This document shows positions 1 to 32,000 of a stretch of DNA of 32,000 bases, piece by piece. How positions within the stretch are numbered: position 1 is the first letter of the stretch; each line of letters begins with the position of its first letter. The notes under the pieces are model-generated. The model saw only the letters and a list, made by a program, of their open reading frames with translations. It made no database searches and was not told the origin of the DNA. The stretch covers positions 870,001 through 902,000 of the forward strand of contig CP060262.1 of assembly GCA_022646745.1 (NCBI GenBank). Direction: 5' to 3'. A program made the translations under genes and the position numbers. Source of the DNA: Planctomycetales bacterium (GTDB lineage: Bacteria; 4484-113; JAFGCY01).

Positions 1-2
1 AC

Positions 3-704
3 GTGATGCAGGCTGCACAGCTGGCATCCGCGGGGATCGGCGAGGCCGCCACACAGTCGCTTCAGCATGAACGGCCGGCTGGCTGGCGCTCGAAGGAGTT
101 GCCGGGCCACGGCTACTGGGTGAATGTACGCGTCCGCCCGGTGGATGACCCGACTGGCCTCACACAGGAGGTGCTGGTTTCATTGGATGGCCGCGAGCGG
201 GATGCGCTGTACTGCGACAACATCACCCGCGGCTACCAGCAGGACGGGAACTTCATCTCCGCCTGGCATGTGCGCAACCTCGTCTGGGTGGTGAAGGATG
301 ACGCGCTGGATGAGCTGCTCTCCGGCGAGCCCTGGACGATTGAGCATCCCAAAGGAAGTTCAGACTGGCCGCAGGGCATGACCCATGCGGCCTTTGAGCG
401 CATCATTGGGAAGAGCACGAAGCTGACCGCCGGCGAGCTGCACATCTTCTGCTACAGCGACGCCGGCGACAGGCTGGAGATCGACATTGATGAGGTTGAC
501 AACAGCTACCGGGTGCAGGCGATGCTCGCCCCGGACCTGCCGCTGGCCGGCAGCCTGCTGAAGGAAATCGATGTGGACTCACGGCACAGTGACTACGCCG
601 AACTGACCCTGCAGGCCCGCCCGGGAGCGATCGGCTGGCTGGACCCCTTTGGCAACACGGTGGTGCTGGCCCCCGCAAGGGCCTCGGAACAGGAGGAGAA
701 GTGA
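3..704 (+). CDS. Hypothetical protein, member 1 of a tandem paralogue family (probably 5'-truncated by the window edge)
   Basis: The frame is open from the window edge and there is no signal peptide, so the true start is probably upstream. The TGA at 702-704 overlaps the next gene's start. It shares the ordered motif set (HGYWVNVRVRPVDDPTG ... ELHIFCYS) with the three downstream genes. Confidence 0.6.
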   Translation: MMQAAQLASAGIGEAATQSLQHERPAGWRSKELPGHGYWVNVRVRPVDDPTGLTQEVLVSLDGRERDALYCDNITRGYQQDGNFISAWHVRNLVWVVKDDALDELLSGEPWTIEHPKGSSDWPQGMTHAAFERIIGKSTKLTAGELHIFCYSDAGDRLEIDIDEVDNSYRVQAMLAPDLPLAGSLLKEIDVDSRHSDYAELTLQARPGAIGWLDPFGNTVVLAPARASEQEEK

Positions 705-1519
705 TGAAGCGGATGATGATGGCAATCACCGCCGGGCTGGCCGGCGGGCTGCTGCTGGCGAACCTGGCAACAGCGCAGGACGAGCTGGAGGGCAAGCAAC
801 CGCAGCCCGTCGGCGATGTCGGCTACCAGAGCTACACCGTGGAACTGCCGCGCAGGGCCTGGACGATCGGCATGCAGCTGCATGATGAGAATGGCGAGAT
901 AAGCGAGCAGAGCATCACCGTACTGGACGGCTTCGTGGCGGAGGCCATGAGCAGCAGCATGCGTGGCTACCAGTTGGACGACGAAAGCATGGGACAGGCT
1001 GTGGCGTATAAGTTCCAGATCTGGTTCGTGCCGGACAGCAAGCTTGAGGAATGGCAGGCTGGCGAGAAGGAGCGGGCTTACTTCGATCCATCCGGCCAGG
1101 CCATGATGAGCAGCACTGCAGAGAGCACCGGCCCCGGGGACGGGCAGCCGATGGGGCGGTACTTCAGTGATGACAATGGCCGCCGCGAGCTGCTGCTGGC
1201 CAATGCGCAGGAAATCCGCGTGGACGAGCTGCACATCTTCATCTATGCGCCGGAATACCCGCGGATTGACTTAAGCGTTGACAAGCTGGACTACCGGCAC
1301 TTCATCAACGGAGTTTTCAGCGAGGATGAGGACGTCTTGAAGGCCGAGGACATCCCGTTTGAGCTGGAGAAGATCGAGAGACCGAGCCATATCGCGGATA
1401 TCGTGCTGTTCACGGCGGGCGAGGACCTCGGCTTCATCACGGCGGATGGCGTTCGGATCGGCGATGAGCACTGGGGAAAGGCAGTGGAAGAAGTGGAGGA
1501 AGTGGAAGAAGTCAAGTAG
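704..1519 (+). CDS. Secreted hypothetical protein, tandem family member 2
   Basis: ATG 704 follows AGGAGGAG (691-698) and overlaps the upstream stop (GTGATG). The signal peptide is MKRMMMAITAGLAGGLLLANLATAQDE. Family motifs are RAWTIGMQLHDENGE and ELHIFIYA, and the tail is acidic (EEVEEVEEVK). Confidence 0.75.
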   Translation: MKRMMMAITAGLAGGLLLANLATAQDELEGKQPQPVGDVGYQSYTVELPRRAWTIGMQLHDENGEISEQSITVLDGFVAEAMSSSMRGYQLDDESMGQAVAYKFQIWFVPDSKLEEWQAGEKERAYFDPSGQAMMSSTAESTGPGDGQPMGRYFSDDNGRRELLLANAQEIRVDELHIFIYAPEYPRIDLSVDKLDYRHFINGVFSEDEDVLKAEDIPFELEKIERPSHIADIVLFTAGEDLGFITADGVRIGDEHWGKAVEEVEEVEEVK

Positions 1520-1601
1520 TCAACGAGTCAATGTGTCAACTGCGAGACACCGAGCTGTCGCATATTGACCCATTGACTAGGCGACTAAGTGACTTTATTA
1601 C
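1511..1601 (+). repeat. Composite 8-nt-period word array: (GTCAA N3)x4, ~26-nt spacer, (TGAC N4)x5
   Basis: GTCAA starts at 1511, 1519, 1527 and 1535. TGAC, with degenerate CGAC and TTAC, starts at 1566, 1574, 1582, 1590 and 1598. The stop codon TAG 1517-1519 lies inside the first array. GTCAATGTGTCAA (1527-1539) is complementary to TTGACCCATTGAC (1566-1578) at 12 of 13 positions. Confidence 0.8.
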
Positions 1602-1617
1602 TCCTAAGCCGCCGGAC

Positions 1618-1663
1618 ATCCAGGGCGGGGATTGAGCCGCAGGCGAGATCCACGGGCGGGGAT
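1618..1663 (+). promoter_or_regulatory. Direct repeat ATCCA(C)GGGCGGGGAT x2 upstream of the 1703 gene (candidate operator)
   Basis: ATCCAGGGCGGGGAT is at 1618-1632 and ATCCACGGGCGGGGAT at 1648-1663. The GGGCGGGGAT cores are 31 nt apart (about three helical turns). The repeat lies 40-85 nt upstream of ATG 1703. No function is known. Confidence 0.3.
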
Positions 1664-1702
1664 GTCAAATCGGCCGGCGGCGAAGAACGTATGGAGAATG
1701 AA

Positions 1703-2428
1703 ATGAAACTGATTCTGGCAACACTTGTGGCAATACTGATGGCAACCGCAGTCGCACTGGCGGAAGAGCCGACGGGAGTCAGCGAGAAGACGGAGATTGA
1801 TAAATCCATAGCTTACATGGACATGGACCAGTTCAGCGAAGAGCATTACCCTGTGCCGGGTGAAACCCGGGGCCTGTGGCATTTAAGGATCAGTGTGTAT
1901 GACGGAGAATCCAGCTCCCCCTTCAGTGAGAACATCATGTATCTCAATCCACACATGCCCGCCACTGCGACAGCCGGCAATCCGGGCTGGCAGTTCAGCC
2001 CAATGATCACCGATCCCGTTGACAGGCTGGGCACCGTGATCTGGATGGTCCCGGCTGGGCTGGATGCTGACTTCCAAGAGCACGGTCACCTTGACCTGCC
2101 AGAGCTGATCATTGGGGATGCACCTGCTGCGATGCCAACGCAGAAGCGCGAGCTGTTTGAGCAGCTGCTTGGGCGCAGTCAGCACATCCAGGTTGCCAAC
2201 CTGCATCTCTACCTGTTCAGTCCCTATAGGGGTCGTGCCGAAATCAGCCTCGGTTGGGAGGACAAGGACAGGACACAGGCAACCCGTCCGCCGGAATTCT
2301 ATCGCACAGCAGAACAGCGCGAGGCGGAGGAAGCCGCCGGGCTGAAACACGAGCGGGGAGCGATCCCAGTAGCGGACATCACCGTGTACTTTTCCAACGG
2401 CGGTGAGTGGGCCGGCGGCGACCACTGA
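1703..2428 (+). CDS. Secreted hypothetical protein, tandem family member 3, with a C-terminal GGEWAGG tag
   Basis: ATG 1703 is preceded by GGAGA (1693-1697). The track ORF starts at GTG 1589, but that extension is R/S/G-rich and runs through the intergenic repeat array. The signal peptide is MKLILATLVAILMATAVALAEEP. Motifs are RGLWHLRISVYDGES, WMVPAGLDADFQEHGHLDLP and NLHLYLFS, and the protein ends ...YFSNGGEWAGGDH. Confidence 0.75.
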   Translation: MKLILATLVAILMATAVALAEEPTGVSEKTEIDKSIAYMDMDQFSEEHYPVPGETRGLWHLRISVYDGESSSPFSENIMYLNPHMPATATAGNPGWQFSPMITDPVDRLGTVIWMVPAGLDADFQEHGHLDLPELIIGDAPAAMPTQKRELFEQLLGRSQHIQVANLHLYLFSPYRGRAEISLGWEDKDRTQATRPPEFYRTAEQREAEEAAGLKHERGAIPVADITVYFSNGGEWAGGDH

Positions 2429-2473
2429 CCATCTGACTGATTGACTAATTGACTTTGTGACTCTTTGACTTAC
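2426..2473 (+). repeat. (TGAC N4)x6 exact 8-nt-period array between a stop codon and the next RBS
   Basis: TGAC occurs at 2426, 2434, 2442, 2450, 2458 and 2466. The first TGA is the stop codon of the upstream gene. The array ends just before GGAGAGGG (2475-2482) and ATG 2488. Confidence 0.85.
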
Positions 2474-2487
2474 AGGAGAGGGACATC

Positions 2488-4089
2488 ATGAAACTGACAG
2501 GGATTCTGGCAATTGCCGTGGCAATGCTCTGCGCCGTCCATTCCACCGTACTGGCAGAGGAGCCGGACCGACAGACTGGCAAGTACTTCCACGTGACGCC
2601 TGAGGAGATGGAGGCGCGGCTGGCCGCCCAGTGGTGGCGCAAGGCCGGCGACCGGGTGCTGCCTCCGGCTGTCGAGCGGGAGGGAACCTGGATCCTCACG
2701 CTGGACCTGCAGGACGAAGGCGGCAGGCAGCTGCATCAGTCTGAGATGCTGATCCAGGCCAACAGTTTTGCCAGCAGCAAGTCCCTGCCGGTTTCCGGGC
2801 AGTATTCCGTCGGTGACTTCACCACGCTTGATGACTACCGCTTCCTGCTGTGGGCCTTCCCCTCGCAGTATGACGAGACCTTCCGCGAGTACGGCTACCT
2901 CGACTGGCCGAGCGGGCGGGAGGGCGTGAAGGTGACACGTGCGGATGGCAGTGAGATCGATCTCGGCCGGCCTGATCTGAGCGAGGAGCAGGTGCAGGAA
3001 CTGTTTGCGCAGATGCTCAAGCGGGCTGCGGTGCTGGAGTATGACGGGATGCGGATGTACATCTTCTCCAATGAGGCCAGACAGGCGCATATCAGGCTGG
3101 ACTGGGATGCCGGCATCAATCCGCAGCCCGTCACCAGCCCCGGGGCGAATGAGCAGCGTGTGGCCGAAATGAAGCAGCGTGCCATTCCGGCTGCGGAATT
3201 CACTCTCTACCTGGCTGGAGGCGAATGGGCTGGCGGAGAGACAGTGGCCGGTGGTGAGTGGTCAAGTGGAGGCACGATTGCCGGCGGTCAGTGGTCAGGC
3301 GGCGGCACGATTGCCGGTGGTGAATTCGCCGGTGGAGGCGATGTCGCTGAGACTGACACGGATGGTGGAGAGTGGGCCGGTGGCGGTGATTCTGCCAGCA
3401 GCAATGGGGGCCAGTGGGCCGGCGGCGGCGATCAGTTTGCCAATGCGCATCTGGCGGTGCAGGTGATGCAGGCGGAGAAGCGCGGCGATTTCAAGCCGAG
3501 CACCAGTGTTGCCGACAGGAACTGGTGGAGCAGCCTTGATCCGTCCATCCGGCCCGACCCATACACCAGCCAGGGCCGCTGGCTGCTGGACTTCAACCTG
3601 ATGGACGAGACGGGGCGGGTTGTCAGCGAAAGCAGCCTGCAGCTGATTGAGGGCTTCCCGGCACAGCTGAGCAATGTGCGCGGGCGCGGACAGGACAGCG
3701 ACCCGGACTATGGCAATCTCGAGGACTACTACCTGCTGGCCTGGGTGATCCCGGATGAACTGAATGCGGATTTCCTGCAGAGCGGCTACCTGGACTGGCC
3801 GGTACCCAATAGCGACAGGCTGGTTGTCGGGGAGGACGGTCAGTACATCGAAAGCAGCCCGCCGCAGCTCAAAGATGAACGGAAGCTTGCCCTGTTCAGC
3901 GAGGCGATGTCACACGCACACCACATGCTGATGGAAGGCCTGCACTTCTATGTGTTCTCCCCGCAGTCGGCATCCGCTGACTTCGAGCTGAAGTGGCAGG
4001 ATGGCATGCAGGGTGGCAATACCCGCGATGTTGCCAGCTTCAGTGTGAACTTTGCCAACGGCGGTGAGTGGTCTGGCGGGGAAAGCTAG
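2488..4089 (+). CDS. Secreted hypothetical protein, tandem family member 4 (two domain copies joined by an aromatic-glycine repeat linker)
   Basis: ATG 2488 has a GGAGAGGG RBS. The signal peptide is MKLTGILAIAVAMLCAVHSTVLAEEP. Two copies of the family motif set are present (EGTWILTLDLQDEGG..MRMYIFS and QGRWLLDFNLMDETG..GLHFYVFS). The central GG[EQ][WF]xGG repeats are encoded at 3217-3429, and the protein ends ...FANGGEWSGGES. Confidence 0.85.
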   Translation: MKLTGILAIAVAMLCAVHSTVLAEEPDRQTGKYFHVTPEEMEARLAAQWWRKAGDRVLPPAVEREGTWILTLDLQDEGGRQLHQSEMLIQANSFASSKSLPVSGQYSVGDFTTLDDYRFLLWAFPSQYDETFREYGYLDWPSGREGVKVTRADGSEIDLGRPDLSEEQVQELFAQMLKRAAVLEYDGMRMYIFSNEARQAHIRLDWDAGINPQPVTSPGANEQRVAEMKQRAIPAAEFTLYLAGGEWAGGETVAGGEWSSGGTIAGGQWSGGGTIAGGEFAGGGDVAETDTDGGEWAGGGDSASSNGGQWAGGGDQFANAHLAVQVMQAEKRGDFKPSTSVADRNWWSSLDPSIRPDPYTSQGRWLLDFNLMDETGRVVSESSLQLIEGFPAQLSNVRGRGQDSDPDYGNLEDYYLLAWVIPDELNADFLQSGYLDWPVPNSDRLVVGEDGQYIESSPPQLKDERKLALFSEAMSHAHHMLMEGLHFYVFSPQSASADFELKWQDGMQGGNTRDVASFSVNFANGGEWSGGES

Positions 4090-4091
4090 AC

Positions 4092-4122
4092 GAGCAATGA
4101 GCAATGAAGATTGAGCAATGAG
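4092..4122 (+). repeat. AGCAATGA word array placing TGA every 7 nt directly after a stop codon
   Basis: TGA occurs at 4098, 4105, 4112 and 4119 (exact 7-nt spacing, so all three frames are hit) within GAGCAATGAGCAATGAAGATTGAGCAATGAG. The array begins 3 nt after the TAG stop at 4087-4089. Confidence 0.7.
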
Positions 4123-4707
4123 CCCAGAAGCAGAATGAGAATGAGAAGCAGAAGGAGGATGAGCAGACGGAGCGCGTAGCGCAGCCATGCGAAGGATTGG
4201 CAAAGCTGCGCATGGATCGAAGGCGGAATGGGAGGTGCGCAATCACGCCTGCGGCGTGACGCACAATGGGATGGAGGATGGGGGGCAGCAGAAACAGAAT
4301 GAGAACGAGAAACGGGACCGGCGTCACCCGGTGACGCCAGCACGCTTTCTGCGGCATTCGAGCAAGATCTTACGCGAGTTAGGCAGCGATTTGCATTCTT
4401 CGTGCCTTCGTGACCAGATCATGGTTGTGTGAACCACCAAGCCACCAGGACACCAAGATAGAGCCGATTGTTGCCATTGTTGTTTGACACGATTACTTGG
4501 CAGCATCCACTTCATGGCGCGAAGCGCGCGCCGGTACGGTCATTCTTTTGGCCCCCCCTTGAACTGCTTAGCGCCTTAGCGTCAAACAGAACCATGCCGG
4601 ATTTCCTCGTTGCCAGTCCAGTGCAGCGAGGGATGCCAGTACAGGTAAGGAAGTATCCGGCGGCAGGGCGCAGCCGCAACTGACAACTTCTTCCACTTCT
4701 CCTCTGA

Positions 4708-4734
4708 TCCCCGGTCCCCGGTCCCCGGTCCCCG
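4708..4734 (-). repeat. Heptamer tandem repeat (TCCCCGG)x3.9, giving the G-quadruplex motif GGGGACCGGGGACCGGGGACCGGGG on the minus strand
   Basis: Read directly. There are four G4 tracts with 3-nt loops on the minus strand, 4 nt downstream of the stop (4738-4740) of the minus-strand operon. The 8-bp inverted repeat CTGACAAC (4680-4687) / GTTGTCAG (4734-4741) brackets it. Confidence 0.8.
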
Positions 4735-4737
4735 TTG

Positions 4738-4962
4738 TCAGACTTTCGTCTGACCTCCAGGCTTGTTCAGGTAGAAGAACAGCATCACGAGTGCGATGCC
4801 CATCGGCAGGGCCAGCTTCATGGCGGTGAATTCCATCAGGTCCAGCCCGGCCGTGCCGCGGCGGAATTCAAAGAGGAACATCACGCCGCACCAGAGCATC
4901 ACGGCCGTTGCCAGCAGCAGCAGCCACCAGCGCTTCTGCCTCTGCGGATCAAGCAGTGCCAT
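4738..4962 (-). CDS. Small (74 aa) two-TM membrane protein, hypothetical
   Basis: ATG 4962 is preceded on the minus strand by GAGGAAG with 6-nt spacing. Two hydrophobic helices are present (WWLLLLATAVMLWCGVMFLF and LALPMGIALVMLFFYL). Third-position GC is high like its neighbours. It overlaps the pyrC stop by 14 nt. No homology was recognised. Confidence 0.5.
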   Translation of the reverse strand: MALLDPQRQKRWWLLLLATAVMLWCGVMFLFEFRRGTAGLDLMEFTAMKLALPMGIALVMLFFYLNKPGGQTKV

Positions 4963-6397
4963 CGGCCGCTTCCTCGCGCTCGATGCCATCCATCCGTGAA
5001 TGTGTCACCCGCCCGCCGCAGATTGTCAGCATTGCGCGGCCCCGGCAGTCCCAGCCCGTAAATGGCGTGTTCTTCCCCTTGCTGGTGAACTGCTTCGGAT
5101 CCACCTGCCAGCTGGCCTGCGTGTCCAGCAGCACCAGGTCCGCCACTTCGCCTGCCGCGATCCGCCCGCCGCTGAACTGCACCGGGCGGGGCAGGAAGTC
5201 GCGCATCGCCTCCGTTGTCATCTGCGGGATCCGCCCGCGCCGCCAGCCCTCGCGCCTGCCGTTCAGGATATCCGCCGGCCCGCTCGTCATCAAGCGCAGC
5301 ACCTGCTCGAGCGTGATCTCGCCCGCCGCCGTGCTGCTGCCAACGACATGTTTCCCCAGCAGGCCGAAGCTGGTCTCGAAGCCGCTGAAGCCAAAGGGGG
5401 CCAGCTTCAGTTCCTGGCTCTTCTCGTCAACCGTGTGCGGCGCGTGGTCGGTCACCAGCGCGTCAATCGTGCCGTCGGCAATTCCGCAGAGCAGCGCCTG
5501 CCGGTCGCGCTCCTCGCGCAGCGGCGGGTTGATCTTGGCCTGGGTGCCGTATTTCTCGATCGCCCTGTCAGTCAGGATCAGGTGGTTATGCGTCACGTCG
5601 CAGGTCACGAGCCCCGGCATGCCCTCCTGCTGCTCGCGCAGCTTGCCGAAGCGCACCAGCTCGAGCGCGCCGCGGCTGGCCATGTGCGTCACCTGCACCG
5701 CCATCCCGGTCTGGATCGCCATCAGCACGGTGCGGGCCGTGCCGAGGTCCTCGCTCAGGTAGTCAATCCCGCCCTGGCCGAGCATCGCGCTGACCAGGCC
5801 CTCGTGCATCACGCCGCGCGCCAGCTCCACCACCTCAGTGTGGATCAGGGCCCGGCTGCCGGGCAGCATCGAGAGGAACTCGAAGGCGTGCATGAACACG
5901 TCGCTCCTGAGGGTGTCACTGCCGTCATCGGTGTAGATGCGTACGCCCGCGCTGTACAGCGCCGCGAGGTCCGCCAGCGCTTCACCGCGCCGGTTGAGGC
6001 TCAGGCAGCCCGAGGGCGAGACCCGGCAGTAGCCGACACGCGCTGCACGGTCGCGGATGTAGTCCGCCACCGGCCCGCGGTCCACCGGCGGGTCCGTATT
6101 GGGCATGCAGACTACCGTGGTGTAGCCGCCCGCCGCTGCCGCCGCCGTACCCGTGCGGATGTCCTCCTTCCAGGTCTGGCCCGGGTCGCGCAGGTGGCAG
6201 TGCAGGTCCGTGAAGCCGGGGCTGAGCAGCAGGCCCTCGCCGGACACTGCCAGTCCATCAAATGTATTGGGGTCGATCGATCCGGCGGGGGCGATCGCCG
6301 TGATCATTCCGCCGCTGACATGCACATCCGCCGGGCCGCCGATCTGCGTGCCGTCGAACACTTGTGCGCCGTGGATCAGGATGTCCCTGTGCTTCAT
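4949..6397 (-). CDS. pyrC: Dihydroorotase
   Basis: Amidohydrolase/DHOase motifs occur in order: DLHCHLRDPG (HxH metal site), CMPNTDP, YTDDG, VTHMAS, CDVTHNHL, NPPLR, VTDHAPH and GEVADLVLLD. At 482 aa it is longer than typical because of an insertion near the C-terminal beta-sandwich. Confidence 0.9.
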   Translation of the reverse strand: MKHRDILIHGAQVFDGTQIGGPADVHVSGGMITAIAPAGSIDPNTFDGLAVSGEGLLLSPGFTDLHCHLRDPGQTWKEDIRTGTAAAAAGGYTTVVCMPNTDPPVDRGPVADYIRDRAARVGYCRVSPSGCLSLNRRGEALADLAALYSAGVRIYTDDGSDTLRSDVFMHAFEFLSMLPGSRALIHTEVVELARGVMHEGLVSAMLGQGGIDYLSEDLGTARTVLMAIQTGMAVQVTHMASRGALELVRFGKLREQQEGMPGLVTCDVTHNHLILTDRAIEKYGTQAKINPPLREERDRQALLCGIADGTIDALVTDHAPHTVDEKSQELKLAPFGFSGFETSFGLLGKHVVGSSTAAGEITLEQVLRLMTSGPADILNGRREGWRRGRIPQMTTEAMRDFLPRPVQFSGGRIAAGEVADLVLLDTQASWQVDPKQFTSKGKNTPFTGWDCRGRAMLTICGGRVTHSRMDGIEREEAADGTA

Positions 6398-6451
6398 CTG
6401 TTGCAGCCTTCCAGGCCTTGCGGGCCAGCCAGATTATATGCGATGCCCCTC

Positions 6452-8005
6452 TCAGAACTGGCTGCCGAAGGCCAGGCCCCAGGAGTTGTCACTGCCGTCC
6501 CAGGCCTGCCCGATCCAGCCACCGACCTTGAAGCCGCCGTAGATCGGCAGCTTGAACAGCCCGCCGACGCCCCAGGAGTTGAGCGATTCCATGTCATCCA
6601 GGGTCTCGCCGATGAAGCCGTTGTCACTGAACACATAGGCCTCGTAGTTGCGAGATTTGTCCAGCGTGCAGCGGTACTCCGCGCGGGCCCCGACGAACTT
6701 GGTGGCCGCATAGGTGTCGTAGGTGTAGCCGCGCACATTGCCGGCCCCGCCCGCGATCAGCTCGCTGGCCCAGGGCACCTTGCCATCGGCGAGGTCGGCC
6801 TGCAGCTGCACGGACAGGCTGGCGGTGTCGAAGAAATCGCGGATGTCATTCTCCACGCCGATGCCCGGCTCCAGCTCGGTGCGCACCTGCGGCCCGGCGA
6901 TGTTGTGCACCGGGATGTAGCGCCGCAGGTCGAGCCGGAAGCGCTGTGAGTCGAAGTTGCCGAAGGTCTTGGATGCGCGCGCGCTGTAGCTCCAGCCCTT
7001 CTTCGGCAGGAAGGTGGAGTCGCGCTCGCCGCTGCTCCAGGTGATGTAGGTCTCCACGCCGTTGCCCGTCGGGGAGAAGTCCCCGCGCGGGGCCACGCCG
7101 CTGCCGTTCGGGTTGCCGGCGTAGACCCAGGCCTCGTGCCGGAAGATGCCGGCGCCGACGCCCCAGCTGCCCGGCAGCCGGCCGAGCGGGGCCTCGCCAT
7201 TGAAGCCGTAGGCGTAGTCCACCCGCGAGACCCGGGTGCGGATCTCCGCCACCTCGCCGATGGTGTCACGCTTGCGCGTGCGCCATGTATTGGCAACGCT
7301 TGCGCTGTAGCTCTCGGAATTGCGCCCGCTGTTCAGTGTGTTGTCAGTGAAGGAGAAGCTGCCGTAGGGGTCGTCCGCCTCCTTGGTGGCGACGCCGATG
7401 CTGGCGGACAGCTGCTTGTTGCTGTTGTCGAAGAAGAAGTCGTTGTAGCGCACCCCGACCAGCCCGCCGGCCAGCGAGGTGTAGCTCGGCTCCGGCACCC
7501 AGTTCTGCGGGTTCTGCGAGGTGTAGCGGATGTCGATGTTGACACTGCCGTCCTTGTTCTCCCAGACCTGCCAGCTCAGTGAGGAGAAGATCTGGCGGCT
7601 GTAAGCCTGCTTGGCCAGCCTCAGGAAGCGCTCCTCAATGTAGGGCGCGCCCTGCGGCACCTGCAGGATCAGCACGGCGAGCTCCGGGTCCAGCGTGCCG
7701 GTATGCTCCACCACCCGCACGTCCGCGATGAAGTGCATCCGGCCCTCATCGTAGGCATCGGCGTATTCGCGCAGGTCCTCCGCCGTGAGGTAGGCCAGCG
7801 CCTGGGGGTCGATCAGCTGGAAGATGAACTGCGGCAGGACATCGAGCACATCATCGGGGATTTCCTCGTAGGTGATGGCAGCTGCCGGGCGCGCGCAGGC
7901 CAGCATGCAGACAAGCACGAGCAATGCCCTGACGGCTATCTCACCAGCCCTGATTGGCTCCTCCTCCTCGGACAGCGATTCTAGCACGCAGGCCAGACCA
8001 CACAT
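6452..8005 (-). CDS. Omp85/BamA-family outer-membrane beta-barrel protein (surface antigen D15-like)
   Basis: The hydrophobic N-terminus is ...VRALLVLVCMLACARPAAA. An alpha/beta N-terminal (POTRA-like) region is followed by alternating beta-strand sequence. The motif GGAGNVRGY and the aromatic C-terminus ...GLAFGSQF are typical of Omp85 barrels. The exact start is uncertain. Confidence 0.7.
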   Translation of the reverse strand: MCGLACVLESLSEEEEPIRAGEIAVRALLVLVCMLACARPAAAITYEEIPDDVLDVLPQFIFQLIDPQALAYLTAEDLREYADAYDEGRMHFIADVRVVEHTGTLDPELAVLILQVPQGAPYIEERFLRLAKQAYSRQIFSSLSWQVWENKDGSVNIDIRYTSQNPQNWVPEPSYTSLAGGLVGVRYNDFFFDNSNKQLSASIGVATKEADDPYGSFSFTDNTLNSGRNSESYSASVANTWRTRKRDTIGEVAEIRTRVSRVDYAYGFNGEAPLGRLPGSWGVGAGIFRHEAWVYAGNPNGSGVAPRGDFSPTGNGVETYITWSSGERDSTFLPKKGWSYSARASKTFGNFDSQRFRLDLRRYIPVHNIAGPQVRTELEPGIGVENDIRDFFDTASLSVQLQADLADGKVPWASELIAGGAGNVRGYTYDTYAATKFVGARAEYRCTLDKSRNYEAYVFSDNGFIGETLDDMESLNSWGVGGLFKLPIYGGFKVGGWIGQAWDGSDNSWGLAFGSQF

Positions 8006-8168
8006 TTAATTATGCGCGGCATGGCGCCTTCCCAACACAATCTCCACGATTCGGCTGATTTTCAGTTTCCTGTTTAGCGGGGTCAGGTGGCGGGTAACAA
8101 GTACGGTTTGGAAATATCCACACCGATTTCATCCGGTACAGCTTCAAGACCGGCCAAAGGAGAAATAT

Positions 8169-9215
8169 TTGAAGCGCCTCAACACTTTTGCGATTTCCAT
8201 CCTGATCATCATCCTTGCCGCGCTGGCGGCTTCCTGCGGTGGCAGCACCATCGGTGTCGGCCAGCCGGAGGGCATCAACGACGATACACAGGGCAATGGC
8301 GCCATCGAGCAGCAAATCCCCGAGGAGTTCAATGCTGACGAGCTCCCAATGCTGCCCTTCGACGGCGGTGACGAGGAGCAGCAGATCGTGCTGCAGGCCA
8401 AGGGCGCGAGCTGGGTTTCCAGCCCGGACCACCTCACTCCGGTGCTGCACCACAACGCCGGCGTGGACCCCGGTGACCCGAACTGCTACCTGCTGAAGGG
8501 CCGCAAGCCGGTCTTCACCCACGTGCCGCAGGGCCCGGACTTCGCCTACGCGCTCTACCAGATCCCGGTCGGCGCGCTTGAGACTGACCTGCTGAGCATG
8601 AAGGTCGAGGCCGCCCCCGGTGCCGCCGGTGACTTCTACTTCGGCGCGATCGCCAACTACAGCGGCATGGTCTGGGACTTCTTCGGACCGGAAGGCGCCG
8701 CCCCGACGTGGAGCGTTGACATGCAGAGCCTGGGCTATGACTTCACCAGCCCGGCCGGCAACCTCTACGTGCTGCTGCTGGTGCCTGCGGCCCAGAGCCT
8801 GCACGTGACCGACATCGTGCTGGACTACAAGGACCGCGACAAGCCGGTCGACCCGAACCCGGAGATCTGGAACGTCTGGGGCAAGGCCTATGAGGACTAC
8901 GCCACCGGCAGCGCGCATGGCGGGATGGACGTGATCTTCCGCGACATCAACACCAGCGCCTGGTACGTCACGATGGCTGACGCCGCCGGCAACTGGGGCA
9001 TGAACCTGCCGACCGGTGAGTACGACTTCTGGGTGATCGGCAACGAGATGCTGCTCGACGTGAGCGGCCCGGTGGCCCTGATCGACTACCTGCCCGACGG
9101 TGTCGGCACCCGCCTCGACCTCGACGGCAGCGGCCAGATCGTCTACCAGGGCAGCAACGCGGTCTACAACGGCAGCGTGGTGCCGATGCCGCTGATCACC
9201 GCCAACAGCTTCTAG
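8169..9215 (+). CDS. Lipoprotein with the shared N-terminal module and a C-terminal carboxypeptidase-regulatory-like (prealbumin-fold-like) domain
   Basis: The TTG start at 8169 follows AAGGAG (8156-8161). The lipobox is ILAALAASCGG. The shared module runs FAYALYQ...FYFGAIANYSGMVWDFF...GNLYVLLLV. The C-terminal pattern MADAAGNWGMNLPTGEYDFWV is present. Confidence 0.8.
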   Translation: MKRLNTFAISILIIILAALAASCGGSTIGVGQPEGINDDTQGNGAIEQQIPEEFNADELPMLPFDGGDEEQQIVLQAKGASWVSSPDHLTPVLHHNAGVDPGDPNCYLLKGRKPVFTHVPQGPDFAYALYQIPVGALETDLLSMKVEAAPGAAGDFYFGAIANYSGMVWDFFGPEGAAPTWSVDMQSLGYDFTSPAGNLYVLLLVPAAQSLHVTDIVLDYKDRDKPVDPNPEIWNVWGKAYEDYATGSAHGGMDVIFRDINTSAWYVTMADAAGNWGMNLPTGEYDFWVIGNEMLLDVSGPVALIDYLPDGVGTRLDLDGSGQIVYQGSNAVYNGSVVPMPLITANSF

Positions 9216-9226
9216 GAATTGGCAGC

Positions 9227-9255
9227 ACGGAACTACGGAGAAACGGAACAGAGGA
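9227..9255 (+). repeat. (ACGGA N3)x3 plus one degenerate copy, exact 8-nt period, just after a stop codon
   Basis: ACGGA occurs at 9227, 9235 and 9243, with GAGGA at 9251. The array starts 12 nt after the TAG stop at 9213-9215. Confidence 0.7.
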
Positions 9256-9264
9256 GAAATGATG

Positions 9265-9297
9265 AGGCCCCGGGAGATCCCGGGGCCTTCTGCTTTT
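9265..9297 (+). terminator. Rho-independent terminator for the 8169-9215 gene
   Basis: The 10-bp GC-rich stem is AGGCCCCGGG (9265-9274) / CCCGGGGCCT (9279-9288) with loop AGAT, followed by TCTGCTTTT. Confidence 0.7.
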
Positions 9298-9308
9298 CAT
9301 TGCAGGCA

Positions 9309-9345
9309 AGAGAAAAAGGGGAGGCCCGCTGTATCAGGCCTCCCC
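9309..9345 (-). terminator. Rho-independent terminator for the minus-strand 9438-11156 gene
   Basis: On the minus strand the stem GGGGAGGCC (9337-9345) / GGCCTCCCC (9318-9326) has a 10-nt loop and is followed by TTTTTCTCT (complement of 9309-9317). A further 10-bp hairpin at 9363-9391 has no T-tract. Confidence 0.6.
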
Positions 9346-9437
9346 GCTGTAGTGCGTACTGCGGAGCCCGGGCTGAAGGGTCCCGGGCTCCCGGTGGGCT
9401 TGGCCCGGGGTATGCTCCCCGGAGCCGTCATGCACAG

Positions 9438-11156
9438 CTACATGCCCGGCGGCGGGGGTCCGTGGACGAACACCACCAGCGCGAGCAGGCTGTTGTCATC
9501 TGTGATAACCGCATCGACAGTCACATGGCTGCCGATCTCGACGTCATCCCATGATCCGGGACCTTCCGGCAGCAGCCAGGCGGTCTGCGGATCGTGCTTG
9601 AAGGTCCAGGCGTCATCGGTGTTGAAGCCATGCACCTCGAAGCTGTTCTCGTTGGCACTGACGAACTGGCCGTCGACGGTGATGTACTCACCGCCACCGC
9701 CGCCACCACCGCCGCCGCCGTTGTCACCGAAGTCCATCACGACATCGGCGATCATCGCGCCATCCGGGGTGATCTGGCCGTCAACATGCACGAAGTCGCC
9801 GATGGCAACATCCTGCCAGCCACCCTCCATGCCGTCAGGCAGCAGGAACAGGGTGTGGCCGTCATGGCCGACCGTGAACGGTGCGCCGGCGGGACCCTGG
9901 GAGACGCTGATGGTCTCGGGGCCGATCGCGGTCACTTCGCCATCCAGCACGAAGGTCTGGCCACCGCCACCTCCGCCGCCGCCACCGCCGCCGTTGCCAC
10001 CGTTCTCGATGACAACGAAGCGGGCAAGCCACTGGCCGTCGGGGGTGATGTCACCTTCGGCATGCACGCAGTCGCCGGGCATGATGTCGCTCCACACAGC
10101 CGGACTGCCGTCAGCGTTGACGAACAGTGTGGCCTCATCGTGGAAGATCATCGGCGGGGCGAACCCGGCGGTGCCGTCGACCGTGAAGAACTCCGGCGTG
10201 ATGTCGATCACGGGGCCGTCGATGGTGAACATCTCACCGCCGCCGCCGTTGCCATCGACCATCTGCACGCTGAGCGCGATGCAGCCGCCGCCGATCACCG
10301 GGTCGTCCGCCATGTAGCCATCGACCGCGGCGAACATGCCGGGTGCGAAGGCATCCGGGCCGACCTCGTTGCCAGCCATGTCGAACCACAGGGTATCCGC
10401 ATTGTGGATGAAGTAGTGGCCGGCCACGCTGATGCTGAGGTCGTCAATGTGGTCAATCGGGCCGATCGCGAAGCAGGGGTCACCCGGGCCGCCGCCCGGT
10501 CCGCCGCCGTTGCGCTCACCGGTGGTGATCGTGGCCTGGTCGACGTAGAGGCTCTTGCCGCCATCAACCAGCACGACCCAGTACAGGTTGCCAAGCTGGC
10601 TGATGAACTGGCTCTCGCCCTCACTGAACTCGACGTTCACCTCCGGCAGCTGGGTCTCGATCACCCAGTGCCAGCGGTTGTCATCGAAGCTGCCGAGCGC
10701 CACGTAGTAGGTGGTGTCGAGGTCCTGCGGGCGGGTCTCCAGCGCGAAGCTGAGCACCTTCTGCCCCTGCAGCCCGTCCGCCTTGTACAGCGACCAGGCT
10801 GCTTCCTCAGCACTGCTCTCGAGCAGCAGGCTCGTACCATCGACGGTGCCGCCGGAAGCGACGAGGAAGTCGCTGCCGTTGTAGGTCTTCACCGCTGATG
10901 TACTGCGACTGCCGCTGTCAGCGACTGTCCCGCTGTCCTGCGGCACGCTGGGAAGCGGAGTCCCCAGTGGCAGCAGTTCGCCCCCGGAAGTTCCGGTGGA
11001 CTGGCCCGTGGAATTGATGCTATCGAGGGAAGACCCCGCATCCGCCGACAGTCCCGCTCCGCCTCCGCAAGACGCCAGCAGCATTGCCAGCACAAGCGGG
11101 AAGACGAAGATGGCCAGCCGGTGAAGCGACCCCTTCTCCCCTTGGTGATTCTTCAT
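9438..11156 (-). CDS. Lipoprotein: shared N-terminal module plus four DUF5666-like modules separated by poly-Gly linkers
   Basis: ATG 11156 has a strong GGAGGTG RBS. The lipobox is LAMLLASCGGG. The shared module runs AAWSLYKADGL...YYVALGSFDDNRWHW...GNLYWVVLV. Four repeats of the pattern x-[FI]-x-[VI]-DG-x-[VI]...G-D/S-x-V-x-V-[DE] are separated by Gly runs of 4, 10 and 11 residues. Confidence 0.85.
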   Translation of the reverse strand: MKNHQGEKGSLHRLAIFVFPLVLAMLLASCGGGAGLSADAGSSLDSINSTGQSTGTSGGELLPLGTPLPSVPQDSGTVADSGSRSTSAVKTYNGSDFLVASGGTVDGTSLLLESSAEEAAWSLYKADGLQGQKVLSFALETRPQDLDTTYYVALGSFDDNRWHWVIETQLPEVNVEFSEGESQFISQLGNLYWVVLVDGGKSLYVDQATITTGERNGGGPGGGPGDPCFAIGPIDHIDDLSISVAGHYFIHNADTLWFDMAGNEVGPDAFAPGMFAAVDGYMADDPVIGGGCIALSVQMVDGNGGGGEMFTIDGPVIDITPEFFTVDGTAGFAPPMIFHDEATLFVNADGSPAVWSDIMPGDCVHAEGDITPDGQWLARFVVIENGGNGGGGGGGGGGGQTFVLDGEVTAIGPETISVSQGPAGAPFTVGHDGHTLFLLPDGMEGGWQDVAIGDFVHVDGQITPDGAMIADVVMDFGDNGGGGGGGGGGEYITVDGQFVSANENSFEVHGFNTDDAWTFKHDPQTAWLLPEGPGSWDDVEIGSHVTVDAVITDDNSLLALVVFVHGPPPPGM

Positions 11157-11343
11157 AAGCTCACCTCCTGATTGGATAATCAGATTCTATGCATCCCAGC
11201 CGGGAAAGAAAGGGTCGGAAGCGACCCAATATTGCTGGGACAGTTCAGTCGACATGTTTTCAGCAAGTGTTTATCCGGATTGGAGAAACACTGTATTACC
11301 TATTTAATTCTACAACCGAAAGCCCTGTCCGGCCACCGCAAGC

Positions 11344-11389
11344 GTCCCAGTCACTTTCCACCTTGACTGTCCCAGTAACTTTGGGACAG
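11344..11389. promoter_or_regulatory. Candidate operator: direct repeat GTCCCAGT(C/A)ACTTT x2 overlapping the inverted repeat CTGTCCCA-N7-TGGGACAG
   Basis: GTCCCAGTCACTTT is at 11344-11357 and GTCCCAGTAACTTT at 11369-11382. The inverted-repeat arms are at 11367-11374 and 11382-11389. A further TGGGACAGT lies at 11236-11244. All sit in the divergent intergenic region 29-75 nt upstream of the MocR-like regulator start. No binding data exist. Confidence 0.35.
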
Positions 11390-11417
11390 TACTGGTAGAC
11401 TGTAAACACCGGATGAA

Positions 11418-12950
11418 ATGAACCTGACCATAGACAAGCAGGGCAGTGAACCCGTCTACGAGCAGATCCGCCGCCAGATCGAGGAACTGGTCGGCGAGGG
11501 CCTGCTCACGGCGGGCACGCGCATTCCTTCCGTACGCCAGCTGGCGGCCTCGCTTGGCCTATCCAAGAATACCGTCAGTGTGGCTTATGAGGAACTGGCG
11601 GCCCGGCATATCATCGAAACCAAACCCGGCAGCGGCACCTTCATCTGTGCGCGGCCGGAAGTGGCCACCGGAGTCAACCTCGGCCGGCGCAACGAGATGA
11701 ATGGCGAGCTGTCGGACTTCCCGCCGATGCGCTGGGAGCCCTACTTCTTCCGCAGCGAGTTCTTCGGCATGCTGCCCGGCAAGCGCGTGAGTGAGATGAT
11801 CCGCTTCACGCACAACTACCCGGACCCGGAGCTGTTCCCCTTCGAGCGCATCAAGCAGGTCGCCACCAACATGCTGTGGAACCCGCAGAGCTTCTTCTTC
11901 GACATCTCGCACCCGCAGGGCTACCAGCCGCTGGTGGAGCACCTCGAGAAGGAAATGGCGCTGGCCGGGATCCCGATGGCTGAGGGCCAGAACGACATCA
12001 TCATCACCGGCGGCTTCCAGCGCGCGCTCTCGCTGATCCTGGACTTCATCGTGCGCCCAGGCCAGAAGGTGGCGATCGAGAGCCCGAGCTACTCCAACCT
12101 GCTCAACCTGCTGATCGCCAAGCACATCGACTACCTGCCTGTGCCGGTTGACAGCGAGGGGATGGACACCGAGTTCCTGGCAACGGCGATGGCACGCGGG
12201 GAGGTCTGCGCGGTGATCTGCACGCCGGACTTCCACAACCCGACCGGGATCTGCATGAGCCGCGAGCGCCGCGAGCACCTGCTGCGCCTGGCGATGCAGC
12301 ACCGGGTGCCGATCCTTGAGGATGACCAGGGTCGCAAGCTGCGCTTCGAAGGCGAGGACAATCCACCGCTGAAGTCGATGGACTACGGCGGATACGTGAT
12401 CCATGCCAGCAGCTATGGAATGTGCTTCCTGCCAGGCCTGCCGATCGCCTGGGTGACGACGCCGGCCGCGATATCGGCACCATTGCTTGACGCCAAGCTG
12501 GCTGCTGACCGCGGCGACAGCTACTTCCTGCATGTGCTGATGCACAACTTCATCGTCAAGGGACATTTTGACAGGCACATCCGCAAGTCCCAGCGTGAGT
12601 ACAAGCGCCGCCGGGATGCCATGGTGGAGACATTGTCAAAGTACCTTCCAAGCGAGTGCCGCTACCGTGTACCGCAGGGCGGCTTCACGATCTGGCTTGA
12701 GCTGCCCCAGCCGATGAATTCGATGAAAGTACTGGAACACAGCCGGCGGGCCGGGGTTGACTTCGTGCCGGCCCCGATAGTGATGCCTGACCGTAAGGAC
12801 TGCAATTGCCTGCGCCTGAGTTATTCGCGCAATGGTGTCGAGGATATTCGCTCGGGAATCCGCACGCTATGTGATGTGATCCGTAGCTGCGTCGACAATC
12901 CGGACCTGATGGAGGGTCCGGAAATGAAATATGAGGATCTGCTGAAATGA
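11418..12950 (+). CDS. MocR-subfamily GntR transcriptional regulator (wHTH fused to a fold-type-I aminotransferase-like domain) with degenerate PLP-site residues
   Basis: The N-terminal GntR wHTH is YEQIRRQIEELV...IPSVRQLAASLGLSKNTVSVAYEELAARHIIETKPGSGTFI. The C-terminal aminotransferase-like motifs are VAIESPSYSN, TPDFHNPTG, ILEDDQ and SSYGMCFLPGLPIAW. The last motif aligns without gaps to the usual FSKxLxPGLRxGY. Confidence 0.9.
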   Translation: MNLTIDKQGSEPVYEQIRRQIEELVGEGLLTAGTRIPSVRQLAASLGLSKNTVSVAYEELAARHIIETKPGSGTFICARPEVATGVNLGRRNEMNGELSDFPPMRWEPYFFRSEFFGMLPGKRVSEMIRFTHNYPDPELFPFERIKQVATNMLWNPQSFFFDISHPQGYQPLVEHLEKEMALAGIPMAEGQNDIIITGGFQRALSLILDFIVRPGQKVAIESPSYSNLLNLLIAKHIDYLPVPVDSEGMDTEFLATAMARGEVCAVICTPDFHNPTGICMSRERREHLLRLAMQHRVPILEDDQGRKLRFEGEDNPPLKSMDYGGYVIHASSYGMCFLPGLPIAWVTTPAAISAPLLDAKLAADRGDSYFLHVLMHNFIVKGHFDRHIRKSQREYKRRRDAMVETLSKYLPSECRYRVPQGGFTIWLELPQPMNSMKVLEHSRRAGVDFVPAPIVMPDRKDCNCLRLSYSRNGVEDIRSGIRTLCDVIRSCVDNPDLMEGPEMKYEDLLK

Positions 12951-15079
12951 GACACACAGCCATCTACACGATTCTGGCAACGGCATTTCTGCTCAGTGCC
13001 TGTGGGGGCGGACAGGGCAGCGGTGAGTCCACTGGCAGCTATGCACTGGAGGCCCTGCATGGCACCAGCAGCGCCAGCCTGCAGCTCGGGATGGAGCGGG
13101 GCAGTGCCGTGGTCAGCGTGGACTCACCTGGCAGCGATGGCAGTTTCTTCAGCCTCAGCCTGCCGGAGAACATGGTTCCCGCCTCGCTGGACTGGCTGGA
13201 TGGCAACGGCAACCCGCTGGACAGCGGGATGCTGACATTCACCCATTTTGAGGATGGCCGGCTCAGTGCAGCTGTGATGCCGCTGGCCGATGCAGCTTCC
13301 GGGCCAGTCAGCCTGCGAGTTCAACCTGCACTCGACGCAGCGGCCCGCCTGGCCAGTGCCACTGATGAGGAAATCCGCGAGGAGCCAGTGCCCTTCACCT
13401 TCATGGACTTTGACCCGGCTGGCGGCTCAGTGCTGCTCAGCTGGCCGGCCTGGCTGCCCGGTGACTACGACCTGAGCGGCATTGTCGGCATCAATGACAT
13501 CACCCCGCTGGGCAAGCACTTCGGCTCCGCCAGTGGCGGCAATGGCTGGACCCAGGACGACCCGCTGCACTGGATCGATGGCAACCGCGACGGGGAGATC
13601 AACTCCGTTGACTTGAGCGTGATCGGCCAGCACTTCAACGATGAACTGATCGGTTTCCGCGTCTACCATGACGGCGAACTGTACCAGGGCATGGACGAAA
13701 GCATGCTGAACGTACTGAGCGGTGACCCGCAGGGCCCTGGCCTGCCCCGCCGCCACTTCCTGCACCTGCCGGGCATTGAGTCACCCGACCTGCTTGAGCT
13801 GCGCAGCGTCTACCACCATCACGGGCTCGGCTCAGGTGGCAACAACCCTGACCTCGAGGTGCATATCTCGATTGACGGCGTGGAGCTGGCTGACAACGAA
13901 TTCGGCAACAAGACCGGTACCCGCGTGATCAAGCCGATTGAGGATGTCAACGGCGCACGTGACATCATCAGCACGCCGGAGAGCGAAAGCAGCTCGCTGG
14001 CCCGCTTCCGCAGCGTGCCGCGCGGGCAGGAGTACCTGCTGGACATCGTCTACGAACCGCTGGTGAGTCCCTTCGGCAGCGAGCTGCCTGACAACCCGGT
14101 GGTGCAGGGTGGCGACGATGCCGGCAAGGTGGTCACCTCCGTGTCCTTCCGCCTGCCGCAGCAGTACAGCCGCAGCGTGATGAACATCAACATCCACTAC
14201 CTGCCGCAGCCCGATGGCAGTTACTTCGCCGAGCTGAATGCCAGCATTGACCACGGCAGTGGCGTGAGCGAGTACTCCGCGCTGCTGGACTACAACGGCG
14301 GCGTGCTGCGCCGTGACAGTGACAACGACGGCAGCTTCACGGGTGAGGTCGAATTCGAGGACAGCGACCGCGACTGCGTCAGCAACCAGCTGGTGGAGGA
14401 GATCTTCTTCCCCGGCGTCGAGCCGCCGCAGCAGGGCTACATCCATGGCGTGTTCGACGGCCTCGTGGAGTCGATCGACTTCATTGCCTCCGAGATCACG
14501 ATGGTGCCGGGCAGCATGCAGTTCTGGAGCGACGGCGCAATCCGCGAGGACCGTACCGTGCACTTCAGCGAGAATGCCGAGTTCATCGGATTCGCGGACA
14601 TCCGTTCGCTGGCTCCGGGAGATCCGGTGCACATTGAGATGTACCGCCTGGAGGACAATGGAGACACGGGCAATATCCCCGCCGGCGTATCCTGGGCGGA
14701 GCTGATCCATGCACTGGACCAGAACTTCAGTGAGTACTGGATCCAGGCCGAGCTGCAGGAGAACAGCGAGTTCGTCGCGATCAGCGTCGGCCGGGCTGGT
14801 GGACCGCTGGACGGAGCCTACCCGCAGTACCTGATCGCGGTGCGCGATGAGTTCAGCGGGGATTACGAGGAGCTGCCCTACGGCGAAGTCGTAACCGGAT
14901 TCATCTACCTGCCGCTCTGGCCTGACCACCTCTATACGATCAGCCTGCTTGGGGTGGCACTTGACGGCAAGCGCGTGCTGCTGGCGGATACCCAGGTCTA
15001 CATTGACCCGGAGCTGTTCTGGGACGGCTTCGGTGACCCGCCGGGCGGCAATCCGCCGATCGGCGGACCGGGAGTCTGA
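12947..15079 (+). CDS. Lipoprotein with dockerin-like repeats and a DUF5666-like segment, hypothetical
   Basis: ATG 12947 overlaps the regulator stop (ATGA). The lipobox is TAFLLSACGGG. The dockerin-like pair is GDYDLSGIVGINDITPLGKHFG ... DGNRDGEINSVDLSVIGQHFN. A later segment (IHGVFDGLVESIDFIASEITMVPG...LAPGDPVHIEMYRLEDNGD) resembles the DUF5666-like modules elsewhere in the window. Confidence 0.85.
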   Translation: MRHTAIYTILATAFLLSACGGGQGSGESTGSYALEALHGTSSASLQLGMERGSAVVSVDSPGSDGSFFSLSLPENMVPASLDWLDGNGNPLDSGMLTFTHFEDGRLSAAVMPLADAASGPVSLRVQPALDAAARLASATDEEIREEPVPFTFMDFDPAGGSVLLSWPAWLPGDYDLSGIVGINDITPLGKHFGSASGGNGWTQDDPLHWIDGNRDGEINSVDLSVIGQHFNDELIGFRVYHDGELYQGMDESMLNVLSGDPQGPGLPRRHFLHLPGIESPDLLELRSVYHHHGLGSGGNNPDLEVHISIDGVELADNEFGNKTGTRVIKPIEDVNGARDIISTPESESSSLARFRSVPRGQEYLLDIVYEPLVSPFGSELPDNPVVQGGDDAGKVVTSVSFRLPQQYSRSVMNINIHYLPQPDGSYFAELNASIDHGSGVSEYSALLDYNGGVLRRDSDNDGSFTGEVEFEDSDRDCVSNQLVEEIFFPGVEPPQQGYIHGVFDGLVESIDFIASEITMVPGSMQFWSDGAIREDRTVHFSENAEFIGFADIRSLAPGDPVHIEMYRLEDNGDTGNIPAGVSWAELIHALDQNFSEYWIQAELQENSEFVAISVGRAGGPLDGAYPQYLIAVRDEFSGDYEELPYGEVVTGFIYLPLWPDHLYTISLLGVALDGKRVLLADTQVYIDPELFWDGFGDPPGGNPPIGGPGV

Positions 15080-15130
15080 GGCCTGCCCCGCTGAAACAAT
15101 CCCCCGGCCTGAGGGTTACACTAAGGTCCT

Positions 15131-16555
15131 ATGGCAAGTCTGAACAGCAAGCGCGGCAGTGCCGAGCGTTTCGAGGAGCTGACCCCGCAGCAGATCGTGG
15201 CCAGGCTCAGCGAGTACATCGTCGGGCAGGATGAAGCCAAGAAGGCCGTTGCGGTGGCGATCCGCAACCGCCTGCGCCGCCTGCAGGTCTCCGAGGAACT
15301 GCGCGACGAGATCATCCCGAAGAACCTGATCCTGATGGGGCCGACCGGCGTCGGCAAGACGGAGATCGCGCGGCGGATGGCGATCCTGCTGAAGGCGCCC
15401 TTCGTCAAGGTCGAGGCCACCAAGTTCACCGAGGTCGGCTACGTCGGCCGCGACGTGGACAGCATCATCCGTGAGCTGACCGAGAACAGCGTGCGCATGC
15501 TGCGCCAGGAACGCATCGACGAAATCAGCGACACAATCGCCGGCAAGGTGGTGGAACGGCTGGTGGACTACCTGCAGCCCCTGCCCGGCCGCCCGGCACC
15601 GGCTTCCGGTGACGACCCGGAGGAGGCCGCGCGCCGCCGGCAGAAGCATGAGGATGCGCTCGAACAGGTCAAGCGCCTGCGTGAGCGGCTGCGCCAGCGG
15701 ATCCGCTCCGGCGAGATGGACGACGAGAAGGTCACCATTGAGGCCAAGGAAGGTGGCAACAACATGATGCAGGTGTTCTCCGCCCAGGGGATGGAGGAGA
15801 TGGGGATGGACCTGCAGAACCTGTTCAGCAACATGACGGACAAGGGCAAGAAGAAGAAGCGCACCACCGTCGGCGAGGCGCGCCGCATCCTGATGCAGGA
15901 GGAAGCCGACCGTCTGATTGACAACGATGCGATTGTGCGCGAGGCGATCGAGCGCGTCGAGCTGGCCGGCATCGTGTTCATCGACGAGATTGACAAGATC
16001 GCGCACCGCGAGGGCGGCAGCTCCAGCGGGCCGGACGTCTCCCGCGAGGGCGTGCAGCGCGACATCCTGCCGCTGGTGGAGGGCACCACCGTGATCACCA
16101 AGTACGGCCCGGTGCGCACCCAGCACATCCTGTTCATCGCCGCCGGTGCATTCCATGTCAGCCGCGTGAGCGACCTGATCCCGGAGTTCCAGGGCCGCTT
16201 CCCGCTGCGCGTCGAGCTGGAGAGCCTGACGGAGGAGGACTTCGGCCGCATCCTGCGCGAGCCGAAGAACAGCCTGATCCGCCAGTACAGCCAGCTGCTG
16301 GCAACGGACGGCGTGGAGCTGCAGTTCACCGGCGGCGCGATCACGCGCATGGCGGCGATTGCCAGCAAGGCGAATGCGGAGAGCCAGAACATCGGCGCGC
16401 GCCGGCTGCACACGGTGATGGAGAAGCTGCTGGAGGACATCGCGTTTGAGGCGCCCTATGAAGAGCCGAGGAAGATCCGGATTGACAAGGCCTTCATCGA
16501 GGACAAGCTCGGCAGCCTGCTGAAGGAAAAGGACGTCGCGCAATACATATTGTGA
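15131..16555 (+). CDS. hslU: ATP-dependent protease ATPase subunit HslU
   Basis: The full-length match to the HslU pattern includes LTPQQIVARLSEYIVGQDEAKKAVAVAIRNR, Walker A GPTGVGKTEIARR, KVEATKFTEVGYVGRDVDSIIRELTE, Walker B IVFIDEIDKI, DVSREGVQRDILPLVEGT, FIAAGAF and LIPEFQGRFP. Confidence 0.95.
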   Translation: MASLNSKRGSAERFEELTPQQIVARLSEYIVGQDEAKKAVAVAIRNRLRRLQVSEELRDEIIPKNLILMGPTGVGKTEIARRMAILLKAPFVKVEATKFTEVGYVGRDVDSIIRELTENSVRMLRQERIDEISDTIAGKVVERLVDYLQPLPGRPAPASGDDPEEAARRRQKHEDALEQVKRLRERLRQRIRSGEMDDEKVTIEAKEGGNNMMQVFSAQGMEEMGMDLQNLFSNMTDKGKKKKRTTVGEARRILMQEEADRLIDNDAIVREAIERVELAGIVFIDEIDKIAHREGGSSSGPDVSREGVQRDILPLVEGTTVITKYGPVRTQHILFIAAGAFHVSRVSDLIPEFQGRFPLRVELESLTEEDFGRILREPKNSLIRQYSQLLATDGVELQFTGGAITRMAAIASKANAESQNIGARRLHTVMEKLLEDIAFEAPYEEPRKIRIDKAFIEDKLGSLLKEKDVAQYIL

Positions 16556-16636
16556 TTGCCGTCTCGTGCGAGCACTCGACGGTCTAGCCCTGAGCTGGCG
16601 CATTCGCTGCCAGCGGGTCGCGTGGAAGTTACGGGA

Positions 16637-16658
16637 GGTGCTGCAAAGCTGCACCTTT
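16637..16658 (+). terminator. Weak candidate terminator downstream of hslU
   Basis: The stem GGTGCTGC / GCTGCACC has 7 of 8 pairs with loop AAA and is followed only by TTT. It lies about 80 nt after the hslU stop. Confidence 0.3.
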
Positions 16659-16729
16659 GGAGGCAGTGTGCAAGTTTATCCGCGAGGAAAAGACCTCAGG
16701 CAAGATACTATGTCTGTTAGACTTTGCCG

Positions 16730-17419
16730 ATGAACAAGCCAAGTGCAAAGTCCGGCATTGTCCCGAAAGCGTTGCTTTTGCTTTGCTGTTTGCTTGCAGG
16801 GTACTTGGCAGTAAAGAAGCCAGTTGCCGACGCTAAGGAACTAAACCGTCAGCGCGACAGGATTCAACTGATCAGGGGCAGTTCTTCCGAAGCGTATTCC
16901 AACACTGACACGGGAAACTGGCAACGGACCTTGCCACTGCAACAGCGGATTCCAGACTCACTGGAAAAGGACCAATTGCAAGACCTGCTGGCAGAACTGT
17001 TCAGGGAGTATGCCCAATCCGTTCCACCGGAAAGCGACCTATACGTTACCTGCAGCAGCACAACGGACATGTTGTATCTGGCAGATCCAGTGAGCATCCA
17101 GGATCCTGACCCAGGCTTACTTGTCAACCTTGGTAATGATGGAAGAAGAGTCAATACCGGAAAGGACTGGCTGGAAAAGCGTGACGAGAACCGAGCTCCG
17201 GCATTCCACCCGCATGTCCTGCATTTCGTCGGATTGGCAGAATCAGAAAAAGGGGAGTACGATTTGCTGATTGAGCTGTCCAGAGGTGAGATCATGGGTT
17301 CATTCCTGAATTCAGCATCACTGGATCAGACAGGGGAATGGGTCATCAGTTGGGATACTCCGGTAGAGGACATGCTGGCAATCATCGATAAAGCTTACGC
17401 TCATTCAATGCAGGAATAG
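16730..17419 (+). CDS. Membrane-anchored hypothetical protein in a low-GC islet
   Basis: ATG 16730 is used here; the track start at 16724 is TTG. The N-terminal anchor is KALLLLCCLLAGYLAV. No recognisable motifs were found. Two sampled 60-nt stretches (16801-16920) are 50-53% GC, against 65% in an hslU sample. Confidence 0.55.
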   Translation: MNKPSAKSGIVPKALLLLCCLLAGYLAVKKPVADAKELNRQRDRIQLIRGSSSEAYSNTDTGNWQRTLPLQQRIPDSLEKDQLQDLLAELFREYAQSVPPESDLYVTCSSTTDMLYLADPVSIQDPDPGLLVNLGNDGRRVNTGKDWLEKRDENRAPAFHPHVLHFVGLAESEKGEYDLLIELSRGEIMGSFLNSASLDQTGEWVISWDTPVEDMLAIIDKAYAHSMQE

Positions 17420-17521
17420 CAAGCTGATTGAATCAAGCCGCTGATGCTGCAATCAACAAGTATCAGCGTCGCCCAGTGACGACAGGAAGTGCATGTTCCG
17501 CAGGCGCATTGAATAAGGCTG

Positions 17522-17578
17522 GAAGTAGGGTGGCGGTAATACCGCCACCGGGATGGGGTGTTACCCCATCCCTACTTC
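17522..17578. repeat. REP/BIME-like double-hairpin element, copy A (57 nt)
   Basis: The sequence is GAAGTAGGG-TGGCGGTAATACCGCCACC-GGGATGGGGTGTTACCCCATCCC-TACTTC. The outer inverted repeat is GAAGTAGGG/CCCTACTTC. Inner hairpins are GGTGGCGG/CCGCCACC and GGGATGGGGT/ACCCCATCCC. Each strand reads GTAGGG followed by a palindrome. It is near-identical to 31103-31160. Confidence 0.75.
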
Positions 17579-17777
17579 AATCCCTGCATCCCTTTCGTCA
17601 TTGTGCGACAGTCCCGCCTTGCGGGATCGCACCTCCCATCCCTCCTTCTGGTGTTTCTCATTCTGATTCTGATCCCTCTTCTCCCCTCTTCCAACTGTAA
17701 GCCTAAAAACCACCGTAACTGTACGGCTGGGAGCATACAGCCAGAGGAATAATGTCTGGTCTGCGGAGGAACCGGAC

Positions 17778-19460
17778 ATGCGACACATATTGCCAATCCT
17801 GATACTGCTGCTTTCAATCGCCTGCTCCTGCGGCGGCCAGCAGGCTGCCCCGGCCGGGCAGGACTTGCCGCCGGCTGTCACCGCAGCGCAATCACAGCAC
17901 GGCCTGCCCGCCCTCGACACCCTGCGCGAATCCAGCCTGGCCTTCAGCCTGGAGCAGGATGGCAACATGGCCACGGCGCAGTCGCCGACCGCGATCGTGG
18001 ATGGCAGCGAGCTTCTGCTGCCCAGCGGCTCCAACTTCGCCAGCTGGGGGATCTGGAGCTTCGACTCGGGCTATGACTACCCGACGATGCTGAACGCGGT
18101 TGTCAATGTGCCCGATGGCGACGAGTTCTGGCTGGCTGTGTCCGATTACGAGGACGGCCGCTGGCAGTTCAGCGGACCCTACGGCAGTGGCGTGGCAATC
18201 GAGCTGAGCAGTGCCAACAGGTCCCCGAAGCACAATCTGCATGTCGCCGTGCTGGCGATGGAAGGCAGCGCGGTCAGCGTGCAGAAGCTTGTACTGGCCA
18301 CTGACAACGGCTGGAAGGTGATGGATCTCGGGATCCCCATCAGTTCGACCGCCCTGGAACTCATCAGTGCCTGCATGATCGGAGGCCGCCCGGCCGTTGC
18401 CTACGTCTCTGAGGATGGCGCGCTCAGCTACCTGCGCGCCTCCGATCCGCTGGCGCATGACTTGAATGCCTGGCAGGATGAGCCGGTCGGCCTGATCGGT
18501 GGCGTTGGTTCATTCAGCGACATCAGCCTGTGCAGCATTGATGGCAAGCCGGCGGTTGCCCTGATCAGGGGAACTGACCAATGGAACATCTATTATGCCT
18601 GTTCTAGCACCGAGGAAGCTGCCCCTGCAGACTGGCAGATAAATCCGAACCCACTTGCCAGCGGCAGCAACTACTCGCCCAACTTCAGCATGGCGGACGT
18701 CGGTGGCCATCCGGCGATTGCCTATGTCGACACGAATGAGGAGCTGGCCTACATCCGTGCCTCAACAGGCAACGGCTCCACGGCCTCGGACTGGAGCACA
18801 CCGCTGATCCTTGAGGTCAATGACGAACCGAATGAGCACGTGAATCGCCCGCAGCTGATGATGGACCGGGGCAAGCCGCTGGTCAGCTACATCGGGCACT
18901 CCAGCGAGGTCTTCCTGCGCTACAGCGATTCCGCTACTGGAGCAAAACTGTCCAACTGGCTGCCGCGCAGCACCGTCGGCCTGTGGAATGACGGTGACTG
19001 GGAGGACAAGGCAATGTTCATGCATGAGGGTAACCTTGTGTTCATGCTGTACGCCGATGACAGCAACAACAGCAGCAGCTTTGAGCCGGACTTCATTCAT
19101 TACTACTTCCGGGACACCTATGAAAAACAGACCGGCTGGGAGGGAAAGCATGAGGTGGCTGAAATCGATGGCGGCTCATTCCACGCATCCCTGTCCGGTG
19201 CCAGCATCAACGGCATGCCGGCGGCCTGCTACCGCAGCAACTACTCGCCGGAGCTGACATATTCCTTCTCCGATCCGGACCATCCTGCCTACACCTCCGT
19301 CTGGGAACACCAGATAGTCAACGACGGCTTCCAGAACGGCATGCTGCTTGATACTGAGCTGATGGAGAATGCCGAAGGCCAGCCCTGCATCCTGTACTGC
19401 GCGTATGACTTCCAGCTGGATAGCAAGAGGCTGTACTTCGCCGTGCGCCGCGAACCCTGA
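17778..19460 (+). CDS. Lipoprotein: shared N-terminal module plus a roughly 7-bladed propeller-like G-x-P-A-[VI]-x-Y repeat domain
   Basis: ATG 17778 has a GGAGGAA RBS. The lipobox is LLLSIACSCGG. The shared module runs ASWGIWSF...FWLAVSDYEDGRWQF...HNLHVAVLA. Seven repeats are GGRPAVAYVSEDGALSYLRAS, DGKPAVALIRG, GGHPAIAYVDTNEELAYIRAS, RGKPLVSYIGHSSEVFLRYS, EGNLVFMLY, NGMPAACYRS and EGQPCILYCAY. Confidence 0.85.
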   Translation: MRHILPILILLLSIACSCGGQQAAPAGQDLPPAVTAAQSQHGLPALDTLRESSLAFSLEQDGNMATAQSPTAIVDGSELLLPSGSNFASWGIWSFDSGYDYPTMLNAVVNVPDGDEFWLAVSDYEDGRWQFSGPYGSGVAIELSSANRSPKHNLHVAVLAMEGSAVSVQKLVLATDNGWKVMDLGIPISSTALELISACMIGGRPAVAYVSEDGALSYLRASDPLAHDLNAWQDEPVGLIGGVGSFSDISLCSIDGKPAVALIRGTDQWNIYYACSSTEEAAPADWQINPNPLASGSNYSPNFSMADVGGHPAIAYVDTNEELAYIRASTGNGSTASDWSTPLILEVNDEPNEHVNRPQLMMDRGKPLVSYIGHSSEVFLRYSDSATGAKLSNWLPRSTVGLWNDGDWEDKAMFMHEGNLVFMLYADDSNNSSSFEPDFIHYYFRDTYEKQTGWEGKHEVAEIDGGSFHASLSGASINGMPAACYRSNYSPELTYSFSDPDHPAYTSVWEHQIVNDGFQNGMLLDTELMENAEGQPCILYCAYDFQLDSKRLYFAVRREP

Positions 19461-19742
19461 CCAGGCTGAATCCCACTTGCCTAATAGGATTGTTGCCCTG
19501 CTGCGACTTTGTCTCATTTAGGATCGAGCGTTCCATTTTGAACTGATTCACCGCGCACTGCGGTACTGTCCCTGCTGGCTGCGAGCAGGCCCAGACTGGG
19601 TCCAACTCATTGCCGGGCCGTGTGGGGGCTGGATTCGCTATTGCTTCCGGTCTCAGTGTCCCCGTCGTTTTACCGGGAAAATGGCCCTTTTGGATGCCTA
19701 TTGTCCGGGATATCCTGTGAGCATCAAACCGGAGGTGCAGCA

Positions 19743-21581
19743 ATGCATACCACTATCAGGAAATGGAACGGAATCCTTGCGGCGGCGGTGGCCCTGGCCA
19801 TGCTCGCCCTCGCTTCCTGCGGGGCCGGGAACGGTTTGGCCCTCTCAGAATTGAACAATGACGGCTCGCCGAGCCAGCTGGCGGACGACAGCCGCGGGCT
19901 GCCGGGCCTGCCGCAGGATGACAGCCCGCTCGGACGCAGTGCTTCCGCAGTGGAAACCTTCGCCGGCGACACGGCGATCGACTTCGTGAACGGCCTGCCG
20001 GGTGAAGGCGTGATGGTGCTCTCCAGCACCGAGACCGATAGCGCCTGGGCGCTCTACCAGATCGGTGGCTTAAGCGGCCGCAAGGTGGAGAACCTCAGCA
20101 TTTCCGCCCTGATCAACGGCGGAGACGAATTCTCCGTCGGCCTGAGCAACTTCAGCGACGGCGTGTGGGACTTCCTGATCAGCAGCACCGGCGGCGTGTT
20201 CAACCACGACCTGACCGCGGAGCAGAGCCGCCTGGCCAGCAAGGCCGGCAACCTGTTCGTGGTGGTCGTCGTTGACAATGCCGCCCAGCTCAACATCATC
20301 GAACTCAGCGTGGACAGCCGCCCGCTCGAGGAGGGTGAGGAGCTGCGTCCGGGCAAGGGCCGCCGCATCAGCGTGAGCGAGGGCCTGCCGGACAAGATCG
20401 TGGTCCAGTGGGAGAGCGTGGACGGCGCGGACAGCCATGAGCTGTGGCGCGAGGCGGATGTGGACGGCGAGGATGAGAACGCCGTGCTGATCGCCACCGT
20501 CCCGGTCGTGCCTGAGCAGATCAACTACAGCTATGAGGACACTGACATCCTGCTCGACACCGAATACAAGTATGCGGTGCGTGCGATCAACTCCACCGGC
20601 CCCGGCAACTTCAGCCAGTGGGAAAGCGGCTGGGCCGGCACCACCGCCCCCGAGGGTGGCGAGAATGAGATCGAGAACGAGGTCAAGGGCATCATCGACG
20701 AGATCGCTGAAGGCAGCATCACCGTGGATGGCAACGTGTTCGTCACCGATGAGTCCACCATCTGGCTTGGTGACAACGACAAGCTGCTGACTGCCGCTGA
20801 CTTCGCGGCCGGCATGACCGTCGAGGTCAATGGCGAACGTTTCGGCAGCGACCAGTGGATCGCCCGCACTGTCGAACTTGACCTGGAAGGCAATGAAGGC
20901 AACGAGATCAAGGTCACCGGCCTGATCGAGGCGATCGACCTTGCAAGCATCACCGTCGGCGGCATCACCGCCGTGATCAGCGAGACCACGAGCTGGCTGG
21001 ATGCCAATGGCGACCCGGCCCTGCCCGCGGACTTCCTCGTCGGCATGAATGTCGAGCTGAGCTACCTTGACGACGGACAGGGCGGCATCAGCGCCGTGAC
21101 GGTCAAGGTCGAGAACGAGGCCGAGACCAACGGTGGAGAGCTGCGGGTGCGTGGCACGATCGACGCCATCGAGGCCGGCAGCATCAGCGTGGACGGCGTG
21201 CTGGTGATGGTGGACGGCACCACGACCTGGGAAGACCTGAATGGTGACCCGGCGCTGCCCGGCGACTTCAGCGTGGACATGGACGTGCAGATGGAAGCCG
21301 TGGCTGACGGACAGGGCGGCTGGATTGCCAGCATCGTCGGCATGGAGGACTGGGGTGTTGAGCCCCACGAGTTCAACGTGAGCGGCGCGATCACCGCAAT
21401 CGACGAGAACACGGTCAGCGTTGAGGGCTTCAGCTTCAACATCACCGTCGACACCATCTGGATGGACATGGCTGGCGACCCCGCAGTGCAGGGCGACTTC
21501 AGCGTGGACATGCAGGTTGACCTCGGCGGCGAGGAGGACGGCATCGGTGGCTGGAATGCCCTCGATGTGCAGATGGTCTGA
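19743..21581 (+). CDS. Lipoprotein: shared N-terminal module, an Fn3-like domain and four DUF5666-like modules
   Basis: ATG 19743 follows GGAGG (19731-19735); the track extension from 19620 is rejected. The lipobox is LAMLALASCGAG. The shared module runs SAWALYQIGGL...FSVGLSNFSDGVWDF...GNLFVVVVV. The Fn3-like stretch runs IVVQWESVDGADSHELWR...YKYAVRAINSTGPG. Four repeats begin V[KTRS]G-x-I-[DT]-x-I. Confidence 0.85.
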   Translation: MHTTIRKWNGILAAAVALAMLALASCGAGNGLALSELNNDGSPSQLADDSRGLPGLPQDDSPLGRSASAVETFAGDTAIDFVNGLPGEGVMVLSSTETDSAWALYQIGGLSGRKVENLSISALINGGDEFSVGLSNFSDGVWDFLISSTGGVFNHDLTAEQSRLASKAGNLFVVVVVDNAAQLNIIELSVDSRPLEEGEELRPGKGRRISVSEGLPDKIVVQWESVDGADSHELWREADVDGEDENAVLIATVPVVPEQINYSYEDTDILLDTEYKYAVRAINSTGPGNFSQWESGWAGTTAPEGGENEIENEVKGIIDEIAEGSITVDGNVFVTDESTIWLGDNDKLLTAADFAAGMTVEVNGERFGSDQWIARTVELDLEGNEGNEIKVTGLIEAIDLASITVGGITAVISETTSWLDANGDPALPADFLVGMNVELSYLDDGQGGISAVTVKVENEAETNGGELRVRGTIDAIEAGSISVDGVLVMVDGTTTWEDLNGDPALPGDFSVDMDVQMEAVADGQGGWIASIVGMEDWGVEPHEFNVSGAITAIDENTVSVEGFSFNITVDTIWMDMAGDPAVQGDFSVDMQVDLGGEEDGIGGWNALDVQMV

Positions 21582-21638
21582 ACCGACAGGCACTCAAACA
21601 GGAAGCACCGACGGAGTGGTGTGGATACGGTAAACAGG

Positions 21639-21664
21639 CGGCCCCGGCAACGGGGCCGTTTTGT
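21639..21664 (+). terminator. Rho-independent terminator after the 19743-21581 gene
   Basis: The stem is CGGCCCCG (21639-21646) / CGGGGCCG (21651-21658) with loop GCAA, followed by TTTTGT. Confidence 0.7.
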
Positions 21665-21803
21665 CTCAGCGGGCAGGTAACTGATTCATTCCTTTTAAGC
21701 TAAACTTCACCATTCGATTTCGTATAAGTTGCTGGAACGAGAGGCACCCAGGCCATGAGGGAGCAAGTGCGCATCGCAGCCCCAGCGGTTGGTGAGGTGC
21801 CTG

Positions 21804-24800
21804 ATGACCATGAGTGGATTGCTTGCACGGCCAGATTCTGCCGTACCGGGCCTGTTCCTTCCCCTGCTTGCTTTGGTGCTTGCAGTGCCATCCTGTGGTG
21901 GCCAGGCTTCCCGGCCGGAACAACCCGCCGGCGCTAACCAGAATCCAGCAGCATTCATGTCCACCCAGCTCACTGAGCTGGAGAACCTGCCCATGCCGGA
22001 CGGCATGGATGCGGCCCGGTGGGAGGAGCTGAAGTCTGCGATGCGCAGCCAGCTTGCAGGCGTGAAGGCGGTGCTTGCAGCCCCGGCCACGCCAGCCAGT
22101 GCCGCGAAGCTCGCGCTCGATGAGCTGACACTCACCCTGTCCTGGGGCTACGCCTGCCAGGGCGACTACGACCAGAACAGGGAAGTCAACATCGCGGACC
22201 TGTCCCCGCTGGGATCCGGATTTGGCACAACCACCAACGGGCTGGGGCCTTTCCCGCCGGGCAGTGTGGAAAGCATGGTGGACGGCGACTCAAATGGCGA
22301 ACTCAACATCGCCGACCTATCCCCGATTGGCAGCAACTTCGGCCGCCGGGTGGAGAAGTACAACATCTACCGCTCGCTGTCGATTGACGACCTGCCAGCC
22401 AGCAACGGCGGGCCGGTCGGCAGCGGGGCGGAACTGCTGGGCAGCCTGCCGCACAACCAGGCCACGGGCATCCCGAGCCAGGGCCAGTTGCAGTTCAGCT
22501 TCCAGTTGGAAAATGCCGCGCCGGGCTGGTTCTACTTCGTCAGGCCGGCCGATGGCAACAGCGAGGGCACACCCAGCAATGTGGCGAGTTTCGGGGCCAA
22601 GCCTGACAACCTTGCCCCGCTGGCCAGCTTCACGGCCGAGCCGCAGAGCGGCGATGCCCCGCTCGTGGTCAGCTTCGACGCCTCCGGCTCATCCGACCTT
22701 GATGGCGTGAACGGCGACATCAGCGACATCGTGCAGTTCCTCTGGGACTTCGATGGCGACGGCATCGTTGATGAAAGCAGCACTGCCCCCACCACGCAGC
22801 ATACCTACCTGCAGCCCGGCCAGTTCAATGTCACGCTCACGGTGTTTGACAGCGGGGCAGGCCAGGCCAGCCTGAGCATTGCCGATCCGCTGCCGAATGA
22901 GCCCCCGACCGCCGTCCTGACTGCTGACCAGCCGATCGGGAACGTCCCGCTGTCAGTCGTGTTCGATCCCACCGCATCTTCCGATACGGACGGCAGCATC
23001 ATCGTGACCGAGATGGACTTCGATGGCGACGGCAATTTTGACGACTTCAGCACGGACCCGGCCGAATCCTACACACACCTCTATGAAACGGCCGGCAACT
23101 TCAGCGCCACCCTGCGCGTGACGGATGACCGGGGTGCCCAGGCGACGGCGGTGGTGCTGGTGCAGCTCTCAGCCCAGGGGAACCTTCCCCCGCTGCCGCA
23201 GTTCAGCTTCCAGCCGGACAGCGGTGAGGTCCCGCTGGAAGTCGAGTTCGATGCCTCCGCCAGCACTGACCCGGATGGCACGATCGTCAGCTATGACTGG
23301 GACTTCAACAACGACGGGCTGGTTGACGACAGCAGCCCCGACCCGGTGCTGCAGCATGTCTTCACCGATGCCGGCACGTTCATTGTCAGGCTGACCGTCA
23401 CCGACGATGGCGGTCTGTCAACGTCAAGCATCTTCACTGATCCGCTGGAGGTGTCGGATCCGGGAAACCTTGCGCCGCTCGCCGTCCTCAGCGTCGAGGT
23501 CACACAGGCCGGCTTCCCGACGATTGTCAGCCTGGATCCCTCCGCATCCTCGGATCCTGACGGTACGATCAGCCAGTACGAGTATGACTTTGATGGTGAC
23601 GGCGACTTCGAGATCAGCGTCAACGATGATTCCGTGCAGCAGTATCCCTTCTACCGGACTGGATCCTTCAGCCCCGTGCTGCGAGTGACTGACAACGACG
23701 GCGCCAGCGCGACGGACAGTGACATCAGCGTACAGCCCACCGAAGGCTGGGCCACCGTGCTGGTGGACACCGTGCCGAATCCCTCAGATACATCGCTTGC
23801 ATTCGTGACCTCGGGCATCAATGGCCTGACCAGGCGATTCGTGGTCTGCTACACCGACAGCGTGGACGGCGCGTTGCGCTCCTCGAATGCTCCTGCCTTC
23901 CTGCCGACAGGCTGGACCACGCCGGTGCTGGCAGCGCCAGCCAGTGGTGATGCGGTTTCGCTGATTGAGGTTGACGACCGTCCCGCAGCCTTCTTCACCC
24001 TGCCTGGAGGTTCCGGCGTCGGGGGTGTCGGCTATGTCCGAGCCCTGGACGGCAAGGGCACAGGCTGGGGTGAGCCGCTGGCCGCCGCCACCTTCGGTGC
24101 TGCGGGTGCGGACCGCCTGAGTGCAGTGGTCACTGCCGGCAATCCGGGCGTCGTCAGTTGCCACGGTTCAAGCCTGCTGATTCGCTTCATCGCGGCAACA
24201 GATGCCACGGGCACGGCCTTCGCTGCCCCGGTGGATGTCTTCAGCGGGGGATCTTCCGCGCAGGTTCCCGGCATGCGCGCACTGGTGGTGGATGGCAATC
24301 CGGCTGTGTTCCACCTCAATGCGCCGGTGTTTGGCGACATGGAATACCGCGCAGCCACCACTGCCAGCGGCAGCAGCTGGCCGACGGAGCCCAGGACCGT
24401 CCTGCAGGATGTCAAGACGGGCACGCAGGGCTACATCGGCGCTGCCACCAAACTGTCAAACGGATTCCCGATGGTGGCCTTCCAGGACCTGGGCGACGCT
24501 TCAACGAAAGTCGTGCTGGCGATTGCCACAGTGATCGATGGCAGCTCCTGGCTGATCATCGAGGATCCGGTGGACCTGCCCTTCCTTGACGGCGCGCTGC
24601 TGTCGGATTTCAGCCTCGAGCTGCTCGGGGACCGCCCGCTGATGGTCTTCAGGATGCGCAACCAGGGGAATTCAGCTCTGGCATTCGCCATTGCGGATGA
24701 CGCCAGCGCGCTGAGCTGGGGTGATACGGAGATCCTCGATGGCACGGGCCGGCCCGGCCAGTCCTGTTCACTGGTGCACAATGGCACGCACTTTGTCGTC

Positions 24801-24860
24801 AGCCATTTCGACCAGGCCACGGGCGAGCTGCGGATCTCCACCCGGCCGACCTCGCTGTGA
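21804..24860 (+). CDS. Large lipoprotein: dockerin-like repeats, an Fn3-like domain, four PKD-like domains and a roughly 7-bladed propeller-like domain
   Basis: ATG 21804 lies 7 nt after GGTGAGG. The lipobox-like signal is LALVLAVPSCGG. The dockerin-like pair is GDYDQNREVNIADLSPLG / DGDSNGELNIADLSPIG. Four repeats show the PKD-like pattern (V.FDASGS.DPDG.I..Y.WDFDGDG...T.V.D). C-terminal blades include DDRPAAFF, AGNPGVVS, DGNPAVFH, NGFPMVAF and GDRPLMVF. Confidence 0.9.
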   Translation: MTMSGLLARPDSAVPGLFLPLLALVLAVPSCGGQASRPEQPAGANQNPAAFMSTQLTELENLPMPDGMDAARWEELKSAMRSQLAGVKAVLAAPATPASAAKLALDELTLTLSWGYACQGDYDQNREVNIADLSPLGSGFGTTTNGLGPFPPGSVESMVDGDSNGELNIADLSPIGSNFGRRVEKYNIYRSLSIDDLPASNGGPVGSGAELLGSLPHNQATGIPSQGQLQFSFQLENAAPGWFYFVRPADGNSEGTPSNVASFGAKPDNLAPLASFTAEPQSGDAPLVVSFDASGSSDLDGVNGDISDIVQFLWDFDGDGIVDESSTAPTTQHTYLQPGQFNVTLTVFDSGAGQASLSIADPLPNEPPTAVLTADQPIGNVPLSVVFDPTASSDTDGSIIVTEMDFDGDGNFDDFSTDPAESYTHLYETAGNFSATLRVTDDRGAQATAVVLVQLSAQGNLPPLPQFSFQPDSGEVPLEVEFDASASTDPDGTIVSYDWDFNNDGLVDDSSPDPVLQHVFTDAGTFIVRLTVTDDGGLSTSSIFTDPLEVSDPGNLAPLAVLSVEVTQAGFPTIVSLDPSASSDPDGTISQYEYDFDGDGDFEISVNDDSVQQYPFYRTGSFSPVLRVTDNDGASATDSDISVQPTEGWATVLVDTVPNPSDTSLAFVTSGINGLTRRFVVCYTDSVDGALRSSNAPAFLPTGWTTPVLAAPASGDAVSLIEVDDRPAAFFTLPGGSGVGGVGYVRALDGKGTGWGEPLAAATFGAAGADRLSAVVTAGNPGVVSCHGSSLLIRFIAATDATGTAFAAPVDVFSGGSSAQVPGMRALVVDGNPAVFHLNAPVFGDMEYRAATTASGSSWPTEPRTVLQDVKTGTQGYIGAATKLSNGFPMVAFQDLGDASTKVVLAIATVIDGSSWLIIEDPVDLPFLDGALLSDFSLELLGDRPLMVFRMRNQGNSALAFAIADDASALSWGDTEILDGTGRPGQSCSLVHNGTHFVVSHFDQATGELRISTRPTSL

Positions 24861-24999
24861 GTCACTGGCCCCTGCAGGATGGACCTCAGGGATGATATAA
24901 ATGTATTGCTGTAATTTCGGATTATGGCCGGTCCGAAACACCACGCAAGCTCCACCGAGCCCAGGTTGCTAATCGAACACCGGCAAAGTGGAAGGACTG

Positions 25000-27798
25000 A
25001 TGACCGCTCTACCCCATCGCCCGTCGTTGTTGCGCGCAGCCGGCGTGACCATGGCCACCGCGTTTATGCTGCTTGCCGCCTGCCAGGCTGGCCGGCCCAG
25101 CGTTCCGGCCTCCGGGGATGCCTCGGCTTACCTGTCCGCGCAGCTCAGTGAGCTGGATGCCATGCCGGCCCCGGATGGGGTGGATGCAGAGGACTGGCAG
25201 CAGCTCAAGGCCGGACTCGCCGCGATGCTGCAGCCGGGGCGTGCCGTGCTGGCAGCCCCTGTCACAGTGCCGAGTGCAGCAAAGCTCAGCCTCGATGACA
25301 ACGCCCTGCTGCTCAACTGGGGCTATGCCTGCCAGGGCGACTATGACCAGAACAGCGAGGTCAACATCGCCGACCTGGCCCCGCTGGGCACCAACTTCCA
25401 GGAGAAGAGCAACGGCGGCACATTCCCCGCAGGCAGTCTGCTGAGCATGATCGACGGTGACAACAACGGCGAGCTAAACATTGCGGACCTGTCCCCGATC
25501 GGCACCAACTTCGGCCGCCGCGTGAAGGCCTTCAACGTCTACCGCACTCTGAACCTCACTGACCTGCCGGCCACCTCCGGTGGCCCGGTCGGGGCAGGTG
25601 CCGAGCTGCTGGGCAGCGTGGCCTATGAGCAGTTCAGCGGCAACCGTACCATCGAGCAGCTGCGCTACTCCTTCCAGCTCGCCCAGGCCGCCCCTGGCTG
25701 GTTCTACTTCGTACGGCCGGCCGACGGCGCCAGCGAGGGCACGCCGAGCAACGTCGTCAGCTTCGGCGCCAAGCCGGGCAACCTCGACCCGCTGGCGGAA
25801 CTGCTTGCCAGCCCGCAGTCCGGCAACCTGCCGCTCAGTGTCAGCTTTGACGCTTCCGGTTCATCCGACCCGGACGGCGCGGCCGGCAACATCAACGACA
25901 TCATCCTGTTCTCCTGGGACTTCGACGGCGACGGCGTGGTGGACCAGTCCACCGCAGGCCCGAGCACCAGCCACGACTACCTTGCTGCCGGGAACTTCAC
26001 CGCCAGCGTGACGGTGTTCGATGAGGAGGCTGGCAGCGGCAAGGCCAGTGTTGCCATCTCCGTCACCGGCCCCGGCAACCAGAATCCCGTCGCCAGCTTC
26101 TCAGCCGATCCTCAGGGCGGCGGCATCCCGCTGCTGGTCAGCTTTGACGCCTCAGGCAGCACTGATCCAGACGGCAACATCACGAGTTTCGCCTGGGACT
26201 TCAACGGGGACGGCCTGACGGACTTCGTCGGCGGCACACCGTCTGCCCAGTTCAACTACACGACGGCCGGCAGTTTCGACGTGCGCCTCACCGTGCTGGA
26301 TGACAAATCCGCCTCGGACAGCACGGTGCTGACCATCGATGCGATCGATACGACGGTGAACCAGCCGCCGACGGCGGTGCTGTCCATCGAGCAGCCGACC
26401 GGTGAGGCCCCGCAGCTCGTCACGCTGGATGCGTCCGGCAGCAGTGACCCCGACGGCAGCATCGTCAGCTTCGCCTGGGACTTCGATGGCGACGGCATTT
26501 TCGACGCCCAGACCGTTGATTCAGAAATTGACCACAACTACCTCGTGGTCGGGGAATTCAACCCCGTTGTCAGGGTCACTGATGACTCCGGTGCGACTGA
26601 CGACGCCATCACTTCACTCACGATACACGGGTTCATCAAGATCCAGCTGCCGACAACGGGCACAGACGAGATGAGCCTGTGCATGGCCATGATCAGTGAG
26701 CACCCGGCGATCGTCTGGTCGGACGTCACAGTGCTGGGAACAGACCGGCTCACCTACTACGTGCGCGCCCTGACACCGGAGGCTGACGACGCTGCGGACT
26801 GGCCGGCCCCGATCATCGTGGAGGACCTTTCCGGCGACAGTTTTCCGAGTCCCCAGCTGATTGAGGCTGCCGACCGGCCGACGATAATCTGCGGACAGGA
26901 AGCGGAGGGCAGCCTGCTCCTGCGCTGCAACAGCGAGGACGGCATGGACCCGCAGGACTGGCTGGATGGCACGGAAGCGCTGGCCGGGGATATCTTCGGC
27001 GTGCATTCCGTTCCCCTGGCGGCTGCTGTCATCAATGGCAATCCGGCGATTGTATCGACCAATGCTTCCCTGACCGGAAGGCACCTGCGCTATACGCTCT
27101 CGAAGAACCCTGAGGGTACGGATCCGGATGACTGGCATCCCGGTGTCGAACTTGACTCCTACAGCGAATTCAGTTCCAAGCCCTCGGAGTGGACAGCAGC
27201 CAGCCTGAGCGTCGTCAATGGCCGTCCAGCGGTCGCCTACCTGCGGGACAGGCCGGCCCCTGACAGCCAGCTGTTCTACAACATTTCCCAGAGCGCTGAC
27301 GGAGTCAACGCCGCTGACTGGCTGGCCGGTTCGCTGCTGCTCGACTCCGGCAGCAGCGGCTTCACTCCCTCGCTGCTGACGGTCGCCGGTTTCCCGGCGG
27401 TGGTATATGTCGACGAGCAGGCCAACGGACTGAAGATGCGGCGCAGCAATGACAGCTTCGGCCGCCTGCTCAGTGACTGGCAACCCGCCTTTGCCTTCGG
27501 CCCGAATGATCCCGGCCTGCCAGGCCGGGTGCAGTCCGCCGCCGCCGTGGCGAGTTCCGTGCCCTTCGTCGCCGTCAGCGGACTGTTCCCCGACAGCCCG
27601 CTGATGCTGCATGCAAACACGGCGGATGTCGACGATGCAGTGGACTGGGGGGGCCTGCTGTTCCCCGGTGGCGACCTGACGATTGAGGATCCGGTTGCTC
27701 ACCTGAGCCATATGGCCGCCCTGGAAGTCAATGGCCGCCCGGCCTTCGCCTATGTCGACAGCGTGCTGCAGGACGTGGTGTTCGTGCTGCGCTTCTAG
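25000..27798 (+). CDS. Large lipoprotein, paralogue of 21804-24860: dockerin-like repeats, an Fn3-like domain, three PKD-like domains and a roughly 7-bladed propeller-like domain
   Basis: ATG 25000 is used; the track start GTG 24988 is also possible and RBS spacing is ambiguous. The lipobox is AFMLLAACQAG. The N-terminal ~270 aa are collinear with the previous gene (for example NWGYACQGDYDQNSEVNIADLAPLG). There are three PKD-like repeats. Blades include EHPAIVW, DRPTIIC, NGNPAIVS, NGRPAVAY, AGFPAVVY and NGRPAFAY. Confidence 0.9.
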   Translation: MTALPHRPSLLRAAGVTMATAFMLLAACQAGRPSVPASGDASAYLSAQLSELDAMPAPDGVDAEDWQQLKAGLAAMLQPGRAVLAAPVTVPSAAKLSLDDNALLLNWGYACQGDYDQNSEVNIADLAPLGTNFQEKSNGGTFPAGSLLSMIDGDNNGELNIADLSPIGTNFGRRVKAFNVYRTLNLTDLPATSGGPVGAGAELLGSVAYEQFSGNRTIEQLRYSFQLAQAAPGWFYFVRPADGASEGTPSNVVSFGAKPGNLDPLAELLASPQSGNLPLSVSFDASGSSDPDGAAGNINDIILFSWDFDGDGVVDQSTAGPSTSHDYLAAGNFTASVTVFDEEAGSGKASVAISVTGPGNQNPVASFSADPQGGGIPLLVSFDASGSTDPDGNITSFAWDFNGDGLTDFVGGTPSAQFNYTTAGSFDVRLTVLDDKSASDSTVLTIDAIDTTVNQPPTAVLSIEQPTGEAPQLVTLDASGSSDPDGSIVSFAWDFDGDGIFDAQTVDSEIDHNYLVVGEFNPVVRVTDDSGATDDAITSLTIHGFIKIQLPTTGTDEMSLCMAMISEHPAIVWSDVTVLGTDRLTYYVRALTPEADDAADWPAPIIVEDLSGDSFPSPQLIEAADRPTIICGQEAEGSLLLRCNSEDGMDPQDWLDGTEALAGDIFGVHSVPLAAAVINGNPAIVSTNASLTGRHLRYTLSKNPEGTDPDDWHPGVELDSYSEFSSKPSEWTAASLSVVNGRPAVAYLRDRPAPDSQLFYNISQSADGVNAADWLAGSLLLDSGSSGFTPSLLTVAGFPAVVYVDEQANGLKMRRSNDSFGRLLSDWQPAFAFGPNDPGLPGRVQSAAAVASSVPFVAVSGLFPDSPLMLHANTADVDDAVDWGGLLFPGGDLTIEDPVAHLSHMAALEVNGRPAFAYVDSVLQDVVFVLRF

Positions 27799-27814
27799 GC
27801 AGCGGACGCCGCGT

Positions 27815-28996
27815 TCAGAAGCTCAGGTGGTACTCGGCGACGAATGTCGTGTCGCTGCTGCGGCCGTCGGTGGCGAAGTCGTCATATTCACCGCGGCTCA
27901 GCTCAAGGCGCAGCTCGGCCAGCTCGCACAGCCGGCGGCCGTACATCAGGGCATAGCGGTTGCGCGCATGGTCAACGAACTGCTCGCTGCGCTGGTAGCC
28001 GAATGCCCAGGTGTCCTGTTCATCCGGCGTATGAGCCAGCTCGAAGTTCCAGGCCACCGGCTTGTCGCCGATGCCGTCCTCGTTGGCATCGAGGTCCGAG
28101 GCATCGAACTGCTCCAGCGCGGCGGTGTACTCCGCGATCGCATGCCAGCGCTTGCCTGACCAGTCATACTCACCGAACAGGTTCAGGCCAGGCACGCAGT
28201 TGGCGACCGGGGTGGTCTCGATGCCGCAGTCATGTTCCGCCAGCTGCGAGATGTAGCCCGCGCTGAACTGCCAGCCATCGGCGCAGTCCGTCGCCTCGCG
28301 GCGGCTGATGTCCCACCACAGCAGGTATTCGCTCAGCTCATCGGCCGGCTCCTGGCCGCCGTTGGTGGCGAAGCCGAGCTTCTCCACGTCCGGGTTGTAG
28401 AGGTAGGCCGCGATCCGGTAGCGCTCGTCGTCAATCCCGCCGCCGATCGCGCGTGCGGTGGTGGCACCGAGGTCGTTTGCAGCACTGTAGGTCGGGAAGA
28501 AGGAATTGTTGTCAGCGAAGGGCAGCATCATCCGGCCGAACTGGGCGAAGGCCCCGCTCTCCGGCTGCATGTACATCCCCCAGGCCTCGTACAGCTCGAC
28601 GGCCTCCTCATCCAGCATCAGGCTGAAGTGCCCGCTCCAGGGTCCCTGCGCCAGGTCCCAGCCGATCTCGCCCCAGTAGAGGTCGATGTCGCTCACATCC
28701 GAGGCGTCATTGCCGGCGATGCTGGACCAGAAACCCTGCAGCTGGAAATCGCCATAGAGTGTGTTCTCCAGCGGGACTTCACAGGGGTCCTCCGGCTGGC
28801 AGGCCTCGCATTCGGCGAGTACAGCCAGCTGCTCCTCCAGCACGGCGATCCGCTCCTTCAGTTCCGCCAGCTCATTGCTGGCCTGCTGCGCAGTCTGCGG
28901 CGCAGGCTGCGGCTCGGAAGCCGCGGCGGGAAGCGTAGCTGACAGTGAGACCAGCAGCACTGTCATCAGCAATGCGGGAGAAATCAGGCTGTTCAT
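27815..28996 (-). CDS. Putative outer-membrane beta-barrel (porin-like) protein with an N-terminal coiled coil
   Basis: ATG 28996 (M35 of the track ORF) gives the signal peptide MNSLISPALLMTVLLVSLSATLPAAASEP. The coiled-coil heptads are ELAELKERIAVLEEQLAVL. A Cys cluster CEACQPEDPCE follows. The rest is alternating aromatic/polar beta-strand sequence ending in the aromatic C-terminus ...FVAEYHLSF. Confidence 0.7.
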   Translation of the reverse strand: MNSLISPALLMTVLLVSLSATLPAAASEPQPAPQTAQQASNELAELKERIAVLEEQLAVLAECEACQPEDPCEVPLENTLYGDFQLQGFWSSIAGNDASDVSDIDLYWGEIGWDLAQGPWSGHFSLMLDEEAVELYEAWGMYMQPESGAFAQFGRMMLPFADNNSFFPTYSAANDLGATTARAIGGGIDDERYRIAAYLYNPDVEKLGFATNGGQEPADELSEYLLWWDISRREATDCADGWQFSAGYISQLAEHDCGIETTPVANCVPGLNLFGEYDWSGKRWHAIAEYTAALEQFDASDLDANEDGIGDKPVAWNFELAHTPDEQDTWAFGYQRSEQFVDHARNRYALMYGRRLCELAELRLELSRGEYDDFATDGRSSDTTFVAEYHLSF

Positions 28997-29142
28997 GCCA
29001 GTTTGATCGGCAGGTGCAGCAGGGGATGCAGCCGCAGCAGGCTCTTGGCCGGAAAATTCCAGTGAATAGAGGCCCCGAGCCAAATTCCTGATTGCCACCC
29101 ATCAGCGCTGAACCGGTGGCCCATGCCTGGCGTCCCAGATCC

Positions 29143-29817
29143 ATGGACACACAGGGCGGGATTCATGCGATCGGCCACAAGCACTGGCGACGGATCACTG
29201 CGTGGTCAGTTGCGATCATGTTGATTACCTACTGGACAGTGCTGCTGCCGGCATGGCGCTGGTACCGGATCGAGGATATGAAGATCAGCATGCTGCAGGC
29301 TGAGCAGGATCTGGACCAGCGCCTGGAACAGGAACTGCTGGACCTGCTGCAAAGGAAGCAGCATGGCAGCACGGTACAGGTGCGCAACAGCGACCCACTG
29401 ATCCCTGCAGACCTGGAGTTCAGGCTGGTCACCCTGGCGCTGACTGACAACAGCAGTCCCTTCGCTGATGCCCGCGGTGCGTATCTCTCGATCGGCGGCA
29501 CCATGCGACTGCCCGATGGCAGCACGCAGCATGTCGACCTCTCTCCGTCTCCCCAATTGCTGGATAGCATTGGGAGGCGTGGCCCTGCGCTGCTCAGCAT
29601 CGATGACAGGCCGACTGATCCCTGGTTCTATGGGAACGACCTCAGCGTGAACAGCGTTGTCATGATTGACAACAGGAGCTGTGCCGTCCAGCTGGGAAGA
29701 TTCTCCAGCTGCACTCAGCAATCGGCCACCGCATTCTTCAGCCACAGTCCGCTGTCAGGCTGGACGCTGCTTGGCTGGGACTCAAAGACCTGGGTAGCCG
29801 CAATTTCATGCATCTGA
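29143..29817 (+). CDS. Membrane-anchored hypothetical protein
   Basis: ATG 29143 is used; the track start at 29092 is rejected because it overlaps the divergent promoter region. The TM anchor is ITAWSVAIMLITYWTVLLPAW, followed by a short coiled segment QAEQDLDQRLEQELLDLLQRK. No family was recognised. Confidence 0.5.
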   Translation: MDTQGGIHAIGHKHWRRITAWSVAIMLITYWTVLLPAWRWYRIEDMKISMLQAEQDLDQRLEQELLDLLQRKQHGSTVQVRNSDPLIPADLEFRLVTLALTDNSSPFADARGAYLSIGGTMRLPDGSTQHVDLSPSPQLLDSIGRRGPALLSIDDRPTDPWFYGNDLSVNSVVMIDNRSCAVQLGRFSSCTQQSATAFFSHSPLSGWTLLGWDSKTWVAAISCI

Positions 29818-29838
29818 AGGTGCATCTATAATCTCCCC

Positions 29839-30948
29839 GTGGCAGTGAAGCACAGACAGCCCGATGATGCGTTGCAGCAGCTTGTTGACAGCCTGCGCGA
29901 GGAAGCGCGCATCCCCGGCTGCGTGCTTCTTGTGGACGATGGCTCAGGCCAGCCACCGCTCGGCATCGAATCCGGCTACAGTGATCCTGCCAATGGCCGG
30001 GCTGCCACACTGGGCGAGTATTACCCCATCGGCAGCGTGACGAAGACCTTCGTCGCCACGCTGTCGATGCGTGCCTGGCAGGCCGGGCTCCTGGACCTCG
30101 ACGAGCCGCTCGGGCTGCACCTGCCGGAGCTGGATGAGCTGCTGCCGATCGCCGGCGAAATGCCTGTGCGCCTGCTGCTGAACCACAGAAGCGGCCTGCC
30201 GAATTATTCGCTGCTGCTTGAGGGCCTGCCGCGCATCGTGGATGAGAAGCTGCTCAGCTGCCGCTGGCGCGAGCCGGAGATCCTCGCACTGCTGGAGAAA
30301 GTTGTGCCGCTGTATGCGCCAGGCGCGGGCTGGAACTACTGCAACACCAACTACCTGCTGCTTGGCATGCTGCTCGAACGCGTGCACAGTCGCGATCTGG
30401 CAACGCTGCTGGCCGAAGAGATCACGGGGCCACTCGGCATGGCCGACACGCTGTACATGGCAACGCAGGAAGTGCAGGGACCGCTGGCCGTGCCGCATCT
30501 TTCGGCACGTGATGGCTACCGCGCGATCCCCGAGCTGCACGCGCCGACGCTGTGGCGCGGGGCCGGGGCGATCGTGTCAACGGCTGCCGACCTGCTGCAG
30601 TACTCCCACGCACTGTTCGGCGGGGACCTGCTCGGGCACCAGCTGACAGCGGCGATGCAGGACTGGGAGGATGTCGAGCTCTCACGCGGGCCGGATGTCG
30701 GCCTGTACAACATCTCGGAGCTGGCCTTCGGGCTTGGGCTGCTGCGCTACGTGAAGAACGACGGGCTGGAGTTCATCGGGCACCACGGCGGGATCGTCGG
30801 CTACCGCGCCGAGCTTCTGTGGCTGCCGCGCGCCCGGATGCACATCGTGGCCCTTGGCAACCGGCACAAGTCCGACCTCGGCCGCGTGGTCTATGCCGTT
30901 GCCAGGCACTTGCTCGGCATGCCGCAGATGCCGCGTGGGCAGATGTGA
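29839..30948 (+). CDS. Beta-lactamase-fold serine hydrolase (class C beta-lactamase / DD-peptidase-related family)
   Basis: The SxxK motif is IGSVTKTF, the YxN motif lies in WNYCNTNYLLLG, and the third motif is IGHHGGIVGY. The spacing and the LLNHRSGLPNY stretch are typical of this family. The GTG start has no signal peptide. Confidence 0.85.
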   Translation: MAVKHRQPDDALQQLVDSLREEARIPGCVLLVDDGSGQPPLGIESGYSDPANGRAATLGEYYPIGSVTKTFVATLSMRAWQAGLLDLDEPLGLHLPELDELLPIAGEMPVRLLLNHRSGLPNYSLLLEGLPRIVDEKLLSCRWREPEILALLEKVVPLYAPGAGWNYCNTNYLLLGMLLERVHSRDLATLLAEEITGPLGMADTLYMATQEVQGPLAVPHLSARDGYRAIPELHAPTLWRGAGAIVSTAADLLQYSHALFGGDLLGHQLTAAMQDWEDVELSRGPDVGLYNISELAFGLGLLRYVKNDGLEFIGHHGGIVGYRAELLWLPRARMHIVALGNRHKSDLGRVVYAVARHLLGMPQMPRGQM

Positions 30949-31045
30949 CGACCTAAGTCAACTAGTCACATAGTCAATGAGTCAACATGTGGCATCCCGA
31001 CCCTTCACTATTGACTAAGTAACTACCTGACTGCTTGACTTGACA
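30946..31045 (+). repeat. Second composite 8-nt-period array: (GTCA N4)x4, ~27-nt spacer, (TGAC N4)x4
   Basis: The array starts at the stop codon TGA 30946. GTCA occurs at 30957, 30965, 30973 and 30981. TGAC, with one degenerate TAAC, occurs at 31012, 31020, 31028 and 31036, plus an off-phase TGAC at 31041. The architecture matches 1511-1601. Confidence 0.8.
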
Positions 31046-31102
31046 TGCGCCGAGGCGCAGAGGAATTCACCGAGCAGAAATCAGGAAGAACAACAATTTC
31101 TT

Positions 31103-31160
31103 GAAGTAGGGTGACGGTAATACCGCCACCCGGGATGGGGTGTTACCCCATCCCTACTTC
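31103..31160. repeat. REP/BIME-like double-hairpin element, copy B (58 nt)
   Basis: The sequence is GAAGTAGGGTGACGGTAATACCGCCACCCGGGATGGGGTGTTACCCCATCCCTACTTC. It differs from copy A (17522-17578) by one substitution and one inserted C. Both copies are followed by a CATCCC-rich tail. Confidence 0.75.
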
Positions 31161-31282
31161 CCTGCCCATCCCACATCCCGCATCCCGCATTCCTGCAATG
31201 CCGGTTGCCAACTGCATTCTGCTCCCAGGAAGTGCGACTCGCGCCGCAGCTCCATTGCCGGAATGGTATCCGGCCTCCTGCC

Positions 31283-31810
31283 TCAGTCCAACGGCGTTGC
31301 TTCCTTCGCCGCCGGCAGGTAGTCCACCGGCTGGCGGTACTCATGCACGGACAGTTCCCAGCTCTCGGGCCACTGCCTGTCATCCTCAGTTCTCGCCGGC
31401 AGGTGGGACAGCTCAATCCGCCACAGCCTGTCAGCCGCGAACCACTCACAGACACCGTTACCCATGTGCTCGCTCCAGCCCCGCCCCCTGAGCTGCCCGG
31501 CGATGTCGCGCTGCGCAGCGTCGAAACTGCCGGCGTAGGCGAAGCCGACGTGCCAGGAGCGGCCTTCGTTGGCAACGCCCATGCTGTCGACCGGGTGCCA
31601 GGGGTGGCTCTCGGCGAGCATCGTGCGATTGAGCTCCAGGCTGGCAGGCAGCGCTGCCGCACTGGCCCCGCGCGGGGCATGCAGCCAGCCAGGCGGCCAG
31701 TCCGGGGGATACTGCACCGGGGCCGGATTGCGCGACAGGGCGAACACGGACGCGAGCGTGCCCAGCAGGGCCAGCCCGACGATCAGCGGCAGCAATCGCA
31801 TCCATTTCAT
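31283..31810 (-). CDS. Secreted hypothetical protein
   Basis: The signal peptide is MKWMRLLPLIVGLALLGTLASVFALS. The overlapping alternative frames are Arg/Pro/Ala-rich junk. No family was recognised. Confidence 0.6.
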   Translation of the reverse strand: MKWMRLLPLIVGLALLGTLASVFALSRNPAPVQYPPDWPPGWLHAPRGASAAALPASLELNRTMLAESHPWHPVDSMGVANEGRSWHVGFAYAGSFDAAQRDIAGQLRGRGWSEHMGNGVCEWFAADRLWRIELSHLPARTEDDRQWPESWELSVHEYRQPVDYLPAAKEATPLD

Positions 31811-31904
31811 CCCGGATACTATGACGCCTGTGCTGGCGGAATTGGTTCGTCGGGGCGAACTGCCCTGCGATCAGCGGAACTTCAGACTGCCAGACCGGTG
31901 TAAA

Positions 31905-32000
31905 TCAGAACTGCACCTTTGCCAGCATTGCATCAAGGTCGCCCGCATCCGGTGTGTCATCCGTGCCCAGAGGCAGGTCCTCGAAAGCAAGGCTGATGTC
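31905..32000 (-). CDS. Possible 3' end of a gene that begins beyond the window
   Basis: The minus-strand frame is open from the window edge and reads DISLAFEDLPLGTDDTPDAGDLDAMLAKVQF, ending at the stop 31905-31907. It is too short to evaluate. Confidence 0.25.
   Translation of the reverse strand, partial: DISLAFEDLPLGTDDTPDAGDLDAMLAKVQF

Follow-up and report, generated by a model that had tools for sequence, protein, structure and literature searches.

The question raised by this locus is what a row of adjacent genes built from repeated copies of one domain does for the bacterium that carries it. In the window, which is the whole 32,000-nucleotide stretch of DNA that we analysed, positions 3–4089 hold four co-directional plus-strand ORFs (referred to as A, B, C and D), which together contain a single domain of ~200 amino acids five times (Table 1). 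A preliminary description, made from the sequence alone, had seen in them a locally amplified, secreted and diversifying module of no recognizable family. We followed up these proposals by homology and structure searches, comparison of related loci and analysis of evolutionary rates.

Organization of the array locus

The segment forms the distal end of a block that resembles an operon. Where the orthologous locus is complete, this block opens with a gene for a two-helix membrane protein of 66–75 amino acids, followed by A-B-C-D, and this small gene was found upstream of the array in L003, L007, L008, L013, L014, L015 and L018. Judging from the L003 orthologue of A (266 amino acids, 90.6% identical, starting MIRLRKYAAAVAAMILLLPPGAAKA and having a signal peptide), about 33 N-terminal residues of A, including its signal peptide, would lie upstream of the window.

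Table 1. Features of the array segment in window coordinates (SP, signal peptide)
Feature	Position	Strand	Remarks
Gene A	3..704	+	5' end cut by window edge; 233 aa visible; one A-type domain copy
A-B translational-coupling junction	691..706	+	SD-like AGGAGGAG at 691-698; TGA 702-704 overlaps ATG 704-706
Gene B	704..1519	+	271 aa; alternative GTG at 701; one B-type domain copy
Gene B parts	SP 704-775; mature protein 776-1516	+	Direct reading
B-C spacer	1517..1702	+	SD GGAG ahead of ATG 1703
Hairpin from AGTCAA and TTGACT octamer arrays	1517-1587	+	Within B-C spacer
GC-rich palindromic element	1608-1681	+	Within B-C spacer
Gene C	1703..2428	+	241 aa; one C-type domain copy
Gene C parts	SP 1703-1762; mature protein 1763-2425	+	Direct reading
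C-D spacer	2429..2487	+	59 nt; five to six octamers that contain TGAC(T), followed by SD AGGAG
Gene D	2488..4089	+	533 aa; two domain copies, D1 and D2
Gene D, first part	2488..3216	+	SP 2488-2556; domain copy D1 2557-3216
Gene D, inter-domain linker	3217..3426	+	Six further GG[EQ][WF][AS][GS]G motifs
Gene D, second part (D2)	3427..4089	+	Core from about 3475; conserved WWSSLDPSIRPDP motif before core
End of D2		+	...SVNFANGGEWSGGES (motif 4060-4080); stop codon 4087-4089

The GTGATG overlap at 701–706 and the 59-nt gap before 2488, both reported earlier, were confirmed. In every locus seen a strong SD accompanies this junction and the stop codon of A overlaps the start of B, by 1 nt (as here) in L003 and L007 and by 4 nt in L008, L013 and L015. 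The most likely start of gene C is 1703 (or the ATG at 1691, giving 245 amino acids) and not the mechanical ORF start at 1589; its orthologue is called at the MKLIL start. The B–C spacer is predicted to fold with an MFE of −77 kcal/mol (z −5.36), and a search for covariation in this spacer found none. The window is also rich in exported PKD and DUF5666 proteins, many of them large.

Towards its C-terminus B carries the conserved DIPFEL...PSHIADIV...DLGFITADG and then an acidic EEVEEVEEVK tail, and 58 columns are invariant across five B-type orthologues. In C the body is variable and the tail PPEFYRTAE...AIPVADITVYFSNGGEWAGGDH is conserved, with a GGEWAGG motif at 2399–2419. A ends in a LGWLDPFGNTVVL hairpin motif at the place where C and D carry a GGxWxGG tail.

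The five copies are one domain of no described family

Pairwise BLAST in a small database related C to D1 (1e-18), C to D2 (3e-16), A to B (2e-6 to 8e-8) and B to D2 (6e-6 to 2e-7). With orthologue-enriched profiles, hhalign gave significant values for A versus B (probability 99.0, E 6e-18), B versus C/D (99.2, E 1.5e-19) and A versus C/D (95.8, E 6.6e-9), while the identity between copies is only 16–29%. The claim of five copies of one ~200-amino acid domain is therefore well founded. All three ordered motifs proposed for it fall in aligned columns, although only C, D1 and D2 show the central one clearly.

The earlier failure to match the domain to any family also held under systematic searching. 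The domain has no match in Pfam-A, NCBIfam, PHROGs, PADLOC or PDB sequences. The best family matches are noise, far under the gathering scores (ALN, E 0.054; NtrZ, E 0.13; PepSY_2, E 0.041 in 1 of 17 members), and profiles against PDB sequences yielded nothing significant (best E 0.18–0.66). AF2 models of C (pLDDT 76, pTM 0.70) and B (pLDDT 71.6, pTM 0.67), of medium confidence and based on shallow alignments of 17 and 26 sequences, independently gave one alpha/beta topology, predicted as an N-terminal beta-meander, a helix, a variable loop, a second helix and then three to four strands. Foldseek found no significant match for the C model in PDB or BFVD (best E 0.041 and 0.021, respectively; TM at most 0.26) or for the B model in PDB (best E 0.017; TM at most 0.17), an absence that could partly reflect error in the predicted models. 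As no confident HMM or structural match was found, the novelty stands: this ~200-amino acid alpha/beta domain falls outside every described family. It has no conserved residues of catalytic type, and therefore its role would be structural or binding and not enzymatic.

There is a partial likeness to PKD, CarboxypepD_reg and bacterial Ig-like domains, whose final beta-hairpin is resembled by the N-proximal GxWxLxLxLxDxxG segment. This hairpin draws giant PKD/Big proteins into the HMM search, at profile positions ~26–80 only. Members of the PKD/Ig-like group match over the full ~80–90-amino acid sandwich of seven to eight strands with a WDFGDG-type core; the array domain has in common with them only a hairpin of ~35–50 residues, has no Pfam Ig-like match and is alpha/beta in the models, so this assignment was rejected.

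Export signals and composition

Direct reading assigns a cleavable Sec-type signal peptide to each of B, C and D (K/R n-region, hydrophobic core, A-x-A), and Kyte–Doolittle profiles show a sole hydrophobic peak at the N-terminus, consistent with what had been claimed for the three complete genes. The signals end in A-x-A and are followed by acidic residues. The proteins are strongly acidic (pI 4.3–4.7), and mature B, C and D contain zero Cys. No canonical lipobox ([LVI][ASTVI][GAS]C) occurs in the array proteins, nor is there an NCBIfam or Pfam match to a C-terminal sorting signal (PEP-CTERM, GlyGly-CTERM, T9SS CTD, LPXTG), a second hydrophobic segment or any TM helix beyond the signal, and they were accordingly rejected as lipoproteins or C-terminally sorted proteins. 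The Pfam search of the array proteins found no SLH or other anchoring domain; the generic S-layer traits that they do have (exported, acidic, Cys-poor, fast-evolving, lineage-specific) are not diagnostic. S-layer proteins are a class defined by function and not by homology, to which abundance and lattice formation also belong.

The array is an old, maintained set confined to one clade

When 1.84 billion representatives were searched exhaustively with an HMM, the domain proved to be limited to ~14 clusters, which come without exception from a single small, uncultured clade (candidate phylum UBP7, or bins labelled 4484-113). In GTDB it occurs in four species, all UBP7-type MAGs, and there is one array locus per genome, with stable orthologous types. 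The A, B, C and D2 clades have members both in the window's sublineage and in the more distant L015 and L018, and the clade order is kept in most genomes examined (L003/L011, L007/L012, L013, L015). These orthologous clades and the mostly kept gene order, together with the low identity between copies, speak against the local amplification that had been proposed; the array is therefore a maintained set that goes back to old duplications.

What is lineage-specific is limited to D1, its fusion with D2 and some losses or rearrangements (L014, L013, L018). The D1 clade is confined to the window's sublineage; elsewhere a D2-type domain is encoded alone, by a gene with a signal peptide of its own, and D1-type domains also occur separately. 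D1 is a lineage-specific duplicate fused to D2. L014 has A, B and D1 only, L013 is without D2, and an A/B chimera is found in L018, where D2-type comes before C-type. Because of this variable composition no single C/D subunit can be indispensable, which redundancy fits as well as a complex does. As the carriers are fairly close relatives (dihydroorotase identity at least 83% across all genomes carrying the locus), the conserved synteny, that of the small membrane-protein gene included, argues only weakly for a functional link.

C and D1 vary as a cassette

Judged from sequence identity, the array proteins evolve much faster than their neighbours: they are 33–47% identical where dihydroorotase is 83% and the neighbours are 58–86% identical. 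The change is unevenly spread. Between the window and L007, identity is 82% for A, 78% for B and 90% for D2 but 41% for C and 58% for D1, against 95% for dihydroorotase, and dS is saturated in C and D1 while the flanks have 0.25–0.6. Against L003 the DNA of C+D1 is 0.97–1.00 identical inside a background of ~0.9, and identity drops to 0.73–0.83 at the D linker (3217..3426). C+D1 thus behaves as a hypervariable, mosaic, recombining cassette. Between lineages with saturated synonymous sites, conservation extends to the signal peptides, the SD sequences and the motifs.

The term 'diversifying', used for the whole array, is only partly apt. Gene-wide dN/dS between orthologues is 0.12–0.52 and no 30-codon window exceeds 1; the hypervariable, mosaic C+D1 segment is in keeping with diversification of part of the array.

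Tryptophan-in-glycine repeats

Gene D has seven GG[EQ][WF]xGG copies, and it is through these repeats that D1 is joined to D2. The linker motifs start at 3217, 3250, 3283, 3316, 3364 and 3406, mostly with a period of 11 residues, and the DNA shows a period-33 tandem repeat at 3247–3321. The linker is 32% Gly with zero K/R, and its motif copy number varies among orthologues. Within all loci read, GG[EQ]WxGG is confined to the array family. In the L015/L018 lineage C and D2 have no GGxWxGG tail, and such tails can therefore not be essential to the family's core function.

Single Trp residues in short, flexible, low-complexity Gly-rich repeats, present in several copies, also characterize the Argonaute-binding WG/GW repeats known as the 'Ago-hook' (PMC2910046) and the prion protein octarepeat PHGGGWGQ (PMC11126799). 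The array repeats differ from these in being acidic, in their 11-residue period, in belonging to bacterial exported proteins and in being missing from a sister lineage. By this analogy, the seven copies in D suggest multivalent docking of an aromatic side chain.

We also considered RTX repeats, which are likewise Gly-rich, acidic and tandem near the C-terminus of exported proteins. Compared with the RTX nonapeptide GGxGxDxUx, however, the array unit GGEWAGGETVA has an 11-residue period, Trp for the fourth-position Gly and no conserved sixth-position Asp. Type I secretion substrates have a C-terminal T1SS signal and are without N-terminal Sec signals. An RTX/beta-roll assignment was rejected, as the array proteins depart from the nonapeptide consensus, have N-terminal Sec signals and show no HemolysinCabind Pfam match.

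A possible multi-subunit envelope assembly and its alternatives

The explanation that we tentatively put first, as a possible one and short of probable, is that A-B-C-D form a multi-subunit cell-envelope assembly with conserved A, B and D2 and exchangeable C and D1 subunits. The exported proteins would act together as subunits of one assembly, periplasmic or attached to the surface. A, B and D2 would be its conserved part, A and B being co-translated via the overlapping stop and start codons. C and D1 would be the variable part, probably exposed or in contact with a partner, and homologous recombination would swap them as a cassette from lineage to lineage. The subunits may contact one another through conserved segments predicted to be unstructured. 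One would be the N-terminal WW...D.SI.P motif; the other would be the stretch past the last beta-strand, which in A and B has a G[WF] hairpin and in C and D carries flexible GG[EQ]WxGG motifs, from one to seven of them. In the C model pLDDT is <50 in the tail and in the first 30 residues; among C-type proteins conservation is highest in the C-terminal third and the tail, and the N-terminal half is variable. The natural D1–D2 fusion indicates that two units are able to work while physically tethered.

Known assemblies offer partial parallels. The staphylococcal bi-component leukocidins LukS/LukF and the major and minor chaperone-usher pilins, which co-assemble once exported by Sec, are also adjacent, diverged paralogues with their own signal peptides in fixed gene order. 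As in these tandem Sec-exported sets, the array genes appear to be co-expressed, and a conserved frame with a variable component fits. The array, however, has no sequence or significant structural similarity to them and its predicted fold has helices. It is also without the usher, chaperone or prepilin signal of chaperone-usher and type IV pilins, and assembly is here inferred. Chaperone-usher pilins were rejected since usher and chaperone domains are absent from all neighbouring genes, and type IV pilins since the signals end in A-x-A followed by acidic residues and are not of the class III (prepilin) G|FTLxE kind, which goes with a hydrophobic N-terminal helix. Flagellins and type IV pilins combine conserved assembly termini with a hypervariable exposed middle, and their alleles are exchanged by recombination. 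The variable body and conserved C-terminal third and tail of C-type proteins, and the mosaic C+D1 between genomes, are similar, but there is no homology, and the variability lies in two of five units and not in one domain of a polymerising subunit.

A less probable reading, though one to be taken seriously, is that of the preliminary description, in which each protein, as an adhesin or ligand binder that is secreted or lies at the surface, would act independently on a different target, the array broadening or varying specificity. Sec signals, the acidic and fast-evolving character of the proteins (33–47% identity versus 58–86% for neighbours), the recombining, hypervariable C and D1, the differing copy number of the C/D clade between genomes and a hairpin like that of domains common in adhesins are all in line with it. 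Independent binders would not be expected to keep a fixed order of four types with A/B translational coupling; moreover, A, B and D2 are well conserved under purifying selection, dN/dS exceeds 1 in no 30-codon segment, and the array proteins have no anchoring device (lipobox, sorting signal, autotransporter or TPS domain).

It is unlikely that the array encodes periplasmic protective or accessory proteins, for example inhibitors of, or immunity proteins against, incoming hydrolases or toxins, or holdase-type chaperones for the nearby PKD and DUF5666 proteins. Tandem small exported paralogues are typical of immunity and inhibitor arrays; immunity arrays are usually fluid, whereas here there is one locus per genome with stable types. 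Rapid evolution and cassette exchange would fit an arms race, and exported PKD and DUF5666 proteins are abundant in the window; no toxin, effector or secretion-system gene adjoins the array in any locus, however, and there is no PADLOC match. In their second half, helix-helix-beta3, the models are reminiscent of modules of the BLIP, BamE and PepSY type, but Foldseek retrieved none of these structures and the single PepSY_2 match (1 of 17 members) is non-significant.

A multi-component beta-barrel pore-forming toxin, with paralogous subunits co-assembling into a pore as those of tandem S/F leukocidin genes do, is highly improbable. When the B model was compared with PDB by Foldseek, chains of alpha-hemolysin, leukocidin, NetB or VCC made up about half of the 50 best rows, but these rows are non-significant (E at least 0.017, probability at most 0.2, TM at most 0.16, rmsd ~20 Å) and not independent, because they are many PDB copies of few proteins. 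The C model retrieves none of these toxins, and there is no Leukocidin Pfam match. Size, Sec signals and tandem paralogy are similar; both models nevertheless contain three helices, of which the all-beta hemolysin fold has none. The toxins have a cap/rim fold with a central amphipathic, Gly-rich stem hairpin; B is predicted to have a central Gly/Ser/Thr-rich loop of low confidence, which is not amphipathic and in C and D amounts to only ~13 residues of hairpin. This already weak reading is followed by a hardly credible one, that the genes are artefacts of ORF calling, or else duplicates in a poorly annotated MAG that are decaying or have no function, a view which the lack of a known function or homologue and the loss of units in some genomes might suggest, but which is already contradicted by ORFs intact in every genome, dN/dS well below 1, the conservation of signals and motifs despite saturated synonymous sites, and identical proteins from independent assemblies and samples.

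The envelope assembly has a stronger form, which we regard as doubtful: a UBP7-specific, novel envelope or surface assembly built from one new fold in four or five paralogous versions, with an invariant A/B/D2 scaffold, exposed and swapped C/D1 and docking through GG[EQ]WxGG. If it is true, C and D1 would be swapped between populations in the manner of antigenic or receptor variation, and GG[EQ]WxGG would be a new multivalent Trp-in-glycine docking motif that holds the subunits together.

Gene structure and export of the array proteins

We read the + strand of the window from 1 to 4100 and obtained four ORFs, A to D, which together carry five copies of a domain of ~200 aa, gene D having two (D1 and D2). 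Gene A is truncated at its 5' end by the window edge. The ATG of B (704-706) overlaps the TGA stop of A (702-704), with AGGAGGAG ahead of it at 691-698, and gene D has AGGAG and a 59-nt gap in front. Both junctions agree with the preliminary description, which had placed the A/B overlap at 701-706 and the gap before 2488.

Coordinates of features in the window and of the membrane-protein gene in orthologous loci (L003 to L015, each with its own numbering)
Feature	Position	Strand	Remarks
Gene A	3-704	+	ORF running off the left window edge
Gene B	701/704-1519	+	ORF
Gene C	ATG 1703 (alternative 1691) to 2428	+	Start at 1703 because of orthologue starts and SD (GGAG); mechanical ORF listing begins at 1589
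Gene D	2488-4089	+	ORF, 533 aa
517-aa protein	6452-8005	-	Ends ...GLAFGSQF; VRGY motif by eye
Orphan ORFs, 231-710 aa	8169-9215, 12947-15079, 16724-17419, 17778-19460, 29092-29817		No Pfam or NCBIfam match
DUF5666 protein	9438-11156	-	
DUF5666 protein	19620-21581		
MocR-type GntR-aminotransferase regulator	11418-12950		
HslU	15131-16555		
Large PKD-repeat proteins (two)	21789-24860; 24988-27798		
LbtU-like porin	27815-29098	-	
Beta-lactamase-family protein	29839-30948		
Two-helix membrane protein, 66-75 aa	L003 6960-7181; L007 9563-9763; L013 8847-9074; L015 7096-7299		Precedes gene A

Export signals had also been assigned to the three complete genes, and direct reading bore this out: the N-termini of B, C and D have a K/R-containing n-region, a hydrophobic core and an A-x-A site followed by acidic residues. 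Hydropathy gave a single hydrophobic peak for each, at the N-terminus. A signal peptide is also present in the full-length A orthologue of L003 (90.6% identical). Lipoprotein, sorting-signal and pilin readings of the array proteins were ruled out by direct reading and hydropathy.

The five copies are homologous and form a candidate new family

The five units are homologous. Pairwise BLAST joined C, D1 and D2 at 1e-18 and 3e-16 and, more weakly and in a small database, A with B and B with D2 (1e-6 to 1e-8). In orthologue-enriched profile comparisons, A matched B with prob 99.0 (E 6e-18), B matched C/D with prob 99.2 (E 1.5e-19), and even the weakest pair, A and C/D, was significant (prob 95.8, E 6.6e-9). 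The earlier claim of five copies of one domain is therefore upheld, and the three motifs first reported for them all fall in aligned columns.

AlphaFold2 models were obtained for mature C (17-sequence alignment, pLDDT 76, pTM 0.70) and mature B (26 sequences, pLDDT 71.6, pTM 0.67). Both predict the same order of elements: an N-terminal beta-meander of 4-5 strands, a helix, a variable loop of low confidence, a second helix, a hairpin with a long strand, and a final strand.

No significant match was found in Pfam-A, NCBIfam, PHROGs or PADLOC for the four array proteins and 17 family members scanned singly. Profiles from the 5- and 26-sequence alignments gave a best E of at least 0.18 against all PDB sequences. 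Foldseek (B and C models against PDB, one model against BFVD) gave nothing at E <=0.001, its best values being E 0.017-0.041 with TM <=0.26. The domain had been described as matching no recognised family, and a contrary match sought in family HMMs, PDB profiles and Foldseek was not found. As no match came from any library searched, the array domain is a new family, unmatched in Pfam, NCBIfam, PHROGs, PADLOC, PDB and BFVD. Judged from the predicted models against PDB and BFVD, it is possibly also a new fold.

Word-indexed homologue searches returned at least 2, at least 5 and at least 9 proteins, and an exhaustive hmmsearch over 1.84 billion cluster representatives (E <=1e-3) was used instead. 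This gave 28 proteins, ~14 of which are true members (131-447 aa): twelve complete single-domain proteins (237-280 aa), a 131-aa fragment (P0025) and a 447-aa two-domain D-type protein (P0002). The remaining matches, giant PKD/CarboxypepD_reg/Big proteins, were rejected, as they covered only profile positions ~26-80, the generic last hairpin GxWxLxLxLxDxxG. Four loci came out of a pattern scan over 185,579 GTDB species genomes, and each of them is in a MAG labelled UBP7, 'bacterium' or 'Planctomycetales bacterium'. The locus was also observed in a more distant bin labelled 4484_113 JAFGCY01, whose dihydroorotase is 83% identical to that of the window, and NCBI H7A35_03560 (4.1-Mb contig) is identical to window protein C. 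Saline activated sludge is the source of the HKST MAGs (PMC8495973).

The array is an old and maintained paralogue set

In every locus seen, A and then B follow one or two membrane-protein genes, with stop and start overlapping. In the window, L003/L011 and L007/L012, B is followed by C and by gene D, in which D1, repeats and D2 are fused. L013 carries C and D1 as a stand-alone gene, and then an IS200-like Y1 transposase with repeated units on either side; after B, L014 has only D1 with repeats. In L015 the genes are all single-domain, four in number (A, B, C and D2-type); L018 has an A/B chimera, a D2-type gene and a C-type gene. Five orthologous clades were resolved by a neighbour-joining tree, in which the D1 clade is sister to D2 and occurs only in the window's sublineage. 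These clades and the comparison of loci show that the array is an old, maintained set, not a recent amplification, in which duplication, fusion and loss are lineage-specific; the local amplification that had been suggested is not supported.

The first array gene of L018 (2177-3019) has ~50 N-terminal residues of A type and the rest of B type, a product that would be expected from unequal crossing-over between adjacent paralogues. Compared with L007 (12624-14192), the D gene of L014 (11039-11920) stops within GGxWxGG repeats (...GGEWAGGEG before the stop), and gene C and domain D2 are missing; the D1 domains of the two loci are almost the same in sequence. This loss is consistent with a deletion by recombination between the GGxWxGG-coding repeats.

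The two-helix membrane-protein gene (consensus …GE[KQ]xGNGCLGC[IF]LGxxLGPFGLxITALxGR) lies 5' of A in every complete locus, a tie of synteny among fairly close relatives only, since the gene is outside the window. The protein had no match in Pfam, NCBIfam or PADLOC. A second small upstream ORF (52-55 aa) is present in some loci, not all. Another array of orphan paralogues was observed between hslV and the A-D array, at L003 1337-4397, which lies 5' of the left edge of the window, and at L013 2466-7344. Its two to four genes encode lipoprotein-like products (363, 366 and 182 aa), which are mutually 30-57% identical and have no Pfam match.

C and D1 behave as an exchanged cassette

The dN/dS between array orthologues was 0.12-0.52; for comparison, it was 0.11 for dihydroorotase and 0.03-0.15 for the neighbouring outer-membrane protein. 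The array proteins are the fastest-evolving in the neighbourhood (33-47% identical to L015, against 58-86% for the neighbours).

Between the window and L007, protein identity is 82% in A, 78% in B, 41% in C, 58% in D1 and 90% in D2; dS has reached saturation in C and D1, against 0.25-0.6 in the flanks. The opposite was observed with L003, where DNA identity is ~0.9 in A, B and D2 but 0.97-1.00 over 1650-3150 (C and D1), with a dS of 0.024 in C. From these opposite patterns we concluded that C+D1 acts like a cassette whose alleles, old and divergent, pass between lineages by homologous recombination. In the C-type proteins, the N-terminal half is variable, and the C-terminal third and tail are conserved. 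The 'diversifying' character proposed in the preliminary description thus holds for C and D1 only, which are hypervariable and recombining, and not for the rest of the array; no sign of positive selection was found, dN/dS exceeding 1 in no gene and no 30-codon window, a test that is uninformative for C and D1 because dS is saturated there.

A Gly-Trp motif follows the domains of C and D

C and D2 each carry the motif GG[EQ][WFY][AS][GS]G directly behind their last beta-strand (nt 2399 and nt 4060, respectively). Six more copies follow D1 (nt 3217-3426), for the most part at a period of 11 residues. Repeat number varies among orthologues. In the C model, pLDDT is <50 for the tail, and the inter-domain linker of D is 32% Gly, acidic and free of K/R. 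The equivalent position in A and B is occupied by a hairpin motif with G[WF] (LGWLDPFGN and LGFITADG). Since it is missing from C and D2 of the L015/L018 lineage, the Gly-Trp motif is a derived accessory feature.

Among the ORFs read in the window and the related loci, GGxWxGG was confined to C/D-type proteins, and for this reason a general sorting signal for exported proteins of the genome was rejected. An RTX-like reading was also rejected, as period and consensus do not fit, and the linker matched no PDB sequence. As an analogy only, the motif can be likened to multivalent Trp-in-glycine docking motifs, among them the Ago-hook (PMC2910046) and the PrP octarepeat (PMC11126799).

Spacer elements and other genes of the window

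Arrays of 8-nt units lie right after the stops of B and C (window 1517-1587 and 2429-2487), with orthologous arrays in L003 (9030-9108) and L007 (11569-11640 and 12355-12436). Three AGTCAANN units come first, then three to six copies of NTTGACTN, their reverse complement, and together they make a long imperfect hairpin; the window C-D gap has the TTGACT side only, just upstream of the SD. For the entire B-C spacer, the fold energy is -77 kcal/mol (z -5.36). The hairpin design is kept in orthologous spacers with varying unit number. No RNA covariation was seen in the hairpin, and an Rfam scan of the window gave no match. The units could serve in mRNA processing or stability as a hairpin, or bind a protein as a DNA array.

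A GC-rich palindromic element, GCCGCCGGACATCCAGGGCGGGGAT...GGGCGGGGATGTCAAATCGGCCGGCGGC, at 1608-1681 has relatives in the C-D gap of L007 (about 12440-12600) and the B-D1 gap of L014 (about 10860-11010); its occurrence in different array spacers in different genomes makes it look like a mobile or recombinogenic element. The minimum-energy fold predicts pairing between the SD of gene C and UUACUCC, which lies just 5' of this element. The ~650 nt after gene D (4090-4737) have no convincing ORF, are unusually long between convergent genes, and contain short purine-rich repeats (GAGCAAT in four copies, CAGAAGCAGAATGAGAA in three) as well as two copies of TCCCCGGTCCCCG. The matching position holds an IS-type DDE transposase (DDE_Tnp_1) in L007 and an IS200-like Y1 transposase in L013.

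Pfam had no match for the 517-aa protein, whose gene adjoins the dihydroorotase gene in all related loci, and the hit to the BamA barrel (TIGR03303) was weak, at E 0.0045. The protein probably belongs to the Omp85 family of outer-membrane proteins, as a very divergent member whose N-terminal region is short. The sizeable unmatched ORFs make the window as a whole rich in orphan genes.

Possible functions of the array

The array encodes an exported, acidic, orphan set of five paralogous copies that purifying selection maintains, and two of these copies form a hypervariable, recombining pair. We tentatively propose that the A-D products would act jointly in one envelope assembly, with A, B and D2 as the conserved frame and C and D1 as a variable, probably exposed part. 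The subunits would contact each other through the N-terminal WW motif and the C-terminal tails, both conserved but predicted to lack structure. Such an assembly is favoured by the fixed gene order, the coupling of A and B, the fusion of D1 to D2 and the way conserved ends flank a variable body. Against it stand the varying composition (L013, L014 and L018), the missing tail motif in the sister lineage and the shallow phylogenetic spread, which weakens arguments from synteny.

The products may instead be independent binding or adhesion modules, close to the surface role first suggested, although we consider this rather doubtful. Periplasmic inhibitor, immunity or chaperone proteins are an improbable reading of the same exported set. 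Leukocidin-like pore formers are very improbable: the alpha-hemolysin/leukocidin rows obtained by Foldseek with model B were redundant PDB entries with E of at least 0.017 and TM ~0.15 (<=0.16), and the lead was dropped on these grounds and because model C did not retrieve the rows and helices are present in the models. That the maintained copies are functionless duplicates is hardly credible. The rest of the probability falls to functions of other kinds.

Orphan exported families are common in candidate phyla, and we found no account of the cell biology of UBP7 in the literature searched. Conserved members, the recombining hypervariable C and D1 and an unusual Trp-in-glycine repeat occur together in the locus and suggest concrete hypotheses for the construction or variation of the envelope in uncultured UBP7 cells. 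Being compact, the array is also suited to testing structure prediction and multimer modelling on orphan families.

Follow-up and report, generated by a model that had tools for sequence, protein, structure and literature searches.

A cluster of four secreted paralogues

The window, as we call the whole 32-kb stretch of DNA that was analysed, carries at positions 3-4089 four co-directional paralogous genes, g1-g4 (Table 1). The last of them contains two copies of the family domain, separated by a repeat linker. Sec-type N-terminal signal peptides of g2, g3 and g4 were called by inspection, and that of g1 was seen in full-length orthologues (P0004 and L001 7408-8208). For g3, the open reading frame list gave a GTG start at 1589; the true start is ATG 1703, as the 241-aa P0013 and the orthologues begin with MKLIL. 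The dN/dS of the cluster genes between the window and the related locus L001 was 0.11-0.52, indicating that the genes are real and under constraint.

Table 1. Genes, domains and repeat units of the g1-g4 cluster (window coordinates)
Feature	Position	Strand	Remarks
g1	3..704	+	first paralogue; N-terminus outside the window; no heptad; ends in RPGAIGWLDPFGNTVVLAPARASEQEEK
g2	701..1519	+	second paralogue; signal peptide; no heptad; ends in AGEDLGFITADGVRIGDEHWGKAVEEVEEVEEVK, an acidic (EEV)n tail
g3	1703..2428	+	single-domain secreted paralogue, 241 aa (P0013); one terminal heptad tag
g3 C-terminal tag	2399..2425 (heptad 2399-2419)	+	GGEWAGG then DH, immediately past the last beta-strand ADITVYFSN
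g4	2488..4089	+	533 aa, secreted, with two domains; carries in order a signal peptide, the g4N-type domain, the repeat linker, the g4C-type domain and a terminal tag
Signal peptide and g4N-type domain	2488..3216	+	orthogroup found in the tag-bearing clade only
Repeat linker	3217..3429	+	six heptads; spacers ETVA, GTIA, GTIA, GDVAETDTD, GDSASSN
Unit copies in the g4 linker	3217-3237, 3250-3270, 3283-3303, 3316-3336, 3364-3384, 3406-3426	+	six-frame scan; inside the 533-aa ORF 2488-4089
g4C-type domain	3430..4059	+	untagged in the sister clade, where it forms a separate gene that has a signal peptide of its own
g4 C-terminal tag	4060..4086 (heptad 4060-4080)	+	GGEWSGG then ES

We found no Pfam, NCBIfam or PADLOC match for g1-g4 or the small upstream ORFs: no Pfam family was matched at E <= 0.01, and NCBIfam scans of g2, g3 and g4 returned 0 families. 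Rfam gave no match in the window. When AF2 models of g3 and g4 were compared with the PDB by Foldseek, nothing was found at E <= 0.001, and PDB sequences searched with a profile yielded no match under E 0.78. Among 1.84 billion representative proteins, an exhaustive HMMER search produced 17 matches, about 13 of them (counted as clusters at 50% identity) true family members; the weaker matches were repeat proteins and very large multi-stretch proteins. The family is thus tiny. A search of JGI metagenome contigs with a g2 profile found no relative.

All family members come from uncultured MAGs, labelled 'UBP7' (HKST-UBA01, HKST-UBA03), AC1.30, 'Planctomycetales Ww346' and 'Bacteria_4484_113', together with one JGI sample. 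Three UBP7 MAGs have been reported from saline activated sludge (PMC8495973), which may not be the genomes compared here. The cluster is syntenic in all member genomes, with g1-g4 preceded by one or two small membrane-protein genes; L001, L007 and L009 also encode a PQQ-like propeller upstream. After g4, on the other strand, lie a small gene, a dihydroorotase-like amidohydrolase gene and an Omp85-like gene.

The heptad unit and its conservation

We scanned the 32-kb window in all six frames, together with the ORF translations, with the pattern GG[EQ][WF]..G. The units of the g4 linker follow one another at steps of 33, 33, 33, 48 and 42 nt, units 1-4 keeping an exact 11-residue period. This bears out the first-pass annotation, which had described six units in the 2488-4089 protein, the first four 11 residues apart, and one more at the end of two proteins, at 2397-2428 and 4057-4089. 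The g3 protein ends in VYFSNGGEWAGGDH and the g4 protein in NFANGGEWSGGES. The DNA of the two terminal tags, said to be nearly identical, does share the 15-nt string AACGGCGGTGAGTGG. The further statement that the unit stands at every domain end holds for the g3, g4N and g4C types and proved too broad for the paralogues g1 and g2, which lack it and show G-x-[IL]-G-[WF] instead, with a longer stretch of conserved sequence behind it. One further match to the pattern was found in the window, at 14650; a stop codon precedes it by four codons, and its frame differs from that of the long ORF 12947-15079.

The number of units was compared with that in 20,000 composition-preserving shuffles. The whole g4 protein has 7 units against a shuffle mean of 0.008, and its linker has 6 against a mean of 0.04, the most in any shuffle being 2. 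At the DNA level, TRF detected a tandem repeat at units 2-4 only (period 33, 2.3 copies, 85% matches). The repeat units are neither a product of chance nor of recent slippage.

A position profile was then compiled from 26 units of four genomes. Position 3 was Glu or Gln in all 26 (E in 14, Q in 12) and position 4 was aromatic in 25 (21 W, 3 F, 1 Y). Glycine occupied positions 1, 2, 6 and 7 in 25, 26, 23 and 24 units, respectively, these four positions together drawing on all four glycine codons, and position 5 was Ala or Ser in 25 of the 26. Pairwise comparison among the window's eight units gave a pS of 0.71 and a pN of 0.11 (pN/pS 0.15), with a mean core nucleotide identity of 74%. As pS is near saturation and pN is low, the units are old as DNA, and it is their protein sequence that has been maintained.

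Comparison between genomes showed that the g3 tag was identical at 9/9 residues where the body of the protein was 44% identical (L006), and at 6/9 where the body was 33% or 37% identical. Between the window and L006, the g4 linker was 90% identical and the adjoining N-domain 56%. The spacers between units differed freely in sequence and length among orthologues. The core is kept in distant orthologues while synonymous sites and spacers diverge, the behaviour of a short linear motif. These substitution patterns mark the consensus G-G-[E/Q]-[W>F,Y]-[A/S]-G-G, behind which an acidic residue usually stands, as a short linear motif that is specific to the lineage and maintained by purifying selection.

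The first-pass annotation had seen a recognition, anchoring or modification motif here and not a passive linker. The profile, the pN/pS ratio and the retention of the tag at 33-44% body identity argue for more than a passive spacer; the sorting, anchoring or modification part found no support. Of the two observations that the annotation had said would together count against its reading, namely occurrence in these genes only and lack of conservation in relatives, we made the first and not the second: in the DNA scanned the motif is confined to this family, yet relatives conserve it.

Of the linker's 70 residues, 39% are Gly and 10 are acidic; basic residues and Pro are absent, and each unit contributes one aromatic. 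In the AF2 model of g4, the 10-residue blocks of the linker had pLDDT values of 22-29 and no secondary structure, although the alignment was shallow and a low score is expected for any low-complexity segment. All of residues 245-344 were below 50, with no predicted element ahead of a short helix that lies past the linker, at 341-344, and the terminal tag was also below 50. The AF2 models had an alpha/beta domain at modest confidence (pLDDT 64.6 overall for g3). Residues 217-221 of the g3 model, its last five, with which the tag ends, were below 50, and the last 11 averaged about 28. Both the linker and the tails are thereby predicted to be disordered, in models that are themselves shallow (13 sequences, pLDDT 53-65).

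Distribution of the tag and origin of the linker

A neighbour-joining tree of all domain copies separated five orthogroups, g1, g2, g3, g4N and g4C. In one clade (the window, L001/L014, L006/L015, L017 and L007/L016) the unit was present on every g3, g4N and g4C copy. In its sister clade (L010, L013 and L009), which has the same operon, it was present on none, and the proteins end in LDSPxVNE, FLDARER or YFPENE; the two clades differ also in their g4N and g4C types (Table 1). Since the clades split once only, this all-or-none pattern is effectively one contrast, suggestive and not statistically strong. The sister clade manages without the tag, so the tag is not essential to the core function of the family. 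Among the domain columns, we found one weak column only that tracked the presence of the tag. This gives no sign of a domain pocket evolved for it, and binding of the tag by its own domain is not supported.

About five genomes carry the tag; among them are GCA_041395205.1, HKST-UBA01, HKST-UBA03, GCA_024645305.1 and the one to which the contig with P0003 belongs, while the 4484-113 JAFGCY01 bins and JGI 3300061720 are tag-less sister genomes. When about 100 kb of non-redundant DNA of the lineage (the window and related loci) was translated in six frames, the unit was found on no ORF besides g3 and g4. Metagenome and viral DNA was searched with a strict double-unit pattern, GG[EQ]WxGG, four residues and GG[EQ]W. 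Metagenome contigs gave 11 matches, none from a related family, consisting of simple GGEWS repeats, a His/Trp/Gly peptide, chance matches and one convergent linker; viral contigs gave 0 matches. A literature search for 'GGEW' returned nothing relevant. The feature is a low-complexity tail or linker with a conserved linear motif, restricted to a handful of uncultured genomes.

The convergent linker of the metagenome search, likewise built of Trp, Gly and acidic residues, belongs to an unrelated eCIS_core-like protein of metalloprotease type.

Two-domain g4 proteins with 6 or 7 internal units were found in three genomes. The window and L006 have six units ahead of the g4C domain, and P0001/L001 has seven, plus a degenerate one, in the same place. 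Two other g4 genes have no second domain. That of L007 (P0015) is a stand-alone gene with one terminal unit and ends in HFDNGGQYSGGD, and that of L017 has a four-unit terminal tail and ends in GGEWAGGEG. The linker DNA has the marks of a slippage-type tandem repeat, being detected by TRF and varying in copy number among close relatives. On the simplest reading of these architectures, which leaves the order of events aside, the linker would be the amplified terminal tag of a g4N-type domain. Slippage or unequal recombination would have amplified the tag, and a downstream g4C-type gene would have been joined onto it.

When L017 was aligned with L006, identity was lost just past the fourth unit and regained after the g4 stop codon and a transposase. 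A deletion in L017 reaching from an internal unit to the terminal tag would fit this, assembly collapse being an alternative. Read in this way, the locus would be an example of a terminal tail motif that turned into an interdomain linker and whose repetition then made domain loss possible.

Possible roles of the heptad

Our preferred explanation, to which we give about an even chance of being right, is that the heptad is a conserved linear motif in a disordered, acidic, Gly-rich tail that serves at once as a flexible tether and as a multivalent aromatic contact. The unit would be held out in a disordered tail, right after the final beta-strand in domains of the g3 and g4 types. The Gly and acidic spacers would form a flexible, non-sticky tether giving reach, while the Trp, Phe or Tyr with its E/Q neighbour could make a weak, repeatable contact, as a 'sticker' or docking peptide. 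Candidate partners are another paralogue of the cluster or a component of the envelope. Amplification of the unit would raise the valency and lengthen the tether. The heptad is probably not an export or sorting signal, as Sec-type signal peptides are already present at the N-termini of these proteins.

The main competitor holds that the linker and tails are passive and entropic, providing length, flexibility and solubility, with the aromatic kept for compaction or protease resistance and with no specific partner. We regard this as possible, though on the unlikely side. It would sit well with the predicted disorder, with copy numbers and spacer lengths that differ from one close relative to the next, with a sister clade that functions without the tag, with the convergent Trp/Gly/acidic linker of the eCIS_core-like protein and with a co-variation search that turned up no partner. 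It does not explain why E/Q (26/26) and the aromatic (25/26) were held despite saturated synonymous sites, and the higher identity of the linker than of the adjoining folded domain (90% vs 56%) is the opposite of what it would lead one to expect. The single 7-residue copies at the free C-termini of g3, g4 and L007 g4, moreover, join nothing. We thought it very unlikely that the role lies mainly in the DNA, with the conserved 3' end (last strand and tag) and the 5' signal-peptide region acting as homology arms for exchange or deletion of domain bodies. Such exchange would account for the mosaic between the window and L006, where the g3 and g4N bodies have 52-73% nucleotide identity against 84-95% for the linker, C-domain and flanks, and for the dS values between the window and L001, which were 0.024 (g3) and 0.10 (g4N) against 0.23-0.30 (g1, g2 and g4C); L017 also lacks exactly the stretch from an internal unit to the terminal tag. 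Units of the same genome, however, share only 57-86% of their 21 nt, their synonymous sites being saturated, and are therefore poor substrates for recombination; moreover, it is the amino-acid sequence that is conserved, not the DNA. Exchange of this kind would also fit the tether-and-contact explanation as a side effect.

We also consider it quite unlikely that dedicated machinery reads the heptad as a C-terminal tag lacking a transmembrane segment, in a role like that of GlyGly-CTERM, PEP-CTERM or LPXTG. The short, strictly conserved motif at the C-terminus of three domain types would fit such a tag, and the all-or-none pattern by clade looks as if a cognate factor were limited to the tag-bearing clade. 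Yet the internal copies stay intact in the two-domain protein of three species, and between heptad and stop codon stand no more than 1-2 acidic or polar residues (DH, ES, EG or D), with no hydrophobic or basic tail. No other predicted secreted protein in the window or the related loci has the unit, and the sister-clade orthologues in the same operon are tag-less. A search of seven syntenic neighbourhoods for a peptidase, transpeptidase or sortase-like gene found none. The earlier statement that the unit matches no known sorting signal stands, as no transmembrane segment follows it and the sorting-signal models of NCBIfam and Pfam gave no match. A role of the heptad as a sorting or modification signal has no support. 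The known tags of this kind (GlyGly-CTERM/rhombosortase, PEP-CTERM/exosortase, LPXTG/sortase and the T9SS CTD) resemble it as short conserved motifs at the extreme C-terminus of secreted proteins in certain lineages; it differs from them in having no transmembrane helix, basic cluster or CTD fold, in keeping its internal copies and in being limited, within the DNA scanned, to one protein family. The T9SS CTD (TIGR04183/Por_Secre_tail) was rejected for want of a Pfam or NCBIfam match; it is a folded domain of about 80-100 aa and the tag has 9 residues.

Four Gly- and Asp/Glu-rich units spaced exactly 11 residues apart would also suit an RTX-like calcium-binding beta-roll or solenoid of 11-residue turns, and RTX nonapeptides (GGxGxDxUx), like choline-binding/cell-wall and GW repeats, are Gly- and aromatic- or acid-rich tandem repeats of secreted bacterial proteins. 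We find a roll highly improbable, because the period breaks to 16 and 14 residues, spacers differ between orthologues, there is no match to PF00353 or any other Pfam family, AF2 predicts no strands, and lone terminal units cannot make a roll. The heptad also departs from the RTX consensus and in its period (11/11/11/16/14, varying by orthologue), and is predicted to be unstructured. Choline-binding/CW_binding repeats (about 20 aa) and GW repeats (about 80 aa) were considered as well and gave no Pfam match at E <= 0.01. We give still less credence to a RiPP-like multi-core substrate, in which the folded domain would act as leader for modification or excision of the units. The near-identical short cores repeated between glycines, and the invariant Trp with its E/Q neighbour, recall such substrates; the proteins, however, carry Sec signal peptides, single-copy tags predominate, and no radical-SAM, peptidase, cyclase or transporter gene was present in any of the seven syntenic loci.

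For the preferred reading of a displayed motif, the closest functional precedent is the TolB box (DG[ST]GW) of group A colicins, in which a Trp in a disordered Gly-rich translocation domain anchors in a beta-propeller pocket (PMC2821528). The likeness lies in a Trp set in a Gly frame, here within a segment predicted to be disordered, with [ND]-G-G-[EQ]-W locally comparable to D-G-[ST]-G-W. None of the heptad units (0/26) matches DG[ST]GW, however: the residue before the Trp is E/Q here and Gly in the TolB box, and many units begin with Ala, not Asp. The heptad is C-terminal or interdomain and repeated, whereas the TolB box is a single N-terminal epitope, and the heptad carriers have signal peptides and no colicin domains. 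As the consensus differs, we draw an analogy only and do not propose membership.

Extending this analogy, one may picture the heptad as a new, multimerisable C-terminal docking tag without a transmembrane segment, a TolB-box-like Trp-in-glycine epitope that would link the secreted domains to a receptor or assembly partner restricted to the tag-bearing clade. This narrower proposal is speculative and, in our estimate, unlikely. If it were true, the two-domain fusion via the amplified tag would record that interaction, and an uncultured phylum would have supplied a small peptide tag that can be repeated, as well as a handle on the function of an unannotated four-gene secreted cluster. Otherwise the heptad is of limited reach, as a low-complexity feature confined to one lineage.

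Disordered Gly-rich repeats with a regularly spaced aromatic residue are also known from FG-nucleoporins and elastomers, where they are described in terms of 'sticker and spacer'. The heptad linker shares with these repeats its predicted disorder, spaced aromatic, variable copy number and free spacers; it differs in that its carriers are bacterial, secreted and strongly acidic, have 1-7 units, and use Trp with E/Q instead of Phe. With ordinary low-complexity linkers made by slippage, it has in common a TRF-detectable repeat, variable copy number and predicted disorder. Unlike them, its core is under purifying selection and it also occurs as a single-copy terminal tag on stand-alone domains.

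Mosaic divergence and truncation of the g3-g4 region

The mechanical ORF call for g3, the third of the four secreted paralogues g1-g4, was found to be too long (GTG 1589, 279 aa). ATG 1703 is the start in the corresponding database protein P0013 and in all orthologues, with signal peptide MKLILATLVAILMATAVALA.

When the window was compared with the related tag-bearing locus L006, nucleotide identity was 52-73% across the bodies of g3 and the g4 N-domain, as against 84-95% for the linker, the C-domain and the flanking genes. The opposite pattern was obtained with a second such locus, L001, where dS was 0.024 for g3 and 0.10 for the g4 N-domain but 0.23-0.30 for g1, g2 and the g4 C-domain. This mosaic divergence suggests that the segment spanning g3 and the g4 N-domain has been recombined or exchanged.

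In a third locus, L017 (MAG UBP7 HKST-UBA03), the g3 gene is missing and g4 ends after unit four of its linker (GGEWAGGEG*), so that two units, the C-domain with its tag and the DDE transposase are all missing relative to L006. The breakpoint falls within a heptad (GG[EQ][WF]xxG).

Positions of the features described
Feature	Position	Strand	Remark
g3 overextension	window 1589-1702		
Segments diverged from L006	window 1800-2355, 2590-3184		comparison segment 3186-4081
L017 vs L006 comparison	L017 6822-7917; L006 10812-14288		
g2 acidic tail	window 1480-1516	+	end of g2; also P0005, P0009, P0011, P0012
g3-g4 spacer	window 2429-2487		59 nt
Purine-rich short tandem repeats	window 4092-4163, about 4290-4315		immediately past g4 stop
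Large ORF	window 6452-8005	-	
Large ORF	window 8169-9215	+	
Large ORF	window 12947-15079	+	
Large ORF	window 17778-19460	+	
Lipoprotein-like ORFs	L001 1337-4397		5' of cluster, beyond window's left edge
Trp-glycine linker ORF	L021 857-2017	-	
His/Trp/Gly repeats	L022 3001-3045; L027 272-316		

Acidic tails and non-coding repeats

The g2 orthologues close with an acidic low-complexity (E-E-V)n-K tail (e.g. AVEEVEEVEEVK), distinct from the heptad tail and kept in its length class across genomes. The C-terminus of g1 is ...QEEK. The disordered acidic tail at the C-terminus thus differs from one paralogue type to the next.

The g3-g4 spacer is a run of octamers containing TGAC (TGACTGAT TGACTAAT TGACTTTG TGACTCTT TGACTTAC), with the ribosome-binding site AGGAGAGGG at its end. 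The purine-rich repeats downstream of g4 (GAGCAAT x4.6 and AGAAGCAGAAGGAGAATG x2.1) have a similar counterpart behind the g4 stop codon of L017. Rfam yielded no match here, and no terminator that convinces was seen.

Neighbouring genes and other Trp/Gly-rich sequences

No Pfam family was found for several large ORFs in the window. One of these is Omp85/BamA-like, with only a weak TIGR03303 match (E 0.0045), and its position beside the cluster is conserved in both clades. PKD-repeat and DUF5666 proteins are also encoded in the window.

L001 contains three ORFs that resemble lipoproteins and are paralogues of one another (363, 366 and 182 aa). They have neither a Pfam match nor the heptad, and share Trp/Gly-rich segments such as WGGNWNNG...WGKKWGGGF.

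An ORF of 71% GC on the soil-metagenome contig L021 weakly matches eCIS_core/DUF4157 and contains an HExxH motif; upstream of this domain lies an acidic Trp-glycine linker (GDQWSAG...GGDWSGGGADAGGEWSGGGGDAGGEWSAG), which is convergent. On two further metagenome contigs, L022 and L027, His/Trp/Gly repeats (GGQWHGGGHWHGGHHGGHWHGGHW...) make up most of a 95-aa ORF, which may encode a metal-binding peptide.

Follow-up and report, generated by a model that had tools for sequence, protein, structure and literature searches.

Here, we show that four genes in the analyzed 32,000-nucleotide stretch of DNA (the window) are paralogous members of a large unannotated bacterial lipoprotein family, which is defined by one N-terminal domain. 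This module represents a hitherto unannotated domain family, the predicted fold of which is a known one. In all four window proteins, a putative signal peptide ends in a lipobox ([LVI][ASTVI][GAS]-C), with LAASC-GGS, LLASC-GGG, SIAC-SCGG, and ALASC-GAG as the contexts of the Cys residue, and a disordered stretch links the lipobox to the module. The genes are organized as follows, with module boundaries given as HMM envelopes.

8169..9215, + strand: lipoprotein 1 (348 aa); signal peptide and lipobox at 8169-8237 with the Cys codon at 8235-8237, LPMLP motif at 8343-8357, module at 8316-8861 (+), and a short tail at 8862-9212 without a Pfam match.
9438..11156, - strand: lipoprotein 2 (572 aa); signal peptide and lipobox at 11067-11156, LPSVP motif at 10941-10955, module at 10491-10985 (-), and a tail at 9441-10490 consisting of four DUF5666 repeats with poly-Gly linkers between them.
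17778..19460, + strand: lipoprotein 3 (560 aa); signal peptide and lipobox at 17778-17825, degenerate motif LPALD at 17904-17918, module at 17874-18329 (+), and a propeller-like tail at 18330-19457 of approximately seven ~55-aa G-x-P-A-[VI]-x-Y repeats without a Pfam match.
19743..21581, + strand: lipoprotein 4 (612 aa counted from the ATG at 19743); signal peptide and lipobox at 19743-19820, LPGLP motif at 19899-19913, module at 19869-20354 (+), and a tail at 20355-21578 with a weak Fn3 match and four DUF5666 repeats.

A preliminary description of this DNA had noted the same module behind the lipobox of four lipoproteins, and the ORFs, the lipoboxes, BLASTP, and an HMM search of the window all agree on this. 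Pairwise BLASTP matches between the N-terminal parts ranged from E 3e-17 (19743 versus 9438) to 0.03 (17778 versus 19743), and when the window was translated in all six frames and searched with an HMM built from the four copies, exactly these four ORFs were retrieved (E 5e-59 to 5e-44), with no fifth match. The HMM envelopes revise the length of the module from the initially estimated ~95 aa to ~135 to 160 aa, and the regular expressions first proposed for it are only approximate, considering that 8169 has A-Y-A-L-Y instead of A-W and that 9438 has GNLYW. The tails, reported as differing among the four proteins, are not all distinct: four DUF5666 repeats are present in that of 9438 and again in that of 19743. 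Pfam did not confirm the label carboxypeptidase-regulatory-like for the 8169 tail; it also did not recover the propeller assigned to 17778, although the repeats of this tail fit such a structure. The exact protein encoded by 9438 had no record in a look-up of public assemblies.

The database search with the four copies, as suggested earlier, was run exhaustively against 1.84 billion proteins. The four-sequence profile matched 774 representative proteins, i.e., clusters at 50% identity, at E ≤ 1e-3 and 145 at E ≤ 1e-10; the best match reached E 4e-43, and matches covered the profile nearly end to end. Word-indexed homology searches with alignments of 4 and 47 sequences returned one fragment orthologue and one ENA protein only, and the family is seen only by exhaustive profile search. 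Nine independent genome loci belong to MAGs titled "UBP7," "bacterium," or "Planctomycetales bacterium," and the three closest match the window at 82 to 99% over the module query. The family appears to be a cell envelope hallmark of the uncultured GTDB candidate phylum UBP7, for which a literature search gave survey mentions only.

Common heads on variable tails, initially described for the four window proteins, are strongly supported and hold true for this large family. A lipobox was found in 112 of the 120 homologues with a recognizable signal peptide, its Cys residue mostly followed by GG, and the module occupies median residues 55 to 191 of a median 546-aa protein. The typical architecture comprises the signal peptide and Cys residue, a low-complexity tether of 20 to 100 residues, a lead-in, the jelly-roll described below, and the tail. 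The lead-in, G-[LI]-P-x-[LIV]-P-x-[DE] followed by R-x-[AS]-S, is conserved at the module start and had been missed in the preliminary description; the jelly-roll is marked by a near-invariant Trp in G-x-W-x-[FW] and by the strand S-x-x-G-N-[LM]-Y-F. Of 154 sequences, 153 have this Trp; the Pro of the LP motif is retained in 86%, and the GN motif has its Gly in 90% and its Asn in 79%. Among 91 full-length homologues, the Pfam families detected in the tails include CarboxypepD_reg (27), SdrD_B (21), DUF5666 (17), SpaA (15), fn3 (13), and GH85_C (10), nearly all of them non-catalytic beta-sandwich or propeller domains, and a glycoside hydrolase catalytic domain is absent from the 25 most frequent families. 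GH85_C is itself a non-catalytic beta-sandwich. The paralogues are clustered: the window contains four copies in 13 kb, UBP7 loci have two to three each, and L021/L022 have four within 8 kb.

No model of Pfam-A (2025 copy) or NCBIfam 20.0 covered the module in the four window proteins, 47 isolated modules, or 91 full-length homologues, and sequence and profile searches of the PDB with the module gave nothing relevant. In the source databases, the homologues are called "hypothetical protein" or bear the names of tail domains only.

An AlphaFold2 (AF2) model of the module of the 19743 protein, computed from the 47-sequence alignment, shows an all-beta jelly-roll of ~11 strands with a pLDDT of 91.6 and a pTM of 0.87; the lead-in has a pLDDT of 71 to 84. 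An earlier model from four sequences (pLDDT 60) was left out of the fold search. The top Foldseek matches in the PDB were domain III of Cry4Ba, Cry1Ac, and Cry11, CBM6 (2cdp, 2cdo), CBM35, CBM36, CBM61, the PNGase C-terminal domain, and the Eph ligand-binding domain, all of them binding modules (E 3.5e-5 to 1e-3, TM up to 0.62), with phage-tail domains also among the best 50. With high confidence, the predicted fold is galactose-binding-domain-like, as in CBM6/35/36/61 and Cry toxin domain III; TM values of 0.5 to 0.6 at 10 to 17% identity speak to the fold only and not to common ligand-binding residues.

We tentatively prefer, with slightly less than an even chance of being right, that the module serves as a binding or anchoring head close to the membrane, with a glycan as the probable ligand and with interchangeable tails. 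The lipid anchor would hold a non-catalytic binding module near the membrane, where it most likely recognizes a glycan or another constant envelope component, as its fold class suggests. Binding would then fix and orient the variable tails, i.e., DUF5666/BOF repeats, Fn3, transthyretin-like repeats, or propellers, which may carry the protein-specific functions, and domain shuffling together with local gene duplication could have given rise to the paralogue clusters. Docking or assembly at the membrane, as originally suggested, is compatible with the membrane-proximal position of the module. In well-studied surface glycan-binding lipoproteins, however, the binding domain is usually distal rather than membrane proximal, which counts against our preferred reading.

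A Pfam census of 76 neighbor genes at the nine loci revealed scattered housekeeping genes. Carbohydrate-active enzymes or transporters were not consistently found near the family genes in this census, which likewise counts against the preferred reading, and no secretion gene recurred. An Omp85-like gene (6452-8005), divergent from 8169, was rejected as a conserved partner because none of 33 related loci contains a homologue. GntR/aminotransferase genes were the sole recurrent partner in the census, and this recurrence led to a cassette described below.

It is also conceivable, albeit unlikely, that the module is an inert structural base, a rigid spacer or folding nucleus lifting the tails off the membrane without a specific ligand, similarly to the Ig-like or BACON-type domains that come first in other lipoproteins. 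Its constant position beside the tether and the lack of a conserved gene partner at most loci are in line with this idea, as is the placement of most conserved residues (A-W-A-L-Y, Y-x-V-G, W, and Y-F-V-V) in predicted strands, i.e., in the core. However, conserved residues are also found in predicted loops (N-[YF], G-P, and S-x-x-G-N), domains with a spacer role are mostly of the Ig or Fn3 type and often repeated or exchangeable, and here one particular jelly-roll with its LPxLPxD lead-in persists in 774 clusters at 50% identity, with everything else varying.

The third possibility concerns the genes between and next to the four lipoprotein genes.

11157..11417: intergenic region separating the divergent genes of lipoprotein 2 and the MocR-like regulator.
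11418..12950, + strand: MocR-like regulator with a GntR HTH and an aminotransferase-like domain.
12947..15079, + strand: dockerin-like lipoprotein (710 aa) with a double Ca-loop segment at ~13403-13681.
21789..24860, + strand: dockerin-like lipoprotein with the segment at ~22104-22385, PKD repeats, and a tail of the same propeller-like repeats as lipoprotein 3.
24988..27798, + strand: dockerin-like lipoprotein with the segment at ~25279-25557, PKD repeats, and a propeller-like tail.

The jelly-roll might be a dockerin receptor, a non-cohesin analogue of cohesin that binds the Ca-dependent repeats of the 12947, 21789, and 24988 proteins and would thereby build lipoprotein hetero-complexes on the membrane. 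We consider this quite unlikely. The dockerin-like nature of the neighbors is indicated by several observations: their segments are homologous to one another and each contain two D-x-[DN]-x-[DNS]-G-x-[VI]-x-x-x-D-L loops, visible as a duplicated G-D-x-[DN]-x-[DNS]-G-x-[VI]-x-x-x-D-L; Dockerin_1 is matched in 12947 only (positions 1-56 of 57; E 0.002, 18.6 bits, below the Pfam cut-off of 22.9); and a PDB profile search with the segments gave dockerins as top matches, with weak E values of 0.017 to 0.8. Pfam detected no cohesin in the large proteins of the window, and the preliminary description had recognized none either. Module and dockerin-like segment never occurred in one polypeptide (0 of 151), yet their genes are adjacent, and the same propeller-like tail follows either a module (17778) or a dockerin-like head (21789 and 24988), with the 24988 protein aligning to the 17778 tail at E 1e-7.

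The MocR-like gene is oriented divergently to lipoprotein 2, and it shares 4 nt with the start of the 12947 gene. This cassette, a module-DUF5666 lipoprotein gene divergent from a MocR-like gene and a 12947-type dockerin-like gene, is shared by the window clade, L007/L008, and L031. Its retention in three diverged lineages with differing flanks provides circumstantial evidence for a link between the two lipoproteins; in the orthologous cassettes (L007, L008, and L031), the MocR-like proteins are 59 to 62% identical and the dockerin-like proteins 26 to 32%. The divergent intergenic region contains both exact copies of TGTCCCAG present in the window, and the inverted repeat CTGTCCCAGTAACTTTGGGACAG in this region is a candidate for an operator. 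The association with a dockerin-like lipoprotein is at least as suggestive of a protein partner as of a glycan. It is tempting to speculate that the orphan dockerin-like modules of this lineage are bound by the jelly-roll independently of cohesin, and that lipid-anchored proteins with the head would join dockerin-bearing lipoproteins in defined envelope complexes, with the MocR-linked 9438-type and 12947-type proteins as the ancestral cognate couple, but in this extended form the proposal is very doubtful. The N-terminal beta-rich domain of the 12947-type proteins was also considered as a hidden cohesin or a diverged module copy, which was not supported: it had no Pfam match and insignificant PDB matches (lamin tail, E ~0.6), and hhalign against the module gave a probability of 0.2%.

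Structure prediction, proposed earlier for comparison with cohesin, argues against the receptor role, since the fold is like that of CBM6/35 and Cry domain III, and no cohesin was among the 50 best Foldseek matches in the PDB. A cohesin signal was also absent at the sequence level, with no match to Pfam Cohesin (PF00963) in the four proteins at E ≤ 0.1 or in the 47 modules at E ≤ 10. Moreover, both supposed partners carry their own lipid anchor, so that docking would be unnecessary for attachment. A dockerin-like gene lies within 10 kb at only 3 of ~9 independent long loci, a proportion that must be read against the background density of such genes, and most metagenome family members have no dockerin-like neighbor on their mostly short contigs.

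Finally, it is highly unlikely that the LPxLPxD lead-in and jelly-roll form a sorting or assembly tag, loosely analogous to the lipoprotein export signal of Bacteroidota or the T9SS C-terminal domain and recognized by an envelope machine that would, e.g., expose lipoproteins on the surface or insert them into a larger outer membrane complex. A conserved linear motif in a constant position after the lipid-modified Cys of otherwise unrelated proteins, the lineage-restricted and expanded family, and the Omp85-like gene beside 8169 would agree with it, but this neighbor is conserved in no related locus, the surroundings of family genes show no recurrent transporter or secretion gene, the pLDDT of the lead-in is more like that of a fold part than of a free signal, and the export signals known for lipoproteins are short peptides rather than domains of 150 aa.

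Identification of this sizeable domain family of 774 clusters, without a Pfam-A or NCBIfam model or a sequence-detectable solved relative, provides an annotation handle for hundreds of "hypothetical" lipoproteins and a compact, confidently modeled domain for expression. Recognition of an envelope glycan by the head, if true, would represent a new way of organizing lipoproteins at the membrane. Non-cellulosomal dockerins reportedly occur in organisms without cohesins, which raises the long-standing question of their partners. If the head instead binds the neighboring dockerin-like modules, this would bear on what such dockerins bind, providing a first partner for many of them and a second, structurally unrelated solution to dockerin recognition.

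Among known systems, the module shares its predicted fold, size, and non-catalytic nature with CBM6, CBM35, CBM36, and CBM61 (2cdp, 2cdo, 2w1w, 7zvo, 2vzp, and 7ay3; Foldseek probability 1.0, E 7e-5 to 1e-3, target-normalized TM up to 0.62). It differs from these in sequence, with 10 to 17% identity and no CBM_6 or CBM_35 Pfam match at E ≤ 10 in 47 modules, and in having no attached glycoside hydrolase, an obligate N-terminal position behind the lipobox, and its own LPxLPxD lead-in. The best structural matches were to domain III of Bacillus thuringiensis Cry toxins (4moa, 1w99, 4arx, and 7qx4; E 3.5e-5 to 1e-3, query-normalized TM 0.52 to 0.59), a receptor- and glycan-binding jelly-roll. This domain, however, is the C-terminal part of a three-domain pore-forming toxin, has no sequence similarity to the module, and is accompanied by domains I and II, which are absent here. 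Like the cohesins of cellulosomal scaffoldins, the module is all-beta, ~140 to 150 aa long, cell anchored, and encoded beside proteins with dockerin-like repeats, but it matches cohesin neither structurally (best 50) nor in Pfam, occurs in one copy per protein rather than in tandem arrays, and has lipoproteins instead of enzymes as putative ligands. Surface lipoproteins of Bacteroidota also possess conserved first domains, such as the BACON or Ig-like N-terminal domains of SusE/F-type proteins. Although the module belongs to another phylum, is a jelly-roll rather than Ig-like, and is encoded outside polysaccharide utilization loci without SusC/D-type neighbors, both groups combine a lipobox, a tether, a recurring N-terminal beta domain, and variable functional domains with strong paralogue expansion.

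The N-terminal parts of four lipoproteins in the window can be aligned across ~135 columns, and each ORF, on translation, begins with a signal peptide and a lipobox cysteine (4/4), as the preliminary description had claimed. Their ORFs and the module envelopes given by the family HMM are as follows.

8169-9215, + strand: module lipoprotein 8169; module envelope 8316-8861
9438-11156, - strand: module lipoprotein 9438; module envelope 10491-10985, minus strand
17778-19460, + strand: module lipoprotein 17778; module envelope 17874-18329
19743-21581, + strand: module lipoprotein 19743; module envelope 19869-20354

BLASTP related the N-terminal parts to each other with E-values from 3e-17 (19743 versus 9438) to 0.03 (17778 versus 19743), and an HMM of the four copies, proposed as a check in that description, picked out exactly these ORFs, and no others, when run against the window translated in six frames (E 5e-59 to 5e-44); it also found a large family in databases. 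The module is confirmed, with four copies in the window. Its envelopes are longer than the ~95 aa first suggested, and the accompanying regular expressions fit only loosely (8169 reads AYALY and 9438 GNLYW).

When only the four window copies were used as query, an exhaustive profile search of 1.84 billion cluster representatives yielded 774 hits at E<=1e-3, of which 145 also passed E<=1e-10 and 6 passed E<=1e-30; a word-indexed protein search with module alignments returned almost no homologues. Among the best 151 of the 774, the module spans residues 55 to 191 (medians) of a protein of 546 aa (median), starts past residue 150 in only three, and is duplicated in one. A lipobox, most often followed directly by G-G, is present in 112 of 120 homologues with a recognisable signal peptide, and the tether between cysteine and module is of low complexity and closes with a lead-in in which G-[LI]-P-x-[LIV]-P-x-[DE] and R-x-[AS]-S are conserved. 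Column statistics for 154 sequences place the Trp of G-x-W-x-[FW] in 153 of them, with 86% conservation of the LP-motif Pro and, in S-x-x-G-N-[LM]-Y-F, G in 90% and N in 79%. Neither Pfam-A nor NCBIfam matched the module in the window proteins, Pfam at E<=10 gave no match for 47 isolated modules, and PDB sequence searches with the module yielded nothing relevant. Ten members bear source names that read 'hypothetical protein' or refer to tail domains only.

The tails vary. Pfam identified CarboxypepD_reg in 27 of 91 full-length module proteins, SdrD_B in 21, DUF5666 in 17, SpaA in 15, fn3 in 13, GH85_C in 10, and propellers in a few, almost all of them non-catalytic beta-sandwich or propeller domains. 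No Pfam family is common to all 91, and therefore no known model conceals the head. The tails of 9438 and 19743 each contain four DUF5666 repeats, with an additional weak Fn3 match in 19743; those of 8169 and 17778, labeled carboxypeptidase-regulatory-like and propeller, have no Pfam match. About seven copies of a ~55-aa G-x-P-A-[VI]-x-Y repeat make up the propeller-like 17778 tail (18330-19457), and this repeat also forms the C-terminal parts of the neighboring dockerin-like lipoproteins 21789 (~23900-24857) and 24988 (~26600-27795); one and the same tail is thus paired with either kind of head, module or dockerin/PKD (BLASTP E 1e-7). Two long plus-strand ORFs, 9259-10317 and 9594-10898, lie antisense to the 9438-11156 gene, one of them rich in poly-Pro, which mirrors the poly-Gly that links the DUF5666 repeats. 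Both are shadow ORFs of this 62-64% GC gene and very probably not genes themselves. We show here that the four heads are homologous and belong to a large, previously unannotated family in which the position behind the lipobox is obligate and the non-catalytic tails are shuffled.

AF2 modeling from the four sequences was poor (pLDDT 60); with a 47-sequence alignment (A3), the 19743 module reached pLDDT 91.6 and pTM 0.87. This model is all-beta with about 11 strands, and its LPxLPxD lead-in has pLDDT 71-84. Foldseek returned 41 PDB matches at E<=1e-3, including domain III of Cry4Ba, Cry1Ac, Cry5B, and Cry11, CBM6 (2cdp, 2cdo), CBM35 (2w1w, 2w46, 2vzp), CBM36, CBM61, BT0996-C, the PNGase C-terminal domain, Eph receptor ligand-binding domains, and phage tail and baseplate proteins (TM-scores 0.5-0.62, identity 8-17%). 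The module is therefore predicted with high confidence to be a galactose-binding-domain-like, CBM6/35-like jelly-roll, a class of binding modules. Comparison with cohesin had been proposed initially; cohesin is absent among the 50 Foldseek PDB matches listed. Our preferred reading is that the head serves as a membrane-proximal binding or anchoring module that positions interchangeable tails, its ligand most probably being a glycan or envelope component, since such binding is the role of this fold class. While we are highly confident of what the module is, this mechanism is tentative, and identity and mechanism taken together fall just short of an even chance. That the head might instead be an inert structural base appears unlikely.

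The preliminary description also speculated that the module is the partner of dockerin-like neighbors. Lipoproteins 12947, 21789, and 24988 do have a homologous segment of ~90 aa in common, in which the loop D-x-[DN]-x-[DNS]-G-x-[VI]-x-x-x-D-L occurs twice; 12947 covers the whole Pfam Dockerin_1 profile (E 0.002, below cut-off), and a profile of the three segments matched mostly dockerins in the PDB (E 0.017-0.8), so that the label is fair. No such segment occurs in the 151 module proteins, and a Pfam census of 76 neighbor genes at nine independent loci revealed no recurrent partner gene, bar one cassette. In the window, a MocR-like regulator gene (11418-12950; GntR HTH plus aminotransferase-like domain) overlaps the start of 12947 by 4 nt and forms a divergent pair with the module+DUF5666 gene 9438-11156. 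Its orthologues (59-62% identical) at three related loci likewise lie between a 12947-type lipoprotein (26-32% identical) and a divergent module+DUF5666 lipoprotein (window 9438-15079; L007 4042-9677; L008 4056-9674; L031 4485-9475), with differing outer flanks: HslU in the window, M14 peptidases in L031, and other genes in L007. This three-gene cassette, conserved in three diverged lineages, is a new exception to the missing partner. It points to one module protein and one dockerin-like protein being functionally connected or, at a minimum, co-regulated, contact not being implied. The intergenic region 11157-11417 holds the only exact copies of TGTCCCAG in the 32-kb window (11235-11242, minus; 11368-11375, plus), and near-copies of TGTCCCAG make up an inverted repeat, CTGTCCCAGTAACTTTGGGACAG; together they are a candidate MocR operator.

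Although the cassette favors a dockerin receptor, the CBM6/35-like fold and the lipid anchoring of both partners speak against it, making this role improbable, and a cohesin-independent receptor marginally more so. Ahead of its dockerin-like segment, 12947 has a beta-rich ~110-aa domain (residues ~25-150; window 12947-13400), also found in orthologues from L001-L003, L007, L008, and L031, with no Pfam and no significant PDB match; hhalign gave no support for kinship with the module (probability 0.2%). These searches do not support its being a hidden cohesin-like partner either. A sorting or assembly tag has the slimmest chance of all.

When genomes were scanned with a subfamily alignment, nine loci in seven MAGs were identified, including 'UBP7 HKST-UBA01' (99% identical over the module query), 'UBP7 HKST-UBA03', 'Planctomycetales bacterium Ww346', and 'AC1.30'. 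Window gene order is conserved in L001-L004. A saline activated-sludge plant is the reported source of three MAGs of the candidate phylum UBP7 (PMC8495973), and the HKST-UBA MAGs presumably stem from that study. We found nothing published on the biology of this lineage. A metagenome scan with a second subfamily alignment added 24 loci. Module paralogues are clustered: a UBP7 locus holds 2-3 of them, L019 has a tandem pair, and a stretch of 8 kb in L021/L022 (6859-15146), a metagenome contig, contains four. Of these four, two are short (about 275-290 aa) and stand in tandem on the minus strand; the L021/L022 cluster exemplifies local expansion of paralogues beyond the clade of the window. In L002 (Ww346), ~1.3 kb separates the 19743 orthologue (ORF end 9695) from a beta-lactamase-family gene downstream of it (11011-12219; 79% identity to window 29839-30948), and both dockerin/PKD lipoproteins and the porin region of window 21789-30948 are absent.

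Further window genes bear on the envelope. The product of 27815-29098 (-) is LbtU-family siderophore-porin-like (NCBIfam E 2e-23, below the curated cut-off), and that of 6452-8005 (-), a 517-aa protein with a weak BamA match (TIGR03303, E 0.0045) and no Pfam match, is probably an outer-membrane protein of diverged Omp85 type; judging from their sequences, these genes indicate a diderm envelope. The Omp85-like gene, adjacent to 8169, was rejected as a conserved partner, having no homologue at any related locus. Window 3-4089 holds four tandem paralogous genes (3-704, 701-1519, 1589-2428, 2488-4089; BLASTP E down to 2e-18) with no Pfam match, three of them with evident N-terminal hydrophobic leaders; the 2488-4089 product has an internal duplication linked by G-G-[EQ]-W-[AS]-G-G repeats.

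What is new is a sequence family with a strict and unusual architectural rule in an uncultured phylum; the fold class was already known. The module has its predicted fold in common with CBM6/35 but is not a member of these families at the sequence level.
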